In this document: positions 1 to 64,000 of the stretch, one piece after another
Numbering within the stretch: the first letter of the stretch is position 1
How the letters are laid out: each line of letters begins with the position of its first letter
Virus record (IMG/VR): IMGVR_UViG_3300027659_000025
DNA from: an uncultured virus (IMG/VR IMGVR_UViG_3300027659_000025)
Lineage: Duplodnaviria > Heunggongvirae > Uroviricota > Caudoviricetes
Strand: one strand, 5' to 3'
DNA: 64,000 nt
The notes under the pieces: model-generated
Told to the model about the DNA's origin: nothing
The model's database searches: none
Seen by the model: the letters and a program-made list of their open reading frames with translations, nothing else
Program-made: the position numbers and the translations under genes

Positions 1-25
1 TGAAAAAAAAAAAAAAAGAAAGAAA

Positions 26-68
26 ACACACATGACACTTAATTAAAGCCTCATGTGTGGTGTTAATC
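26..68 (-). terminator. Hairpin followed by U-rich tract (copy 1 of a duplicated hairpin)
   Basis: CACACATGA...TCATGTGTG stem right after the stop of ORF 70..309, followed on the minus strand by TTTTCTTTC and T15; near-identical copy at 468-511. Confidence 0.7.
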
Positions 69-69
69 T

Positions 70-309
70 TTATTCTGATTCACTTTTAAGAAAAAGATCT
101 CCCCTTGTAGCAGGACTTCCTGCTACGTGAAGAAATTGCGTTGCTGCTGACATGGGGAGATAAAAACTCTCCCACCCGCCTTGCTCTTTGTTCTTAACTA
201 ACTTGATACCCATATCCTGCAGCATTTTAAGTGCTGCCGGGCTGATGTCCACTAAACCTTGGACATATGCAAACTTTTGACCATCTTTCTCTGAAAAATT
301 CATGTGCAC
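70..309 (-). CDS. Hypothetical early protein
   Basis: ORF with AGGAGA SD upstream, downstream of the class I promoter at 1505-1545. Confidence 0.6.
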   Translation of the reverse strand: MHMNFSEKDGQKFAYVQGLVDISPAALKMLQDMGIKLVKNKEQGGWESFYLPMSAATQFLHVAGSPATRGDLFLKSESE

Positions 310-336
310 AATATTCTCCTCTGTGGTCGACAGGAC

Positions 337-455
337 TTACTAAGAATCGCACTATAACTACGATCTCTGCAGGCATCCGATTTATTTAATCAGATCTACC
401 TAACCAACTGCAGAGTTTAAACGGTAGGCTGCGTCGATAGTGCAATTCTTAGTAA
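337..455 (-). ncRNA. Putative structured RNA / long hairpin
   Basis: 19-bp terminal inverted repeat (337-355 / 437-455) plus inner CTCTGCAG/CTGCAGAG stem; intergenic. Confidence 0.45.
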
Positions 456-467
456 CCCCTACTAGAG

Positions 468-511
468 ACACACATGACACCCAATTAAGGGCATCATGTG
501 TGGTGTTGATC
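468..511 (-). repeat. Duplicated hairpin (copy 2)
   Basis: acacacatgacac...tcatgtgtggtgtt matches 26-68; sits at the stop of ORF 510..773. Confidence 0.8.
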
Positions 512-773
512 AGATCAACCCGTACCTCTCAAGATTAGCAGCCTCTGAAGGCCGCTTCATCTTGATTTGCATCAGCCACATTCCAGGTTCCATGTCCTGA
601 AGTGTGTAAATAGAACCAGACTCCGTTTTAACCATACCAGCTTTCGCCGATACAATCCGAGTAGTCTGATACTTAGGTACAACTACACAGGCCCCTTTAA
701 AGGTGCCTACTACACATACTCCACCACCTTGTTGTGGGAGTATGCGGTATTGCGTGATGACGTTGGTCATCAT
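510..773 (-). CDS. Hypothetical early protein
   Basis: ORF with AAGGAGG SD. Confidence 0.65.
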   Translation of the reverse strand: MMTNVITQYRILPQQGGGVCVVGTFKGACVVVPKYQTTRIVSAKAGMVKTESGSIYTLQDMEPGMWLMQIKMKRPSEAANLERYGLI

Positions 774-805
774 ATTTACCCTCCTTTGGGCTAGAACAAA
801 AGGGT

Positions 806-834
806 TGGGCCTTTATTAGGCGTGCCCAGGCCTA
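806..834 (-). ncRNA. H-type pseudoknot motif, copy 1
   Basis: TAGGC-CTGGGCAC-GCCTA-ATAAAG-GCCCA; loop TGGGC pairs with downstream GCCCA. Confidence 0.6.
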
Positions 835-859
835 CTAAGACGGGTACTTTTAAACCCTC

Positions 860-953
860 GATTGTTGTGCGTGACATTCACTCTGCGGGATAGTTGAAGG
901 AGTTTTATTGTCCTCAACGTCCCTTTTATAAACAGAGCTCCGACACAACAATC
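860..953 (-). ncRNA. Putative structured RNA / long irregular hairpin
   Basis: GATTGTTGTG/CACAACAATC outer stem with inner CTCTG/CAGAG, GGGA/TCCC and GTTGA/TCAAC stems; intergenic. Confidence 0.45.
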
Positions 954-1202
954 TTACTCAGATTTTCTTAATAGCAGCTCTATACGCTCATGCGTAGTAC
1001 CAAGAGCTGCCATCCGTTTGTTCACGAGGTACTGATATTTCCTGTCCTCGTGAAGGGCTTTTTCTTGAAAGGTCTTATATGCAGATTCAAAATTCGCATG
1101 CTCAGACCTTTCAAGACGACTGTCCTCAAAAAGAACGACGTATTTGTCGCCCTCTTTAAGGATAATCAGACACTCCTCCCTCAAAGGGGAGAAGGCTCTC
1201 AC
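954..1202 (-). CDS. Hypothetical early protein (likely GTG start)
   Basis: GTG overlaps the TGA of the upstream gene (GTGA coupling); the longer ORF-track start overlaps the upstream gene. Confidence 0.55.
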   Translation of the reverse strand: MRAFSPLREECLIILKEGDKYVVLFEDSRLERSEHANFESAYKTFQEKALHEDRKYQYLVNKRMAALGTTHERIELLLRKSE

Positions 1203-1480
1203 AGCCGTCCCACTAAGTAGTCCAGCTGGTTGAGACCAAAGATTTCTCTTTGGCGGTACGCCTTCGAGACCTCGAAGGTGTAACGGATGTCCTTCCAGGA
1301 CTCCGAAACACAATCTTGAACGAAGGTTCCTTCGGGAGTAATCTCACCGAAGGCGAAGCCATGCTCGTCAGAAACGAACACGGCGAGAGTGTAGCCCGGA
1401 CGGGCTACGTCGTCCCATTCTAGGATGGGAGTGGTGCTCATGCCGTTGAGCGAGATGGTGGCGGAGTTGGCGATAGCCAT
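1199..1480 (-). CDS. Hypothetical early protein (first gene after class I promoter)
   Basis: ATG at 1480 preceded by AAAAGGGA; GC-rich codons; the ORF-track start at 1525 lies within the promoter motif. Confidence 0.6.
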   Translation of the reverse strand: MAIANSATISLNGMSTTPILEWDDVARPGYTLAVFVSDEHGFAFGEITPEGTFVQDCVSESWKDIRYTFEVSKAYRQREIFGLNQLDYLVGRL

Positions 1481-1504
1481 ACTAGATCCCTTTTGGGCTA
1501 GATG

Positions 1505-1545
1505 ATAACCCCTATTGGTTATCATATAAGATACCGTTATTTCCG
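1505..1545 (-). promoter_or_regulatory. Class I (early-type) phage promoter motif, copy 1
   Basis: CGGAAAnnnnGGTATCTTATATGATAACCAATAGGGGTTAT; 31-bp core identical at 25579 and 27356. Confidence 0.75.
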
Positions 1546-1546
1546 T

Positions 1547-1577
1547 AAAATAAAACCTCCCCTCATAAGAGGAGAGG
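1547..1577 (-). terminator. Rho-independent terminator
   Basis: CCTCTCCTC-TTAT-GAGGGGAGG followed by TTTTATTTT. Confidence 0.8.
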
Positions 1578-1585
1578 AGGATTTC

Positions 1586-1780
1586 TTACTCAAATGATTC
1601 TACGATATCTGTATAAATTTCCGTTGGCAGCTCGGTCATTCCTAACCCCGGTCTTGCCTGATACTTGTACATTGCTATATGAGCAATGCGAGCCTCTCTA
1701 CGGGCTTCTGGTATTCCTCTTGCATTTACTTCTTGCAAGGATACATGATTTGCATCTGCTACTTCAACTAAATATTTCAT
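1586..1780 (-). CDS. Hypothetical protein
   Basis: ORF with AGGAGA SD. Confidence 0.55.
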   Translation of the reverse strand: MKYLVEVADANHVSLQEVNARGIPEARREARIAHIAMYKYQARPGLGMTELPTEIYTDIVESFE

Positions 1781-1842
1781 TTTATTCTCCTAGGACAAAA
1801 TCAAGTTGATATTTCTAGATAATTTTTCTGTAGATCTAATAA

Positions 1843-1919
1843 TGGCCTGCCCAGATGGATTCGAACCATCGGCCTACAGCTTAGAAGGCTGTTGCTCTAT
1901 CCTACTGAGCTATGGGCAG
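1843..1919 (-). tRNA. tRNA-Arg(TCT)
   Basis: Cloverleaf CTGCCCA...TGGGCAG-G-CCA, anticodon loop CTTCTAA, TTCGAAT T-loop. Confidence 0.95.
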
Positions 1920-1928
1920 TTGTTAATG

Positions 1929-2228
1929 TTAAGCTTTAAGCCAACTCTGAGACTCTTTGAATATGATCTCTTCTCGGCCATCATACTCGTCAATATAAAA
2001 CTCAGAGCCTTCAGGTATCCAAGCAATTGCTAAGTTAAGCTCGCTTGAAATGTAAATACCCTTGTAAAGTTCTTCGCAGTATTTATGAGGACTTTCTCCG
2101 TCTTCAATCATTTTAACTACGTTTGGGTCAAACAACAACTCTTCAATTCCATGCCAGCTATACCAACCTGCACCGAAATTGAAAGAGAAGATTACAGCAA
2201 CCTTCCCATCTCTGATAACCTTCTTCAC
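1929..2228 (-). CDS. Hypothetical phage protein
   Basis: ORF with AGGAG SD; GAGWYSW and EYDGRE motifs. Confidence 0.65.
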   Translation of the reverse strand: MKKVIRDGKVAVIFSFNFGAGWYSWHGIEELLFDPNVVKMIEDGESPHKYCEELYKGIYISSELNLAIAWIPEGSEFYIDEYDGREEIIFKESQSWLKA

Positions 2229-2258
2229 AGTATCTCCTATTCAAGTATAATCTTAATG

Positions 2259-2549
2259 TTAGTCTTTTGACGCTTCTTGCGGCTCAAAATATGCGATTTT
2301 AACTTTGCCTTTTTGCAGTTTTGCATAGCTGATTTCAGCAGTTGCATTTCTAATTACAACTTTTGCCAAAGATGAGATATGTTTCGCTGCCTCGTTATTA
2401 ATCCTACCAGCACAAGCACCACGCAATACTGTTCCAACAAGAGAGTAGACTTCCGTAACATTGATAAGTTTTGCTTTAGACATTTTCTGAGATCCTTTTA
2501 AGTTCAATAGTACGACGATATGCTTTTGTGATTTCTTCTGGAATATCAC
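2259..2549 (-). CDS. Hypothetical protein (start probably MSKAKL near 2483)
   Basis: ORF track; the upstream part overlaps the neighbouring gene. Confidence 0.5.
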   Translation of the reverse strand: MIFQKKSQKHIVVLLNLKGSQKMSKAKLINVTEVYSLVGTVLRGACAGRINNEAAKHISSLAKVVIRNATAEISYAKLQKGKVKIAYFEPQEASKD

Positions 2550-3138
2550 TTGCTTTTAAATTTGGAAATAAATTCGCTACCATTTTATTAACATAAGGCG
2601 TTGATAAAAATAAGGTATTATATAAATTTAATTTTTCTTGATACTCTTTCTTTTTAATACTCTCCCTCTGTGTTTTAGATCGTTTTATTGGATCTTTGTG
2701 ATAATATCTCAAAGCTATTTGTCTATAATGTTCTGGATCCTTTGCATAAGAAGCTCTTCTATAGACATTTTTACATTCCCTACACATTGTCTCTAATCCA
2801 GAACGTTGAGTTCTATTCTTATTAAAAGCTGTATGTTCTTTAATACACTTACAAGTATGACAGAATTTAGTTAATCCAATTTCAAAAGTTTCGGATTCAA
2901 CTATTTTTTTAACAGCAAGCCTGCTATTCTCTCGATATTTGATAATTTTTTCTTTTTTATCAACTTTAGTTTCATGATACTTTTTTAACTCTTCTATATT
3001 TCGACAAGCTTTACATTTGCTTTTGTGACGTTTTGTACCTCCCATTCTAGGGAAAAGATGTTCTCTAGTTTCATTACAAGATACACATTTAAATGGTTTT
3101 AGTTTCATAATAGACTTAATAAATTTAAGTATGTTCAA
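2476..3138 (-). CDS. Basic zinc-finger protein (four CxxC pairs), resembling DNA-binding parts of HNH/endonuclease VII homing nucleases
   Basis: CVSC, CKAC, CHTC, CREC motifs; no clear catalytic HNH motif. Confidence 0.55.
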   Translation of the reverse strand: MNILKFIKSIMKLKPFKCVSCNETREHLFPRMGGTKRHKSKCKACRNIEELKKYHETKVDKKEKIIKYRENSRLAVKKIVESETFEIGLTKFCHTCKCIKEHTAFNKNRTQRSGLETMCRECKNVYRRASYAKDPEHYRQIALRYYHKDPIKRSKTQRESIKKKEYQEKLNLYNTLFLSTPYVNKMVANLFPNLKASDIPEEITKAYRRTIELKRISENV

Positions 3139-3445
3139 TAATCTTAATGTTAGTCTTTCTTAATGCTTCCTGACATATTTTACAAGGCTTAGCTAATCCC
3201 GGAGTACCATCTTCTTTGTATCTGAATATTTCTATTTTATAGGCTAAACTTAAATCTTTGCATCTTGTTATTGCATGAATCTCAGCATGTAAATAAATCT
3301 TTTGTGGTTGGTCCATCTTAGTTGCATACATAGCTTGCAAAGGATGTGTCTTAATATAACTGTTTTGACCAACACTTAAAATTTGATTTCTTCTATCTCT
3401 AATAATTGCTGTTACTTGATGCTTCTTATTCATGCGTATGATCAA
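3125..3445 (-). CDS. Cytidine/dCMP deaminase-fold protein
   Basis: HAE and PCKIC zinc-binding motifs. Confidence 0.8.
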   Translation of the reverse strand: MIIRMNKKHQVTAIIRDRRNQILSVGQNSYIKTHPLQAMYATKMDQPQKIYLHAEIHAITRCKDLSLAYKIEIFRYKEDGTPGLAKPCKICQEALRKTNIKIIEHT

Positions 3446-3860
3446 AAAGCTTATAATAAGCTTCTTTTACTCGATTAATAAAACTTGAGAAAGACTCTTT
3501 ATTTCGCCAGATAACTGATACAAAATTATTTGAAGATAATTTAAACTCAACGTGACCAGCTTTAACACCATATTCATACTCATCTGCAATCTGAACTATT
3601 GCAGTTTCAAAGTCTAAACTAAGACGTTTTCTTGCATTAGCAGGACTAACAAATGTTAATTCTTCTAACACTTGTTTAGCAGGTGGTTTAGCTACAAGCA
3701 TATCGACAATAGTCAATTCACCTGTATTCATGTCAACTGCAAACTGCCGACCTTTTGTTATAACATCGTGAATGAGACCCGACTGAAACAAGCTTTTAAC
3801 TGGGGTTACTAGCATAAATACACGATCATTTTCGATTACAAAACGATTAAGTTTAGGCAT
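3426..3860 (-). CDS. Hypothetical protein
   Basis: 144-aa ORF with AAGGA SD. Confidence 0.65.
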   Translation of the reverse strand: MPKLNRFVIENDRVFMLVTPVKSLFQSGLIHDVITKGRQFAVDMNTGELTIVDMLVAKPPAKQVLEELTFVSPANARKRLSLDFETAIVQIADEYEYGVKAGHVEFKLSSNNFVSVIWRNKESFSSFINRVKEAYYKLFDHTHE

Positions 3861-3935
3861 TTCAATAGTCCTTTAAATTATAGAAACAATAGTTACTTTA
3901 GTATATAAGCTTGTTTTTGGTGCATAATCTTGTTT

Positions 3936-4022
3936 TGGTGCCTAAGACGGGACTCGAACCCGTACGACTGTTACATCGGCAGATTTTAAGTCTGCTGTGT
4001 CTACCAATTCCACCACTCAGGC
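3936..4022 (-). tRNA. tRNA-Leu(TAA)
   Basis: GCCTGAG...CTTAGGC-A-CCA, anticodon loop CTTAAAA, long variable arm. Confidence 0.95.
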
Positions 4023-4208
4023 TTTTATTTAAAATCCTATATTTTCAATAAAAGAAGGTCGTATTTCTGATTCATAAACTGAACCACCTTCTTCTAATAA
4101 TCTTAAAATAAACTCAGCTTGGCCTCTTGTATGAAACACAGCAAAAATTCTATTGTTAATAAACAATTTATGGCAATTAAACATTAAAATATTCCTTACA
4201 AACTGAAC

Positions 4209-5335
4209 TTATTCTTCTTTAATACTATGAGCACATTGAAGTGCTCCATTAACATATATCCAATTAGCTTTTGCCCATTTATCGCAAATAGCTAAGCAAC
4301 GTTGTTTTTCATAATTTACTGCAGCATTCCAAGTTTCTTTTAAAAGTACATTTAACTCTTTACTTAAATTTAATTGTAAAAGATACGAATCGAAATCCAT
4401 CATTAACCTTTATAGGAATGCCATTTACCGCCATCTCTAAATTCTCTAGGATAGCAAATATCACAATAATGATAATGTTCACAATTACAATTCTTTTCTA
4501 CCTTTTGCCATGCTGCATCTTTAGCTTTTTGCCAAGCTAATTTACAACAATATGTCTTTCTTAGCAATGTGTTAATTTCTCTCATTGCTAATATTGATGT
4601 TCTATATTCAACTTGGTGTTCAGGGTTCCAAGTTTTTTCTTCACTTTGAGAAAACTCTTTAAAAGCTTCATTGTGAAGTTTTAAAGCTTTTAATGCTAGC
4701 TGAAGCGTGTTTATTAGATTATTTTCCATTCCTTTCCTTAAGAAGTCTTATGTACTCTTCTAATAAACATTGATAGTGTGCTGGACCCCAATATTGACAA
4801 TCAGGGCCATGATCATTTTGTTTACTAAACCAATGTTGTTCAAAGAAAATACATTTAGTTAGTCTTTCTACTTCTTCTCTTAAGATTTTATTTTCTAACT
4901 CTTGCGGATTCATTAGCCTTCCTCTTGCTTCCACAGTCTTTACAAAGCCAGCTGTACTTAAGCTTTGTGCCTGTCTCTAGAGGTTTGTCTTTTCTACAAT
5001 ACGGACAAAATTTTTTATTGCCCATAGCACTAACTAATTTTGCTGTCATTTCTCGACGTGCTTCCGTCGAGGTTACATCATAGTCTTTAGACATTACAAA
5101 TCTCAAAGTTTTTATTAAATTCAGAATCTGTATAAATAAAAATTTGGTCTTCAATCCTTATTATCCATTCAGACTCTACAACAAACACATTTTCAATATT
5201 TGCCCAACCAACTTTATCCCATTTGCCCCAAGAAAATAGAGAATGTCCTAAAGAACTTTTAATAGAATCTAATGAGTCGTATTTAAATTGAATAGCTTTA
5301 AATCTAACATGTCGCTTAAATTTAACATCTTCCAA
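4209..5335 (-). other. Cluster of five small hypothetical ORFs (4209..4403, 4403..4729, 4719..4934, 4888..~5094, 5087..5335)
   Basis: Tightly packed or overlapping minus-strand ORFs, several with Cys/His motifs. Confidence 0.55.
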
Positions 5336-5471
5336 GGGCTTCTCCTTAAGCTTTAGCCTTTGCTCTTAAGATAATTGCAATAGTAGAATGGCACTGATAA
5401 ATTAGTGCCATCATATTAGCTAATAACTACTATTTAGCCACTCGTGCTTTTAGTAGATTACTTTGTTAAAG

Positions 5472-5514
5472 TGGTAGGCGGTGCTGGGCTCGAACCAGCG
5501 ACCAATGAATTATG
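5472..5514 (-). pseudogene. 3' half of a tRNA(CAT) fused to the CCA end of the upstream tRNA
   Basis: CATAA-TTCAT-TGGTC-GCTGG-TTCGAGC-CCAGC-ACCGCCT-A-CCA; no 5' half found nearby. Confidence 0.8.
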
Positions 5515-5589
5515 GTGGGCCTGCTCGGGTTCGAACCGAGACTCAATGTCTTATGAGGACACTGCTTTCACCGATTAAGCTACAGGCCC
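5513..5589 (-). tRNA. tRNA with CAT anticodon (Ile2 or elongator Met)
   Basis: GGGCCTG...CAGGCCC-A-CCA, anticodon loop CTCATAA; lacks initiator features. Confidence 0.9.
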
Positions 5590-5677
5590 TAAAAAAAATC
5601 CCTTTCGAGTAATGCCAACACATTCTAAAATGTATTAACAAAACTTGAAAGGGAATAAACGAAATAATTCGTTTTTA

Positions 5678-5706
5678 CTAGCCTTTTAAAGACATGCCAA
5701 GGTCTT
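5678..5706 (-). ncRNA. H-type pseudoknot motif, copy 2
   Basis: AAGAC-CTTGGCAT-GTCTT-TAAAAG-GCTAG. Confidence 0.5.
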
Positions 5707-5832
5707 AAGATAATGGCCTGCCGTCATAAAAGCTGATGTTGTCAGCAAGGAATCCCGGTCCTCGCTAATAGTGTTAACAGACACTATTAACTACATACCA
5801 CCTTTGTTTTATTAGCAAACCTATCTTATCTA

Positions 5833-6384
5833 TTACGCTGCAGCTTTTTCAGCAGCTTTCTTGGCGCGATAAGCTGCTAGAGCTTCTTGTGCCTTAGGAT
5901 TAACTTGACGCTTCTCTACACCTGCTTCGTAACAAGCTAGAACGGCATCTTTGTTAGCAATAATCCATTTTGCTAGATCTTCATTATCGCTAGCAGCGAC
6001 CAGACTGTTACGTGCGGCTGTAGACTTTTCAGCCTCATCCATACGCTTGACACTTGGCCAGCGGAATGATTCTAGAATTGCAGATGCATGTTCTTGCAAG
6101 AAAGCAATCTTGGTGTTGCCATGAATTTCTTTTAGAGCGTCAAGCGCTTTTGACAGCTTGTTTGATTCTACTTTAGTGACACGACGAATCGTGCCGGTTT
6201 CGAACGCAATTTCTACCGTTTCCTGATTTTCCAATAGCCAAGTTGACAACTCTTTGTTGTTGCCGGTGACTTTGTTCAACGCCTCTTCGATCTTAGGACG
6301 ACGAAGATAGTTAATAGCCTCAGCTTTGGTGTCAAAGGTTTTGCCATCGGGAGTGGTAAATACTTGCTTTAGTTCGAATGACAT
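5833..6384 (-). CDS. Hypothetical protein with three internal helical repeats, probably highly expressed
   Basis: Repeats LSTWLLENQETVEIAF / IAFLQEHASAILESF / LAKWIIANKDAVLACY; own class II promoter; C-ending codons like the capsid gene. Confidence 0.8.
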   Translation of the reverse strand: MSFELKQVFTTPDGKTFDTKAEAINYLRRPKIEEALNKVTGNNKELSTWLLENQETVEIAFETGTIRRVTKVESNKLSKALDALKEIHGNTKIAFLQEHASAILESFRWPSVKRMDEAEKSTAARNSLVAASDNEDLAKWIIANKDAVLACYEAGVEKRQVNPKAQEALAAYRAKKAAEKAAA

Positions 6385-6480
6385 AGTTAATTTCCTTTAA
6401 TGGTTAGTAACATATTGTTACCAGATAATATACCACTTTTAACGCAAGTGGCTTGCGTGTGTCTTTGATATAAACTTTTA

Positions 6481-6498
6481 GGGTTAAGTTAACGGGTT
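6481..6498 (-). promoter_or_regulatory. Class II phage promoter motif, copy 1
   Basis: AACCCGTTAACTTAACCC; related copies at 21692, 28644, 53600. Confidence 0.7.
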
Positions 6499-6525
6499 CT
6501 AACGTCGGAAGGTCACATGATAGTC

Positions 6526-6635
6526 CTTTAAAAAGTCGCACAGACGTGCAGAAAGATGCCTAGTTGCCACTGCTAACTTCTAGAGAAGCCCTGATGTCTT
6601 GCCGAGCGGCGAGTGCACCTGGGTCTGTTTTAAAG
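6526..6635. other. 110-bp GC-rich quasi-palindrome A
   Basis: CTTTAAAA...CAGAC-GTGCA.....TGCAC-CTGG-GTCTG-TTTTAAAG; same length and end motifs as 28716-28825. Confidence 0.55.
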
Positions 6636-6644
6636 TGATTATTT

Positions 6645-6893
6645 TTAACTTTTATTTTTTGAAGTATTGTACTTTTCTTCTATGCTTTCACCGATTTCTA
6701 CAGCAAGATCATACCATAGTCTAGGATCAATGATTTGAGCAGGATCACTTTTTGGTGCTTCTTTTGCTGACATAATTTCACAATAATGTCTAATAGCTTC
6801 AATTACAAACACTTGAGCCATTGCACCATGTTTTGAATAATTCATAATCCAATGCACAAAATCATCATTTGTAGTAACTTCTCTAGGTATCAT
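6645..6893 (-). CDS. Hypothetical protein
   Basis: ORF coupled to its neighbour (ATGA overlap). Confidence 0.6.
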   Translation of the reverse strand: MIPREVTTNDDFVHWIMNYSKHGAMAQVFVIEAIRHYCEIMSAKEAPKSDPAQIIDPRLWYDLAVEIGESIEEKYNTSKNKS

Positions 6894-7132
6894 ACTTTAG
6901 CAATCAAATCAAATGGATGAGGATAATTATCTTCAAGAAAGCTGCCATTTTCTGTAAATGTAGTCATTCTTTTCTTTCGATCAATGGCTACAATTGCATG
7001 TTTTTCAAAGTCTTTAATTTGAATTATAGTATATTGATCTCCACCTGAAGTAGCCCATGTTTCACCTACTTGCGGTTTATTTTTAATTTGTGGTTTATCT
7101 TTAATTTGTGCTGTATTTTTAATCTTTTTCAT
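6890..7132 (-). CDS. Hypothetical protein
   Basis: ORF with ATGA overlaps; short QIKxKP tandem repeat at the N-terminus. Confidence 0.6.
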   Translation of the reverse strand: MKKIKNTAQIKDKPQIKNKPQVGETWATSGGDQYTIIQIKDFEKHAIVAIDRKKRMTTFTENGSFLEDNYPHPFDLIAKV

Positions 7133-8100
7133 TCAAAGATCTCATCAATCAATTTTGCAATGTAAGTCGAATCTACTCGACCTTCTTTGTTTTCAAGAGC
7201 ACGTAATAGTTGATACATATATGCTTGATCTACTCCAATTAATTGTTCACGTAATACTTTAGAATCTTCAAGGTCTATATCTTTAATTTGCCAAATAATT
7301 TTAAGCATTTGACCTGCTGTGATTCGCCAACCTCTTGCAATAAACTTTCGAATACGAAACAAAGAAGCAATTGGATACAGACTACCACGATATAATAGAG
7401 CTTTTGAAAGAATTGATTCTAATGCTTCTGGGTGGTATTGTAAATTATTCTTTCCATAATCATAGAAACACATAGAATGAACAAAGTCATAGTTCTTTAA
7501 AATATCTTCAGGCTCTCCATAAAATCTAATTATTAATTGAACTTTATCTGTTAGTGTAATTGCATTGTCTGATAAAAATACTGGACTGTATTTATTCTTT
7601 TTGTTTCTAGTTTCTTCAAACAATCCCTCAGTAACGTCTACAGCATTTTTTAAAGAAAGTGATTCAATAAAATTACTTGCAGATTCTTCGGTAGCTGATT
7701 CAAAGTATTCATATTCAGACTGTGTCTCTGAAGCTACTCCTGAACTTTTCATGTAAATGATAATTCTTTTTTCATCTTCATTTTTAATATTTTTAATAGT
7801 TTCTTCACGAACTACTGGATTACAACTTGAAATTATATTTTTAGTTTTTAATTTGCCTTTATTAATATTAAACTCATTTACATAATATTCTGCAATAGCT
7901 TTTGCAGTTTCATAATTCTTAAAGTAAAGATCGTAATCATTGATTTGCTCGCCTTGAAGCATTGAAGCTATGGCTCCGCCTGACACAATTACGTTTTGCT
8001 TTACTTGATTTGCTAGAGTTTCATCTTTAATTGTTTCAATCCAGTTATCTAACTTTTTATCTAAAATAAGTTTAATTGTAGAGGCCTTCATTCCAGTCAT
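7129..8100 (-). CDS. Pol-beta superfamily nucleotidyltransferase-like protein
   Basis: SGGAIASML...NDYDLYF (GG...DxD) and YDFVH motifs. Confidence 0.7.
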   Translation of the reverse strand: MTGMKASTIKLILDKKLDNWIETIKDETLANQVKQNVIVSGGAIASMLQGEQINDYDLYFKNYETAKAIAEYYVNEFNINKGKLKTKNIISSCNPVVREETIKNIKNEDEKRIIIYMKSSGVASETQSEYEYFESATEESASNFIESLSLKNAVDVTEGLFEETRNKKNKYSPVFLSDNAITLTDKVQLIIRFYGEPEDILKNYDFVHSMCFYDYGKNNLQYHPEALESILSKALLYRGSLYPIASLFRIRKFIARGWRITAGQMLKIIWQIKDIDLEDSKVLREQLIGVDQAYMYQLLRALENKEGRVDSTYIAKLIDEIFE

Positions 8101-8108
8101 TGTCTAGC

Positions 8109-8375
8109 CTAGTAAGTAAGTGAAACTTTTGAAGGACAATCTGCATAAATACAAACGTAATGATTTGTTTGGCTTCCGGATAAATTACATACTTTACACT
8201 TTGGAAAGTCAGAGCTATTTTGTAAATTAATTTTCTCTATTGATTCTTCATCAATAGCTTTTCTTAGCCGCTTTAAGTAAAAAGTTGTACTATCTTTATT
8301 ACTTTCATAGGCTCCTTCTAAATGATTGATAAGAGCCCACATTGCAATTTGTACTTTATTCATAGTGACTCGCAC
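8109..8375 (-). CDS. Hypothetical protein with C-terminal zinc ribbon
   Basis: CKVC...C..C. Confidence 0.5.
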   Translation of the reverse strand: MRVTMNKVQIAMWALINHLEGAYESNKDSTTFYLKRLRKAIDEESIEKINLQNSSDFPKCKVCNLSGSQTNHYVCIYADCPSKVSLTY

Positions 8376-8393
8376 ATTTGTAGATTGCCGTTA

Positions 8394-8558
8394 TTACTCT
8401 TCATCTTCATAATCTGCTTCAGGATGTTTTTGTTCTGGTCCAGAGTAGTGTGGATTTCTCTCCCATGTATCATAATCAGATGATATCCATTGTCGATCTT
8501 TTTGATCTTTTCCTACTGTCCAAACCCATTCTCTAACAGCATCTTGCTTGAAACTCAT
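8394..8558 (-). CDS. Small hypothetical protein (54 aa, not in the ORF track)
   Basis: MSFKQDAVREW...WISSDYDTWERNPHYSGPEQKHPE; ATGA overlap with the upstream gene. Confidence 0.65.
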   Translation of the reverse strand: MSFKQDAVREWVWTVGKDQKDRQWISSDYDTWERNPHYSGPEQKHPEADYEDEE

Positions 8559-9790
8559 TTAAAAAATTCCTTTATTTCCAGAGCAATATCAGTCTGTTTG
8601 TCTGTTTTTGTAGCAATATATACACATTCAGCAATAATAAATTTAGCAAACATTTTTAAATTAACATTGTCTATCCAATATGTAACTCCATCTCTTTCAA
8701 GATTTATGCCTGCTTGCTCAGCAAGTTCTTTAATTCGCTTGTTCATCATCAATCCCAAAATGGCTCTTCATTGATTTAACACGAATGCTGTCAGGATGAC
8801 CACAAAATTGAATACATTCCCGAACAATCAACTTGGCGAACTTTTCTTCGTCAAATTGTTCAGTAAAGCCACCATAACCATTATGGTATTCTGTGCGACA
8901 TTGATCAGCGAGTTTCTGAATAGTCTTGTTCATTCTGACATCCTTTTAACTAACATCTCAGCAATTTCCCTAGCCACCTGTGTAGCATTAGCCTTGATGC
9001 TTTCTTTATGCCCTTTGACATTGTGGATAAACATCCAATCCTTAGCAGACTTCTCGCACCAGTCAATGAACCATTCCCAACTGAAATTAGGCCCACGGTA
9101 TTTGGGATTAGTGAATGCGGCAAACGATCCAGCCACATTGGCATAGCAGATATTGGCTATCTCAAGGCGTTTCGTTTGGCTAATTCGTTCATTCATTATT
9201 CAACTCCGAAATACTTTTTGATTTTCTCTTCAATAGTATCTGCTGTAATAGGAATTACTACTTCTTTAACACACATCATACATTCTTTGATAATCAAATC
9301 GGCAAATTTTTCTAAACTAATTGTTTCTTCCCAATTGTCAGAAATAATGGTATCAGTAGAATCTACCAAGGGATAGTTAATATTAATAACAGCTTGCTTA
9401 GCAAGTTCTTCAATTTGATTATTCATTTCTTTAATTCCTTGCTATTTTGAATAATACAGATGCTTTTAGACTTTTTAGCAGTGTTAGAATGTTTACAACA
9501 CCAATCTGCATATTTAGTATTAAAAGCACCTGTATTATGATATACACAGCTCTTGCAGTGTTTACTCATTTCTTTTTAATTTTCTATTGAAATGCACGTT
9601 TAAATCTTTCTCGATCAGTTAAAGTAAAACATCGAGTGCTGCATTCCATTACTACTAGCTCAATTAAGTATTCAGAAAATAAATCCATTGTAGAAATTAA
9701 ATTATTAGATTTTTTAGCTTCTTCTGTTGCATAATCTTTAGCCTGCTCTACAAGGCTTCTCATTAATGGGTTCATATTACTCCTTATCAT
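8555..9790 (-). repeat. Array of paralogous small ORFs (8555..8758, 8730..8933, 8930..9196, 9196..9426, 9584..9790)
   Basis: Shared MNxxIxxLAxQA start and FAxLIVxEC motif. Confidence 0.7.
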
Positions 9791-9934
9791 TTTTAATATT
9801 TTCTTTTGTTATTTCAACCACTATAATATTACCTTTTACTTTAAAAGTACTAATATTCGTGTTTAGAAGTTTTTTAATTTCCTCTGGGTAATTAACTAAA
9901 AATTCTTTAATATCATCTTCATTTTCTTCTAGCA

Positions 9935-10828
9935 TTACAAGTCCATTAAATCTCTAAAACCAAGTGCTCTTGGAAATCGTGGTTTATCTTTAATTCCATG
10001 CAAGAAATATCTAAACTTAAGATGCTTGCCAATATACTTATACTTATTTTCTAAAATTTCTTTTCGTTGTGCATGGTTCAAGCTGCCTGGTGCAACATCT
10101 AAGATATCATTGCCGTACAAGACTTGAAACTTACCTGCAATATCTCCTTCAATTAGTCCTGCTTTACTTGAAGATCTTTTTGCATAACCTAATTCATCTG
10201 TTTCAAGTGTATTGTGATTTTCCATCATAGGTAGAATATTAACTACCATTGCTTCAGAATCTTTAAATCGTTTAAGTTTATAAATAAGACCTTCTTTAAA
10301 TGTACCTCGACCTAGCTTATAGTGGCCTACAGGATTCCTCATCATGATGCCTTCAAAACCTTCTACAAGACATTTTTGTTCATATTTAACTAGCTCTTCA
10401 TGGTTTTCAATATACTCGTGCTGAACTAATTTAACTTGAATTTGAGTGCCAAGAACTTTTTCTAAATACTCTAATCTTTCATAAAAAGGCTTATGCAAAT
10501 AATTTGGATGTGTATAGTCAAATACATAATATGTAAGATTACCTGGTTTGTTCTCTGACATTACATGACTTTGTGTTCTATTATAAACATCAAAGTCAGT
10601 GCAGTTACCTTCAATTAACTCACCATCATAATGCTCATAGTCTTTAAATTCTATTTGTGCTTGATATGAAGGCAATATTTTAAAGCTTCTAGACATTGCA
10701 TATCTATTTTTAATGATACAGCGAATACCGTCGTACTTAGGTGAACACAATAAAGGATATTGAAGTTTTTTAAAATAGTCAGGAAATGATAACGGATCTT
10801 CACCCGGCGCTAACATTGGCTTGAACAT
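9935..10828 (-). CDS. ATP-dependent DNA ligase
   Basis: KYDGIRC, YDGEL, FD, EGIMMR, KLK and PRFP motifs. Confidence 0.92.
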   Translation of the reverse strand: MFKPMLAPGEDPLSFPDYFKKLQYPLLCSPKYDGIRCIIKNRYAMSRSFKILPSYQAQIEFKDYEHYDGELIEGNCTDFDVYNRTQSHVMSENKPGNLTYYVFDYTHPNYLHKPFYERLEYLEKVLGTQIQVKLVQHEYIENHEELVKYEQKCLVEGFEGIMMRNPVGHYKLGRGTFKEGLIYKLKRFKDSEAMVVNILPMMENHNTLETDELGYAKRSSSKAGLIEGDIAGKFQVLYGNDILDVAPGSLNHAQRKEILENKYKYIGKHLKFRYFLHGIKDKPRFPRALGFRDLMDL

Positions 10829-12161
10829 AAATTTCTTTCAATTGATTTAAGACAGACTTTCTATTTCCCTGCAAATTAAATTGTTCTTTTATAATAGTAT
10901 ATGCAGATCTTCCAGTCTTTTTCATACCTTTTATTTCAAGTTCAAGCGCTGCTATTAATACTCTCATTTGATAGAGTTTAATTGCATCTCCTGTTAATGC
11001 TGTCAAAGCCGTTCTCCATCTCCATAGTCCTCATCTGTGCCCCAACCTGCAGAAGATAACGCTGATGAATGATCTCCATCCATAGATTCAAAAATGTCTT
11101 GGTTATTTGCACCATCATAATGATTAGACAAGTCATTATCATAGTCTCTTAAGAGATGGATAAACCTAACAATATGCTTAGCTACAACATAATCTGGCAA
11201 ATTAAGTTTTGCATCAATGCCATGATAATTTACAAAAGTAGTTAAGTCTTTTTCAAAATTATTGTCCATGATTAAGCCCAAGCAATGTTGTCTTCTAATG
11301 CAATCGCGTATCTCACTAGTCTGTTAAATTTATTTAATTTCCGACTAGCATATGACATCTGATCAGTTATTTCTCCTTCTTTTTTCCACAGTAATTCGTT
11401 TTCTATTCTTTCAAGTTTTTCAAGTAGTTGTGGTAGTTTACTAAATTCAACTATGCCATGATAATAATTATTTGATGATATGCTTTCAATCATATCAAAC
11501 GTTTTTAATAGAAAAAATGCGTTGCTGTTTGAAACGTTTATTGTAGGATACATTGCCTCTTTAACAAAGCGAGGATTAAATAGAGAGTTTTCTGGGTCAT
11601 ACTTATTAAATTCTTCATTTTTAACAAGTATGTACCTTTCATGTTTATCAAGACTAAATGTGATGCTCATTTAAATCCTTCTTAATTAAATTTATTTTAC
11701 AGAAATCATTGTATTGAGTGAATGTATCACTATAGACTGTCAGTGTTGCAATATCTTTAAGATTGTTTTTAAAATATAATCTCAAAGGAGCTATATTATA
11801 CTTTCCAAATATTTCTGTTTTGTATTCAATACTATTTTTTGAATTTAACAAAAGTCTAACAGCTTTTAAAGCTTTTAATAAATCTTCTCTAAAAGTTGGT
11901 GTTTTAATTTGTTCACATTCAAGTTCGTAGATAAGATCTTTAATTTGTTTTTTATAATTGTTCAATTTTATTCTCTAAATCATCACGATGTTGTAACTCA
12001 TTTAAAGCAAAGATTACAAGATCTGATAATAGCTTAGTCCTGTTTAGTAAAATAGCATTTATTTTCTTTTCATCAACTGAACCATAAAGAGGATTTGTAA
12101 TCTTTTCTACAAATGCCTTATCTGTATTCACATACTTTTCTATAGCTTCTTTAAAATTCAT
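10800..12161 (-). other. Five small hypothetical ORFs (10800..11006, 11003..11281, 11272..11670, 11654..11965, 11952..12161)
   Basis: Overlapping minus-strand ORFs between RNR and ligase. Confidence 0.55.
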
Positions 12162-12175
12162 AAATACCTTTCAAT

Positions 12176-12203
12176 TTAAAAGGGTAGCATCGTGGCTACC
12201 CTT
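12176..12203 (-). terminator. Terminator-like hairpin after the RNR gene
   Basis: GGGTAGC/GCTACCC stem followed by TTTT. Confidence 0.6.
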
Positions 12204-12213
12204 ATATTAAGTT

Positions 12214-14118
12214 TTATCGAATTGGACAAGCGCCTGTTGCGCATTCATCATTACTATCAAACTCTGCTGATGCAATTGAAGAAATAACTTTAGTCTTTGA
12301 AACAAGTTCATTGTAAACAGCTTCTGTGATTTCTTCATAAGGTGCCTGAGCGAAACCATGTTCATAATGTAACAAGAAAGATAAGCTCTTATGATTATCT
12401 TTATAATTTTCTTTTAAGTATTCTTTAATTGCAGGAATCTCTTCTTTCCTGTAATAAATTGTACAAGACACACTATTGTCTGACCAATCTTTTTGGAGTC
12501 GTTTAATTTCCTTAAGCTGATCAAAAGCTGTCATTTCGGCAGCTAGTTTTGTTCCAACAGGATAACTAAATGGGAATGTTACAACTACTGTATTGTAATC
12601 ATCTGATCCGTCAAAGTTTTTAACGTATTCTACAGGATAACCTGAATTACGACATACATCTACTAAACTATGCCCTGCTGCAATACGAATACGACGATAC
12701 ATAAACTGAGCATAAGCAGGATGAATACCTGGAGTTACGCCTGGCAACAGAGAAAGTGTACCTGATGGCTTAACAGTTGTTAATTTGATACTTGGATTGA
12801 AATCTTTAAGCTCTGAATATCGGTTATCAAAGTCTCTTAGATATTCATAACCATCGCTCATCCATGAATTTTGTTCAGGAGTTGCTTGTAGAATACCTGT
12901 GAGGCCAATGCCCATTCTCATATTCTTATGAACAATTCTTTCTGTTTCTGGGTGATGAGATGGTAAAGTTAAAGAGTGTTTATTAATCCTATAAAGTAGC
13001 TCTAGAATATCTAAAAATTCTTCTTTACTCTCAACATTTGGCAAAAACACTTCTGCAAGACAGCACGTTTCATAAGCAGCAAGTGATTGTTCAGCACACG
13101 GATTATACCCCATTACTTCTGGATCAGGGTATTCAGTCTCGCCAAGTCTTCCGATTTTTCTTGAAAGTTCAAGATTAATCAATCCATACGGTTCGCCTTT
13201 ACCTTCATAGCCGTCCCAGAAATATTCGTGAAGTGTTGTTATGTCATCACAAGCCACGCTATTGTTAGACATAGCACGCCAAGAAGGAATACTTCCCATA
13301 TCCCATCGTTTTGCAAGTAAATACTCAACATCATCAGGATCACCAATTGCAATTTGAGCAGAGCGTCTTACATTACCTGCCACAATAATATGGCCAATAA
13401 TGTTCATAATATCTAATGCATCTAAAGGACGAATCTTTCGACCGCGTCGCTTTTCTAATATTTCTGAAATTTTAGAGATACCCCAACACAAATCTTCTGG
13501 GCCTGAAGCTACACCACCAAAGCCTTTGATTGGTGCGCCCTTACCTCTTATTGCCTGAGTTGAGTAAGTAAATGTACCCTTTTCTTTTCTTTCAGATAAG
13601 AATGCAGCTTTAAGTGTTTTACCTAAAAACTGAACCCAACCTTCTCTTGAATCTGGAATAATATAATCTGCACCACCGTTATCTACTCTTGTAGGTGCTG
13701 TAAACCAATCACGAACAACTGGTAGTTTGTCAATATTTTTCTTTTGTAAATTATAGCCTACACCTGAACCAAGTGCAAGCATATCCATTGCCCAACAAAA
13801 TGGACGAATAGGACTGTCAATCACTGTAAATGCACAATTTTGTAAAGATGCTAAGCCTAGACGATCTACTGTCTTTGTTCCTAATTGCCACAAGAAACGG
13901 CCTGCTACAGAACACTTTAACTTTAAAAAGTACTCTTTAAGCCTATCTTCTTCATCTTGTGTAAAACCTACATTTAGTTGGTTGTGACAAGCTTCTAATA
14001 CTCTTTGAATTGTATCTTGAAATTCTTCTGTTTTATCTGTGTCTTCTAAAGGTCTTGAATAAGTCCTTTTATATGTTAAATAGCCAACAGTTGACCAGGG
14101 TGTTTCAATTTCATTCAT
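12214..14118 (-). CDS. nrdJ: Class II (adenosylcobalamin-dependent) ribonucleotide reductase
   Basis: LQNC, GNVRRSA, NPCAEQ, TTVKPSGT, C-terminal CATGACPIR; no beta subunit in the window. Confidence 0.9.
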   Translation of the reverse strand: MNEIETPWSTVGYLTYKRTYSRPLEDTDKTEEFQDTIQRVLEACHNQLNVGFTQDEEDRLKEYFLKLKCSVAGRFLWQLGTKTVDRLGLASLQNCAFTVIDSPIRPFCWAMDMLALGSGVGYNLQKKNIDKLPVVRDWFTAPTRVDNGGADYIIPDSREGWVQFLGKTLKAAFLSERKEKGTFTYSTQAIRGKGAPIKGFGGVASGPEDLCWGISKISEILEKRRGRKIRPLDALDIMNIIGHIIVAGNVRRSAQIAIGDPDDVEYLLAKRWDMGSIPSWRAMSNNSVACDDITTLHEYFWDGYEGKGEPYGLINLELSRKIGRLGETEYPDPEVMGYNPCAEQSLAAYETCCLAEVFLPNVESKEEFLDILELLYRINKHSLTLPSHHPETERIVHKNMRMGIGLTGILQATPEQNSWMSDGYEYLRDFDNRYSELKDFNPSIKLTTVKPSGTLSLLPGVTPGIHPAYAQFMYRRIRIAAGHSLVDVCRNSGYPVEYVKNFDGSDDYNTVVVTFPFSYPVGTKLAAEMTAFDQLKEIKRLQKDWSDNSVSCTIYYRKEEIPAIKEYLKENYKDNHKSLSFLLHYEHGFAQAPYEEITEAVYNELVSKTKVISSIASAEFDSNDECATGACPIR

Positions 14119-14312
14119 TCTCTACTTTCAATTATTGCTGCAAATCGTATAATGATAAAGTCTTTTAAAGCAGCTTCATCATTCTCGTAAATTAAACCTT
14201 TCAACTTGCTTTTTGCTTTTTGTAACATAATTGCGTCATCGACAGACATTTGACAAATAACATCTATAGGTGGTTTATTTGAATATTCTTCAACCCACTT
14301 AATGTATTTCAT
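14115..14312 (-). CDS. Hypothetical protein
   Basis: ATGA overlaps on both sides. Confidence 0.55.
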   Translation of the reverse strand: MKYIKWVEEYSNKPPIDVICQMSVDDAIMLQKAKSKLKGLIYENDEAALKDFIIIRFAAIIESRE

Positions 14313-15946
14313 AGCGTTACAAACTCCTCAACATCAGCATTAGAGGCTACAAGTCTACCTGTTTCATATTTGTAATGTGCACCTTTTACATTACCTGTAA
14401 GACCTGTATACCTTGATTTTAAAATTCGCATTTTAATGCTATTTCGTTCAGCTTCACTGTCTGCTGTTAAATTCCTTGCAAAGGAGATAATATCAAATGA
14501 TATTTGTTTAATAGAGCCAGAACCTCGAATGTCATCAATAGATGGCAATCTGCCTTCTTCAAAAGAGCCTTTGTTATTTGGTGCTTTTCTTAAATGAGAG
14601 ACTAAGCCAATCCAGACAGGATGCCGTTTAACAAGGCGCAATAAGTCATTCATTACCCTGTCTTGCGCTTCATTACCCGTTAAGTTTTCAACACCTTCTG
14701 AAACTAAAATTGTAATATGATCAATAAATAAATATCGACATCCTGTTAAACACATATACTCTAATTGATCTACTATGCTATTATCGTTTATTGAGCCTTG
14801 ATGATCTAATAGCACAACACGATTTGATTCAAATACTTTATCAAAACCAATTTTTAATTCTTCAATTGGAATTTCGTCTTTTGCAGGGTTTCTATTTAAA
14901 GCCATACCTGCTAACTTTCTAGCAGTTTCTGCAGGCGATTCTTCTAAGCTTATTACACCTATTTTATCTTCTGTTGACTCTAATAAGTGCAACATTATTT
15001 CTCTTAATACTGTTGATTTACCACTACCTGTACCAGAAATAAACAATGCAATTTCACCGCTTCTCATACCTTTAAGTTTAGTATTAATACCATCTAAACA
15101 TTTAGGGTAAGGTACTGATGCTGTACTATTATAGTTTTGTAGCGCTTCCCAAAGCTCTTCTTTACCAATAATACCAGCTGGTACATAAGGTGCAGCATCA
15201 AACAAACACTGCATTAATCTTGCGCTGTCAAACTTTAATAAAACTTCATTTGCATCTTTTAATGGAAGTTTTACAATTTTTACTTTATCAATTCCAATTA
15301 ATCTAATTGATTCTTCAGTTGCCTTTTTGCCTGCTTCATCATTATCTAAACACAAAATAACTTCTTGAAATGATCTAATCCAATCTCTATTTTCTAAAAT
15401 TGATTTAGTCATTACTGATGAGGACAATGCAACTACTGGATAAATCTTTTTATATTTATCATAGCTAGCTTGTGCTACACTTAAGGCATCTATTTCACCT
15501 TCTGTGATAATTAATCTTTTTCCAGAATTGTTAAATTTAGTCTGGCCAAACAAGCCTTTTGACTTACCAACCCAAGAAAATTGTTTTGGTAATTCTCTTA
15601 CTTTATATGCTTTATTATCATCATATGGATAATAATGTGTATCTATTTCACCATCTTCTCCATAAGAGACTCTTACATCAAAGAATTCAGCAACTGTTTT
15701 AGTAATGCCTCTTTCTTTAAAGCCTCTAACCGGGTACTTTTCAATTTCTTCAATTGTAGACATCTTCTTTTTAAAGAAATTTGGTGTTTTAACAGTTTCT
15801 ATTTCAAACTCCTCAGATTCTTGTTTAGGAAAGAAGCTTCTGCAAGAGAAACAGAATGATGTTAGATCTTCGTATAGTTGTCTAGCATCTGAAGAGTTAC
15901 AAGCTTTACTCAGACATGCTAGATTCTTTTTTGTTACTATTCCCAT
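14309..15946 (-). CDS. T7 gp4-like DNA primase/helicase
   Basis: N-terminal Zn finger, TOPRIM (TEGEIDA, DNDEAG), Walker A GTGSGKS, DHIT, RGSGSIKQ. Confidence 0.93.
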   Translation of the reverse strand: MGIVTKKNLACLSKACNSSDARQLYEDLTSFCFSCRSFFPKQESEEFEIETVKTPNFFKKKMSTIEEIEKYPVRGFKERGITKTVAEFFDVRVSYGEDGEIDTHYYPYDDNKAYKVRELPKQFSWVGKSKGLFGQTKFNNSGKRLIITEGEIDALSVAQASYDKYKKIYPVVALSSSVMTKSILENRDWIRSFQEVILCLDNDEAGKKATEESIRLIGIDKVKIVKLPLKDANEVLLKFDSARLMQCLFDAAPYVPAGIIGKEELWEALQNYNSTASVPYPKCLDGINTKLKGMRSGEIALFISGTGSGKSTVLREIMLHLLESTEDKIGVISLEESPAETARKLAGMALNRNPAKDEIPIEELKIGFDKVFESNRVVLLDHQGSINDNSIVDQLEYMCLTGCRYLFIDHITILVSEGVENLTGNEAQDRVMNDLLRLVKRHPVWIGLVSHLRKAPNNKGSFEEGRLPSIDDIRGSGSIKQISFDIISFARNLTADSEAERNSIKMRILKSRYTGLTGNVKGAHYKYETGRLVASNADVEEFVTL

Positions 15947-16112
15947 TGTTTATCTGATTAAAAATAGTACCAATTAATAGAAGTGCAATTGAGATTGACA
16001 ATGCACCAGCGCTTGTGATTTCTTTTTCAGAAAGCCCTAATAGTACTGAATAAATAGAAAAACAAATTCCTACTAGTATTAACAGCTGCCCTAATATTTT
16101 TATATACCACAT
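15906..16112 (-). CDS. Small membrane protein
   Basis: Two hydrophobic segments. Confidence 0.5.
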   Translation of the reverse strand: MWYIKILGQLLILVGICFSIYSVLLGLSEKEITSAGALSISIALLLIGTIFNQINNGNSNKKESSMSE

Positions 16113-16113
16113 A

Positions 16114-16590
16114 TTATTCCTTAAAATTATGCCAGTCCATTACTAACTTTAGTCTTTTCTTATGCCTGTCTGTAATTGGCTCTTTTACAGGCCAAGCTAC
16201 CTTTTCTATTAAAGTATTATACCATTCTTTTTTAGTAGGAGCTTCTACTAAACAAAGAGACCAAGTCTCTGAGTAAGACAGTGTACCTTTTGTCTTGTAT
16301 TGCTCTAAGCAAACAAAATCAAATTCGTCTTTAGGTCTTTGCTTTAACAGCTCATTTAATACTTTAGAAGATGATGTATATTTCTTCCAATTAGACTCTT
16401 TGCCTTTATTTTGAACACCTGTTCCATAAAATAGTTTTTTACCTAAATAAAATCTTTCAAGCGTATTGTCTCTAATCACATAAATAAAACCTACACCTAT
16501 ACCCATTTTCTCTTCAAAGTGCCAATGCCCATTTTCTCTTACAAATAAAGTATTATTTAAGGCTATAGGTATTTCTCCTGAAAATTTCAT
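16114..16590 (-). CDS. GIY-YIG-like (Seg-type) endonuclease
   Basis: GFIYVI...FYLGKK...ESNWKKYTSSS...WYN. Confidence 0.6.
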   Translation of the reverse strand: MKFSGEIPIALNNTLFVRENGHWHFEEKMGIGVGFIYVIRDNTLERFYLGKKLFYGTGVQNKGKESNWKKYTSSSKVLNELLKQRPKDEFDFVCLEQYKTKGTLSYSETWSLCLVEAPTKKEWYNTLIEKVAWPVKEPITDRHKKRLKLVMDWHNFKE

Positions 16591-16599
16591 TATACACCT

Positions 16600-17421
16600 C
16601 TAACTTAATTCTTTTACAATTGGCCATAGCTCAAAGTTAAAGTAGTCATCTTTATGTTTTTGGAGATGAATCATTTTACCATTAGAAAGCAAATAATCTT
16701 TCCATTCTAATTCACCATATGCAATTAAGTATTGTTCAACTACTTGTTCTTGAAATTCTTCTTCTGTATTAAATGGAGCTAAAATCTTTTCAGCTTTTAC
16801 CTCACCAACACGTGGCACTCCAGGTATATTATCTGTTGGATCTCCTTTTAATAGTTGTTGATAATAATGTCGTTTAGCTTCATCTTCAGAGATATCTAAA
16901 AAAGCTTTTTTATGCATTAGCCAATGCTTACCTGGGATGCATTTTAAATCTTTATCTATAGAGCATATAATATATTCTTGACCAATTGCTCTACACTCTT
17001 CTGCCCAAATACGCATTAAATCATCAGCTTCTCTGCCATTAGACTCTACTGCAAGATTTTCAGCTACAGCTAATTTTCTAAGTACTGGTACAAAATGGTT
17101 TTGTTTATTTGGATCAGCATGCCTATTTAACTTATATTCAGGATAGAGCATATTTCTAAAATTATCAGGACCTTTTACAGCCATTAAAAATTCAGTACAG
17201 TAAAGCGTATCTAGCAGTGTCTGTAAGTCTTTCTTTAAATTTTCCCAAGACTCTTCTAAATAATATCTGTCTTCTTCTTTAGTCCATTCTAAAGACACTC
17301 TTTTGCCATCGTCATCTAACGATACAAATGAGACGCCATCCTCGACTCTAGCTTTCTTTTCCCATCTAGATTTGCAGGCTTGATAACATAAAACATCTCC
17401 ATCAATTATTGCTATTGTCAT
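16600..17421 (-). CDS. 5'-3' exonuclease (T7 gp6-like)
   Basis: IDGD, YKLNR, EADD, SIDKDL, GDPTDNIPG motifs. Confidence 0.9.
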   Translation of the reverse strand: MTIAIIDGDVLCYQACKSRWEKKARVEDGVSFVSLDDDGKRVSLEWTKEEDRYYLEESWENLKKDLQTLLDTLYCTEFLMAVKGPDNFRNMLYPEYKLNRHADPNKQNHFVPVLRKLAVAENLAVESNGREADDLMRIWAEECRAIGQEYIICSIDKDLKCIPGKHWLMHKKAFLDISEDEAKRHYYQQLLKGDPTDNIPGVPRVGEVKAEKILAPFNTEEEFQEQVVEQYLIAYGELEWKDYLLSNGKMIHLQKHKDDYFNFELWPIVKELS

Positions 17422-17422
17422 A

Positions 17423-17698
17423 TTACCATTTCACCTTATTTGCCCAATACGCCGCTGACATAGTTCCTTTTTCAATATTTTCTGAATGTCTTGCTTTAAA
17501 GGCTAAGCGTCTTGATTTAGCAGCTTCTGATTCTCCTTCTTTTGCTGGAGAGCCTGACACACCTTGAGCACCAAACCGAATTAGTCTAATCTTTTCACCT
17601 TCTTTAACTAACACTGCATGGCTTTTGTTAGGATGCGAAGGCGTCTCCTTAGGCTCATTGTAGCCTTCAAAATTTTCACCACGATACTTTATCGTCAT
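17423..17698 (-). CDS. Basic hypothetical phage protein
   Basis: IRFGAQG...FKARH...SAAYWANKVKW. Confidence 0.65.
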   Translation of the reverse strand: MTIKYRGENFEGYNEPKETPSHPNKSHAVLVKEGEKIRLIRFGAQGVSGSPAKEGESEAAKSRRLAFKARHSENIEKGTMSAAYWANKVKW

Positions 17699-17706
17699 TT
17701 TAGCTC

Positions 17707-17994
17707 CTAATTGCTAACACCTAACTTCTTTGAAATTTCATAATACTTTTCAGTTCTAATCAATTTAGCATTGACTTGTTCATTATCTGAGTGTATATGA
17801 ACATTCTGTTCTTTTAAAGCTTCGAGTAGTCCAACAACATCAGACCATTCAATTAGTAATCTGTCAAAATTTGTAGTAGTTTCATTTGATGGCTTATGAT
17901 CTAATCCGAATCTAAGACATTTGTGAATTTCTTTTTGAACTTCGCCAAGTTCTTCTGCTAAACAAATTAACAAATATTCGGTTTTATCTAACAT
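17707..17994 (-). CDS. MazG-like NTP pyrophosphohydrolase
   Basis: EELGEV...EWSD acidic motifs. Confidence 0.6.
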   Translation of the reverse strand: MLDKTEYLLICLAEELGEVQKEIHKCLRFGLDHKPSNETTTNFDRLLIEWSDVVGLLEALKEQNVHIHSDNEQVNAKLIRTEKYYEISKKLGVSN

Positions 17995-17997
17995 AAT

Positions 17998-18234
17998 TTA
18001 TTTCTTTACAATTTGAGTGATTGATTTATACATAATACCATCTTTAAATTTATAACCTTTTTCACAGCCTGTCACTTTACCTACAGAGTAAAACTCATTG
18101 GTAGGCACTACAACAACACTAGAAAGATCTATAAATTCTTTTGACTTATATGTATGAGATTTAGACCAATAGCCTCTTTCAAGGAAAACTACATGCACTG
18201 CATAAATATCTAGATCAGTCATAATGTCCACCAA
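17998..18234 (-). CDS. Hypothetical protein
   Basis: ORF track. Confidence 0.55.
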   Translation of the reverse strand: MVDIMTDLDIYAVHVVFLERGYWSKSHTYKSKEFIDLSSVVVVPTNEFYSVGKVTGCEKGYKFKDGIMYKSITQIVKK

Positions 18235-18662
18235 TCTGGTTGAGACCTACGTGTCCATTTTGCAAATGAAGCCTTTGACTTATAGTATGCTCTATAAGAA
18301 TCTACGGCAAGATTTTGTTTATATTGATCTGGCATACATAAAACAAAAGGTGAACACCCTTCTGGAATATCTACAAGAGGCTCTTCTAAAGAATAAATAA
18401 TATCTTCACATTTATGTTGTTTATTATATCGATATTTATACTCGTTACAAATAGCAATTCCATGATCGACAAGCCAATTGTAATTACCTATAAATTCATT
18501 TGCCCACTTTACACAAGGATGCTTTTCATGCGTAGGTTTGTAAGGGCCTCCATTAATTGTAGATAATATTTGAGCAGTTTCAAGTGCCATTTTTACAATA
18601 TGCTTGTCAAATTGCATTTCTGCTGCTCTATAGGGATTTGAGTCTAATATAAAAATATTCAT
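18219..18662 (-). CDS. Pyrimidine-dimer DNA glycosylase (endonuclease V-like family)
   Basis: MNIFILD, DKHIVKMxLExAQIL, THxKHPC, YRAYY. Confidence 0.75.
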   Translation of the reverse strand: MNIFILDSNPYRAAEMQFDKHIVKMALETAQILSTINGGPYKPTHEKHPCVKWANEFIGNYNWLVDHGIAICNEYKYRYNKQHKCEDIIYSLEEPLVDIPEGCSPFVLCMPDQYKQNLAVDSYRAYYKSKASFAKWTRRSQPDWWTL

Positions 18663-20524
18663 TAGTGCACATCGTACCAGTTATTGCCAATCTTAGCTCC
18701 ACCATCCATAATAGTAACTCCGAATAGTTTAGGGCCTTCAGCAAACGATTGTTTACCGATTTGAGCAGCTCGCTCAGCATATTCTTCAGGAACCATGAAA
18801 TCAATCTCATCATGATAGAAAATACACGGTTTATATGGAATTTTTTCTTTTTCTAAATTTGCAACAGTTAGCATTAAAGCCGATGCACAGGTAATCTTTT
18901 CAGCAGACTGTAACAGATACACAAGCAACTTATGAAAGGAATCCACATAAATACGGTTACCAGCAAGGCTAGGAATGTAACCATCACCGAATTGGGATGT
19001 TTTGCCATAGATACTTTCTAACTTTTCTAGTAAGGCTTTAAATCCAGGTACGGCTTTAAGAAAACCAGCTTTTAATTTCTTGCCTTGCTTCTCTTCTAAA
19101 TTACCAAAGATATAGCTCCAAAGTTTAGCTCCTGAAGCCCCAAACAAGAAAGCATACAATACTCGTTTAGCATTTGATCTTTTGACTTCATGTACTATAC
19201 CCATGTCAGCTAAGACTTTGGTTAACACATCTGCATTATACTGATGTATATCCCCGTTAAGAAGAGTATCAATAAACTGAGCGTCGCCAAGATAATGAGC
19301 AAGACCTCTAGCTTGGTTACCTGCTGAATCGCATCCGACCAATTTCCATCCTGGTAAACACGTAAAGAGCTGACGCATGTCTTTACCCCATGGAGAGTCC
19401 GCAGAAGGTACATTGACAATAATAGAATGACGACTGCGCATACTAGGAGTACCGATGACCATGCAATCTCCATGTAAATTTCCTTTCTCGTCTGTATTTT
19501 CAATCCATGTTTTTAAAATCCCAAATCTTGATTTTGTTGTTAAAAATTCGAGATACAACTTACCATCTCCACCTAAGAACTCTAAGCTATCTTCTGAAAT
19601 TTTAGGTGAAGTTTTTACTTTCTTACCTGTCTCATCTGCTTTAAAATTCCATTCAGTAGGCTCCCATCCGTTTCGATATAAAAACATCTTAACATCGGCA
19701 ACTGAATCTAAACTTAATTTTTCAAACTCAACTCTGGAATACGGCCCTACAACAAGTCTTTCCTCTCCTTCATAACCAGACCAGGGATCAATATTAAACC
19801 AATTTGAAGTATGCAAATCATAACAACCTTGTTTAGTCCATTTAGGTTGCTTATATTCTACAATACCTTTTTTCTTATCAACAGCAATACACTTCATACC
19901 TAGCTTAGCTGATAAGGCTAAATAAGCTTTATCCATTTCTTGTGTAAGTTTTGTGTGTAATTGTTGTGCTGCATTAATATCAAACGGCCACCCATGAAGA
20001 CTAGCTTCTGTGGCCCATTTAGCTGTTGCATGTTCAGCTCTTAAATAGTATTTTAAAGTAGGAGCTTTTTCTAGAAGTGTTTTATATTCATCTATAAGAA
20101 TTTCATAAACTCTTGCTGTTAGTAACGTATCTTGTACACAATAATCAATCATTTCTTGAGTTAACTTAGACCAATCATTAAAGTCACCTTTTGGAAATTC
20201 AAGATATTCACCCCAACGACCTAAACTATGCCCACCTGTCCCAAATCTCTTATAGTCTAAAACTTGAGAAAAAATTAGAGTATCTTGCAAATCACAACTT
20301 TTTGGAAACTCATATCCAAATAACTTCTTTAATACAAAGACATCATATCCTAATATATTATGACCTATTGCTTTCTTTGCTTTATTAAAAAGCTCTTTCC
20401 AGCCAAGGTCACCTTCTTTAAATATGTGCATCTTTTTAGTGTCAAGATCATAAGCTGTTAGTACCCACATTCTTGTACACTGATTTAAAAGATTATCACA
20501 TTCTATATCAAAGATTAATCTCAT
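18662..20524 (-). CDS. Family A DNA polymerase (T7 gp5-like) with 3'-5' exonuclease
   Basis: DIE, GHNILGYD, YCVQD; motif A CDSAGNQAR, motif B RSNAKRVLYAFLFG, motif C HDE. Confidence 0.93.
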   Translation of the reverse strand: MRLIFDIECDNLLNQCTRMWVLTAYDLDTKKMHIFKEGDLGWKELFNKAKKAIGHNILGYDVFVLKKLFGYEFPKSCDLQDTLIFSQVLDYKRFGTGGHSLGRWGEYLEFPKGDFNDWSKLTQEMIDYCVQDTLLTARVYEILIDEYKTLLEKAPTLKYYLRAEHATAKWATEASLHGWPFDINAAQQLHTKLTQEMDKAYLALSAKLGMKCIAVDKKKGIVEYKQPKWTKQGCYDLHTSNWFNIDPWSGYEGEERLVVGPYSRVEFEKLSLDSVADVKMFLYRNGWEPTEWNFKADETGKKVKTSPKISEDSLEFLGGDGKLYLEFLTTKSRFGILKTWIENTDEKGNLHGDCMVIGTPSMRSRHSIIVNVPSADSPWGKDMRQLFTCLPGWKLVGCDSAGNQARGLAHYLGDAQFIDTLLNGDIHQYNADVLTKVLADMGIVHEVKRSNAKRVLYAFLFGASGAKLWSYIFGNLEEKQGKKLKAGFLKAVPGFKALLEKLESIYGKTSQFGDGYIPSLAGNRIYVDSFHKLLVYLLQSAEKITCASALMLTVANLEKEKIPYKPCIFYHDEIDFMVPEEYAERAAQIGKQSFAEGPKLFGVTIMDGGAKIGNNWYDVH

Positions 20525-20535
20525 TAATAATCCTA

Positions 20536-21096
20536 TTACTTCAATGATGCATGCACATCTTCTGCAGATACAGGTTTGTTTCCATTCTCAATGTATTTGA
20601 TTTGATACTGAAGATAAAATAAAGCTTTCTTTAATTCTTGTAGATCAGCGTCTTTTTGGCCTTTACGATCTAAATATTTTCGTATTTGTAATTCTAAAGC
20701 ACCTTTAAATATAGCAGGCTCTCTAAAACTAGGAATTCTAGACATTGCATCAAGCCATTGATAATCATCAATATAATTTTTATAATGACGCGGATTTACT
20801 TGAGATTCAATACTTTGAGTTTTAAATGTAGTAAAAGGTACATCTGATTCCACTTTTTTATCCTTTAAATATTCAGGTTTCCAAGCAGAGGCTCTTTCAA
20901 GAACAACACGCCATTCTTCTAAATCAATTACAGTTTTTAAATCATGACTATGCTTAGGTAACCTTGTATCAAATACGGATACATAATTAGGATGTGTTAC
21001 ATACTCTTCTTTAATATCGTCAATATTAATAGTTGTTCTCGAGATATGCATAGTATCATCTTCTCTAAGCTCAAAACAATTATAAATAAAACGCAT
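20536..21096 (-). CDS. DUF3310 / T7 gp1.7-like nucleotide kinase domain protein
   Basis: VNPRHY...KYLDRKGQK...DLQELKKAxxYL. Confidence 0.65.
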   Translation of the reverse strand: MRFIYNCFELREDDTMHISRTTINIDDIKEEYVTHPNYVSVFDTRLPKHSHDLKTVIDLEEWRVVLERASAWKPEYLKDKKVESDVPFTTFKTQSIESQVNPRHYKNYIDDYQWLDAMSRIPSFREPAIFKGALELQIRKYLDRKGQKDADLQELKKALFYLQYQIKYIENGNKPVSAEDVHASLK

Positions 21097-21110
21097 AACA
21101 ATCCTTAAAT

Positions 21111-21145
21111 TTTAAAGGGACTACCCTTTCTTCAAGAGTAGTCCC
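21111..21145 (-). terminator. Terminator-like hairpin after SSB
   Basis: GGGACTAC/GTAGTCCC stem. Confidence 0.55.
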
Positions 21146-21156
21146 AATCTAATTAA

Positions 21157-21657
21157 TTAAAAGTCATCTGTTGCAGTCGCTTCATCTTCATCACTAATCA
21201 CTTCTGTTTCTGTTTCACCAAACTCATCACTCCGTGGTTTAGCTTTATATACTAAATGTTTAGTCAACTGAATTCCCATTAAAACAGAAGCAATACCTTT
21301 GCTTCCATCTTTCTTTGGATACTCATATTGAAAGATACGAACATTGCCGACTGACCCGTTGCCAATAGTATTAGGATCAATATCTTCTAGCTTGCCATTA
21401 ATTACTTTAATTGGACCAGCTTTTTCGCTATCTTCTTTGATACTCTTCTTTCGTAGATTTACTCGAAAGTAAGGAGCGCCTTCATCAGGCACGATAGCTT
21501 TAACAGCTAGCTGCATTTCTTCCCAAGCTTTTTTAACAGCTTTGTCTGTAGTCCTAATCTGACATTCCCATGTAGGATTTGTTTTATTAAACTTGTTGTT
21601 AGGACGAGCAGGGTCTAGCTTACAAAACCAAAGTTCAGAGTCTTTAATAATCGGCAT
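21157..21657 (-). CDS. Single-stranded DNA-binding protein
   Basis: IGNGSVGNV motif, acidic C-terminus ending in F, position next to the polymerase. Confidence 0.8.
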   Translation of the reverse strand: MPIIKDSELWFCKLDPARPNNKFNKTNPTWECQIRTTDKAVKKAWEEMQLAVKAIVPDEGAPYFRVNLRKKSIKEDSEKAGPIKVINGKLEDIDPNTIGNGSVGNVRIFQYEYPKKDGSKGIASVLMGIQLTKHLVYKAKPRSDEFGETETEVISDEDEATATDDF

Positions 21658-21691
21658 ATAGTTCCTTGAAGAAAGTTAAGTCCCTCTGAGA

Positions 21692-21709
21692 GGGTTAAAT
21701 CAACGGGCT
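21692..21709 (-). promoter_or_regulatory. Class II phage promoter motif, copy 2
   Basis: AGCCCGTTGATTTAACCC upstream of SSB. Confidence 0.7.
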
Positions 21710-21725
21710 TAGCAATACTAAACGT

Positions 21726-22731
21726 TTAACTTTCTTCTGTATTTGCTTTTTCACGCTCGATTAGAACTGGAACTGGAGCAATAGATGTCTCCTGCACAAT
21801 ATGTAAATCAAGATAATTTTTTGCTACATAAGTGTATTTTCTGACACCATCCCAACTTACAACTCGTTCTACTGATTCAGCTTTTGAAAAGAGTTCAATA
21901 AGCTCTATTGTTAATGGAAGTACAATACAATTATCAGTTCGACTACCACCAAGAGATACGATAAGTTTCATTTCGTTTTTCTTGGGAAGTTGTGAATTAG
22001 CATCTACAGTAATAGTTGTCATTTAGTTTTCCTCTTCATCTTTAAAAGTTTCATCCCATTCTTCTTCTGAGATGCCAGTTAGAATAAATTCACGTTCACT
22101 TGGCTGTAGATCCGGCATTGCTTGTTGAATCAACATGCCTTTAACAGCCCAATTATCATATTGTTCTTTAGTAACAGCTAAATCTTTTGTTCTCTCAATC
22201 CCACTTAGAATAGACTTCATTGTAATAAGCATAATAACCTCAAAAAGAATTATATGAAATATGTTTTTCTACATTGCCTTCTTTCCACAAAGATCTATGA
22301 ATATAATACAAAGGTCCGCCTGCGTTACTTGTACAAAATAAAAATACAGCCCAATTTGTATTAATATCTCGATTTACATAACCACAATCATCAAATGCTA
22401 AATCTAAATCTACAGTAATATTCGGCATTAAATTCTCGTTATCCGCTTCCCAAGATAAATGAGAACTCTTTACTTCTAACAAATCTTCTGGATGTTCACA
22501 TAAATGAATAAGCCCGCCTAAACTGTCTTCAAAAGAATAATCAGAATCTTTGAGAGATTTACGAATATCAATAATTTCTCGTAACAGTAGACTCTCAGGT
22601 GTTTTGAAGCTTTCAATTGGCAAATCACAAACATAAATTAAAGATTTTGCAGTCTCTTCTAATACACACAAAGGAACTAGCCCTCTTTCATAATCTTGAA
22701 ACATCTCTTCAAAATTATTATACACAACCAT
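21726..22731 (-). other. Three hypothetical ORFs (21726..22022, 22023..22232, 22240..22731)
   Basis: Packed ORFs downstream of the RNAP gene. Confidence 0.6.
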
Positions 22732-22740
22732 TTTAGTCTC

Positions 22741-24972
22741 CTAGCAAAAACAATATTCACTATCAAGAATAAGTGTAAGATCCAAAGTGCCTAATTTAAC
22801 TTCTTTTGAGTTACCTCCAATGTCTTTCATAATTAATGTTAAAGGGTCTGTCTGATATAACTCTAAGAAGGTTTTTCTAAGCAAGGTAAACAGCTCAGGC
22901 ATATTTCCTAATAAACAACCAAAAGAATCATGAATAGTTGTAATTGGAAATGGTGCTTGACTAACTGTCATCGACAAGTGTGCTGCATCTAGACTGTGAA
23001 TAATATTAGGACTAGCGCCTTGTGACTGTTTACCTTTGGAAGGCTTTACATCTTCAATAAAACAAATATTAAGTTGAAGTGTATTTTCATAATACCCTGT
23101 TGTACTTCTTTCTTCTTGCGGTGGACCATACTGAACCCATATCTTTCTAACATTACCTTCAGTATAGTTTTGAACTACTGGAAAGTTAGTAATAGGAACT
23201 TTCCAAGATAAAAATCTATCTTCTTTTTCAGCCTTCTTACCTGCGTCTTCAAAGACCTTTAGCAACTGCATTGGTCTTTCTAACGATACTCTACAATCAT
23301 TAAAAACTTCTCTACCTAAGTAAGCACCCCAACTATGCTCCATGTAAAGCAGCATATCTATATTATGTTTTCTAGCATCATCAATAATTTGTTGACCAAG
23401 CCCATACGCAGTACCGCCATAAGGAATAGTCATTACATTTCTTTTAACAATCTTTCTTTTATGTTTAGTATCTTTTATTCTAAACCAAAAGACAGGTGCA
23501 GAAATACTCATTAAGTATTGATTATCAAGTTTAAGTTGTTTAATAGACTCAATAAGTTGCTTTCTTAAGTCGCTCTTAGGTTCAGCTGCATTTATTTGTT
23601 TCTTTAGTTCAATTAAATTATCTATAAATTGTTCACAGTCAGCAATTTCTTCTGCGTCCATTAAAGATAATTCTTGAGACAAATATTGCCAAACATGATC
23701 ACCAACATATTTATAAAGATCACCTGGAAGTTCTAGCGGAACTAAATTAACATGTGGAGCAATAATTTCATCTTTTGTTAATGCAGATAAATGCTGACTA
23801 CCATTATTAGAACCATCTACATATGCTTCTAAATGAGACTCATAACCATAAGAATTATCATTGTTATCTTTTTGCCAATTCCTAAAATTCATCAATTCAA
23901 AACAAGCTGCAAGAAATTGCCAAGGCTTATCAGCTTTCATCCATCCTTGATTTACTTTAGGATTCTCTGCATAAGATAAAAGAATCTCTTCATTATCAAG
24001 AGACCATAGATATCTTTCTTTTAATGGTATTTTATCTGTTTTTGCTCCGTCATCTCTTCCTGAAGTACCTGCCCAGTTAGAAGCAATAGAGATCATCAGC
24101 CAGAAAAATCCAGCTTCTCCAATTTCCTTAGAGTCTGCTCTTAGTAAAAGACCTCGAGCTAAATCTGAACCCTGTTCATGAAGGTATGCTGTTGCAGTAT
24201 ATTTACGACCTCTGAAATCATAATAGTAAAGATGATAAAAGATTTCTCCAATAAACCTTCTTGAAATATCACCAATTGCTCTTGCTTCTCTTAATTTAGT
24301 TGCTTTTGCTTCTGGATTTTGAGCTTCCCAAATTTCAGAAAAAGCATCTGTTTTATTCCTAAGAGCCCATAAATGTAAATTGTAAATGTTTTCATTTATT
24401 TGCCATCCAATAGTTTGTGCCTTATTGACACAATCAAAAATTATTGGATGTGTTTTTGGTGATATTGATTCAAGAACATCTTTATTTCCTGTTTTAACTA
24501 ACCAGACACCTGTTGAATGTTTTGCAGTAGTCCATGGTGCATAAGGTGTTTTAGAAGGCAGTTTTTCAATTTGGCTAGGATCAAGAGAGTTCCACAGGTT
24601 ACAAATCCCTTCATCGTTTAAAACAGTTACAATATATGTTGCATGACCTTTTGCACCTTGGCCTAAGCTTGTTTGTAAGTAACCGAGTTCTTCAAAAGAG
24701 TAAAGCATAAATGCACCTGTTTTAGCTGCTAGTGCTGAATCTCTTTTTAGTTTATATTTACCTCGAAGATTATGACCTATTGCAGAGATTATTTCAGTCA
24801 AGTATATTGACTTCTTAGAACCTTTACTAGGTCTTGTATACAGATACACTACAGAAATTACGCTATCAATATAATCTTCTATATTAAATGCTTTTAAGTA
24901 TTTTAAAGGGTTTCGAGAAGATACTTCTGTTTTCAACCTAAAACTTAGAGAATCTAATATTTGTTTTTTCAT
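22741..24972 (-). CDS. Single-subunit T7-type RNA polymerase (stand-alone, 743 aa)
   Basis: DFRGRKY, motif A DGSNNGSQH, motif B RKIVKRNVMTIPYG, PNIIHSLDAAHL, motif C IHDSFG. Confidence 0.95.
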   Translation of the reverse strand: MKKQILDSLSFRLKTEVSSRNPLKYLKAFNIEDYIDSVISVVYLYTRPSKGSKKSIYLTEIISAIGHNLRGKYKLKRDSALAAKTGAFMLYSFEELGYLQTSLGQGAKGHATYIVTVLNDEGICNLWNSLDPSQIEKLPSKTPYAPWTTAKHSTGVWLVKTGNKDVLESISPKTHPIIFDCVNKAQTIGWQINENIYNLHLWALRNKTDAFSEIWEAQNPEAKATKLREARAIGDISRRFIGEIFYHLYYYDFRGRKYTATAYLHEQGSDLARGLLLRADSKEIGEAGFFWLMISIASNWAGTSGRDDGAKTDKIPLKERYLWSLDNEEILLSYAENPKVNQGWMKADKPWQFLAACFELMNFRNWQKDNNDNSYGYESHLEAYVDGSNNGSQHLSALTKDEIIAPHVNLVPLELPGDLYKYVGDHVWQYLSQELSLMDAEEIADCEQFIDNLIELKKQINAAEPKSDLRKQLIESIKQLKLDNQYLMSISAPVFWFRIKDTKHKRKIVKRNVMTIPYGGTAYGLGQQIIDDARKHNIDMLLYMEHSWGAYLGREVFNDCRVSLERPMQLLKVFEDAGKKAEKEDRFLSWKVPITNFPVVQNYTEGNVRKIWVQYGPPQEERSTTGYYENTLQLNICFIEDVKPSKGKQSQGASPNIIHSLDAAHLSMTVSQAPFPITTIHDSFGCLLGNMPELFTLLRKTFLELYQTDPLTLIMKDIGGNSKEVKLGTLDLTLILDSEYCFC

Positions 24973-24973
24973 T

Positions 24974-25114
24974 TTAAATTTTCAAAACAAGATACAATGA
25001 AAAACCAATAGCTACGACAATTGCAAAAGGTAGAAGAGCTTTAGTAAACAGGACAACCAGCATTAAAAATATAATTGTTTTAGCTAAAAAATTTCCACCT
25101 TTTGATCGCCGCAT
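24974..25114 (-). CDS. Small hydrophobic protein (46 aa, not in the ORF track)
   Basis: MRRSKGGNFLAKTIIFLMLVVLF...; AAGGAG SD. Confidence 0.5.
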   Translation of the reverse strand: MRRSKGGNFLAKTIIFLMLVVLFTKALLPFAIVVAIGFSLYLVLKI

Positions 25115-25236
25115 CCAAGCTCCTTATTTTGTTTAAGAATGCTTTTTATATCGGATAAGCGACCTACTCACTTAATTAAGTAAAACAAAAAAAAAAAAGG
25201 ATTAAATGTAGCCCGAAGGCTAAAAAAAAAAAAAAA

Positions 25237-25263
25237 AAGCAGTTTAAAGTCCTGCTCAGGACT
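25237..25263 (-). ncRNA. H-type pseudoknot motif, copy 3, followed by T17
   Basis: AGTC-CTGAGCAG-GACT-TTAAAC-TGCTT. Confidence 0.6.
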
Positions 25264-25268
25264 GTTTG

Positions 25269-25556
25269 TTACACTTCTTTGAAAGCGGTATACCCGTCTT
25301 TCTTTTCTTCTTTATTTTTATTAAAAGAAGTGTACCGTTTAAACTTTTCTGGATAGGTCTCCTTCAAGACACCTACTCCGCTGTAGAGCCCTGTCGCGGT
25401 CAGCGCCCAAAACAACAGCATTTTGAACTGCGCAAAGGTTATCGCGGCGATAATGATTTTTCCCCCTATCGGGGCAATAGTGAAACAAAAGGCCAGAAAC
25501 GCGCCTGAGAATACTAGATAAACCAAGACAATATTACCAAAGAATTTTTTCAGCAT
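25269..25556 (-). CDS. Early membrane protein
   Basis: Hydrophobic segments; GGAG SD before the second ATG; first gene after class I promoter copy 2. Confidence 0.6.
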   Translation of the reverse strand: MLKKFFGNIVLVYLVFSGAFLAFCFTIAPIGGKIIIAAITFAQFKMLLFWALTATGLYSGVGVLKETYPEKFKRYTSFNKNKEEKKDGYTAFKEV

Positions 25557-25578
25557 TTTAATCTCCATTGAGCTAGTA

Positions 25579-25619
25579 ATAACCCCTATTGGTTATCATA
25601 TAAGATACCTCTTTTTCCG
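25579..25619 (-). promoter_or_regulatory. Class I promoter motif, copy 2
   Basis: 31-bp core identical to copies 1 and 3; about 600 bp upstream of the stand-alone RNAP gene. Confidence 0.75.
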
Positions 25620-25628
25620 CGTTTTATT

Positions 25629-26093
25629 TCACGGGGTTTTGTAAAATATGTGATCCTTCCATACACCTACTCTAATAACTTTTTTCCTCCACTTTGGTTT
25701 AACAGCTTTTGTGTGAAAAAATGTAGCTGTTTTAAATTCATAAGGAACTTCTAAAATTCCATGATAAACATTTAAGACCACCGATTTGACTTTTTCAAAG
25801 TCTTTTTTGTTAATATATCTTTCTTTAGAAAGAGTCCATGAGAATTGAAATGGTGCGTATACAATATCACAAAACGTTTTATTTGAATTATATGCTCGAT
25901 TCATTACAACTTTTGTAACAAGTGCCATTCCAATTGCACCTTGATTAAATGCTTCATGATAAGCATTTTTAATCAAACAAAGCTCCTCTTGCTTAGTTAA
26001 TTGAATTGATTGTATCAGACTTAGTCTAGCTGTTGTATCATGATACAAATTATTCGAAAATAGCATTATAAGAGAAGCTAGAATTGACTTCAT
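25629..26093 (-). CDS. SleB-like cell wall hydrolase (Hydrolase_2)
   Basis: CLxxNxYHEA, VVMNR, QFSW, ATFFH, KPKW, HIFY; N-terminal hydrophobic segment. Confidence 0.85.
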   Translation of the reverse strand: MKSILASLIMLFSNNLYHDTTARLSLIQSIQLTKQEELCLIKNAYHEAFNQGAIGMALVTKVVMNRAYNSNKTFCDIVYAPFQFSWTLSKERYINKKDFEKVKSVVLNVYHGILEVPYEFKTATFFHTKAVKPKWRKKVIRVGVWKDHIFYKTP

Positions 26094-26302
26094 TTTACTA
26101 CTTTTAAGTGAGGCTTATGGTATTGTGTATTACCATAAGAATCTACTTTATATACTTTCTTATCTTCAACCTTGTAACTTTCTTTATGGTATTGCGTATT
26201 ACCATAAGAATCAACCTTGTAAATCCTGATTGGCTGCTGTGATTGAGCGTTTGCTTGAAATCCAATCAAAGAGATGAATCCAATAAGTACAACCTTTATC
26301 AT
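26090..26302 (-). CDS. Secreted small protein with a duplicated YKVDSYGNTQYHK repeat
   Basis: Signal peptide ending ANA; exact 13-aa duplication. Confidence 0.65.
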   Translation of the reverse strand: MIKVVLIGFISLIGFQANAQSQQPIRIYKVDSYGNTQYHKESYKVEDKKVYKVDSYGNTQYHKPHLKVVK

Positions 26303-26311
26303 TTTATTTTC

Positions 26312-26370
<59 letters not shown>

Positions 26371-26376
26371 GATGTA

Positions 26377-26538
26377 CTACCAATCTCGCTTTGAGTTCGC
26401 AATGTCAGCTTGTAGCTGAATGCGCTCAATACGATACTGGTAGCACTTCTTGCGCCACTCAGCTTCATCTCTGGTGAGATATTGGTACAGCCACTTGAAG
26501 CCTGTGATGCTGTAAATAACCCACAATACTCTTTCCAT
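26377..26538 (-). CDS. Small early protein (53 aa, not in the ORF track)
   Basis: MERVLWVIYSITGFKWLY...; AGGAG SD. Confidence 0.55.
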   Translation of the reverse strand: MERVLWVIYSITGFKWLYQYLTRDEAEWRKKCYQYRIERIQLQADIANSKRDW

Positions 26539-26616
26539 GTCAGGCTCCTATAAGAAGAATTGCGGTAACAAACCCTAATCCAAAGATGCAGGTATACCCA
26601 ACCAATCTATCCCAAC

Positions 26617-26850
26617 TCATGCTGCTGCTCTCCAATTCTTAGGAATGATAAACCAGTCCTCCGCTGTCAGTTCTTGCATATCTGCCTTTACGAAGAAGTG
26701 CCATTCTCCTCCGTAGTTCGCTGCAACAGGTTTACTCCAGGCAGCGAGCATATTAGACTGGTTATTCCAATCAAAGATGGCTTGTTGTACTGCATTTTTG
26801 TTTTGCAAAAGAATTTTTTGTTCTTCATTAGTAATCATATCTTGCTCCAT
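26617..26850 (-). CDS. Hypothetical early protein
   Basis: ORF between pseudoknot motifs. Confidence 0.6.
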   Translation of the reverse strand: MEQDMITNEEQKILLQNKNAVQQAIFDWNNQSNMLAAWSKPVAANYGGEWHFFVKADMQELTAEDWFIIPKNWRAAA

Positions 26851-26868
26851 TGGTCAAGTAAAGGTTAA

Positions 26869-26897
26869 AAGCAGTTTATAGTCTTGCTTAGGACTAT
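26869..26897 (-). ncRNA. H-type pseudoknot motif, copy 5
   Basis: ATAGTC-CTAAGCAA-GACTAT-AAAC-TGCTT. Confidence 0.6.
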
Positions 26898-26901
26898 TTG
26901 C

Positions 26902-27153
26902 TTAAAAAATGTCTTCAATATCTTGCACTAATCTTTGGCTTTGCGGATAATGTATTTTGAGCCACGCAAGATTATTTCTTATTTTCTTCAAATACTCAAG
27001 GTACTTGAATGTTGACAGATAAGGCTGGTTTTCTTCTTCAAGATCAAACCATGGGCGTCTTCCCCAAAGATTGACTTGTTTAGATCTGCGAATGGCGTCA
27101 ACGCGCCAATCAAAATCTTCCTCCACCTTGATAACATCATCGGATTTGTTCAT
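26902..27153 (-). CDS. Hypothetical early protein
   Basis: ORF with GGAG SD. Confidence 0.6.
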   Translation of the reverse strand: MNKSDDVIKVEEDFDWRVDAIRRSKQVNLWGRRPWFDLEEENQPYLSTFKYLEYLKKIRNNLAWLKIHYPQSQRLVQDIEDIF

Positions 27154-27183
27154 TTCGCTCTCCAGAGCTAGGTTAATGTTAAA

Positions 27184-27211
27184 AGCAGTTTATAGACTTG
27201 CTAAGGTCTAT
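27184..27211 (-). ncRNA. H-type pseudoknot motif, copy 6
   Basis: ATAGAC-CTTAGCAA-GTCTAT-AAAC-TGCT. Confidence 0.6.
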
Positions 27212-27216
27212 CAGCA

Positions 27217-27339
27217 TTAACTGATATATGCTGAAATGAAGCCATCCTCATGGGACAGCTCAGAGATCAGCGCTCGTGGCGCTGATGTATACTGCCGAAT
27301 AACCCCGTACGAGAATACGACCGTTACAAGTACCAGCAT
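27217..27339 (-). CDS. Small early protein (40 aa, not in the ORF track)
   Basis: MLVLVTVVFSYGVIRQY...; AGGAGA SD right after class I promoter copy 3. Confidence 0.5.
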   Translation of the reverse strand: MLVLVTVVFSYGVIRQYTSAPRALISELSHEDGFISAYIS

Positions 27340-27355
27340 ACAAATCTCCTAGGTA

Positions 27356-27396
27356 ATAACCCCTATTGGTTATCATATAAGATACCGTTTTTTCCG
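27356..27396 (-). promoter_or_regulatory. Class I promoter motif, copy 3
   Basis: 31-bp core identical to copies 1 and 2. Confidence 0.75.
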
Positions 27397-27412
27397 CAAG
27401 ACACCTGTTGAA

Positions 27413-27664
27413 TTATTTGCCGTTATCAGCGCTGTTCTTACTAGGGTCTCTAAGTCTTAAGTTGCCTTTAACAGACTTGCCGCCACTCCGTATAGGCTTC
27501 TTATGATCTATATCTTTGCCCTCTCTATCAACACCCAGAGAGTCATACATTCGTCTAGCTTTCTGGCGTTCATGCTGATCGCTATCTGGCCCTGATCTTC
27601 CAGTCTTTAAATCTTGATTGTATTCTTTTTTGTAATCTCTTTTTCTTTTTGTGTCGTATGGCAT
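27413..27664 (-). CDS. Small HNH endonuclease
   Basis: DIDHKKP..GG....NL......N. Confidence 0.8.
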   Translation of the reverse strand: MPYDTKRKRDYKKEYNQDLKTGRSGPDSDQHERQKARRMYDSLGVDREGKDIDHKKPIRSGGKSVKGNLRLRDPSKNSADNGK

Positions 27665-27678
27665 ATTAGTTTCATTTC

Positions 27679-27705
27679 AAAATAAAACCCCACATTTCTG
27701 TGGGG
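27679..27705 (-). terminator. Rho-independent terminator after the endolysin
   Basis: CCCCACA-GAAA-TGTGGGG-TTTTATTTT. Confidence 0.85.
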
Positions 27706-27717
27706 AATTTGTTTCAA

Positions 27718-28050
27718 TTAAACGCGACGCTCATAATGAGGAGCGTCTTTAAATGTTTTCCAAAACATACCAGCTTGATTAAGAGGATTTAAACTCTCCC
27801 AATACTTACCAATTTCTTCTGGATAAACAATTTGACCTGCTTTAACAAAATAGATATCCACAGCACATTTTTTAAGATGCATGCTGTTCATTGTTTTAGA
27901 TCTACCTGTTTTAACATAAAGCTCTTGTTGCTCAGTAGTTCTTTGTAGTTCACCTAGCCGTGCATCATAACCAAGTTCAAAAGCTTTAAGTAACAGCTTA
28001 GTAAAATCTTTAGCAAAAGCTTCTTGATGTTGTCCTAGTGTTATTTTCAT
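27718..28050 (-). CDS. Endolysin, peptidase M15 (L-Ala-D-Glu peptidase-like)
   Basis: R...Q..LY, SMH....AVD, DAPHYE. Confidence 0.85.
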   Translation of the reverse strand: MKITLGQHQEAFAKDFTKLLLKAFELGYDARLGELQRTTEQQELYVKTGRSKTMNSMHLKKCAVDIYFVKAGQIVYPEEIGKYWESLNPLNQAGMFWKTFKDAPHYERRV

Positions 28051-28574
28051 TTCAACATCTCCTTTGCTATTACAGCTGTTTTATCTTGGCTTCCTTTAGA
28101 AGAACCATAAAAGAAACCCATAATAGTTGCAATAATTGTGCCTAATAAAAAGCCTAAAATAGTATCTGCAAATCTAACGTTTTGTTCTGGAATATATCCA
28201 AACGTAATAAATCCAATATACACAACAGCACAAGCAGACCAGAACATTGCAAGATAATAAATAAACCGTCTTACAAATTTATCATCTGAATTAATTGCAG
28301 TTTGTTGCAATCCTCTAGCATCTTGCACATCTCTTAGATATGCCATTTCAACTTCAGCAACCAGTTTATTTTCTTCTAGCTTAATCTTCAACAGCTCTTC
28401 TTCATGATCCATTTCATACTGTTGAAGCTTAAGCATATCTTCTTGTGATAAAGAAGCCTTATCAAGATCTACACCTGTTTTCTCTTTAATCCACTCTTTG
28501 CCTTTAGCTAATGCTGCATTCCCAATTAGGTTTAGCCCTCCAGCAATAAGTGGTTGTAGAAATAGTGGAAGCAT
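28047..28574 (-). CDS. Holin-like membrane protein
   Basis: Coiled coil plus C-terminal TM helices, FFYGSS motif, adjacent to the endolysin. Confidence 0.65.
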   Translation of the reverse strand: MLPLFLQPLIAGGLNLIGNAALAKGKEWIKEKTGVDLDKASLSQEDMLKLQQYEMDHEEELLKIKLEENKLVAEVEMAYLRDVQDARGLQQTAINSDDKFVRRFIYYLAMFWSACAVVYIGFITFGYIPEQNVRFADTILGFLLGTIIATIMGFFYGSSKGSQDKTAVIAKEMLK

Positions 28575-28643
28575 CTTATTCCTTAATAATATGACAATAA
28601 CCTACACCATTAGAAATAAGTTATAATGGAGGGGGACGTCATT

Positions 28644-28661
28644 GGGTTAATTTAACGGGTT
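28644..28661 (-). promoter_or_regulatory. Class II phage promoter motif, copy 3
   Basis: AACCCGTTAAATTAACCC upstream of the lysis cassette. Confidence 0.7.
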
Positions 28662-28715
28662 GGTGTAATCAATCCTCTTACTACTTATTACAATTACTAC
28701 TATTGAAAATAATCA

Positions 28716-28825
28716 CTTTAAAACGGCTCAAGGTGCAACCGGGCGGCACGCCATGGTCCTCATATCAACTGCTAAAAAGGACAGCATAGCGGGCCAACCT
28801 GGGCACCTAGCGAGCGTTTCTAAAG
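28716..28825. other. 110-bp GC-rich quasi-palindrome B
   Basis: CTTTAAAACG-GCTC-AAGGTGC.....GCACCT-AGC-GAGC-GTTTCTAAAG. Confidence 0.55.
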
Positions 28826-28873
28826 TCAACTTCGTCACTCTAAGGCAACATTGAATTTTGACAACGATTAAAA

Positions 28874-29605
28874 TTATTTTTCAATCATTTTTATAAATAA
28901 ATAGCCAAAATCTAAATGCCACTTTTCTGTTCTTAAGTCTTTTAATTTAGGATTGTCATGGTGAGTTTTATGCATCCACTCTCCGCTTGCTGGTAAGATA
29001 TATTCAAGTATTGGATAATCGTGTGGTACTTTATTCAAGTGTGTCGTAACTTGATGCAAACCACCAATTAAATGAACAGAACCTAAAGCCATTGCATAAC
29101 CGAAGATAAATAACTCCCAGGAAATAGCTAAAAGTACCGTTGCAAAAACCACCCATATTACAAGACCATATCTATGTACAAACTTTAATGTAGGATCATT
29201 AATTAGCTTCTTAAGACGTCCATGTACCATTGGAACATTATTATATCTTTTCCAAAGCAAATAAGACAATTTTACAGCATGAGGATCTTTTTCAGTATCA
29301 GCATGAGCGTGATGTGTTATATGTGCTGATGCCCAACCTAAAGGACTACCTTGCAATAATAGTATACTATAGTACGCCATTATGACATGCCATGTTTTTG
29401 ATGTTTTAAAAGCACCATGGCTAAAATATCTATGCAAGCCTACAGACACCATTAAAGAACCTGTCAGATGAGTAACAGGCCATAATAAAAGCCAATACCA
29501 AGATACGATATCAAATAATACTAAAGAAATCCCAAAAGAAATTGCAGCAATTCCTAAGAGATGACCTAAACTTATCATCCACATAGGTTGTCTTAAATTG
29601 ATCAT
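28874..29605 (-). CDS. Membrane fatty-acid desaturase (delta-9-like)
   Basis: His boxes HRYFSH, HITHH (followed by AHADTEKDPH), HKTHH; TM helices. Confidence 0.88.
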   Translation of the reverse strand: MINLRQPMWMISLGHLLGIAAISFGISLVLFDIVSWYWLLLWPVTHLTGSLMVSVGLHRYFSHGAFKTSKTWHVIMAYYSILLLQGSPLGWASAHITHHAHADTEKDPHAVKLSYLLWKRYNNVPMVHGRLKKLINDPTLKFVHRYGLVIWVVFATVLLAISWELFIFGYAMALGSVHLIGGLHQVTTHLNKVPHDYPILEYILPASGEWMHKTHHDNPKLKDLRTEKWHLDFGYLFIKMIEK

Positions 29606-30147
29606 CTTTCGCTTTCTATAATGAAACCATATACTTCTGTTTCAGCAATTAATGTTAAATTCTCTGTTGCTGTAAAATAAAACGTTCCTGATGAAATATT
29701 AGATGCACCTGACATAATAAATATGTTTTGTCCAGTAACTATTTCAAAAGTATCGTTAGGTAACAATCTAATTGGTGTTAAAATTGGATGTGCTTTTCTG
29801 TTAGCTAGCCAATTAAAACACCAAAATTCAGTTTCTTCTAGTGCTGTAGTGACACTAATTCCTGCAGGATGATTTGGTCTTTCTGCACTAAAAAGTCCTG
29901 GATATCTATTTGGATGTTCTGTAATTGCACCTTCTAATGCTGTCGTAACAGTTGTAGCAGAGCCCCTAACATACATTGAAATATTAGGTGCAGTTCCACG
30001 TTCTATTTCCGCGCTAGCATGTGTAATTAGTTTTGCACCTGTTGGCATTATATGCTGAAATACTTTCCATCCAAAAATAATACAAGTATTAACTAAAATA
30101 GAATTAGCCTGTACTTGCCATTTTGCCTTTAAAGGTACTTTTATCAT
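29602..30147 (-). CDS. Hypothetical protein coupled to the desaturase
   Basis: ATGA overlap; beta-rich sequence. Confidence 0.65.
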   Translation of the reverse strand: MIKVPLKAKWQVQANSILVNTCIIFGWKVFQHIMPTGAKLITHASAEIERGTAPNISMYVRGSATTVTTALEGAITEHPNRYPGLFSAERPNHPAGISVTTALEETEFWCFNWLANRKAHPILTPIRLLPNDTFEIVTGQNIFIMSGASNISSGTFYFTATENLTLIAETEVYGFIIESER

Positions 30148-30156
30148 TTTAAACTC

Positions 30157-30561
30157 TTAAGTAGATTGTAAAGGATAAATAATAACTGGAGCAGATTTAT
30201 CTTCTTTTGGAATTGAAGCTTTAACTAGTTTTATAGCATCATAAAATTCAGCGGCCTTAGGAATTTCACCCTTATCCATTGCCCGCCATAGCATATCTAA
30301 CTGACTTCCAATAGAAGGGTAATTATTGATTCTATTTAAAGCATATTCTGGACCTTCTCTAAGTGGAAGATCTAGTATTTCTGGCTTTGTGCTTTTAACT
30401 AATTGTTTTGAGATTTTATCTACATAGTCACCAGGTTTACCTTCTTCGCTTATTATATAATCTTCATCTGGTCCTAATTGAAGTTTAATTAAACTTGAAG
30501 ACATATCATAAAATTTAGTAGTTTCGCCAGATTTAGTATTATAAACTACGTATTTTGGCAT
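30157..30561 (-). CDS. Tail fibre assembly/chaperone-like protein
   Basis: YPSIGSQLDMLW...IKxVKxxxPK motif typical of small genes following fibre genes. Confidence 0.6.
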   Translation of the reverse strand: MPKYVVYNTKSGETTKFYDMSSSLIKLQLGPDEDYIISEEGKPGDYVDKISKQLVKSTKPEILDLPLREGPEYALNRINNYPSIGSQLDMLWRAMDKGEIPKAAEFYDAIKLVKASIPKEDKSAPVIIYPLQST

Positions 30562-30563
30562 AA

Positions 30564-32357
30564 TTATTTCTCACTGGTTAATACTAAAATATATATAGGA
30601 CCTATTCCAGTTCCAGCACCATCTCTATTTGCAGTAAATGTGATTGTTTGAACTGAAACCTCATTTATATTAGGATTTTCTATGGAAACCATAGTAGACC
30701 CATATCCAGCATTTGATGTATTGATATAAGCATTTGCAGGTCCAGCTACTGTTAATGTACCTCTTGCAGGTCCATAATTATAAGTGCTTTCTGTTGGTAC
30801 GCCCTTAGATGCTGTAGTTACTGTAACTGTTCTGGCTGTACCAAAAAAAGCTATTGCACTTACATTTTTAGTACCTGGACCCAAAGATACAGTCAATGAA
30901 TGTGTTTCATGAGCTCCAGTTGTTGCTAAAGTACCCATAGCAAGACCATTTGAACCTGATACATTCTTTGTAATATTACCTACTGGAGCATAAGTTCCAA
31001 CTGCGATCCAATCTACAATGTAAGAGTCTGCTGCAGAAGCACCAAAATCAAAACGAATTTGAGTAATTAATCCATTTTCCCAGTCTGATTGTGCAGTAGT
31101 AGTAGTATAAGCAAGATCTCTTAAATCTATTTCTAAAATAGTCCAAGTAGAAGTTGCTGTTAAATTCGCAAAATTAGGAATACTAGCTTGATAAGTTCCG
31201 CTGTAAGCTGCACGTGTTTTAGTTACCCAAAATATAGTACCATCTGCAGAAGAACCAGCTGTTTTCATTATTCTTATTCTAATTTTATTATAATTTCTAC
31301 CTATGATATTAATTGCGCCCGGAGTAAATACAATAGGATCTACACCTGTGCTTGATATTTGAAGTTCGTTATTAACATTTGAGAGACTGCCACTGCTAAC
31401 CGTAAAGCCCTGTAAAGTGCCATCTTGAAAGTCCCATATTTTAGCTGCTGTAAAAACATTGATTAAACCATCACCAGCAGTATTAATTAAAGTACTTCCA
31501 ATAGAATTAGTAACTAACCCGCCTTTTAATCTTAGGTCTGTACCATCCCAAAGCATTGATTTAGTGTTACCAGCATCTCCAATAAAGAACTTATGAACTG
31601 TTGATGCTTTACCTAAAAAGAAGCCAGCATTACCTGTGTCTGTTGAACTTGTTTTTCCTGACGATATAGAGCCAGAATCTGCAACGGTTAAATTTCCAAC
31701 ATCAGCAGTAATTGCAGATAAACTTGCAACTTTAAAGTAGCTTAAATAAGGAGTACTCCAAGTAGTGTTGGCTGTGCCTAAAGTAGCGCCAGCAGCTCTA
31801 ATACCATCGGATTGAAACTGAGCTTCTACTCCCGTTAAAGACACTGGTGATACAGACCAGCTAGCAGTGACAGGTACAGCCCCATCAACTGTAGCACCTG
31901 GTGTTGCTGGTATTGTTGCTTGATTCGTAGATTTTATATAAATTCTATAATTAGATGCACCAATAATACCAGTAGGACCAATAGCTCCTGTATTACCAGT
32001 TTTACTTATTGCAACAGGTATTGTCTGTTGAATAGATTGACCTAAATATGTAACTGTTACACTAACAGTTGTTGCAACAAATACATCATAAGCAGCTGTA
32101 ACTGTAGGAGTAAATGTAGCTGCATCAGTAGTTGCTGGATTTACTAAAAGCCCCGCAGCTGACCAAGAATAACTATTAGGAGTTAATACAGTGCCTCCTC
32201 TTTGAAGTGTGACTCCAAAACTACCTGATACACTGGGAGTTACAGCATCGCCTGCAGCATTATAAACATAAGCTCTATTTCCACCAATTATAGTTAATGT
32301 ATAACCATCATTTTGGTCTACAATTGTCAATTGTCCTGTAGATACTAATGTTGGCAT
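30564..32357 (-). CDS. Tail fibre / receptor-binding protein with a carbohydrate-binding-like domain
   Basis: G/T/S-rich, short Gly-X-Y run, LSAITADVG motif, WDF...ITQIRFD...IVDWIAVG jelly-roll-like segment. Confidence 0.7.
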   Translation of the reverse strand: MPTLVSTGQLTIVDQNDGYTLTIIGGNRAYVYNAAGDAVTPSVSGSFGVTLQRGGTVLTPNSYSWSAAGLLVNPATTDAATFTPTVTAAYDVFVATTVSVTVTYLGQSIQQTIPVAISKTGNTGAIGPTGIIGASNYRIYIKSTNQATIPATPGATVDGAVPVTASWSVSPVSLTGVEAQFQSDGIRAAGATLGTANTTWSTPYLSYFKVASLSAITADVGNLTVADSGSISSGKTSSTDTGNAGFFLGKASTVHKFFIGDAGNTKSMLWDGTDLRLKGGLVTNSIGSTLINTAGDGLINVFTAAKIWDFQDGTLQGFTVSSGSLSNVNNELQISSTGVDPIVFTPGAINIIGRNYNKIRIRIMKTAGSSADGTIFWVTKTRAAYSGTYQASIPNFANLTATSTWTILEIDLRDLAYTTTTAQSDWENGLITQIRFDFGASAADSYIVDWIAVGTYAPVGNITKNVSGSNGLAMGTLATTGAHETHSLTVSLGPGTKNVSAIAFFGTARTVTVTTASKGVPTESTYNYGPARGTLTVAGPANAYINTSNAGYGSTMVSIENPNINEVSVQTITFTANRDGAGTGIGPIYILVLTSEK

Positions 32358-32358
32358 T

Positions 32359-34080
32359 TTAAGGCCTCATTGCTTTACACGTTATAGTACCTTTAGTATC
32401 AATATCGTCGCCTGTTACAATAATTTTAGAATTAGTAAAATGCGTCCCAGATTGAGTATTGGCTAAAGTTCCACCTGTTTTACTAATAACACCAATGCTA
32501 GTATTAACAGAAGCAGTTCCAGTACCAATACCGACACCAGTTGCTGTAAATACAGTGCCTGGAGTACTATTAGCAGCGCCTATTAATGTAAAATCAGTAC
32601 TTCCAGCAGTTTGTATTGTATAAGCTGTTCCTATTACAAAAGAACCTGCTGTAACTATTGTAGTAACACCTTGAAGAGCAGTTCCAGTACCAGTCCCAAC
32701 GCCAGTTGCCGTAAACACCAGTCCTACAGTATTGCTAGAAGCGCCTATTGCAGTAAAACTTGTAGTACCTATGAATGATATTTTATAGGTTACACCAACT
32801 ACAAAAGAGCCTGCCGTAATAGATGTTCCAGTGTTTTGACAAACATATAAAGAGCCACCAGCAAATTGATCAACAGTAAGACCGGTAACATTTGCAAAAG
32901 TTTCTGTCTCAGGACTTGTATCAATAGTAACTGTAGTGCTTGATGTTGCTGCTACTTCATAATATCTAACCAGACCCGCTGTACTTATTACTTTTACTAT
33001 ACTGTTTATTGGCAATGCTTGTCCACTAAACGTATTATTTACTGTAAATGCAGTTGTAGTATTGCTTGTTATGCTTCTTACTGTATAACTAGGGTCTACA
33101 AATGCAGCTTTTGCTCCTGTTGCGTCATAAAATTCATAATCAAAAGTCCACCCTGTAGTATCTGTTAGTTGGCTTGATCCTTCATAAATAAAAGGAAATA
33201 CGTTTGTAGTTCCGACACCATTTTGAAGTTTATCTCCAGATGTTGAGATCAGTTTCAAGTCATATGGATCAGAAACATCATAGACAGTAACGTATGCAGC
33301 ATATGTTGCTAAATCTGCGGATTTTGCTTCAACTTTAAAGAAGCCGATATCAGAGACAGCTGTCTCTTTTATTACTATTGTTTTAACATCTGCATAAGTA
33401 CCATCAGCAGGGTTTGTTGCTGCACCGCCTGCAGTAGTTTTAAATGAAATTGAACCAGCAGTTACAAGAGGATGGTTAGCGTCAAGTTGATCTGAAGCTC
33501 CAAATGGAGAAATAAACCATTTATATGTAGTTCCAATATCATCTACAGTCGAGCCTCTAAAGAGATCAGCTGAAAGTTCTACACTGTTTTTAGTTGTTGT
33601 ATTTGACTCTTGGAAAGCAGTTTGACCTCTAATAATCACATAAGTGGCATTTGTGCCAGTTCTTACTAAGCTGAGAGTAATTTGTGCAATTACATGAGAT
33701 ACTAGTGATGTAACAGGATCCGTATAGTCTGCCTCAAAATAGTAAATTTTAGTAGGTATAGCTTCCGTTAAAGTAGTATTTGAACTAACTGTAAAAGTAG
33801 TAACAGCAGTTGCAATTGGAGTGCCTAAAACATTTGACCATGTCTTATTTGTAAGAGATGCTGAATTGATGACATTAGTTGCAGTTGTTGTTCCACCAAC
33901 ATAAATTGCAGCTGTTAGTGTTAAAGGTGAACTTGCCCAATTAGGAACAAAAGTTTCGGTAGTATCATCTTTTGTATAAATTTGTTGAGTTTGTCCATTT
34001 GCTGTAATATATGCAGTTATTGGCCTTGCATCATTATTGTCAACAATTGTTATTTGACCTGTTGAAACTAAAGTTGGCAT
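32359..34080 (-). CDS. Tail fibre/minor tail protein with Ig-like domains and a tandem repeat
   Basis: Thr-rich; two copies of TAGSFVxG..Y.I...GxT.FT.IGA...T.G.VFTATGVG.GTGTA. Confidence 0.7.
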   Translation of the reverse strand: MPTLVSTGQITIVDNNDARPITAYITANGQTQQIYTKDDTTETFVPNWASSPLTLTAAIYVGGTTTATNVINSASLTNKTWSNVLGTPIATAVTTFTVSSNTTLTEAIPTKIYYFEADYTDPVTSLVSHVIAQITLSLVRTGTNATYVIIRGQTAFQESNTTTKNSVELSADLFRGSTVDDIGTTYKWFISPFGASDQLDANHPLVTAGSISFKTTAGGAATNPADGTYADVKTIVIKETAVSDIGFFKVEAKSADLATYAAYVTVYDVSDPYDLKLISTSGDKLQNGVGTTNVFPFIYEGSSQLTDTTGWTFDYEFYDATGAKAAFVDPSYTVRSITSNTTTAFTVNNTFSGQALPINSIVKVISTAGLVRYYEVAATSSTTVTIDTSPETETFANVTGLTVDQFAGGSLYVCQNTGTSITAGSFVVGVTYKISFIGTTSFTAIGASSNTVGLVFTATGVGTGTGTALQGVTTIVTAGSFVIGTAYTIQTAGSTDFTLIGAANSTPGTVFTATGVGIGTGTASVNTSIGVISKTGGTLANTQSGTHFTNSKIIVTGDDIDTKGTITCKAMRP

Positions 34081-34082
34081 TA

Positions 34083-37000
34083 TTACTCCGATAATATATC
34101 ACAGTGAAATGTAGCAAATGCATACACACTGTTTATGTTTACTTCAATCTGTTTATATCCTGATGCAAACAATGCGTTCCAAGTTGCATCATCGTCTGGA
34201 TATGGCCTTGGAGTTTGAGAGATTCTTCTCCATTTAAATCTAGAAGCTGGTATTGTAGCTGTAACATCATCATCATTTAAAAATACATGTGCAATAAGAG
34301 TTGTTATGGTTGCCTGACCAATTCTAAATGTATCTCCATTTGTGCTTTCTACAACAACGTTATATAATGCACCATCTTGTAAAGATGTTATTGTAGTTAC
34401 TGCAGTAGCTGTTGTTCCATCATCATCTGTAGCAATAACTTTAAGATTCTTTGAAGCACTGGCTGCAAAAGATGGAACTATTATACTACTTGTTGTAGTA
34501 ACTTGTACAATATCATTTAAGTACCAAGCATAGGCTGGAGATAAGAAATTTGTTGTAACTGCATTAAAAGTATTTGTAGTTGGAGTAGGCGCTGTTGCTC
34601 CGGCAATTGTAATAAAAGTATCTGAAGAGCCTACTGCGGGTAATATCGAAGTAGTTTTTAGCAGTGAAGTGCCATCGCTTTCAAATAGCCTAATTAAGTC
34701 TGAGAAAGCAGTTCCATTATTATTAGTATCAAAGCCTCTTACAGAGAATCCTAAAATAGCTTCTATTGGTGGTACAAAAGCTTCTTTTAAGTTTGTTGCA
34801 CCAAATTCTTTAAAGTAAAGCCCTTGCTCATATGTACTATCAACAAAGCTTAAAAATAATTGAGCTCTAGTAGTAGTTCCAATATTAGTAACCCACCAAT
34901 TTAAACCATCAACATCTGGTTCTCTACCAATAACTCTACGATACAGATTAGTAATATATTGAGTATTTGTGTTATTTATAAAATCAGCATTAACAGTTGA
35001 ATCTGCAAGATAACCAGTAATTACTGAGAGTAAGCTAATATTACTACCTCTTTTAAATAAAGCATAAGCAATTGTGCTGCCTATATCTCCATAAAATACT
35101 TTAGTAATTTCTGTTAACTTTATATAATATATAGGATTCTCAGTTAAATTTCCAGTAAAGTACTTTATGTTGTTTCCAGTAGCAACTCCTCCTGGAATAT
35201 ATGCACTGCCACCTGACCAATAATATAACTTGTAATTTATTGCTTTTGTGTTAACAGCATCTTTCCAAGATATAATTTGATCTGTAATTGTAATATCATA
35301 GGGTTTTTGAAATATGCTAGTAGATGCTGGATTTGTATTTGGAGCATACACATTATCAGCAACATTCCATGCTAATGTATTTAAACTAAATCTAACAGCT
35401 TTTATTGTAATCTCTAATTGCTCATCTACATTGACATCTTGTACTTGAATATATTCATTTTGTAATACACCTACATTAAATAACACACTTCTTAATCTTA
35501 AAATATCGCCAGGTTCGTATATAATAGACTTAAAAGGTACTTTAAATTCATACATAACTGCATTTCTACTTTTTCTAACTCTTTCTTCTGCTTTTGCTAA
35601 TGCATGATCAATATCAACAATACCTCTCTCATAAAAATCTGACTCTAATCTAACTCCATTATCTTCTGCCAGCATCGTTGCATAAACGGTATCATTAACA
35701 TTAAATGGAGTCTTATTAGGCCATGATACTGCATCATCTTTGAAGTCAAGACCTTCATTTGCAAATTTAATTGTACAATGATTTAGTCTTTCACTTGCAT
35801 TTGGCCACCGCATTGAAAAAGAATCATTAAGAATAATATCATCGGTAATTAATCTTTGAGCTACTTCTTCAGTTGTAAGCCCTGCAAAAATTCCAGCTTC
35901 ATTAGTAGGATAACTAAGTAACAATTTATATTTTCCATTAGACCAAATTAATTCTGCGCTATTCATTGTTTCTAAAATTGTCTCTAGATTGTCTCTAATA
36001 TTTGTTTCAGGGTCTATTACTACGTTACATTCAAACAACGGCAATGTAGCTCTAAGAGCGCCATATTGAGGATTTTTTAAATCAAATACATTATTTTTCT
36101 CAGGACTTGTATCATCAATTTTTAAAGCAATACAACCAAATTTATTTGGATTGCCTGCTTGAAGTCTTATTGTCTGCAATCCAGAAGTAATAATGTTTAT
36201 TGTATATGTAAATAGTTGTGTAAACGTAGAAGTTGAACTCTGTCCTACTAACACATTGTTTACATTTAATATAAAAGAATCATCTGCAGAAAGGTAAACA
36301 GTATATGAACCATTTTTTAAATATATTTGAAATGTTTTGTCAATTTCTAAGACTCGTTCAGACTCAAAGTCTACTGTAGCTTGAGTTTTATATTCCCAAA
36401 CAGCATTTTCTTTTAAGAAAGGATGATATATATCTTTTTCAGGCGCTGGTTGTAAATATAAATTAGATGAACTAGGTATCCACATATGTCCAAATGCAGG
36501 TCTATTAGTTTCTACAACAGTGTCGCAAATTAATTTAGCTTTATAAAAAGATTCTAAATCAATTTGATCTACTGTTAATGCTAATCCATATAAAGAACTC
36601 ATTAAATAGTCTAATAGTACTCGTGCAGGATTATTTGAGTAAGACTCTGCGGCGCTTAAAGAATAAGTATTACTAGAATATTGAATATCTTTTAGTTTTC
36701 TTCCTTTTACTAAAAATTGTATTTGAGGCACTCCTTGGTATTGCGGTGCATCTCGATCTAGTCTAAGACACATTGAAGCATAAGCTATATTTGTAAATAT
36801 AGCATTTCTACGTTCAGGATAGTTTGCTGCTATCATTTCATCTGCAGCATTTCCTTTTTTAAATATATTGATTCGCTGACCTTTTCTAAAGTCAGGGTTA
36901 TTATAAAATCTGTTAGGATCTATGATAACATCTACAACATCTTCTATTTCTCCTAAAGAAATAGTTTGTTGTACAAATAAGTACTCATGTCTATTACCAG

Positions 37001-37475
37001 ATCTATTTTCATCTAAAGCTGTTCCATTAGTTGTTAAGACCTTAGGTATTACAATTTCTTGAAACTGAGGAACTCCGTTGCTATCTGTGGCTTGTACAAT
37101 CTGAAGTCCATCTGAATACGTAATAGGTACTGTTTCTGTATGCTCAGGTATTTCAATTCTAGTTATTCCACTAACAAACTCTTTAAAATAAATTCCAGTA
37201 TTATTTGCATGAATATAATTATTAGCTGTATTATGATATACTCTATTACCACCTACTAAAACTCTTCCATATGCTACTGAAATTGCTTTTACTTCAGCTT
37301 CAATAGGAATTGTAGTGCCTTTTGCGGCATCTTGCGCAGCACGCATTCTACGAGAGAGTTGTTGTTGTCTTATAATAGAATATGCAATTGATGCAGCAAT
37401 TATATAAGGACTAACAGTAGCAAGGAAAGCAGTAAAAGCTGCAAAAGCGCTTGGTACAAAAACAACGAGTGGCAT
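34083..37475 (-). CDS. Tail tip / central fibre protein (lambda J-like)
   Basis: VAYGRV, VKGRK, YSNNPARVLLDYL, DLESF motifs; position after the distal tail genes. Confidence 0.8.
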   Translation of the reverse strand: MPLVVFVPSAFAAFTAFLATVSPYIIAASIAYSIIRQQQLSRRMRAAQDAAKGTTIPIEAEVKAISVAYGRVLVGGNRVYHNTANNYIHANNTGIYFKEFVSGITRIEIPEHTETVPITYSDGLQIVQATDSNGVPQFQEIVIPKVLTTNGTALDENRSGNRHEYLFVQQTISLGEIEDVVDVIIDPNRFYNNPDFRKGQRINIFKKGNAADEMIAANYPERRNAIFTNIAYASMCLRLDRDAPQYQGVPQIQFLVKGRKLKDIQYSSNTYSLSAAESYSNNPARVLLDYLMSSLYGLALTVDQIDLESFYKAKLICDTVVETNRPAFGHMWIPSSSNLYLQPAPEKDIYHPFLKENAVWEYKTQATVDFESERVLEIDKTFQIYLKNGSYTVYLSADDSFILNVNNVLVGQSSTSTFTQLFTYTINIITSGLQTIRLQAGNPNKFGCIALKIDDTSPEKNNVFDLKNPQYGALRATLPLFECNVVIDPETNIRDNLETILETMNSAELIWSNGKYKLLLSYPTNEAGIFAGLTTEEVAQRLITDDIILNDSFSMRWPNASERLNHCTIKFANEGLDFKDDAVSWPNKTPFNVNDTVYATMLAEDNGVRLESDFYERGIVDIDHALAKAEERVRKSRNAVMYEFKVPFKSIIYEPGDILRLRSVLFNVGVLQNEYIQVQDVNVDEQLEITIKAVRFSLNTLAWNVADNVYAPNTNPASTSIFQKPYDITITDQIISWKDAVNTKAINYKLYYWSGGSAYIPGGVATGNNIKYFTGNLTENPIYYIKLTEITKVFYGDIGSTIAYALFKRGSNISLLSVITGYLADSTVNADFINNTNTQYITNLYRRVIGREPDVDGLNWWVTNIGTTTRAQLFLSFVDSTYEQGLYFKEFGATNLKEAFVPPIEAILGFSVRGFDTNNNGTAFSDLIRLFESDGTSLLKTTSILPAVGSSDTFITIAGATAPTPTTNTFNAVTTNFLSPAYAWYLNDIVQVTTTSSIIVPSFAASASKNLKVIATDDDGTTATAVTTITSLQDGALYNVVVESTNGDTFRIGQATITTLIAHVFLNDDDVTATIPASRFKWRRISQTPRPYPDDDATWNALFASGYKQIEVNINSVYAFATFHCDILSE

Positions 37476-38044
37476 TATGCTTTACCCCACTTTAATATTG
37501 AATTTCCAGAGCCTACATGTACAAAATCAAAGGAAGAATCAATTGGATAAATATCTCTTAAATATCTTTTTGAAGAATAAAAAGTATTTCTTTTCTCCAA
37601 AGATGCAAGAGGGCTTGAGCTTTCAATTGTAGCAATTAATGAACCTTCTCTAGGATTAGCTTCTATAATAGTACTATCAATTATACCATCATAAATTGTT
37701 AATAAATTAGAGTTTACTAAATTAGGAAGACCACTAGAATTATCATAAACACCTAATTTAACTTGTAACCTAGAGCCAAGTGCCGAAGTTTCAAAGTACT
37801 CTTTAAAGGCTAAATCTACATCTGATAGTTGAACTTTATATGCAGCTCTATCAATAACTGACGAGCTTGATGGTGGATCTATTGCAATAATTTTACTATT
37901 ATAGCTGTAAATTTCTGAATCAATTGTAACGTCAAAAGGTAATGTAGAAACTCGAAAGTTTATTTCAAATATCTTTAAAGTTATAAAATAAGTAATATTA
38001 TTTAAAATAAAAGTTGAATTAATTATTGTTGGCAATTTTTTCAT
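37475..38044 (-). CDS. Minor tail protein
   Basis: Synteny; ends in LKWGK. Confidence 0.65.
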   Translation of the reverse strand: MKKLPTIINSTFILNNITYFITLKIFEINFRVSTLPFDVTIDSEIYSYNSKIIAIDPPSSSSVIDRAAYKVQLSDVDLAFKEYFETSALGSRLQVKLGVYDNSSGLPNLVNSNLLTIYDGIIDSTIIEANPREGSLIATIESSSPLASLEKRNTFYSSKRYLRDIYPIDSSFDFVHVGSGNSILKWGKA

Positions 38045-38640
38045 AATGCCTCCACAAGTTTTATAGTGCCAGGATCACTTAAAATTCCATCAGTATATTT
38101 AATGCCTATCATTGAATCAGTGTCATATCTTGCTTTCATAATAACATTATTTCCATAATTTAATATGCCATTAGAAACTTCTGACATTATTCTTGGAAAT
38201 ACTGTTAATGCATATACACCGGGATAAGAGGCATTTCCTCCTAGCGTACTAATAGCTGTAACCAAATAAACTTTATTATAGTTTGCAAAAGAAACAAAAT
38301 CTCCTTTTGCTATATTGGTTACGCTTCCAACTCTAATATAATATGTACCTGCAGTTGCAGACGCTAATATAGTTCCTGTTGTATATCCAGAACTTCTATA
38401 AAACTGAGGCATTTCTATATTAAAAATTTCGGAATAGCCATTAGAAACACTATGGATAAGATAATCAGCACTTGAGCTAGAGGGTTCAACATTGGTTTCT
38501 ATTTCCCAACGCTGAACCCCCATTGATGCTGTATATCTTTTTAAATTGATAGAATCTGAAATGAAAACTGGCTGGTTACTATTAATACTCATTGGTGCTG
38601 CAAAACGAATAATTCCGTTAGGAGTTATAATACCAGCCAT
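38041..38640 (-). CDS. Distal tail protein
   Basis: Synteny directly after the tape measure gene. Confidence 0.6.
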   Translation of the reverse strand: MAGIITPNGIIRFAAPMSINSNQPVFISDSINLKRYTASMGVQRWEIETNVEPSSSSADYLIHSVSNGYSEIFNIEMPQFYRSSGYTTGTILASATAGTYYIRVGSVTNIAKGDFVSFANYNKVYLVTAISTLGGNASYPGVYALTVFPRIMSEVSNGILNYGNNVIMKARYDTDSMIGIKYTDGILSDPGTIKLVEAL

Positions 38641-38652
38641 GATATACCTCTG

Positions 38653-41600
38653 TTATGTTTCAGTTCTTCTTGAAATGTTATTTTCTCGATTTTGATAATT
38701 TACACCACTTGCAATCTGTGGCATCATCGATACAATTTCACGCTTTGTTTGACGACTAATATCTCCTGTTACATTAATATTAAATACTTGTTGTGAGCTA
38801 CTTTGATTAGAACTGTTACTTGGTAGCCCTAACATTCCTGAACTATTACCTACCATACCGCCCATAGCAAATTTCTTAACTTCGCCATTATTAATTGCGG
38901 CTAATAATCTTAAGTGCTTAGCAGATTGTTTTGCATTTACAATAAACTCACCATTAGATAACATTGCAGGTATTGAATCAGAAGTACCTGTTCCTGGCCC
39001 TTTGATTTGTCCGCCACTAGCCCAAAACATACTTCCACTACCTAAAGAACTAGTCCCAGCTAAACTTAACAAGGAACCAAATCCACCGCCACCGCCTCCA
39101 AGTCCTGACAATGCTATTGCACTAGTAATCATGCTACCCATAAGTGCTATTGCAGCTGTAATTGCAGTTGTAGAAGCAGCTATAGCAGTTGAAATTGTAA
39201 TAGGTGCTGCTGCGGCTGTAGTAGTTTGCCCAGTCAATAATGCAAGCATAGAACCAAAAAAGCCTGTTATAGAACTAAAGAATCCACCTACTCCACTTTC
39301 TTCACCAGGAGGAATGTTTCCTTCTTGCAAATAAGAAGGTGTAGTTGTGTTGCTAAAAAGATTAGCACCTTCTTCACTAGCTTTATTTCCTAAACTAAAA
39401 ATACTTTTTCCAAAGTTTTGTGCAAAGTCTTGAAAAGCTCCGCCTTTTCCAATAATAGGATCTAATAAACCTTTTGCAAAGGTATCAACTACAGTACTAG
39501 TAATATTTCCCGTAACTTTATCAATAAATGTTTTCCAAGCAGATTTACCTTCTTCTGCTCTACCTTTTAATAAGTCAGAGAAATTTGTATAAAGATCACT
39601 TGTAATTGAAGATTCAAATGCTTTGCCTGCATCAGCTAATTTAGTTGAATTAGAAATAATAATATCAGTTAGTGTAGTAAGTTTTTCATTATAAATATCT
39701 ACATTGGCTTGAATACCTGCAGCAGTAGCATCCGTTGCTGTACGAAGTTTGTCTTCTTCTTCTTTTAATCCTTTAGAGAGTTCACTAAAATTAATTAACT
39801 GTTCTGGTGTAGCTAAGTTTAAAGCTCTTTGATCAACATTAGGTGCTCTAAATTTTACTTGCTCTCTAATACTAAGAAGCTTTAAAATCTCAGCTTCAGA
39901 AGTTTTAGCAGTAATACGACGAAAGTCTTCTAGAGTTTTATAAACTGAATTAGAAGATTGAGTTCCTTCATTGTTATTTTCTTTTGGAATTCTTTTGCTA
40001 GTTACAACAACAGTGTCTAGTTTTACGTCAGCAGGCCCTAATGATGAAGAGTCATTTTCTTTTGAAACATCTGTTGTTTTTAACTCTTTTGGTTTTCCTG
40101 TAAAAGCAGCTATCCAATCTCGAATTGCGCTAGTATTTGCTTCAAGTGAAGTAGTATTAAGTTCAACTGGAGTTTTCAGTGCATCTTTTAAAGTCTTTTG
40201 CGTAACTTCTAATAGTTTAGTATTAAATTTCGCTAGTATTTCTTCTGCATTATTTACTGTTAAATTCTCTAATATTCGGCCTAATTCAGGATCTATTGGT
40301 GCTAATTCAGCTGCTTTTTCAAGCATTTGTATATTAGCTGCCTGTTTGCTTAAGGATCGTCGTTGAGCGCTTTCTAATCTTGTAAACTGATTAAAGTCGA
40401 TTCCAAAGTTTTGAAACACAGAACTAAATCTATCAAAGCTAGCTTTAGCACCTTCTACTACAATATCTGAAAATGTCTTCTTAAATTCTGAAAAGAATGT
40501 TAATAATGCACCTGATCTTTGAACTTTTTCAAAAGATCTCATGAAAACTTCGCCTGATTCTTCAAGAGAAGTTTTACCATCTTTCATTACATTTTCAAAC
40601 TCTCTTTTAAAGTATCTTGCAGCATCACCAAGACGAATACCAAAATCAACTCCTGCAGAAATCAAGTCGTTTTCTGTTAGAGATGTTTTGAATAAGTCGT
40701 TAATAGAGCTAAGTCTTGTTGAAAAGGTTTGAGACAAATCTTCAGCAAAATTATTTGCAGTTTTTTGTTCTTTAGAAATTGTCTTTAGGCCAGCTATATA
40801 AGCTTGGACTGATTTTGTATCACCAAGATCTAAGTCTTTTTCAAGTTTACGTTTTTCTTCTTTAATTTTCTTACTTAAATCAAATAAAAGAATAATTGCA
40901 TTTTCAGACAAGTTTTCAAGAGCTTGCACACCAAGACCGGATAATGACTCTGAAAGTATTTTACCAGTTGTAACTAAAGATTTTGCCAAACCTTCTGTTA
41001 CTGGTGCTGCAGCTTTTTCAACAGCATCTCCATATGCTTTAGTAGCTTGTGCTGAAGCTGGTGTTTCAGAAAACTTCTTTTGTAGTTTTTCAATAGTACT
41101 GCCAGCTGATAAAATTATTTGCTGTAAGTTTGAATCTTTAAGACCAGCAAATAAAACTCTATCAATTTCTATACCAACGCCTGTAAGGCTACTTAAAATT
41201 GCATCAAAAGTTATAACAACAGGTTTTTCAGTTAATTTGTTAATATCTTCTTCTACTCTATTAATTTCTGAATTTAATTTTTGAAATTGTTTTTCTGGAA
41301 GTGCTTGACCAGATAATGCTGAATTTTCTTTAAGAGATTTTAATTCAGCATTAAGCCCAGCTAATTTATACTGTAGCGCTCCATACTGAATTATAGCAGC
41401 TTTGCCTTTTGCACCAACTGTTGTAGGTATTGACTTATCTAGGGCTTCTGAAGTGCGATTTGCACCTTCAATTGTTTTATTTTGTTGTGGTAATAAAGCT
41501 TTAAGCCCAGTAGATATTTGAGAATATCCTAAGTTTCTAGTCAGATCAGCAGCTGCCGTTTTGTCTGCTGGTGTTGCTCCTACAGCTCCAGCAGTTTTTA

Positions 41601-44600
41601 CTGCAGCTTCAACGTCTTTTATTTGCTCTTCAAAAAGTGTTCTTGCTTCAGGACTTAATAATCTTGAGATAATTGGATTAAACTCAATTGTATTTAAAGC
41701 TTTTAATCTAATATTTAGATCATCAACCCAAGTACTTCCTAATATTCTTTTAGAAGCTTCTAATCTAAGTTCTAATATTTTTGCTGTAAATCGTTTAATA
41801 GCGTTAGAGTCATTTGATTTACTGATTTGAGCTTCAAGTGCAACTATTTGTGTTGCTGTATTTTTAAAAGCTTCAATATCAAAGAATTGTGCAGTATTAA
41901 GAGTTGTTTCAGGTACTTGTAAAGTTTCTGATAACTTCTTAAAGGTACCTTGTTGTGTACTAAAAGGTGTTATTAATTCTTTACGAGCCTTTGCGAGATC
42001 ACTAAGCCTTGATTGTTCAAGTCTTCTACTAGTTCTATCTGAAATATCTTCAGTAACTTCTAATAGTTTGTTTATCTTTTTATATTGATCAGCTAAGTCT
42101 TCTAAATATTGTATATCGAATATTGTACCTACAAATTCAATATTGTCTTTTCCAAAATCAATTCCAAGAATTGTCGATGCGTCTGACAAACTTTTCATTT
42201 GTTTCTTTATATTGTCAATATTAAATTCACTTTTAGCACGTGAAAGTATGTTTGCACTAGTTTTATTAAATTCTTCTTCAGCTTGAAGTAAGTTTGTTTC
42301 TGCTATTGACAAAAATTTTTTATAATTTCCAATGGCTTCATCTAAATTGTTACCACCATCTTTTTCAATACTTGCGTCTCTTCTATCAAAGCTATCTTTT
42401 ATTTCTATGGCATTAAAATATTTCTGTGAAGCTTTAGCTAAAGCAGCTTTATCTTCTGGCGTTACAAAGCTTCCAAAACTGTTTATGCTGCTTTCAACGC
42501 TTAATACGGTTGAGCCCTTTTTCATATTTTCTAAGGACGGTATAATGCGTGCTTGATCTAATCTTTGTTTAAATTTATTACCAATGTAGTCTACAAACAA
42601 ATTAGCTATATTATTTATCGCTCGTATAGGTAAAGGTATAACACTATCTAGTTGCCCTGGCGGAGAACCTTTAGCATATTTATCTGTAGTACTTTCCATT
42701 GAGGAAATTGATTGTGTTAATAGGCGTTGTATTGAAGCAAGCCAGCCTGGAGCAAAATGTTTTAATGCAAGATAAAAAACAGCTCCAATAGCGCCAACAA
42801 TAGCACCTGCTGTTGCGCCCGCCCCTGCTACAACTGCAGCAGGTATTGCACCAGCCGCCAAAGCTACTCCTGCTACTGCTGAAGCTACTAATGATGCAGC
42901 AAGAATACCTAAATATCTTCCAGCAACCGTACCTAATTTTAAAATTATAAAAGCAAGTACAGTATCAACGATTACACTACCAAGTTCACTAAACCACGCC
43001 CTGATTGATTTTGTAATTTTTTCAAATGATGTCAAATCAATATAATTTTGAAGACCTAATAGTCTTACAATAAGAGCGCCAGTAGAATTATCTACTTTAA
43101 GAATCCTAAGTCTTAATTGCTCTAAACTTTCATTAAGATCTTTAGCATCTTTTCTTGGAAGTCTTAATGCAAATTCTTTATAGTTTTTAATAGCAGTGTC
43201 TCGTTCTTCTTTTTGTTTAGGATTTAAGCCGCCTTGTTTAAAAGATAACTTTTCAAGATTAAGAATCGTATCCTCAAGTTCTTTTGCAACTTCAACAAAA
43301 GCTTCTCGTTGTGCTTTAGGCACTTTAGTAAAGTCAACATCTTCAATATATGGTTTTAGATTTACGCCAATACTTGTTTTTTCTATTTTATCAAGACTAG
43401 AAAAAACATCAAGAAAAGTACCTTTTCCTGTAGCTGGCTTTAAATCGAAAAGATCTCGTATTTTGTCATAAGCCCATTCTAAATTTTCAAATAGAGTTCT
43501 GCCAGGACCAAAAATCCATAAACCAAGAACACCAATACCAGTAATTACTCCAATTATTTTTCCAAAAAGTATCAGTAAGCGGCCTAAAGGTATTAATATT
43601 TTTCCTAAGATACTAGTAAAGTTAGTACCAAAACTACCAAGGCCTGACATTAAAGCTTTAAAACCACCTGTTGCAAATAATGTAAACAATGCTGAAAAAG
43701 ACTCTATTAGTGGCGCTATACTTGTTTTATTTAAATTTTTTGCTGCTCCAGAAAAGTCTTTTAATTTATCTTTTAGTATATCAAATGCACTAGTAAGCCC
43801 AAAACCAATAGCAAGAAGATCTCCTGCAAATGGTATATTAGATACATTACTAAGTCTCTCTTGAAATTTAATATCTTTTTCTTGTCTTTTTCTAAAGCGT
43901 TCTGTATCTTTTTGTGTTGATTCTTCATAGTTTCTTTTAAAGTCTCCTCTGAATTTTCTTTCTAAGACTTTGTCTTTTTCACCTTTAGCAAAAGCTTCTC
44001 TTCTTCCTCTTATTCTATCTAATTCAAGCTCTTGATCACGAACTCTTCTAAGATTTTCTAAAAGTTCTTTATAGTTTGATCCTTGTTTTGGACTTAGTGC
44101 TTTTTCTCTTTCTTTTTGAAAAGCAGCCGTTTTATTTGCAAGCTCTAAGTCAAGTTTTGAAAGTATTGCATTTCTATTTTTTACGCTTCTTTCTTTAAAT
44201 TTTTCAAAAGCTGTTGCATATTTAGTATTAAAATCAAAGTCTCTTTTAGCTTTATATTCACTCGATCTATCGGTTACATCAATTATACCGCCTTGCGATT
44301 TTAGTCTTTCAGCAAGTTCTCTACCTCTTTTTATAAATTGAAAGCCTTTAAAAGCCGCCCCTAACAATCCAAAGCCAGTAGCTACCGCAGTTAGAGAAAA
44401 GGCTAAAACACTAAAAACAGACGCTAAGCCTCCAACTACAATCGTCGTACTAACTGCTGCGCTTGCAATTCCTGCAATACTTCCTAGAACAATACCAACA
44501 ATAATTAAAAAGCTTCTTTTAAAAAGCGCTAAAGCTGTAGCAAGACCAACATTAATTGTAGTAAATAATACTTTAAAAGTAGAAGATAATGTTAACAGTA

Positions 44601-47600
44601 GTGGTGCTGCAATAGCTGTAATAGTTTGTGCAGCAGCAGCTGAGAATACTTTTAATTGACTATAAAAAGCTTTTAATCTTAGTTTGGCTAATTCTATAAA
44701 ATCTAATAAAGGCTGCAATGAATTTCCAAAATCTTTTTTAAGATCTACTCTACCTCCAAAAGAAACTTTTTCACCAGTTTTTAATGTTTTTGTAAAGTCT
44801 TTAAGAAGATTTCCAGTAGGTGCTTTAAATGTAAATGCTTCCCATAAATTTATACCCCCACTTGCATAATATGGCAAATTTCTTTTTAGATTTGTAAACA
44901 TTAGCGCAATTGCACTACCTAAACCTTGTTGAGTTGCTTTTATTTGTGCCGGCTTAACAGGCTTATTAAAAATAGAATCATAAAAATCTAAAGGACCTCT
45001 AGCAGCTTTAGAAAAAATACTTGATTTTCCTGTAAATTTTTCAGTAAGGCCAACAAACCCAACATATAGTTGTCTTCCTAAAATTTCTATTATATTGCTA
45101 ATATCTCTAATCAGTCTACCACCGCCGTCTTTTCCAAGCAAAGCCCATATTAATAAAGGAACTCCAAGAGTAACAGCATCTAAAATGCTTATACTTTCTA
45201 ATAAAGCAGTAGAAAGAACAAGTCCAGCAGCTATTGCAATTTTAGGATCTTGAAAAATGCTTACGAACTTTTTAGTAACTCCTGCGCCTGGCAGTAATGA
45301 AGATAAGTAATCTGTTATGCCTAATACTGCTGGCTTCTTTTTAGTTGCTGCACTACCAAAGAAAAAAGTTTTAGCAAACTTTCTAAAATCTTTATTTAAT
45401 ATTGCGAGTAAAATAGAAGCTGTAGCTAGTACTCTTATTAAATTGTTCTCAACTAAAACACCAATAACTGGAAATACAAAAGTTGCAACGGAATAAACAG
45501 CTTCTAAAGCTGTTTTAACTCCTTCTGGAATTTTAATTAAACTGTTTAAAGCACTGTTTAAAAAATACGGTAATGCCTCAATAGTTGCATTTAATATATT
45601 AAAAAATCCTTTTATAGCACCTTCAGCAAATCCTGCAAAAGCTGCTCCACCAATTGTTGCAAAAGCTGGTGTTAAAAAAGAAACTAAATCTTTTAGACTT
45701 CCATTTAAAAGCGCTGCAAAATAAGAAAACACAGAAAGTTTTACAATAGAGTTATCACTTAAAAGCAATAATGATGCAATAATTGAACCACCAATTGATT
45801 TACTTAGCGTTTGGCCCAATTGATTAACGTCCATCTGCATTATTCTATTAATAGACTCTTTAATGCTAATTCCAAATTTATTACTTTGTTGTTTTATTGT
45901 AGTATAAATACTTAAAAATAAAAGACTAACGCGTTTTTTAAATTCATCAAGTGCTAATTCTGTTTTAGATAAGTTACTCGTATATTGATATATTTCATTA
46001 ATAGTATCTGGCCAATACGAATTACCAACGACTTTATCGTAAATATCTAAAAAGTTATTTTTAACTTTCTTCGCAAATAAAAATATTCTATCTTCAACTT
46101 TTGTTAAAATATCGACAGTTTTTTGATATATTTTTCTGAACAGCACTAAAAGATCTTCAAAAATTTCACCTACTTTAATGTTACCTAAAAATTTAAAATC
46201 AAATTTAACAAAAGAAATATCTGTAGGTATTTTACTAATTAAGCGATTAATATAGTTTAAAAAGTTTTGAAACTCATTTCTAATTTTATTTTTTAAAGAT
46301 ATAAAATACTTTACAAAGCTTAAATCAACAAGTTCGTTACCAATTTCATTTGTTAGTCCTTTAAAAAATCCTCTTATAAATACAAAGAGATCAGTTAAAA
46401 CTTTCTGTATTACATCTACACTTTTTCTTAATAGAGCAGGATTAAGGGTAATACTCGGGAATATGTCAACGCCACTTATTGTACTTCCTAAAAAGTTTCC
46501 TAATCTTTTTCCTATTTTATTTGCAGTGCTTTCATTGAAAACGTCATTATAGGCATCTTCATAAGCTTCTCTCAATGCTAAAATTTGTAATTGAATAGGA
46601 TAAATTTTATACCTGATTTTAGGTAAAATAACTCTTTCATAAACTGCAGAAAGCACCTCTCCAAGTCGTTCAAAATAATTTAATGTTCGATCAAACCTAG
46701 TATCACGAATCTTTAAGAAAGTGTTATCAACAATATTTAAATAAACCAAAAGATCTTGTACACCAAATAAAAGATCTTGAATACCAAAGCTCCTAAAGCC
46801 TTCTGTTAATATAAAAGAAGTATTTTGTAAAGTGTCTTTCAAACTTTTTCGTTCAACATTTAAATCTGCAAGTCTCTGCTTAAATGTTACTAAATCACTT
46901 GACCAAAAAAGCTTTACCCAAGCTCTTTCAAGACTTGTGTCTTCAAAAAGATTAAATGTTTCTTTAAGTTCAGTCTTAAGTAATCTTAGAGGTCTTAATA
47001 AATTTAATTTAAAAAAGTAAACTTCATATGCAATACTTCTTAAAAATTGACGAAAATCAACATCAATTGTTTGAATTGGAGTCCGAATAAGAGGAATTAA
47101 GCCTCCTAAGTTTTCTGCAAGAATTACAAAAAAGTCAGAAAATGGATTTGATCTAGCGTTCTTATCTACAGATGCATAAAATTCATCCAGAGTTTTATTA
47201 AAAGCTAATATAGGTAATTGATCTAATAAAGAGGTTTCTTTATCAGTTCCTTTGCCAGTTAATAAGTCTAGTGATATTTTTACCTTTGTTACAAGGCCTA
47301 ATTCTTTTGTTAAATCATCATCAAGAAAACTTAAAACATCTTTTATTTTTTGAATTGCTGCTAATCTTATTCCAGTTTGTGTTATAGTAGTAATTGGTTT
47401 ACTAAGATCAAAATTAATAAGGTCATTTATAATAATATCTTTTGGTTCAATTAGTTTAAATTTTGTAAAATAATTAGAAAAAGACAAACGAGCTGCTTCT
47501 AACTTAAATCTTGCAGTTAGTGAAAACTCGTCAATATTATAGCTAAGATCTATTAAAAGTTTTGAAAGTCTATCAGAAGTTCCTAAATACTTGTTTACTT

Positions 47601-48486
47601 CACCAAACATTAAAGAAAGAGATTGTTTAAATTGAATTGCTGCAGTTTCGACAGTAATTGTAGTTTTTGCAAAGTCTGAATCTGTTTTATCAGCAAGTTT
47701 TTCGATAACATCCATTAAAAGTTCTGTTGTAAGTTGTCCTTCTTCTGCAAACTTTCTAAGACTTCCTGCATTTAAGCCTAGTTCTTTCTTTAACCCTAGA
47801 CCTAAATATTTCATTTGTTCTAAAACAGAGTTAAGTTCTTCACCTCTTAAAGTACCAGATGCAATACCTTGTCCTAACTGAACTAAAGCTCCTTGTGCCC
47901 CTGCTGCAGAAGCGCCAGATAACACAAGAGACTTCTGAATAGTTGAAACAACTTTTAAGATTTTACCTTGTGAAGCTCCAGTTTCTTCGAGCGCCTTTGT
48001 AAAGTCAACATAAAGTCCAGTTGTTTCTGAAAGAGTTGATCTACTGGCTCTTGATACTTCATAAAGTTTTGTTTGGGTTTTAACAAGCTCTTCAGTATCA
48101 TCTATAACTAATTTAATTTTATTTTGTATATTAGTTAAATTATCAGCAGCTTTATTTAATTCTGTTACGCCTTTTAAACCAAGAAAAGCTGTGCCAAGAG
48201 CTATCATGGCTGTTTTTAAAGTGCTAACAACTCCTACTAAAGATGAAGCTGCATTGCCTACTGTATTAAATGCAGTAGTACCTGCTTCTTTAAAAGCACT
48301 AAAAGATTTTACAGTAGTTCTTAGTTCACCTGTTAAATTTTTAAAACCCTCCGGCTTAATTCCATCTAAAGCTTTTGAAGATGAATTAGCTGAAGTAACT
48401 AGCCTTGCTAAATTCTGATTTAATTCTCTTAAATCCCGTTTAGCTGATTCGGCTTTTGTGTCAATATCAATTAAGATGCCTGACAT
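38653..48486 (-). CDS. Tape measure protein (3277 aa)
   Basis: Tape-measure N-domain QLGQGIASGTLRGEELNSVLEQ; C-terminal GPGTGTSDSIPAMLSNGEFIVNA; follows the chaperone frameshift genes. Confidence 0.92.
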   Translation of the reverse strand: MSGILIDIDTKAESAKRDLRELNQNLARLVTSANSSSKALDGIKPEGFKNLTGELRTTVKSFSAFKEAGTTAFNTVGNAASSLVGVVSTLKTAMIALGTAFLGLKGVTELNKAADNLTNIQNKIKLVIDDTEELVKTQTKLYEVSRASRSTLSETTGLYVDFTKALEETGASQGKILKVVSTIQKSLVLSGASAAGAQGALVQLGQGIASGTLRGEELNSVLEQMKYLGLGLKKELGLNAGSLRKFAEEGQLTTELLMDVIEKLADKTDSDFAKTTITVETAAIQFKQSLSLMFGEVNKYLGTSDRLSKLLIDLSYNIDEFSLTARFKLEAARLSFSNYFTKFKLIEPKDIIINDLINFDLSKPITTITQTGIRLAAIQKIKDVLSFLDDDLTKELGLVTKVKISLDLLTGKGTDKETSLLDQLPILAFNKTLDEFYASVDKNARSNPFSDFFVILAENLGGLIPLIRTPIQTIDVDFRQFLRSIAYEVYFFKLNLLRPLRLLKTELKETFNLFEDTSLERAWVKLFWSSDLVTFKQRLADLNVERKSLKDTLQNTSFILTEGFRSFGIQDLLFGVQDLLVYLNIVDNTFLKIRDTRFDRTLNYFERLGEVLSAVYERVILPKIRYKIYPIQLQILALREAYEDAYNDVFNESTANKIGKRLGNFLGSTISGVDIFPSITLNPALLRKSVDVIQKVLTDLFVFIRGFFKGLTNEIGNELVDLSFVKYFISLKNKIRNEFQNFLNYINRLISKIPTDISFVKFDFKFLGNIKVGEIFEDLLVLFRKIYQKTVDILTKVEDRIFLFAKKVKNNFLDIYDKVVGNSYWPDTINEIYQYTSNLSKTELALDEFKKRVSLLFLSIYTTIKQQSNKFGISIKESINRIMQMDVNQLGQTLSKSIGGSIIASLLLLSDNSIVKLSVFSYFAALLNGSLKDLVSFLTPAFATIGGAAFAGFAEGAIKGFFNILNATIEALPYFLNSALNSLIKIPEGVKTALEAVYSVATFVFPVIGVLVENNLIRVLATASILLAILNKDFRKFAKTFFFGSAATKKKPAVLGITDYLSSLLPGAGVTKKFVSIFQDPKIAIAAGLVLSTALLESISILDAVTLGVPLLIWALLGKDGGGRLIRDISNIIEILGRQLYVGFVGLTEKFTGKSSIFSKAARGPLDFYDSIFNKPVKPAQIKATQQGLGSAIALMFTNLKRNLPYYASGGINLWEAFTFKAPTGNLLKDFTKTLKTGEKVSFGGRVDLKKDFGNSLQPLLDFIELAKLRLKAFYSQLKVFSAAAAQTITAIAAPLLLTLSSTFKVLFTTINVGLATALALFKRSFLIIVGIVLGSIAGIASAAVSTTIVVGGLASVFSVLAFSLTAVATGFGLLGAAFKGFQFIKRGRELAERLKSQGGIIDVTDRSSEYKAKRDFDFNTKYATAFEKFKERSVKNRNAILSKLDLELANKTAAFQKEREKALSPKQGSNYKELLENLRRVRDQELELDRIRGRREAFAKGEKDKVLERKFRGDFKRNYEESTQKDTERFRKRQEKDIKFQERLSNVSNIPFAGDLLAIGFGLTSAFDILKDKLKDFSGAAKNLNKTSIAPLIESFSALFTLFATGGFKALMSGLGSFGTNFTSILGKILIPLGRLLILFGKIIGVITGIGVLGLWIFGPGRTLFENLEWAYDKIRDLFDLKPATGKGTFLDVFSSLDKIEKTSIGVNLKPYIEDVDFTKVPKAQREAFVEVAKELEDTILNLEKLSFKQGGLNPKQKEERDTAIKNYKEFALRLPRKDAKDLNESLEQLRLRILKVDNSTGALIVRLLGLQNYIDLTSFEKITKSIRAWFSELGSVIVDTVLAFIILKLGTVAGRYLGILAASLVASAVAGVALAAGAIPAAVVAGAGATAGAIVGAIGAVFYLALKHFAPGWLASIQRLLTQSISSMESTTDKYAKGSPPGQLDSVIPLPIRAINNIANLFVDYIGNKFKQRLDQARIIPSLENMKKGSTVLSVESSINSFGSFVTPEDKAALAKASQKYFNAIEIKDSFDRRDASIEKDGGNNLDEAIGNYKKFLSIAETNLLQAEEEFNKTSANILSRAKSEFNIDNIKKQMKSLSDASTILGIDFGKDNIEFVGTIFDIQYLEDLADQYKKINKLLEVTEDISDRTSRRLEQSRLSDLAKARKELITPFSTQQGTFKKLSETLQVPETTLNTAQFFDIEAFKNTATQIVALEAQISKSNDSNAIKRFTAKILELRLEASKRILGSTWVDDLNIRLKALNTIEFNPIISRLLSPEARTLFEEQIKDVEAAVKTAGAVGATPADKTAAADLTRNLGYSQISTGLKALLPQQNKTIEGANRTSEALDKSIPTTVGAKGKAAIIQYGALQYKLAGLNAELKSLKENSALSGQALPEKQFQKLNSEINRVEEDINKLTEKPVVITFDAILSSLTGVGIEIDRVLFAGLKDSNLQQIILSAGSTIEKLQKKFSETPASAQATKAYGDAVEKAAAPVTEGLAKSLVTTGKILSESLSGLGVQALENLSENAIILLFDLSKKIKEEKRKLEKDLDLGDTKSVQAYIAGLKTISKEQKTANNFAEDLSQTFSTRLSSINDLFKTSLTENDLISAGVDFGIRLGDAARYFKREFENVMKDGKTSLEESGEVFMRSFEKVQRSGALLTFFSEFKKTFSDIVVEGAKASFDRFSSVFQNFGIDFNQFTRLESAQRRSLSKQAANIQMLEKAAELAPIDPELGRILENLTVNNAEEILAKFNTKLLEVTQKTLKDALKTPVELNTTSLEANTSAIRDWIAAFTGKPKELKTTDVSKENDSSSLGPADVKLDTVVVTSKRIPKENNNEGTQSSNSVYKTLEDFRRITAKTSEAEILKLLSIREQVKFRAPNVDQRALNLATPEQLINFSELSKGLKEEEDKLRTATDATAAGIQANVDIYNEKLTTLTDIIISNSTKLADAGKAFESSITSDLYTNFSDLLKGRAEEGKSAWKTFIDKVTGNITSTVVDTFAKGLLDPIIGKGGAFQDFAQNFGKSIFSLGNKASEEGANLFSNTTTPSYLQEGNIPPGEESGVGGFFSSITGFFGSMLALLTGQTTTAAAAPITISTAIAASTTAITAAIALMGSMITSAIALSGLGGGGGGFGSLLSLAGTSSLGSGSMFWASGGQIKGPGTGTSDSIPAMLSNGEFIVNAKQSAKHLRLLAAINNGEVKKFAMGGMVGNSSGMLGLPSNSSNQSSSQQVFNINVTGDISRQTKREIVSMMPQIASGVNYQNRENNISRRTET

Positions 48487-48497
48487 GTTAGCCTTTC

Positions 48498-48528
48498 AAA
48501 ATAAAACCCGCTAGAATTAACTAGCGGG
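48498..48528 (-). terminator. Rho-independent terminator immediately upstream of the tape measure gene
   Basis: CCCGCTAG-TTAATT-CTAGCGGG-TTTTATTTT. Confidence 0.8.
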
Positions 48529-48537
48529 AGGGTTAGG

Positions 48538-48837
48538 TTATTTATTAAACCTGACAATTGTTCCACTAGGGCGAACACCCTTCTGTGCTAACAATGTTTT
48601 CTCAATAAAATAAGCAGGAGCTTGTTGAGAAGTTCCTTCATTCAATTGCTGAATATATTCTACATTATTTACAATTACATTCTTCTCTAAAAACCAATTG
48701 TCTCTTGCATTACCAGTATCTACAGGAGTTTCAGCTTTTAGAGCTGCTATAATTGACAATAATTTTTCTGCTTTTCTTTTCTTTGATATTTCGTTAAATT
48801 CTTTTTCAAGATTTACATTAACTTTAACTTTTATCAT
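48538..48837 (-). CDS. HK97 gp10-like neck/tail completion protein
   Basis: TPVDTGNARxxW...NNVEYIxxLNEGxSxQAP. Confidence 0.8.
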   Translation of the reverse strand: MIKVKVNVNLEKEFNEISKKRKAEKLLSIIAALKAETPVDTGNARDNWFLEKNVIVNNVEYIQQLNEGTSQQAPAYFIEKTLLAQKGVRPSGTIVRFNK

Positions 48838-49178
48838 ACAGATACCTTATCGCCTCCTTTGGCAGATAGCAACTTTTGAAATAAACCAGATGCTTTGAGA
48901 TTATTTATATCAATTCCATCTTTTGTGTTTTTAGATGGTTTATAAATAGATGATAAAGTTGGAAATATAATCCAAGGTTTTTCTTTCACACCTTGTGCTT
49001 GAAGTAATTTGTGTGTTCTATCATCATCTCTCCATCCAGCAGGTCTTTGCTCAAAGTAACTAAACCAGCCAAGAAGTTCTTCATACGACATCTTGTCTGC
49101 TAATTCATAAATAGGGATTCTCAAATGAAAAGCTATCTCATAAATAGATAGCTCTTCATCAGAGAGAATTACTTTCCC
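48834..49178 (-). CDS. Tail assembly chaperone, C-terminal frameshift part (gpT-like)
   Basis: -1 frame open from the slippery site: KVILSDEELSIYEIAFHLRIPIYELADKMSYEELLGW. Confidence 0.8.
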   Translation of the reverse strand, partial: GKVILSDEELSIYEIAFHLRIPIYELADKMSYEELLGWFSYFEQRPAGWRDDDRTHKLLQAQGVKEKPWIIFPTLSSIYKPSKNTKDGIDINNLKASGLFQKLLSAKGGDKVSV

Positions 49179-49474
49179 TGGTCACCACCAATACCCGAGA
49201 ATTTCATAATTTCGCTAGAAAGCTTTGACAATTCATCCATTGGAAAGGCTTCAAAATCTTGATCTGATAGATCGTCAGCGCCTTCAACAGCTAATGAAAT
49301 AACAGTCTTTAGAACATCAAGACCTGCTGAATCATTGCCTTCAATTGCTTTTGCCTTTTCTTGAATGACCATTACTTCCGCAACGCTTAGTTTTGAGATA
49401 GAAACTTCTTCTCCCATAAACTTAACTTTTTTGGTCATCTTACGGCCAATAAGGCCTTTTAATCCGCCTACCAT
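49169..49474 (-). CDS. Tail assembly chaperone (gpG-like)
   Basis: Between major tail and tape measure genes; ends in GGA AAG TAA. Confidence 0.8.
   Translation of the reverse strand: MVGGLKGLIGRKMTKKVKFMGEEVSISKLSVAEVMVIQEKAKAIEGNDSAGLDVLKTVISLAVEGADDLSDQDFEAFPMDELSKLSSEIMKFSGIGGDQGK
49172..49178 (-). promoter_or_regulatory. -1 programmed ribosomal frameshift site GGGAAAG
   Basis: Same heptamer as the lambda G/T site, placed just before the stop codon. Confidence 0.85.
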
Positions 49475-49475
49475 A

Positions 49476-49706
49476 TTATTCGCCTTTAAAATCTTCGGAA
49501 TGTTTAAATTGGAAGTCATCTAATTGCTTCCTCATTGTATGTAGAAATGCAAGTGTTTTAAAAACTTCTTGCGATTTTTCCTGATTATCAGCAAATTCAG
49601 GAACTCTTTCAAATGTCTTTCTAATACTAATGTCTATACTCTTTCTCATGTGCTTTGCTGTTGTACGAAGCACATAGCCCATGTTAAAAGGACGATGTTT
49701 ATCCAT
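49476..49706 (-). CDS. Hypothetical protein in the tail module
   Basis: ORF between major tail and chaperone genes. Confidence 0.6.
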   Translation of the reverse strand: MDKHRPFNMGYVLRTTAKHMRKSIDISIRKTFERVPEFADNQEKSQEVFKTLAFLHTMRKQLDDFQFKHSEDFKGE

Positions 49707-49785
49707 ATATTAATTTCATTTAAAGGGACAAGATTAGTGTCTTTATTTAAGCAAACAGCACTATTGTTTGCTCCCTAATGGTTAA

Positions 49786-50376
49786 TTAGACCGTATAAGC
49801 ACCATAGAAATCTGTCTGAGTAGACAGAGTCAAAGTAGCCGTTACAGCATCAGTCAGCTGAGGATTAACAATCAAGGCTTCAACACGACCAACCCAATAC
49901 CAGATTGAGTTCTTTACAGTACCTAGTCCAGCAGCAGTAGATGCGTATGCAGCCGACCCAGTAGCTGTAGGAATCTCATTTAAAAGTGTAAATCTAAATG
50001 CATATTGAGTATCTTTGCCTACTAAGAAGCCAAGATAATTTGCAGTATATTGCCAATCAGTAGCAACATAATTTAAAGTAATCTCAATTGTTGGTGCATC
50101 AGCTTGTCCACCAACCTGCGATGAAATTGACTGACCATAAGTAGGAACGTTAACAATGTTTGCTGGAGTACCTAAAGAAGGAAACTCACGAACGTTAGTA
50201 ATACGTCTAAATTCACCAGTAGGTGCACCAGAAGCAATTGCAACACCATTAGCTACTTCGGTAGAAAACAGTGCGTTGAAACCAGCTGCATCATACGTTG
50301 CAGGCAATGGGACAGTATCTAAGCAAACGGATAAGTCTGCAAAAATACTAGGGGAAATTCCAGTTGAATGAGCCAT
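49786..50376 (-). CDS. Major tail tube protein
   Basis: VREFPSLGTPANIVNVPTYG...GQADAPTIEITLNY; synteny. Confidence 0.85.
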   Translation of the reverse strand: MAHSTGISPSIFADLSVCLDTVPLPATYDAAGFNALFSTEVANGVAIASGAPTGEFRRITNVREFPSLGTPANIVNVPTYGQSISSQVGGQADAPTIEITLNYVATDWQYTANYLGFLVGKDTQYAFRFTLLNEIPTATGSAAYASTAAGLGTVKNSIWYWVGRVEALIVNPQLTDAVTATLTLSTQTDFYGAYTV

Positions 50377-50780
50377 TATTGAACCTCGAAATAATTAAAC
50401 GGTATAGTATAAGCGGCTTTGTACAAAGCAGGATTATCTTTATCATTTCCAGACAAAGATAATGAACTATTAGTCATACACAGATTTATCCCTTGTGTAC
50501 TAAAAGTTTTGCCTACTAAATACTTGTCCAATTTATCTGCAATTAGCATAATAGACTTTGGTCCATTACCAGCAGAAGTAAATATATCTATAATAATTAT
50601 ACCCGATATTGATCTTATATTAATGCCAGTTCCAGAAGGAATAACAGAAACTCTAATAAATTCATTAGTAGAGTTTGTAGCAATAAAATTTGATGGATAT
50701 GTTTTGATATTTTCAGCAATCCATGGGCTACTTACAAATATTGAAAAAATATTTGTTTGTAAAGTTTCGTATTTGCCCAT
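50376..50780 (-). CDS. Tail terminator/completion protein
   Basis: Synteny before the major tail gene. Confidence 0.65.
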   Translation of the reverse strand: MGKYETLQTNIFSIFVSSPWIAENIKTYPSNFIATNSTNEFIRVSVIPSGTGINIRSISGIIIIDIFTSAGNGPKSIMLIADKLDKYLVGKTFSTQGINLCMTNSSLSLSGNDKDNPALYKAAYTIPFNYFEVQ

Positions 50781-51133
50781 TAGACTTCCTTACTAATTTC
50801 AACAACAGAAATAAATCCATCATTTTTTAGTACATTAATAATATTCCAAATCTGACTGTTTATAGTAATATTATCATAAAGACTTATATCACCAACGTCT
50901 TTAGATTTTAATAAAAGCTCTTTAACTAAAACATTTTTGTCTTTAGCAACTTTTTTAGAATTATATATTACAGCTTTAACTGTAAGGTTTTCAGATGTTG
51001 CATGTACTGTTTCTGAAGTTGCAAAGTTAAAAGAAGGCACTGATTTTTTTGTTAAAGTTACCGTTGTGGCAAGATCTTTAACAAGATTAAATGCCTTTTT
51101 TAAATTTGAATCAATCAATGCCTGATAGCCCAT
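50780..51133 (-). CDS. Head closure / head-tail joining protein
   Basis: Synteny; TAATG coupling at 51133. Confidence 0.6.
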   Translation of the reverse strand: MGYQALIDSNLKKAFNLVKDLATTVTLTKKSVPSFNFATSETVHATSENLTVKAVIYNSKKVAKDKNVLVKELLLKSKDVGDISLYDNITINSQIWNIINVLKNDGFISVVEISKEV

Positions 51134-51612
51134 TAGTTTGCTCTCCACCAAAATCTTGCGCCACTATTTACTTGAAGTGGCATAATAAGTTTCTTAACAT
51201 TGCCTGGAACTTTATTTGCAGAGATTACGTTAGAAAGTGTAATTGAGCCAATAGTAAGATTTTCTACAGATCCAGTATCATCTAATAAACCATCATTATT
51301 TAATAAATGATAAGCTAATTCTATTGTTCCAGTTGTGATTCTTTTAGGAACTGTTGTAGAAGACAATTCTATTTCTATTCCTAATTTTGGATCAAAATAT
51401 ATTCCTGTTCTAGGAAAAGCAAGAGCTTGGGAATCACTTACAGCAACTCCAACCCAATCTAGATTATCCATTGCAGCTGTTGCAGTAACTAATGCTTGTG
51501 CTTTTTGAGTAGCATTTGCTTCAGTCCAAGCTGCAACATCAAGACGATCTTCAAAATAGGTGTCTGCTTCTGAAACAGTCGCGTAAGAGTTAGTGCCTTT
51601 AGCGAGTGCCAT
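51133..51612 (-). CDS. Head-tail adaptor protein
   Basis: NSYATVSEADTYF...QALAFPR; directly after the capsid gene. Confidence 0.75.
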   Translation of the reverse strand: MALAKGTNSYATVSEADTYFEDRLDVAAWTEANATQKAQALVTATAAMDNLDWVGVAVSDSQALAFPRTGIYFDPKLGIEIELSSTTVPKRITTGTIELAYHLLNNDGLLDDTGSVENLTIGSITLSNVISANKVPGNVKKLIMPLQVNSGARFWWRAN

Positions 51613-51626
51613 AAGTGTTCCTCAAA

Positions 51627-52814
51627 TTATGAATGGAAAACTGGCAAAATACCTAAGCTTAATGCAGAGCTTGCTTTACGAATCCAAGTTCCAGTTGTAG
51701 CAGCAAGAGTACCAGAAGCAACGCTAGCTAGCGCTGTTGGAGTACCGCCTTCAACAACTTTTAGATAGTCTGCGTTTGCTGGAAATACAGAGTCTAGACC
51801 AGCCCAGTTATAACCGGCAGGGTGCATTACATAACCCCAACGATACCAAACTGAAGTTGAACCGCCACCTTTATATGCAGCTGCATCACGATAGATTTCG
51901 ACTTGCTCAGGAACCATCAAAGCTTCCATAGCAAGAGCGCCGGGTAGCACAATAAATGAAGTTTTAGTACCAACAATATCAATACCAGCGCCAGTGTTAA
52001 TCTTGGTTAGCTCTGCACTGCTAAAGCCTTGAGAAGCTCTGGTTTGAATAAGTCGGAACTTACCTTGAAAGATGGTGTTAAAGTTGATATTGCCATCTGT
52101 AACCATTGAAGTATCAACAAGATTAGCAGAACGCAATGATGCCATTACTTCAGGGCTAGTAACAAGATAAGCAAAATCAGGCTCATAGTCTTTGTATGCT
52201 TGGCCAAAAGCACGTAGAAAGCCTTCAGCACGGGAAGCACCTTGATATGCCGCAGTAGCATCAATAACAGGCTTTGCAGCACCTAGATCTACATAGAAAC
52301 CATAACGCTTGCTTGTAGGATCATTATCAAAAGTCTGACCACCTAGACCAGTACTACCAGATCCTGCAGCAGCTCCGTTCATTACTTCTGAAAGAGCAAC
52401 ACCACGAAGAATTGATAGAACTGCATCATGCTCGTCTTGAGCACGTGTTTCACCAAAATCACGACCAACTTTTGCTAAACCATCTACTTGAGTAACAACT
52501 TGCTGCATGTTAACTTTAGTAGCGCCATGTGTACGAACAGTTTTAATATAACTTACATAGTCTGAGCTGTAAGTAGTACCAGAACCAGCTGCAGAGTCAG
52601 TTAGTGAAGCTACGTTAATTGTTGGGTTTAAAGGTTTAAACCAACGAACTTGACCAGTAAAGGTCTCTGTTGAAGTATCAATAAGCGGATTAGAACCGAC
52701 AATACCAGTGCCTGAAAGTTTACGAGCATTAGTATAGGCTTCATCTGAATATGCACTAATAGCTTCTTGTAGAACAAAGTTATCAGCACCAGATAGGTTT
52801 GTTTTAACAGTCAT
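51627..52814 (-). CDS. Major capsid protein
   Basis: 395 aa after the scaffold; RWGYVMHPAGYNW C-terminal motif; optimised codons. Confidence 0.85.
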   Translation of the reverse strand: MTVKTNLSGADNFVLQEAISAYSDEAYTNARKLSGTGIVGSNPLIDTSTETFTGQVRWFKPLNPTINVASLTDSAAGSGTTYSSDYVSYIKTVRTHGATKVNMQQVVTQVDGLAKVGRDFGETRAQDEHDAVLSILRGVALSEVMNGAAAGSGSTGLGGQTFDNDPTSKRYGFYVDLGAAKPVIDATAAYQGASRAEGFLRAFGQAYKDYEPDFAYLVTSPEVMASLRSANLVDTSMVTDGNINFNTIFQGKFRLIQTRASQGFSSAELTKINTGAGIDIVGTKTSFIVLPGALAMEALMVPEQVEIYRDAAAYKGGGSTSVWYRWGYVMHPAGYNWAGLDSVFPANADYLKVVEGGTPTALASVASGTLAATTGTWIRKASSALSLGILPVFHS

Positions 52815-52824
52815 TTAATTTATC

Positions 52825-53511
52825 CTAGCGTCTGCCAGAGAGTTTTCCTTCTCTAGCTAATTTAAGAACTTCATCTTGGGATAATGAGAAAAGAGATTTT
52901 CCGTCAAGTCCTGAAGAAGTATTTGGGGTTTTTGTTGTCGATGAGCTACCAGAACCACTAGATACTTTGGATTTAATGAGGAAAGCGTTTTCCTCAGATT
53001 CTGCAAATTGTCTTACGAAGTCTTTCAGAGAAACCCCTGATTTATGACGCCAACCACCGTTATCATCTTGAGTGAGTTGCTCAACAACTTCACGATAAGC
53101 CATGTTAAATGCACTATCATTTTTGAAACTGTAAGTCCCTAAAGCATTACGAAGCTCCATGTCGCGAGTCAGCTCTACAACACGTTTTTCGTAAACACTT
53201 CTTTGGGCGCGTTCTTCTGCAAGTTGCAATTCTAAAGCTTCTTTGTGTTTACCATCTTCTTGAAGTCTTTTAATTTCTTCTTGTTTACGAAATTGTTCAA
53301 TCTCTGCTAATTTTCTTAAAGCATCATCTCTAGAGCTATAAGCGCTGTCGAGTTTTGTTTTAATAGCTTTAACAGCTTCTTTTACTTTTTCTTCAACAAG
53401 TTTTTGAACAGGATCTACAGAATTTACAACACTAGGTGATTCTGTAGTTGTTGTTTCTATAGATGCTTCATCTTCAATATTTTGGTTATTTTGTTCTGGA
53501 TTGTCTGACAT
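52825..53511 (-). CDS. Capsid scaffolding protein
   Basis: Acidic N-terminus, coiled coil, SGSGS linker; immediately upstream of the capsid gene. Confidence 0.75.
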   Translation of the reverse strand: MSDNPEQNNQNIEDEASIETTTTESPSVVNSVDPVQKLVEEKVKEAVKAIKTKLDSAYSSRDDALRKLAEIEQFRKQEEIKRLQEDGKHKEALELQLAEERAQRSVYEKRVVELTRDMELRNALGTYSFKNDSAFNMAYREVVEQLTQDDNGGWRHKSGVSLKDFVRQFAESEENAFLIKSKVSSGSGSSSTTKTPNTSSGLDGKSLFSLSQDEVLKLAREGKLSGRR

Positions 53512-53599
53512 TTTGTTTCCTTTGAGTACAACTCATGTTAGTGAAGATACAATCTTCACTTGTATTTTTAAATATGATATTATTTAGAAAATCACACCT

Positions 53600-53617
53600 G
53601 GGTTAATCTAACGGGTT
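53600..53617 (-). promoter_or_regulatory. Class II phage promoter motif, copy 4
   Basis: AACCCGTTAGATTAACCC upstream of scaffold/capsid. Confidence 0.7.
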
Positions 53618-53620
53618 CTG

Positions 53621-56600
53621 CTAACCTACTCCGTACCATCCGTAATCACTTTCAAAATTATCAGGTATTTCTTTCAAAATATCTTCCTTTTTTAAAATAT
53701 CTGATTGTTTTAGAAGTCTATTACCAACTTTAGACTTGCCAGGAATTGGAATAAGCCCTAGCTCAATAGCTTCTTCTAAGTATTTATCGTACAATGCTTT
53801 AGGCAGCCCACGACTTAACATTTCGTCTAAAGTCATAGTTATAACATTTTTATCAAGCACTTCTGCATAAATGCCTCTAAGAGCTTTTCTTCCCTTTAAC
53901 ATCTCAGCTGCGTTTGCAAAAAATGCATCATGAATTGTGGAAGTTTGAACACCAGCTTTCTTTCCCCAAAGATGAAACTTTTTTACAATAACAGCATCAT
54001 TTGAATGATTACCATTAACTGCATATGCTGTTCTAGCTTTGCCTGCATCTGCAATATCATTTATTTTACCATCTTTATTTATAACTTGTTGCCACCATGT
54101 TGCTTCTGTTTTTTGAGGAACTTGTAAAATATTTGTAGTCCAAGTTCCATCTTTATTCTTGTAGTTTAATCTTTCTTCAAAAGATTGAGTAAAATTTTGC
54201 TCAATAATTTTACCATCAAAATTTACCCAAGGAATATTAGTCCAACTTTTTGGTAATTTATTTGCATAAAATAACTCAAACTCAGTAAGTGTTTTAAGCT
54301 CAAGTAACTCTGTTTTAAAATATTTACCACCTGTTCTTCTAGTTTCAGGTGTATCTATTCCATTTATAATTTCGCTTAAGGTTCCATTTGGTTTCCAAGC
54401 ACCAAAACGCTTCAAGATCTTTTCACTAACAGCTTCACCAGCTTTAATACCTAAAATTCTACTTATGTAATCAGGTAAAACATAACTTTTTTCCTTTTTA
54501 CCTCTAAGTGCAATTTTTGCAATTGTTTGCCAATCAAAGTTAGCTTTAGAAGGCTTTGCATTAGTAATATAATCTTGTGCAAGTCTGCCAAAGTATCTTG
54601 TAAATTCCTTTAAAATAGGCACTTGTTCACTTAAATACTCACTCATTATCTTAGCAATTTCTTTAAAATCATTTGGAGTAACAACTCTCTCATATGATTT
54701 TGACATCTTTTCAACAAGATCTTTTGTCTTAGGGTCTAAAAAATATAATTGTTCTAAGATATCATCACCAGGATCCATGCCTTTATTAAAAACATCTTTT
54801 ACATTTTGTCGAAGTTGTCTTAATTCTTCTGCAGTTTCTGGATCAAACTTATCATATCTAGCTATTCTAGCAGATATTTGATCTAATACAATTTCTCTAT
54901 CTGAAGCTTTAACAACTAAAGTATTTTCGTCTTTGTCTAAAACTTTTGCTAATTTACCTTCTACGTTTAAAATACCAGTTCTTTCACCTGCTCCGTAGAA
55001 AGTTACCATATTTTGTGCTTTAGCAGCCTTTCTTAAATCTTTTTCATTTAATCCTAGCTTTTCATTTAACTTTCTGAATCTAGGATCATTGTAAGTAGAA
55101 GCTGCAATTTCATCATATAGTCGTTTTTTCTGATTTGTTGGAACAACATTACTTAATTCTGCAAGTTGTTTATTGCGAGTTGTTAATGCAATAATTTGAG
55201 CACCAGATGAAGATGCGTCTTGTTCTAATGCAACAGAAATATCATAATCAGATAGTTTTGCTAGTGATGCTTTTGTATAATTACTAGAAAGATAATTATC
55301 AATCTTAGCAGTCTCTAATGCAAATCTTAAAAATTTATTTAGTTCTTCGCCATCAATCTTAGAAACAACTTCAGACTCCAAAATAGCTCTAATATCTGCA
55401 GGTTTCTTTTTTAGCATGTGATTGCCGATTTTAACTAAATCGGCTCTCCAACGTTGAGCTATTTTTTGTCTACCTGTAATTGTTAGCGAATTGTAACGAC
55501 CTTCAAAGAAATCGCTTAAGCCACCTAAAAAAGATCCTATTTGATCTTGAAAATCACTAAATTCTTCAACACTAAACTTTTGACTTTTAGCGGTATTTAA
55601 AAAAGGTCTAAATGTTTCTCCTGACTGTGGTCCAATTAAACCACGATCATAAATCCTTGCACGATGATCTATAAAAGGATGATTGCTAAAACTTTTACCT
55701 GATCCTCTTAGCCATTCCATTGCTTTAAAGCGCTCGTAAGTATCACCACGGCTTGCAATATATTTTCTGTATTCATTTAAATCATTATACTTTTGAGCAT
55801 TACCTCTATCATCTTCAAAGTATAATAATTTTTGAGCAAAATCAAAGTAATCTTCATCTATCTTATATTCAGCCTTTGCTGCCCAATTCAGAGCACTTAC
55901 AAAATCCTTATCGACAAACTCTTCAGGAAAATCGCTGAAACTAGAAGTAGATGTAATTGGAATTCTCGTATCTTCATAACCTAAAATACCACGGTCTATA
56001 AAATAAGTTTTATACCCTTCTCTAAAGATAAGTCGATTTTTATCTTCTGTTACACTTACTCTAAGACCTAAATCTACCTTTCTAGTCAATTGAGCATATT
56101 CTTGTACTCTAGGGTCTGTTACTCTAATATTATAGGATAATGTATCATAATATGGTCCAAAATATGTTCCACTCAATGCACTTTTTATTCTTCTCTTTTG
56201 AACACCAAATGTTTCAACTTCAAAGAACTTTTGTACATTTTTAGCTTCTAATATTTTCATTCCAAGAGCATACCATTTACGTCTATCGCCATTAATATTA
56301 GCAAGATTGTACAAATCTCTGCCTAATGCAACTGCAAATTGGTCTCTATCAGGGGTATCAGCTAAGCTAAGCCTATGAGCAAACTTTAAATAAAACTGTT
56401 GAAGCTCTCTGTCTGATAGTCGATTTTTGATTAACAAAGGAATTTTATAATCAAATGTATTTCTAAGTTCTTTTGCAATTTTAGGAGCAGTACTATCTTC
56501 CCATTTGTTTTTACTTAAAATATTTTTAATAAAATTATCATGTAAATCTTGTAACTGAACTGCACCTAGCACAGGGTCAAGATAATTGTCTTGCTGCAGC

Positions 56601-58252
56601 TTTTTTAAAACGTCTGAGTCACGCCGTATTTGTGTTTCAATTGCATCAGAAACGTTCATTACATCAAACTTAATTTGAGATTGAGCTACTGCTTTAAAGT
56701 TTTCCCAAACTTCAGGTTTATTTCTTTGACGTCCAAAAATAATTCTTAAATTATCAGCAACAACAGCGCGTTCATTGACACTCATTTTTTCAGACAGAGT
56801 TTCAACAACTTCATTAATAAACTTTTTATCTCTATCTAAGAGAACTTCACTTTCATTGACAAGTCTTAGATTATTAGATAGTACAGCAGGATTTGGCTGA
56901 TACAATCTAATATCTTCATATCTTCCGGTAATTGGATTAAACTTTAATTGATCTTCTCTTGGAGGCGATGCTAGGACTCTATTCTTAGTAGATTTCTTTG
57001 TATTCATTAACAAGCCTCTATAATTTGTTATAGAGAGCGTGCCATTTAATTCTCCAGACTGAAGTAGATAATAATCAATTAAAGTTTTCTTTAACTTGTC
57101 ATCTGAAATAAAGTCATCAACAGTAGATGCACCTAATTGCATTGCATCTAGTTTTTCTTTTGCATTAGCAAATTTAACTGTATCGTTTGGCAGTGTATAA
57201 CCGCTGTCAGTTAAACTCCTAAGCTCTTTAATACCAATTGAATTTCCTTCTGCATTGGTAAACTTATCTAATTGAAGCTGACCTGTTCTAAACAAATCAA
57301 CTTTCTGATAATCTCCTAAGTGTCTTAATTGAACTTCTTTTGTTTGCCTTAAAAGCCATTGATTATAAGACTCTCTTAAAGGTGTTAGACCATCATAATA
57401 TGCAACTTCTTTATCGCTTAACTTTTCTAAGTTTCTTTTCCTAACTTGAGCAACACCTTCAAGCTGAGAGATGTCACTCCAGGATTTAAAAACTGGAACT
57501 GTTGTTGAACGACAATGAAAGTGGGCCGGAGGCAAGCTGGCGGTGTTGGTGAGGGGGTAGATAGTCCCGTCTCGGTGCGCACACACTGGGGTGGTTCTCG
57601 CGTCCAGGACGGCCACATACTGCCAACCCAGGATCGCCTTTTCGTTGGCCCTGTAAATAGCATGATCGGCTTGTGTACTTACACTAGTAATTGCGGTAAC
57701 TACAAGACCTTTTGATTGTTGCCTTGTAATTGTGTGGATATTACCTTTTCTAACAGCTAACGCAATTTCATCAACTGTTTTGTTTTCAGCAATACCTTTT
57801 CTAATTACTGATTCTAATCTTTTCTTTTCACTTTCACTAATACCTGCCCAACCACCAGCAAGTGTTAAGTTTTTGTATAAAGGTTTTTCTAAAACAAACT
57901 CTTCAGCAATACGCCTGTTAGGTCGTTCTGTTTTCCAAATCTTACCTAATGCTGTTTCAACGTTTTGATAAGCATAAGAAGTTTGATCTGAAAACAAATC
58001 TAATAAAGATCTTTTAGTAGTATTAAATTTCTCTTGGTATGTCTTTAATAACTCTTTATCGATTTTTTCAAAAAGATCTTTTTGTCCATTTACAGACATG
58101 TTACCTTTTCGAATTAAATCATCAAGCCTAACAACATGACCGTCAATGACTAATTCAATTTTACCATTGACACGTCTTTCATAGAGTCTGATCATTGCAG
58201 CTCTATCTATTACTTTGTCGTATACTTTTGTATTAGCATTAACAGCTTCCAT
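53621..58252 (-). CDS. MuF (SPP1 gp7-like) head morphogenesis domain fused to a T7-type RNA polymerase; putative virion RNAP
   Basis: MuF motifs WQYVAVLDARTTPVC and PPAHFHCRS; RNAP motifs DHRARIY, DASSSGAQ, RKAAKAQNMVTFYG, NGNHSNDA, IHDAF. Confidence 0.9.
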   Translation of the reverse strand: MEAVNANTKVYDKVIDRAAMIRLYERRVNGKIELVIDGHVVRLDDLIRKGNMSVNGQKDLFEKIDKELLKTYQEKFNTTKRSLLDLFSDQTSYAYQNVETALGKIWKTERPNRRIAEEFVLEKPLYKNLTLAGGWAGISESEKKRLESVIRKGIAENKTVDEIALAVRKGNIHTITRQQSKGLVVTAITSVSTQADHAIYRANEKAILGWQYVAVLDARTTPVCAHRDGTIYPLTNTASLPPAHFHCRSTTVPVFKSWSDISQLEGVAQVRKRNLEKLSDKEVAYYDGLTPLRESYNQWLLRQTKEVQLRHLGDYQKVDLFRTGQLQLDKFTNAEGNSIGIKELRSLTDSGYTLPNDTVKFANAKEKLDAMQLGASTVDDFISDDKLKKTLIDYYLLQSGELNGTLSITNYRGLLMNTKKSTKNRVLASPPREDQLKFNPITGRYEDIRLYQPNPAVLSNNLRLVNESEVLLDRDKKFINEVVETLSEKMSVNERAVVADNLRIIFGRQRNKPEVWENFKAVAQSQIKFDVMNVSDAIETQIRRDSDVLKKLQQDNYLDPVLGAVQLQDLHDNFIKNILSKNKWEDSTAPKIAKELRNTFDYKIPLLIKNRLSDRELQQFYLKFAHRLSLADTPDRDQFAVALGRDLYNLANINGDRRKWYALGMKILEAKNVQKFFEVETFGVQKRRIKSALSGTYFGPYYDTLSYNIRVTDPRVQEYAQLTRKVDLGLRVSVTEDKNRLIFREGYKTYFIDRGILGYEDTRIPITSTSSFSDFPEEFVDKDFVSALNWAAKAEYKIDEDYFDFAQKLLYFEDDRGNAQKYNDLNEYRKYIASRGDTYERFKAMEWLRGSGKSFSNHPFIDHRARIYDRGLIGPQSGETFRPFLNTAKSQKFSVEEFSDFQDQIGSFLGGLSDFFEGRYNSLTITGRQKIAQRWRADLVKIGNHMLKKKPADIRAILESEVVSKIDGEELNKFLRFALETAKIDNYLSSNYTKASLAKLSDYDISVALEQDASSSGAQIIALTTRNKQLAELSNVVPTNQKKRLYDEIAASTYNDPRFRKLNEKLGLNEKDLRKAAKAQNMVTFYGAGERTGILNVEGKLAKVLDKDENTLVVKASDREIVLDQISARIARYDKFDPETAEELRQLRQNVKDVFNKGMDPGDDILEQLYFLDPKTKDLVEKMSKSYERVVTPNDFKEIAKIMSEYLSEQVPILKEFTRYFGRLAQDYITNAKPSKANFDWQTIAKIALRGKKEKSYVLPDYISRILGIKAGEAVSEKILKRFGAWKPNGTLSEIINGIDTPETRRTGGKYFKTELLELKTLTEFELFYANKLPKSWTNIPWVNFDGKIIEQNFTQSFEERLNYKNKDGTWTTNILQVPQKTEATWWQQVINKDGKINDIADAGKARTAYAVNGNHSNDAVIVKKFHLWGKKAGVQTSTIHDAFFANAAEMLKGRKALRGIYAEVLDKNVITMTLDEMLSRGLPKALYDKYLEEAIELGLIPIPGKSKVGNRLLKQSDILKKEDILKEIPDNFESDYGWYGVG

Positions 58253-58258
58253 ATTGCT

Positions 58259-58408
58259 TTATTCTTTCTTTTTAGTTTGCTTTTGCTTAGCCTTTCTTGC
58301 TGTATTTAAGGCTATGGCAATAGCTTGTTTTTGAGGTTTACCATATTTTATTTCAGTAGAAATGTTTTCTGATATTACTTTTTGAAAAAATCTCTTTTTC
58401 AATGGCAT
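58259..58408 (-). CDS. Small basic protein (49 aa, not in the ORF track)
   Basis: MPLKK...ISENI...GKPQKQAIAIAL; GAGG SD. Confidence 0.65.
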   Translation of the reverse strand: MPLKKRFFQKVISENISTEIKYGKPQKQAIAIALNTARKAKQKQTKKKE

Positions 58409-58440
58409 TATAACCTCTTGTTATTTTATTTATTTTTCTT

Positions 58441-58965
58441 TTATTTATTTTTTCTTTCCTTATATTTCATTACTGCTGCACCGGCACCAGCGGCACCAAT
58501 TGCTGTCCCAGCCTGCGCACCAATATTAATTGCTCTCATTGTTGCTTTTGCAAATTTACTACCAACAGCGCCACTTTTGACCATACGTGAAGCACCTTTT
58601 TTAATAGATGCGTCATATGCACCAGGTTTTTCAGAATATTTTGCTTTATATGCGTCTAAGCCAACTTTTTTTGTAATACGATCTTGCTGTGCTTCTACTC
58701 TTTTACCTGCAGGAATCATTGCGGCTGCACCTGCAATACCACCTACAAGAGTGCCTGCAAGACCACCGCCAAATCCTGCAGCAGCTAGCTTAGGAGTATC
58801 TTTTTTCTCTATTCCATCTTTACCTTTTTTGCTTGCTAATGCAGCTCCTGCTGCAGTACCGCCAATCATCATACCAGCGTTAAGAAATTTTTGTGCTTTT
58901 CCACTACCACTCTTAGAGGCATTTTTATTGCCCTTCATTGCTGCCGAACGTTCTGGATCTGCCAT
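58441..58965 (-). CDS. MADPERSAA-leader protein 5
   Basis: Shared 18-aa N-terminus; basic with Gly/Ala hydrophobic segments. Confidence 0.8.
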   Translation of the reverse strand: MADPERSAAMKGNKNASKSGSGKAQKFLNAGMMIGGTAAGAALASKKGKDGIEKKDTPKLAAAGFGGGLAGTLVGGIAGAAAMIPAGKRVEAQQDRITKKVGLDAYKAKYSEKPGAYDASIKKGASRMVKSGAVGSKFAKATMRAINIGAQAGTAIGAAGAGAAVMKYKERKNK

Positions 58966-58966
58966 T

Positions 58967-59389
58967 TTATTTATCCTTTTTATTTAAGTAAAGGTATGTA
59001 CCTGTTCCTGCAATTGCAGCTCCTGCGAGACCAATTTTTCCAATTTTCGTATTACGAGCTTTTACTTGTGAATTTAGTTCATTAAGAGTTTTAATAGCAC
59101 TTTGTGTTCTTTTTGTTTTGAGTTTATTATATGCGTCTATCTCTTCAATTTTTATTGTTCTCCAGGCGTCTCTATACTTTTTTTCGTCTTGAGCAAGCGT
59201 TTCTGCTTTAGATGCTAAAGTGCGTTTAGTTCTATCAATATCTCTTGTATTTAGAGTGTTTTTTGCAATTGTAGCTGCACCAAAATAACCAACACCAGCT
59301 GCTAATCCAATTTTTTGTTTATCTGAAAGGCCATTTTTAGAGGCATTCTTATTGCCCTTCATTGCTGCTGAACGTTCAGGATCTGTCAT
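58967..59389 (-). CDS. MADPERSAA-leader protein 4
   Basis: MTDPERSAAMKGNKNASK. Confidence 0.8.
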   Translation of the reverse strand: MTDPERSAAMKGNKNASKNGLSDKQKIGLAAGVGYFGAATIAKNTLNTRDIDRTKRTLASKAETLAQDEKKYRDAWRTIKIEEIDAYNKLKTKRTQSAIKTLNELNSQVKARNTKIGKIGLAGAAIAGTGTYLYLNKKDK

Positions 59390-59390
59390 T

Positions 59391-59753
59391 TTATTTTCCT
59401 TGAAAATCTTCTTTTATAGCTTTTGTTAATTTATAACCAGCGACACCGCCTACAACAGCAGCTCCAAGTTTAACCCCTTTTATTTGAGCTTTCAGTTTAG
59501 CCTGTTTAACAAATACATCAGCAGCACGAGATCTTTTTAACTCAGGATTAATTTTCTTATTTTCCCTTAGTTTCTTTTGTATTCTCTTAGCTTTTTCTAT
59601 CTCAGGTATTGTATTTGATATTTGTTTTGCGCCATAATAAGCCCCAGCTAACGCCCCAATTTTGTTTATTATGGAGCCTTTTTCAGCTGAAGCACCGTCT
59701 TTAGAGGCATTCTTATTGCCCTTCAATGCTGCTGAACGTTCAGGATCTGCCAT
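59391..59753 (-). CDS. MADPERSAA-leader protein 3
   Basis: MADPERSAALKGNKNASK. Confidence 0.8.
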   Translation of the reverse strand: MADPERSAALKGNKNASKDGASAEKGSIINKIGALAGAYYGAKQISNTIPEIEKAKRIQKKLRENKKINPELKRSRAADVFVKQAKLKAQIKGVKLGAAVVGGVAGYKLTKAIKEDFQGK

Positions 59754-59758
59754 TTTAT

Positions 59759-60115
59759 TTATCCTTTTGTTTTTGCTTGTTTAGCTTGCCTTAAAGTTGA
59801 AGCTAATGCAACACGAGGTGCTCTTTCTTTTTCAAACGCTGCAGAGTTTTTCTTAATTTCATTTAGCTGCTGCTGTCTTGCTTCGCGTGTTTTTGCTTTT
59901 GCAACTTCTGCAGGACTTAGAGTTTTCGCCTTTGCATCGTTTACAACTTCTTTAGCTCTTAAAGCTTTAAGCTTTCCTTTTCTAACCAGCAATGCAGCTG
60001 TAAGACCTGCTCCTGCAACACCTATTCCTATACCTACTTTTTGCTTAGTTGAAGCACCGTCTTTAGAGGCATTTTTATTGCCCTTCAATGCTGCTGAACG
60101 TTCTGGATCTGCCAT
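59759..60115 (-). CDS. MADPERSAA-leader protein 2
   Basis: MADPERSAALKGNKNASK. Confidence 0.8.
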   Translation of the reverse strand: MADPERSAALKGNKNASKDGASTKQKVGIGIGVAGAGLTAALLVRKGKLKALRAKEVVNDAKAKTLSPAEVAKAKTREARQQQLNEIKKNSAAFEKERAPRVALASTLRQAKQAKTKG

Positions 60116-60159
60116 TTTATTTATCCTTTTTGTTTATTTTTCATTACTGCTCTTTTTGT

Positions 60160-60588
60160 TCATTTCTTTTTATCTGCTGTAGGTTGTTTTACCTTTGAAG
60201 CTAGTGCAATGCCACCTGTTGCTCCTGCAACAATGCTGGCAGCTTTAATGGCTTTAGTTTTATTATTAAATTTAATATCTGTACCTATAACTTTGCTACG
60301 CGTGTTACCAAGTCTCTTGCCAGCTTCATAGTACTTTTCTGGCGCGACTCCCTTCCAGTATTCACGTTTACTACGGTCTACCTTTTCTTGAGCTTTGTTT
60401 AAAACTCTATTTTGCTTTGCTGTTAGCTCTATACGTGCTGGTCTTCTACCAACTGCAGCTAATGTATTACCTAAAAGACCGCCAACGGCACCATATCCAA
60501 CTTTTTCTCCTGTTGTAAGTGAAGCTTTACCACTCTTAGAGGCATTTTTATTGCCCTTCATTGCTGCCGAACGTTCTGGATCTGCCAT
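60160..60588 (-). CDS. MADPERSAA-leader protein 1
   Basis: MADPERSAAMKGNKNASK. Confidence 0.8.
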   Translation of the reverse strand: MADPERSAAMKGNKNASKSGKASLTTGEKVGYGAVGGLLGNTLAAVGRRPARIELTAKQNRVLNKAQEKVDRSKREYWKGVAPEKYYEAGKRLGNTRSKVIGTDIKFNNKTKAIKAASIVAGATGGIALASKVKQPTADKKK

Positions 60589-60600
60589 TTTATTTATCTT

Positions 60601-62181
60601 TTAAGGTTGAATTTCTTGCTGTTGATTCTCTATTTGAGATGCATATTGTTCATTTTGTCGTTGAATTAACATTTCTTGGTCTGCTGTAATTTCCATTCTA
60701 CCAGCTTCATCATCATAATCAGGTGGTACAATATCGTTTTGTTTAAGAATTTGTAACCAAATAGATCTCGGCACAAGTCCTTGTTGATACCATTCAGTAA
60801 CAAGTCTTAACCAATCTGCACCTAGTGGAACTGGATTAAAGTCAGCTGATAGACTAAAAGTAACGTCTTGAGGGGTTAACTCTAAATTATATCTCCAGTT
60901 AATCATGAAAGCAATAACTTGTTTCATAGTATTGCTAATCTTAGTATTTAAAGAACCTAATTGAGCAGTTTGTGCAGCATTTCTAATTTCAAGAGCAACA
61001 CCAGATTGAGCAGATTCAGGACTTAACATTCTGATGCCCATCTTAGCCATTTCTTCAATAGAAGCTGAAATGGCTCTATCCATGTCTTGTAATGCTGCTG
61101 TAGGTGTTTCTAAAACTGTTGCACTGTCACCTTGTCTCAGCCTAATCCAAGAACCTAATCCTGCTGCAGTTACATTATCAAAATCTTCATCACTCATGTC
61201 AGAAATAACAATTGGAGTGTATGTAGATGCACCATATAGTAAATGATTTCTTCTACTTATTTTGTTATAAAGATTTAATTCTTTATCAACAACAGGCATA
61301 AGAACAGGCTCAGCTGGAGCTACATTACCATTTAATGGCCATGCAGGAACTATTGTTAATCGTTCACCGTTTGATAGAATATTTGTAATTGTATCAATCA
61401 AAACAAATACAGGTTTTTTTAAAGAATATTCTTTCTGAACTTGTCCATTTACAATTTGAACTGAATTAGCATCACTAGTTTGTTGAAATACTCTTATTTG
61501 ATAAAAGCCATCTTCATCAAGCTCATGTACCTTTACAGTATCGCGATATGTTGCATGAAATTCATTTAACTCAAAGAACTCTTCATAAGATCTAACAATA
61601 ATTCTATTTAAAATTGACTTACCACGACTGTCAGAACTAACTCTCCAATTTATTACAGATTCAGCTTGCCATAAAATTGGATATGGTTTAAGTTTTGCTT
61701 TCTCTTCTAAAGAAAGAGAATCTGGATTTTCAATAACAGGATAATCAATATAAACCCAAGCACGGCTTGTTTGAAGCTCTTCCCATAAAGCTGTATCAAG
61801 AAAACTGATAATACTATTATCATCTTGACAAAACTCATTCATAATCCAATTGAAAACTTCAGGAGGAAGTTCTTCTGGTAATGATAGTGTTGGTTGTTTT
61901 CTTAATAAACCACCTACAAGCATTTTGGCAAATTGAGCTACAATACCTGGCAACTCTGCTTCTGCTTTGTAGAAATCATATTGACGTTGTGTCATTGACG
62001 GTGAAAACGGTAATAAAAGATTTGTAAAACTATTGACATCAATAAAACCATCATAGTCTTTTACAAATCTTTCTCCACTACAAACAGCTCTGCTTCGTTT
62101 CCATAATACTCTGAGAGACTCGTACTCAGCATTAGGATCAGCTACTGTTTTATTTGCAGAAGCAGCATTGACTACAGCCAT
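60601..62181 (-). CDS. Portal protein (DUF4055-type)
   Basis: 526 aa upstream of MuF; VINWR, SGVALEIR, DF motifs. Confidence 0.8.
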   Translation of the reverse strand: MAVVNAASANKTVADPNAEYESLRVLWKRSRAVCSGERFVKDYDGFIDVNSFTNLLLPFSPSMTQRQYDFYKAEAELPGIVAQFAKMLVGGLLRKQPTLSLPEELPPEVFNWIMNEFCQDDNSIISFLDTALWEELQTSRAWVYIDYPVIENPDSLSLEEKAKLKPYPILWQAESVINWRVSSDSRGKSILNRIIVRSYEEFFELNEFHATYRDTVKVHELDEDGFYQIRVFQQTSDANSVQIVNGQVQKEYSLKKPVFVLIDTITNILSNGERLTIVPAWPLNGNVAPAEPVLMPVVDKELNLYNKISRRNHLLYGASTYTPIVISDMSDEDFDNVTAAGLGSWIRLRQGDSATVLETPTAALQDMDRAISASIEEMAKMGIRMLSPESAQSGVALEIRNAAQTAQLGSLNTKISNTMKQVIAFMINWRYNLELTPQDVTFSLSADFNPVPLGADWLRLVTEWYQQGLVPRSIWLQILKQNDIVPPDYDDEAGRMEITADQEMLIQRQNEQYASQIENQQQEIQP

Positions 62182-62184
62182 ATA

Positions 62185-62457
62185 TTAGCCTCTTAAAATT
62201 TCATTAAGTTCTGAAATACTACCTTCGAAAGTATGACGTGTCGTGTTATTATAAGCTATAATATCGTCATTATCTGTAACTGAAGTTATAATCCATTCGC
62301 TTGGGTTTCTAAGAGCAGGATGATTATATTCTGTATCAGTAATTTGCGTTGATGCAGAGCTATCTACAAGTTGTATTGCTTGTTGTGATTTTAATTCAAA
62401 CTCAACAGTATCGGTGGCAGTAGAAACTACTGGCAATTCTAAGTTTAAAGCTTTCAT
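62185..62457 (-). CDS. Hypothetical protein
   Basis: ORF abutting the portal gene. Confidence 0.6.
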   Translation of the reverse strand: MKALNLELPVVSTATDTVEFELKSQQAIQLVDSSASTQITDTEYNHPALRNPSEWIITSVTDNDDIIAYNNTTRHTFEGSISELNEILRG

Positions 62458-62587
62458 TATTTACCTATTCTAAAACGAGGCATTACTAAGTATTTTGAAG
62501 GCATCTTAACTAAGCGTAGTAATCGCTCTTTAAATATGCTTCCCCATGATTGTTGCCAACTTGATTTCCAACTATTGCCCCAACTAC

Positions 62588-64000
62588 TCATTGCGGACCC
62601 CACTCATTTCCACTTTGCCCAGTGCCAATTACATTAACGTAATTAACCTGTCTTACATTTACACCAATGTTTGCTGTCATCAATTCAGACTTTACTGCAA
62701 CAGCTACACCAGTTTTGGCATTAGTTATCAAATCTACTGAAATAGGCTGATTTGTTAATCTTAGCATCAATTCATCAGCAATTTCACTAACTGTAGGCAT
62801 TGCTCCCTCCACTAAGAAATTAACAAACTCATCTATTTGTCTTGTTGTTAATATGGTTAAAATACCTGTCGCAAACTGAGATACAGTTGGATTTTGTGAC
62901 AGCTGATTTGTAATAAATTGGTCTAATAAATATATCTGTTGTGGTGATAGATCTGCTCGTACAACGTCTATTTCGCTATTTGCGGTTTGAGTGCAAAAAG
63001 AACCTATTAAATTGTAAGCTTGTACTATTATAGAACTGCTGGCAGAATTAAACTGTATAACGCCACTGCCAAATAATTTATAGCCTTGTATTATTGAAGA
63101 AATTGAAGATAAATTAGCAACAGCCGCAGCTGAACCACTTAAATTATATGTTACAGATATAGCAGCTTGCGAAGAAGCTGAATTTTGGGTTGGATTAAAA
63201 CTAGATAAGTTCTGTGCTTGAGTAATGTTACTAGTCGATGAATTATTAGCTTGCGTTGTAGCATAATAATCCACAACATTGTGAACAACAACAACTGAAC
63301 CAGTGTTTGACGTATTGCTTGTTACACAACTTGTTCCCACAAGAATCTGATTAAGCTGAACTGTTCCAGGTGCAGACACTGCACTGCTAGAACAAGAAGC
63401 ACCACTTAATGTTATTGCTTGTGCAATAGTACCTACAGAGCTAACGTTACTTACAGCAGTTGCAGAGCCTATAAGTGTTGTATAAGTTTGTGTTATAAGA
63501 TTAGAAGAAGTTAAATTGTCTTGTGTAGAAGTTACACTAAAAAGATTATACGTTTGAACTACTGCGCCAGTACTTGCAGCATTTAACTGATTTGTTGCTG
63601 TTATAGTTAATGGCAGTGCAAGTGTTATAACACCAGTCAGAGATTCTGCAGCTTGTGTAGATGCTGTGCCAGTGGTGTTATGTATCTGAGATATAGAATC
63701 AGTATTTGTAAAGTTAGCTTGAGAGCTAGGCGCACCAATAACAGCCTGTGTAGTTGTAACAGCTGCAACATTTGTTGTATTAGATTGAGAACTTGTAGTT
63801 CCAACTAGTGTACTATAAATTTGAATTATAGTATTTGCAGATGATACATTTGATTGATTAGCTGCACTACCAACTAAAATCTGACTTTGAGCTATAGTAC
63901 CTGTTGCACTTGTTGCTGCTTGAGATACTGAAGATCCAATTAGTGTATTATGTACTTGTATTACCGTACCTGTTCCAGCATTATTAGCTTCTGAAACATT
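62588..64000 (-). CDS. Partial long Ser/Thr/Ala/Gln-rich repeat protein (fibre-like); 5' end lies beyond the window
   Basis: Frame is open from 64000 to 62588 (471 codons); about 22-aa period L.G....Q.N.S....I.Q. Confidence 0.75.
   Translation of the reverse strand, partial: NVSEANNAGTGTVIQVHNTLIGSSVSQAATSATGTIAQSQILVGSAANQSNVSSANTIIQIYSTLVGTTSSQSNTTNVAAVTTTQAVIGAPSSQANFTNTDSISQIHNTTGTASTQAAESLTGVITLALPLTITATNQLNAASTGAVVQTYNLFSVTSTQDNLTSSNLITQTYTTLIGSATAVSNVSSVGTIAQAITLSGASCSSSAVSAPGTVQLNQILVGTSCVTSNTSNTGSVVVVHNVVDYYATTQANNSSTSNITQAQNLSSFNPTQNSASSQAAISVTYNLSGSAAAVANLSSISSIIQGYKLFGSGVIQFNSASSSIIVQAYNLIGSFCTQTANSEIDVVRADLSPQQIYLLDQFITNQLSQNPTVSQFATGILTILTTRQIDEFVNFLVEGAMPTVSEIADELMLRLTNQPISVDLITNAKTGVAVAVKSELMTANIGVNVRQVNYVNVIGTGQSGNEWGPQ

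What the first reader, a model, noticed from the sequence alone, without database searches (positions are those of the whole stretch)
53621..58252. MuF head-morphogenesis domain fused to a complete T7-type RNA polymerase: a putative portal-loaded virion RNAP in a two-polymerase siphovirus
Seen: the first ~250 aa carry MuF/SPP1-gp7 motifs (LDARTTPVC, PPAHFHCRS). The C-terminal half carries all single-subunit RNAP motifs with catalytic Asp residues intact (DASSSGAQ, RKAAKAQNMVTFYG, IHDAF). The gene lies between portal and scaffold, and a second, divergent RNAP lies at 22741-24972. Established: MuF/gp7 proteins are packaged in low copy near the portal and are known to carry C-terminal toxin cargos; N4-like podoviruses use an injected virion RNAP to express a second RNAP. 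Inference: this phage uses MuF as the packaging and delivery tag for an injected early RNAP, giving an N4-like cascade built from different parts in a siphovirus. I cannot check whether homologues have already been characterised.
Basis: partly seen in the sequence, partly recalled or inferred. Interest (0 to 1): 0.9.

Follow-up and report, generated by a model that had tools for sequence, protein, structure and literature searches.

The report
Head-anchor protein fused to RNA polymerase
A long-tailed phage joins its portal-associated minor head protein (MuF) to a complete, apparently active T7-type RNA polymerase, so it probably carries its own transcription enzyme inside the capsid to start infection, a design that also sits unrecognised in cultured marine phages.

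Summary
A single 1543-codon ORF at 53621-58252 (minus strand, not plus) encodes three parts: a complete MuF/SPP1-gp7-type minor head protein (about residues 1-370), a helical linker (371-565) and a full T7-like single-subunit RNA polymerase (566-1543) with every catalytic residue conserved.

The fusion is old and widespread. At least 387 protein clusters carry it, and all 23 deeply divergent full-length representatives keep MuF. It is also present, annotated only as "minor head protein-like", in the cultured dU-DNA roseophages DSS3_VP1 and DSS3_PM1 (Naomviridae) and in EBPR siphovirus 1. The window's phage shares 20 colinear genes with DSS3_VP1, including a second, ordinary T7-like polymerase.

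Indirect evidence favours a virion-borne, co-ejected enzyme:
- The gene sits in the portal/head late module.
- MuF is the only such gene found in the window.
- The 1296 residues after MuF contain no cysteine, as in the phage's structural proteins and in N4 gp50 (0 of 3500). The free polymerase has 9.

Packaging, ejection and the polymerase relay are not shown. By sequence and fold the enzyme is nearer T7 than N4 vRNAP.

I found no paper describing this design. Earlier agents of this scan noted it on other DNA. I class it as a new variant of a known kind.

The parts
53621..58252 (-). MuF-RNAP fusion gene, 1543 codons plus stop, uninterrupted
57143..58252 (-). MuF / SPP1-gp7-type minor head protein module (about residues 1-370), with the only two cysteines (C224, C247) in the invariant motifs LDARTTPVC (57581-57607) and PPAHFHCRS (57506-57532)
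   Evidence: Pfam and PHROGs. AF2 model with pLDDT 85. It superposes on free-standing 340-400-aa minor capsid / head morphogenesis proteins in BFVD, e.g. TM 0.81 and rmsd 3.6 over 371 columns. Invariant columns.
56558..57142 (-). Helical linker/adaptor region (about residues 371-565), moderately conserved, with no known family
   Evidence: It lies between the MuF match and the start of the T7-like superposition. Nearly invariant L391, L406, G413, L471, N493, R503.
53624..56557 (-). Complete T7-like single-subunit RNA polymerase module (about residues 566-1543). Motif A DASSSGAQ is at 55196-55219, motif B RKAAKAQNMVTFYG at 54992-55033, NGNHSNDA at 53993-54016 and motif C IHDAF at 53921-53935. 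There are no cysteines.
   Evidence: Profile against PDB: T7 RNAP E 9e-25. AF2 model with pLDDT 82.5 and pTM 0.79. VIA Z 29.2, rmsd 3.3 A, 522 residues aligned to T7 RNAP 34-883. Invariant D1012, K1078, Y1086, G1087, D1419, D1442. Cysteine count.
60601..62181 (-). Portal protein (DUF4055, phrog_145), the expected docking partner of MuF
   Evidence: 46% identical to the DSS3_VP1 portal
58441..60588 (-). Five tandem paralogous small ORFs between portal and MuF-RNAP. They share an invariant N-terminal peptide MxDPERSAAxKGNKNASK. They are absent at this place in relative G002.
   Evidence: (repeat family D1)
52825..53511 (-). Scaffolding protein, directly downstream
51627..52814 (-). Major head protein
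53600..53615 (-). Copy of motif Z (CCCGTTRRWTTAACCC), a promoter-like element lying just after the MuF-RNAP stop and before the scaffold gene. Other copies are at 6481-6496, 21692-21707 and 28644-28659.
   Evidence: 4 copies against 0.07 expected. The same motif occurs at the same gene junctions in relative G002, 8 copies.
22741..24972 (-). Second, free-standing conventional T7-like RNA polymerase (743 aa, 9 cysteines)
   Evidence: PF00940 E 2.8e-63. phmmer against T7 RNAP E 1.3e-40. Only E 0.02-0.03 to the fused polymerase. 32% identical to DSS3_VP1 gene 00056 'RNA polymerase'.
27356..27386 (-). Motif X, a 31-nt element (conserved core plus short hairpin), candidate early promoter. Identical copies are at 25579-25609 and 1505-1535.
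   Evidence: 3 exact copies against 0 expected. Two copies with the same core and a compensatory stem are in G002, also upstream of its second RNAP.
25238..25256 (-). Motif Y (hairpin followed by TWTAAACTGCT). Four copies lie within 2 kb upstream of the second RNAP gene; the others are at 26345-26363, 26870-26888 and 27184-27202.
   Evidence: 4 copies against 0.05 expected; sequence read
38653..48486 (-). Tape measure protein, 3277 aa, no cysteine. It marks the phage as long-tailed and non-contractile in type.
   Evidence: Pfam TMP_3 E 1.6e-45; cysteine count

Best explanation
The gene encodes a virion RNA polymerase built from two known parts. The N-terminal MuF module is inferred to dock on the portal during procapsid assembly, as SPP1 gp7 does. 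This would place a few copies of the whole 177-kDa protein inside the head next to the DNA end that leaves first. The protein is made late, together with the portal and from a weaker transcription unit than the scaffold and coat genes. At the next infection it is inferred to leave through the portal and the long tail with the DNA and to refold in the cell. Its T7-type polymerase would then transcribe the first phage genes without host RNA polymerase or new protein synthesis. Those first genes are inferred to include the free 743-aa T7-like polymerase, which then serves the multi-copy promoters in front of the replication, head and tail modules. Shown here: the domain architecture, the intact catalytic site, the fold, the conservation of the fusion, the genomic context and the cysteine-free composition. 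Inferred: packaging, ejection, timing, and which promoters each enzyme reads.
For: 1. One uninterrupted ORF carries both domains.
2. The polymerase looks complete and active.
- A family profile hits T7 RNAP at E 9e-25. It aligns P0001 D1012, K1078, Y1086, G1087, H1416/D1419 and H1441/D1442 to T7 D537, K631, Y639, G640, H784/D787 and H811/D812.
- D1012, K1078, Y1086, G1087, D1419 and D1442 are invariant in 32 sequences reaching down to about 20% identity.
- The AF2 model (pLDDT 82.5) superposes on T7 RNAP residues 34-883 at Z 29.2.
3. The MuF part is a whole minor head protein. It matches 340-400-aa free-standing MuF proteins end to end.
4. No other MuF was found among the 65 window ORFs scanned.
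5. The fusion is conserved.
- 117 of the 120 best clusters list both Pfam domains.
- 23 of 23 divergent full-length representatives keep MuF.
- The one apparent free-standing form (P0153) proved to be part of a 1504-aa MuF-RNAP ORF.
6. The context is the late head module, next to the portal. In 10 of 14 related loci the portal ORF ends within about 60 nt of the inferred start of the fusion gene.
7. The 1296 residues after MuF have 0 cysteines.
- Structural proteins have 0-0.5% cysteine (TMP 0 of 3277, coat 0 of 395).
- Replication enzymes have 1.6-2% and the free RNAP has 9 of 743.
- 131 of 141 full-length homologues also have 0 cysteines after MuF.
- N4 gp50 has 0 of 3500, while N4 RNAPII has 4 of 269 and 9 of 404.
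8. The two-polymerase layout is shared by G002, G003 and DSS3_VP1.
9. Published anchors (passages read).
- SPP1 gp6 binds gp7 and targets a few copies to the procapsid interior, and virions lacking gp7 are about 25% infectious (PMC6316719).
- muf genes lie just after portal genes and carry C-terminal cargo proposed to be delivered at injection (PMC5576092; PMC5512222).
- A siphovirus with a structural-protein-fused vRNAP feeding a second RNAP exists (PMC10770324).
Against: - There are no virion proteomics or transcription data for any member. Rihtman et al. 2021 (main text and the two held supplements) contain none.
- Delivery of MuF cargo into cells is itself only a hypothesis in the papers read.
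- The physical genome ends are unknown. The 'terminal repeat' of relative G002 is a 58-nt overlap inside tape-measure tandem repeats. No early region can therefore be placed by position.
- I could not assign a promoter class to either polymerase.
- Motif X also resembles a sigma-70 promoter (-10 TATGAT with a weak -35), so host RNA polymerase could start the cycle.
- A copy of the multi-copy motif Z also lies upstream of the second RNAP gene.
- One related record (G004, 67.9 kb, estimated 98% complete) shows only the fused polymerase.
- A 177-kDa protein would have to unfold to pass a tail whose length I infer at about 0.5 micrometre.
- The cysteine argument is partly confounded by shared ancestry.
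Confidence: 0.6

Rival explanations
1. The protein is packaged and ejected as above, but its main job is not gene expression. It would either pull the genome into the cell by transcribing it (as RNA polymerases do for T7 DNA entry) or lay down primers for the first round of replication. Host RNA polymerase or the free phage polymerase would do the early gene expression.
For: The structural evidence is the same as for the best explanation. Motif X resembles a sigma-70 promoter, so host RNAP could express the early genes and the free RNAP. The tail is very long, with a TMP of 3277 aa, so an active DNA-entry aid is plausible. This is an inference from T7 and N4 biology that I recall and did not read here.
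Against: Transcription-driven entry and early expression are not exclusive. In N4 the same enzyme is credited with early transcription (passages of PMC5512222). Nothing in the sequence separates these roles.
Confidence: 0.15
2. The fused polymerase acts only inside the producing cell as a late-gene polymerase. It might be tethered to the portal or procapsid to couple late transcription or DNA processing with packaging. It is not delivered to the next host, and the MuF part does its ordinary morphogenetic job.
For: The gene is expressed with late structural genes, to judge by its position. Two polymerases with different specificities could divide middle and late genes. At least three conserved intergenic motif classes exist.
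Against: A late polymerase has no need to be covalently tied to a low-copy portal-bound protein. Yet the fusion is kept in 23 of 23 divergent representatives. The cysteine-free composition matches virion proteins and N4 gp50, not this phage's intracellular enzymes. The multi-copy promoter-like motif Z already covers replication, head and lysis modules alike, leaving no obvious separate late class.
Confidence: 0.12
3. The polymerase module is a catalytically dead relic that serves only as bulky internal or ejection protein cargo.
For: The module is very divergent. It has no phmmer hit to any PDB chain as a single sequence. A single-sequence search found only 160 representatives (E<=0.001) in 1.84 billion proteins.
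Against: Both metal-binding aspartates and the motif B lysine, tyrosine and glycine are invariant across the family. The whole T7 fold, including the N-terminal domain and the specificity-loop region, is retained.
Confidence: 0.03

Closest known systems
Coliphage N4 virion RNA polymerase gp50 and the N4 polymerase relay (Schitoviridae)
   Same: Both are single-subunit, T7-superfamily polymerases encoded among late virion genes of a phage that also encodes a second, free T7-like polymerase (N4 gp15/gp16). Both are entirely cysteine-free, unlike the free polymerase. Both have the same overall polymerase fold (N4 mini-vRNAP Z 19.5).
   Different: It is not a member of that family.
- The family profile finds T7 RNAP at E 9e-25 but no N4 vRNAP chain at E<=1.
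- The fold is nearer T7 (Z 29.2) and mitochondrial RNAP (Z 27.1) than N4.
- N4 gp50 is 3500 aa, with the polymerase in the middle, an N-terminal injection region and a C-terminal encapsidation region with a metallopeptidase domain (PMC5512222 passages). Here the carrier is an N-terminal MuF and the polymerase ends the protein.
- The host virion is long-tailed, not a podovirus.
MuF / SPP1 gp7 minor head proteins and MuF-fused polymorphic toxins (Jamet et al. 2017, PMC5576092)
   Same: The N-terminal MuF domain is shared (Pfam PF04233). So is the position of the gene after the portal gene. Both use the architecture 'MuF carrier plus C-terminal enzymatic cargo', and both carry a proposed delivery of the cargo at DNA injection.
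   Different: The cargo is a 980-aa RNA polymerase that serves the phage's own programme, not a toxin with an immunity gene. No integrase or repressor family was hit among the 65 window ORFs scanned, so the phage looks lytic, whereas MuF toxins are reported from temperate phages. 'RNA polymerase' occurs 0 times in the main text of Jamet et al..
Thermus phage P23-45 tape-measure-fused virion RNAP gp96 and non-virion RNAP gp64 (PMC10770324)
   Same: Both are long-tailed siphoviruses in which a polymerase is covalently fused to a virion structural protein that leaves the particle at infection. In P23-45 it transcribes pre-early genes, including the gene of a second, free polymerase (abstract and passages). 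That is the same relay logic.
   Different: The P23-45 enzymes are two-barrel polymerases related to cellular RNAPs. Its carrier is the tape measure protein, and its two enzymes arose by duplication. Here the fold is T7-like and the carrier is the portal-bound MuF. The two enzymes are barely alignable to each other (E 0.02-0.03).
Naomviridae roseophages DSS3_VP1 / DSS3_PM1, gene DSS3VP1_00028 'minor head protein-like protein'
   Same: This is a true orthologue: 29% identity over 97% of the protein. It holds the same place between portal and coat genes. 20 colinear shared genes include the second RNAP. These phages have a siphovirus morphotype (passage of PMC8323127).
   Different: Those phages have dU in place of dT. 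The window's deaminase-like ORF (3125-3445) has no match to the DSS3_VP1 dCTP deaminase at E 1e-4, so no such modification can be claimed here. The polymerase part of 00028 is not mentioned in the paper or its supplements.
Phage T7 RNA polymerase
   Same: It is the best sequence and structure match. All catalytic motifs are shared, as are the DxRGR motif region, the N-terminal domain and the specificity-loop region.
   Different: T7 RNAP is a free 883-aa early-gene product made in the infected cell and is not a virion protein. The module here is so divergent that a single-sequence search finds no PDB chain. It also carries insertions that the model predicts with low confidence (model residues 881-935).

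Membership tests
T7-like single-subunit RNA polymerase (Pfam PF00940) | Family profile match above the curated cut-off | tested here: met
   39.4 bits against a cut-off of 22, E 4.5e-10. The family profile hits T7 RNAP in PDB at E 9e-25.
T7-like single-subunit RNA polymerase (Pfam PF00940) | Catalytic residues: motif A Asp, motif B Lys/Tyr/Gly, motif C His-Asp (T7 D537, K631, Y639, G640, H811-D812) | tested here: met
   They align residue for residue. D1012, K1078, Y1086, G1087 and D1442 are invariant in 32 sequences. The roles of the T7 residues are recalled textbook knowledge.
T7-like single-subunit RNA polymerase (Pfam PF00940) | Whole fold, including the N-terminal domain | tested here: met
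   VIA Z 29.2, rmsd 3.3 A, 522 residues; model 173-1144 aligns to T7 34-883. Foldseek E 1.7e-18.
T7-like single-subunit RNA polymerase (Pfam PF00940) | Promoter-specific, template-dependent RNA synthesis | not testable with these tools
   Needs purified protein.
MuF / SPP1 gp7 minor head protein (Pfam PF04233) | Family profile match above the curated cut-off, and the conserved motifs | tested here: met
   40.5 bits against a cut-off of 29.6. phrog_241 E 5e-54. Invariant D217, C224, PP241-242, H244, C247, R248, S249.
MuF / SPP1 gp7 minor head protein (Pfam PF04233) | Complete fold of a free-standing MuF protein | tested here: met
   111 BFVD matches at E<=0.001. Free-standing 340-400-aa minor capsid / head morphogenesis proteins are covered at TM up to 0.81. 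No solved structure matched at E<=0.001.
MuF / SPP1 gp7 minor head protein (Pfam PF04233) | Gene immediately downstream of the portal gene | tested here: met
   In the window it is downstream of the portal but separated by six small ORFs. In 10 of 14 related loci the portal ORF ends within about 60 nt of the inferred start. The starts were inferred from match positions, not checked ORF by ORF.
MuF / SPP1 gp7 minor head protein (Pfam PF04233) | Binds the portal and is present in a few copies inside the capsid | not testable with these tools
   Needs virion proteomics or cryo-EM. This is known for SPP1 gp7 only (PMC6316719 passage).
N4-like virion RNA polymerase (Schitoviridae gp50) | Sequence relationship to the N4 vRNAP polymerase domain closer than to other single-subunit RNAPs | tested here: not met
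   The profile search of PDB lists T7, mitochondrial RNAP and N4 RNAPII, but no N4 vRNAP chain at E<=1. By fold, N4 mini-vRNAP scores Z 19.5 against 29.2 for T7.
N4-like virion RNA polymerase (Schitoviridae gp50) | Giant protein with a central polymerase, an N-terminal injection region and a C-terminal encapsidation region with a zincin peptidase domain | tested here: not met
   The protein is 1543 aa. The polymerase runs to the C-terminus. The N-terminus is MuF. No peptidase family was hit. The architecture of gp50 is as described in PMC5512222.
N4-like virion RNA polymerase (Schitoviridae gp50) | Hairpin-form promoters upstream of early genes | tested here: inconclusive
   Motifs X and Y contain short hairpins with compensatory stem changes and cluster upstream of the second RNAP gene. 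Their use by this enzyme is unknown, and X also looks sigma-70-like.
N4-like virion RNA polymerase (Schitoviridae gp50) | Present in virions and injected | not testable with these tools
   The only proxy is the shared absence of cysteine: 0 of 1296 here and 0 of 3500 in gp50.
MuF polymorphic toxins (Jamet et al. 2017) | C-terminal toxin domain with an adjacent immunity gene, in temperate phages | tested here: not met
   The C-terminal domain is an RNA polymerase. The downstream gene is the scaffold. No integrase or repressor family was hit in 65 ORFs of the 64-kb window. About 15 kb of the genome lies outside the window.
Two-barrel virion RNAPs (P23-45 gp96, crAss-like phi14:2 gp66) | Double-psi beta-barrel catalytic core | tested here: not met
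   The fold is the right-hand T7 type.

The most novel reading that the evidence does not exclude
MuF-RNAP is an independent, previously undescribed route to a virion RNA polymerase. An ordinary portal-bound head protein has been turned into the loading and ejection handle for a T7-type enzyme. A large, globally spread lineage of long-tailed aquatic phages, including the cultured dU-DNA Naomviridae, would then run its whole programme without host RNA polymerase. The few-copy hairpin-bearing motif X would be the injected enzyme's promoter class and the multi-copy motif Z that of the free polymerase.
Probability: 0.4. Interest if true: 0.8.

Novelty: new variant of a known kind. Interest (0 to 1): 0.7.

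Why it matters
Virion RNA polymerases are known from only a few phage groups: N4-like phages, phiKZ/AR9-type jumbo phages, crAss-like phages and P23-45. Each case changed ideas about how phages escape dependence on the host.

Three things would follow if this reading is right:
- Loading a polymerase into a capsid needs nothing more exotic than fusion to the common MuF head protein. It would be the first case where MuF cargo is a phage housekeeping enzyme rather than a toxin.
- It would be a direct functional test of the long-standing but unproven idea that MuF cargo is delivered at DNA injection.
- The family is abundant in metagenomes, and two cultured members with a tractable host exist (DSS3_VP1 and DSS3_PM1 on Ruegeria pomeroyi DSS-3). 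The question is therefore testable at the bench now.

In those phages it may also explain how a dU-substituted genome is first transcribed.

A compact, cysteine-free, highly divergent T7-type polymerase with its own promoters could also interest people who make in vitro transcription tools.

Tried and rejected
- Portal-MuF complex. I ran complex prediction with the portal (526 aa, 16-row alignment) and MuF residues 1-390 (32-row alignment). It gave 'no answer' (score 0.00). This is neither support nor evidence against binding.
- Own assembly. It is not held. The nearest record, G001 (23 kb), does not contain the gene.
- Near-identical DNA in deposited phages: none.
- Single-sequence search of PDB with the whole protein: no hit. 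A family profile was needed.
- Solved structures resembling the MuF and linker model: none at E<=0.001, only generic helical proteins.
- Genome ends from relative G002. Its 'direct terminal repeat' is a 58-nt overlap inside tape-measure tandem repeats, so it gives no physical ends and no entry order. The repeated ends of the DSS3_VP1 record may likewise be an assembly overlap, and I did not use them.
- Free-standing form of this polymerase clade. The one candidate I followed (P0153, 785 aa) is a mis-called part of a 1504-aa MuF-RNAP ORF. I did not check the other short hits, most of which look like contig fragments.
- Recent duplication of the two polymerases. Rejected: BLASTP E is 0.02-0.03, at motifs A and C only.
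- dU-DNA in this phage. Not supported: no match to the DSS3_VP1 deaminase at E 1e-4 and no HD-hydrolase hit.
- Assigning motifs X, Y and Z to one or the other polymerase. Both X and Z are conserved between the window and G002, so they give no discrimination.
- Rfam on the whole window: only three tRNAs.
- Literature searches for the fusion returned nothing on it. They cover only the held open-access library.
- A tree of all single-subunit RNAPs was not built. At about 13-19% identity to T7 it would not be reliable.

Full report
**Observation**

The stated interval holds one ORF of 1543 codons, on the minus strand.
- Pfam places Phage_Mu_F at residues 146-251 (40.5 bits, cut-off 29.6). It also finds RNA_pol PF00940 (39.4 bits, cut-off 22).
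- PHROGs gives 'head morphogenesis' phrog_241 over residues 5-391 (E 5e-54) and 'RNA polymerase' phrog_414 (E 9e-18).
- The portal (60601-62181), scaffold (52825-53511) and major head protein (51627-52814) flank the gene on the same strand.
- The 743-aa ORF at 22741-24972 is a conventional T7-like polymerase: PF00940 E 2.8e-63, and phmmer against T7 RNAP E 1.3e-40.

Every ORF of 80 aa or more that I used is on the minus strand.

**Domain map**

I aligned the region after residue 399 with 31 homologues. From it I built an AlphaFold model with mean pLDDT 82.5 and pTM 0.79.
- Foldseek finds T7 RNAP and mitochondrial RNAPs at E about 1e-18.
- The second-look aligner gives T7 RNAP Z 29.2 (rmsd 3.3 A, 522 residues), with model residues 173-1144 on T7 residues 34-883.
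- The same aligner gives yeast mitochondrial RNAP Z 27.1, N4 mini-vRNAP Z 19.5, N4 RNAPII Z 14.0 and full N4 gp50 Z 13.5.

The polymerase module is therefore residues about 566-1543. It is a whole T7-type enzyme with its N-terminal domain, not a catalytic fragment.

A second model of residues 1-620 (pLDDT 85.1) has no solved counterpart at E<=0.001. It matches 111 predicted viral structures at E<=0.001.
- The best is a 1463-aa protein whose length equals DSS3_VP1 gene 00028. That it is this protein is my inference.
- Next come free-standing 340-400-aa 'minor capsid' or 'head morphogenesis' proteins, covered almost end to end (TM up to 0.81).
- A 1192-aa protein of Xanthomonas phage Xp12, named as an ADP-ribosyltransferase, is also among the top hits.

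So residues 1 to about 370 are a complete MuF protein, and residues 371-565 are a helical linker of no known family.

**Is the polymerase active?**

A profile of the family hits T7 RNAP at E 9e-25, mitochondrial RNAPs at about 1e-16 and the two N4 RNAPII subunits at 5e-7 and 1.5e-4. No N4 vRNAP chain is listed at E<=1.

The printed alignment puts these residues together:

| P0001 | T7 RNAP |
|---|---|
| D1012 | D537 |
| K1078, Y1086, G1087 | K631, Y639, G640 |
| H1416, D1419 | H784, D787 |
| H1441, D1442 | H811, D812 |

It also aligns the DxRGR region. D1012, K1078, Y1086, G1087, D1419 and D1442 are invariant in 32 sequences that go down to about 20% identity. The roles of the T7 residues are textbook knowledge that I recall, not something I read here. 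Nothing in the sequence suggests a dead enzyme.

**How widespread, and is the fusion kept?**

- The word-indexed search found 387 clusters at E<=0.001 among 7999 candidates scored. Of the best 120 (61-84% identity, the query itself included), 117 list both Pfam domains and 3 list MuF only. Where a source names them, the name is 'SPP1 gp7 family putative phage head morphogenesis protein'. They sit on contigs of up to about 90 kb.
- An exhaustive phmmer search with the polymerase part alone found only 160 representatives at E<=0.001 in 1.84 billion proteins. This is a tight, very divergent clade, and ordinary T7-like polymerases are not reached.
- I scanned 23 divergent full-length representatives. 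All 23 carry Phage_Mu_F near residue 140-250, and 16 also pass PF00940 at E<=0.001.
- One hit looked like a free 785-aa polymerase (P0153). In its contig it is part of a 1504-aa ORF with MuF at the front, downstream of a portal gene.
- IMG/VR returned 62 related loci, one of them (L003) identical to the window.

**Deposited and cultured phages**

tblastn of the 50,697 phage records gave 930 records with a match, nearly all to the MuF part only. Four records, which are three phages, cover 80% or more of the protein:
- EBPR siphovirus 1 (59% identity);
- roseophage DSS3_VP1, present as two records (29% identity over 97%);
- roseophage DSS3_PM1 (29% identity over 97%).

In DSS3_VP1 the gene (00028, 'minor head protein-like protein') lies between the portal and the coat gene. 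That phage also has a separate 'RNA polymerase' (00056).

Twenty window ORFs have colinear matches in DSS3_VP1:

| Gene | Identity |
|---|---|
| portal | 46% |
| coat | 42% |
| second RNAP | 32% |
| DNA polymerase | 39% |
| primase-helicase | 50% |

The window's phage is thus a distant relative of the Naomviridae. Those phages have a siphovirus morphotype with 230-240 nm tails (passage of PMC8323127). With a 3277-aa tape measure protein, a tail of roughly half a micrometre is my inference for the window's phage.

Two complete-looking relatives (G002 at 78.7 kb, G003 at 81.1 kb) also have both polymerases. G004 (67.9 kb) and the partial EBPR record show only the fused one.

**Evidence for a virion-borne enzyme**

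None of it is direct.
1. MuF biology. SPP1 gp6 binds gp7 and brings a few copies into the procapsid, and virions without gp7 are about 25% infectious (PMC6316719 passage). muf genes sit just after portal genes, and many carry C-terminal cargo proposed to enter the host at injection (PMC5576092 and PMC5512222 passages).
2. No other MuF gene was found among the 65 window ORFs scanned. The fused protein must therefore also supply whatever MuF does in assembly.
3. Position. The gene follows the portal. In 10 of 14 related loci the portal ORF ends within about 60 nt of where the fusion gene should begin (starts inferred from match positions).
4. Expression level. A conserved promoter-like motif (Z) lies just after the stop of the fusion gene and before the scaffold gene, both here and, in two copies, in G002. 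This fits low expression of portal and MuF-RNAP and high expression of scaffold and coat.
5. Composition. The protein's only cysteines are C224 and C247, both in invariant MuF motifs. The following 1296 residues have none.
   - In the same genome the tape measure (0 of 3277), coat (0 of 395), a tail protein (0 of 597) and the portal (2 of 526) are cysteine-poor.
   - DNA polymerase (11 of 620), ribonucleotide reductase (13 of 634), primase-helicase (9 of 545) and the free RNAP (9 of 743) are not.
   - 143 full-length family members were held, and 141 have the MuF motif I used as a landmark. After it, 131 have no cysteine, 5 have one, 4 have two and 1 has three.
   - N4 gp50 has 0 of 3500, while N4 RNAPII has 4 of 269 and 9 of 404.
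   - Many of the 141 are close relatives, so the count overstates independent events. It does include most of the 30-37% identity representatives.

**What remains open**

I found three classes of conserved minus-strand intergenic motifs.
- Motif Z (CCCGTTRRWTTAACCC) has four copies in the window against 0.07 expected. It has eight copies in G002, at the same gene junctions: before the replication module, before the scaffold, and 2-4 kb upstream of the second RNAP.
- Motif X is a 31-nt element with three identical copies. Its core, CGGAAA..GGTATCTTATATGA, is followed by a 5-bp hairpin. G002 has two copies with the same core and compensatory stem changes. In both phages two copies lie between a Z copy and the second RNAP gene.
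- Motif Y is a 6-bp hairpin followed by TWTAAACTGCT. All four copies lie within 2 kb upstream of the second RNAP gene, and two are followed by T runs of 13-27 nt.

A relay in which the injected enzyme reads the few X (or Y) sites and the free enzyme reads the many Z sites is attractive. It is not shown, for two reasons. X also resembles a sigma-70 promoter, and both X and Z are conserved between the two phages, so they do not discriminate.

The physical genome ends are unknown. The two polymerases are not recent duplicates (BLASTP E 0.02-0.03).

**Comparison with what is known**

- The enzyme works like the N4 virion polymerase in the proposed logic and shares its cysteine-free make-up. It fails the membership tests for that family in both sequence and architecture.
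- It is a member of the T7-like polymerase family and of the MuF family.
- It differs from MuF polymorphic toxins in cargo and context.
- The nearest conceptual precedent is Thermus phage P23-45, whose tape measure protein carries a two-barrel virion polymerase that transcribes the gene of a second polymerase (PMC10770324, abstract and passages). The relay is the same; the fold and the carrier are different.

**Literature**

My searches were:
- 'MuF' with 'virion RNA polymerase';
- 'Naomviridae' with 'RNA polymerase';
- 'head morphogenesis' with 'single-subunit RNA polymerase' and 'fused';
- 'MuF', 'RNA polymerase' and 'phage' (15 papers; I read passages of one of them for this question);
- 'MuF', 'polymorphic toxin', 'capsid' and 'SPP1'.

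None returned a description of this fusion.
- Iyer et al. 2017 state that N4-like virion RNAPs occur only in N4-like phages.
- Rihtman et al. 2021 never mention RNA polymerase in the main text. Their supplementary gene table calls 00028 'minor head protein-like'.
- The dU-enzyme paper PMC12697855 does not mention RNA polymerase.

The library holds only open-access papers and preprints, so a report elsewhere cannot be excluded.

Earlier agents of this scan noted the same fusion, its lack of cysteine and an intron in relatives, on other genomes. I re-tested the first two here and saw the third in EBPR siphovirus 1.

**Verdict**

It is a new variant of known kinds (virion RNA polymerases and MuF-cargo fusions). 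It is widespread and can be tested at once in the cultured Naomviridae.

Noticed in passing
window 58441-60588 (-): Five tandem paralogous ORFs (118-174 aa) lie between the portal and MuF-RNAP. They share an invariant N-terminal peptide (MxDPERSAAxKGNKNASK), followed by divergent basic, Gly/Ala-rich sequence. There are no Pfam or PHROG hits. The shared leader in the head module recalls the capsid-targeting leaders of packaged internal proteins (a recalled analogy to T4). The array is absent at this place in relative G002.
   Followed up: partly
window 1505-1535, 25579-25609, 27356-27386 (-); G002 64598-64611 and 64060-64073 (-): Motif X has three identical 31-nt copies, each about 25-35 nt upstream of a start codon. 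The conserved core is followed by a 5-bp hairpin whose stem changes in a compensatory way in a 60-70% identical relative. It is a candidate early promoter, and it also resembles a sigma-70 promoter.
   Followed up: partly
window 25222-25264, 26329-26371, 26854-26896, 27168-27210 (-): Motif Y is a 6-bp hairpin (one stem position changes T-A to A-T) followed by the conserved TWTAAACTGCT. Two copies run into uninterrupted T tracts of about 13 and 27 nt. It is not a canonical intrinsic terminator, because about 10 nt separate the stem from the T run.
   Followed up: partly
window 6481-6496, 21692-21707, 28644-28659, 53600-53615 (-); eight copies in G002: Motif Z (consensus ACCCCGTTAAATTAACCCTAA in G002) stands in front of gene modules at the same junctions in both phages. 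It is probably the main phage promoter. It shares ATTAACCC with the T3 promoter, a resemblance I recall and did not test.
   Followed up: partly
window 28575-28873: This is a 299-nt non-coding stretch between the tail genes and the small-gene region. It is much richer in G+C than the 34% genome and is followed by a Z motif. Rfam finds nothing there. It could be a structured RNA or a packaging or terminus site.
   Followed up: no
L002 (EBPR siphovirus 1) 11179-11405 and 11359-12039: The orthologous gene is split into gp47 and gp49 around an HNH endonuclease gene. Rfam finds a group I intron-like match there (40.5 bits, below the gathering score of 50, E 1.6e-8), close to polymerase motif B. Several metagenomic homologues of about 1610-1775 aa (best local alignment covering about 63-72% of the query) and loci with longer match spans suggest similar insertions.
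   Followed up: partly
window 38653-48486 (-): The tape measure protein has 3277 aa and not one cysteine, implying a tail of roughly 0.5 micrometre (my inference). In G002 the contig ends fall inside tandem repeats of this gene, which produces a spurious 58-nt 'direct terminal repeat'.
   Followed up: partly
window 3125-3445 (-): A small dCMP/cytidine deaminase-like ORF (Pfam E 6e-7) is present. It has no match to the DSS3_VP1 dCTP deaminase at E 1e-4. No thymidylate synthase or HD hydrolase was hit in the window, so whether this phage modifies its DNA as Naomviridae do is open.
   Followed up: partly
DSS3_VP1 record (L065, L001, L066), e.g. 19201-19346, 29396, 45925-46568: A multi-copy motif of the form ATAGGKNNCGTTAAAGAGGGG recurs through the genome, in at least a dozen copies by eye. 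Three copies stand just upstream of the portal gene. It is probably the counterpart of motif Z in the cultured relative.
   Followed up: no
window 16114-16590 (-) and 51133-51612 (-): A SegE-type GIY-YIG endonuclease ORF sits between the exonuclease and the primase-helicase and has a counterpart in DSS3_VP1. The ORF right after the coat gene hits Pfam DnaT_2 (E 4e-23), which is odd for a head-module gene.
   Followed up: no
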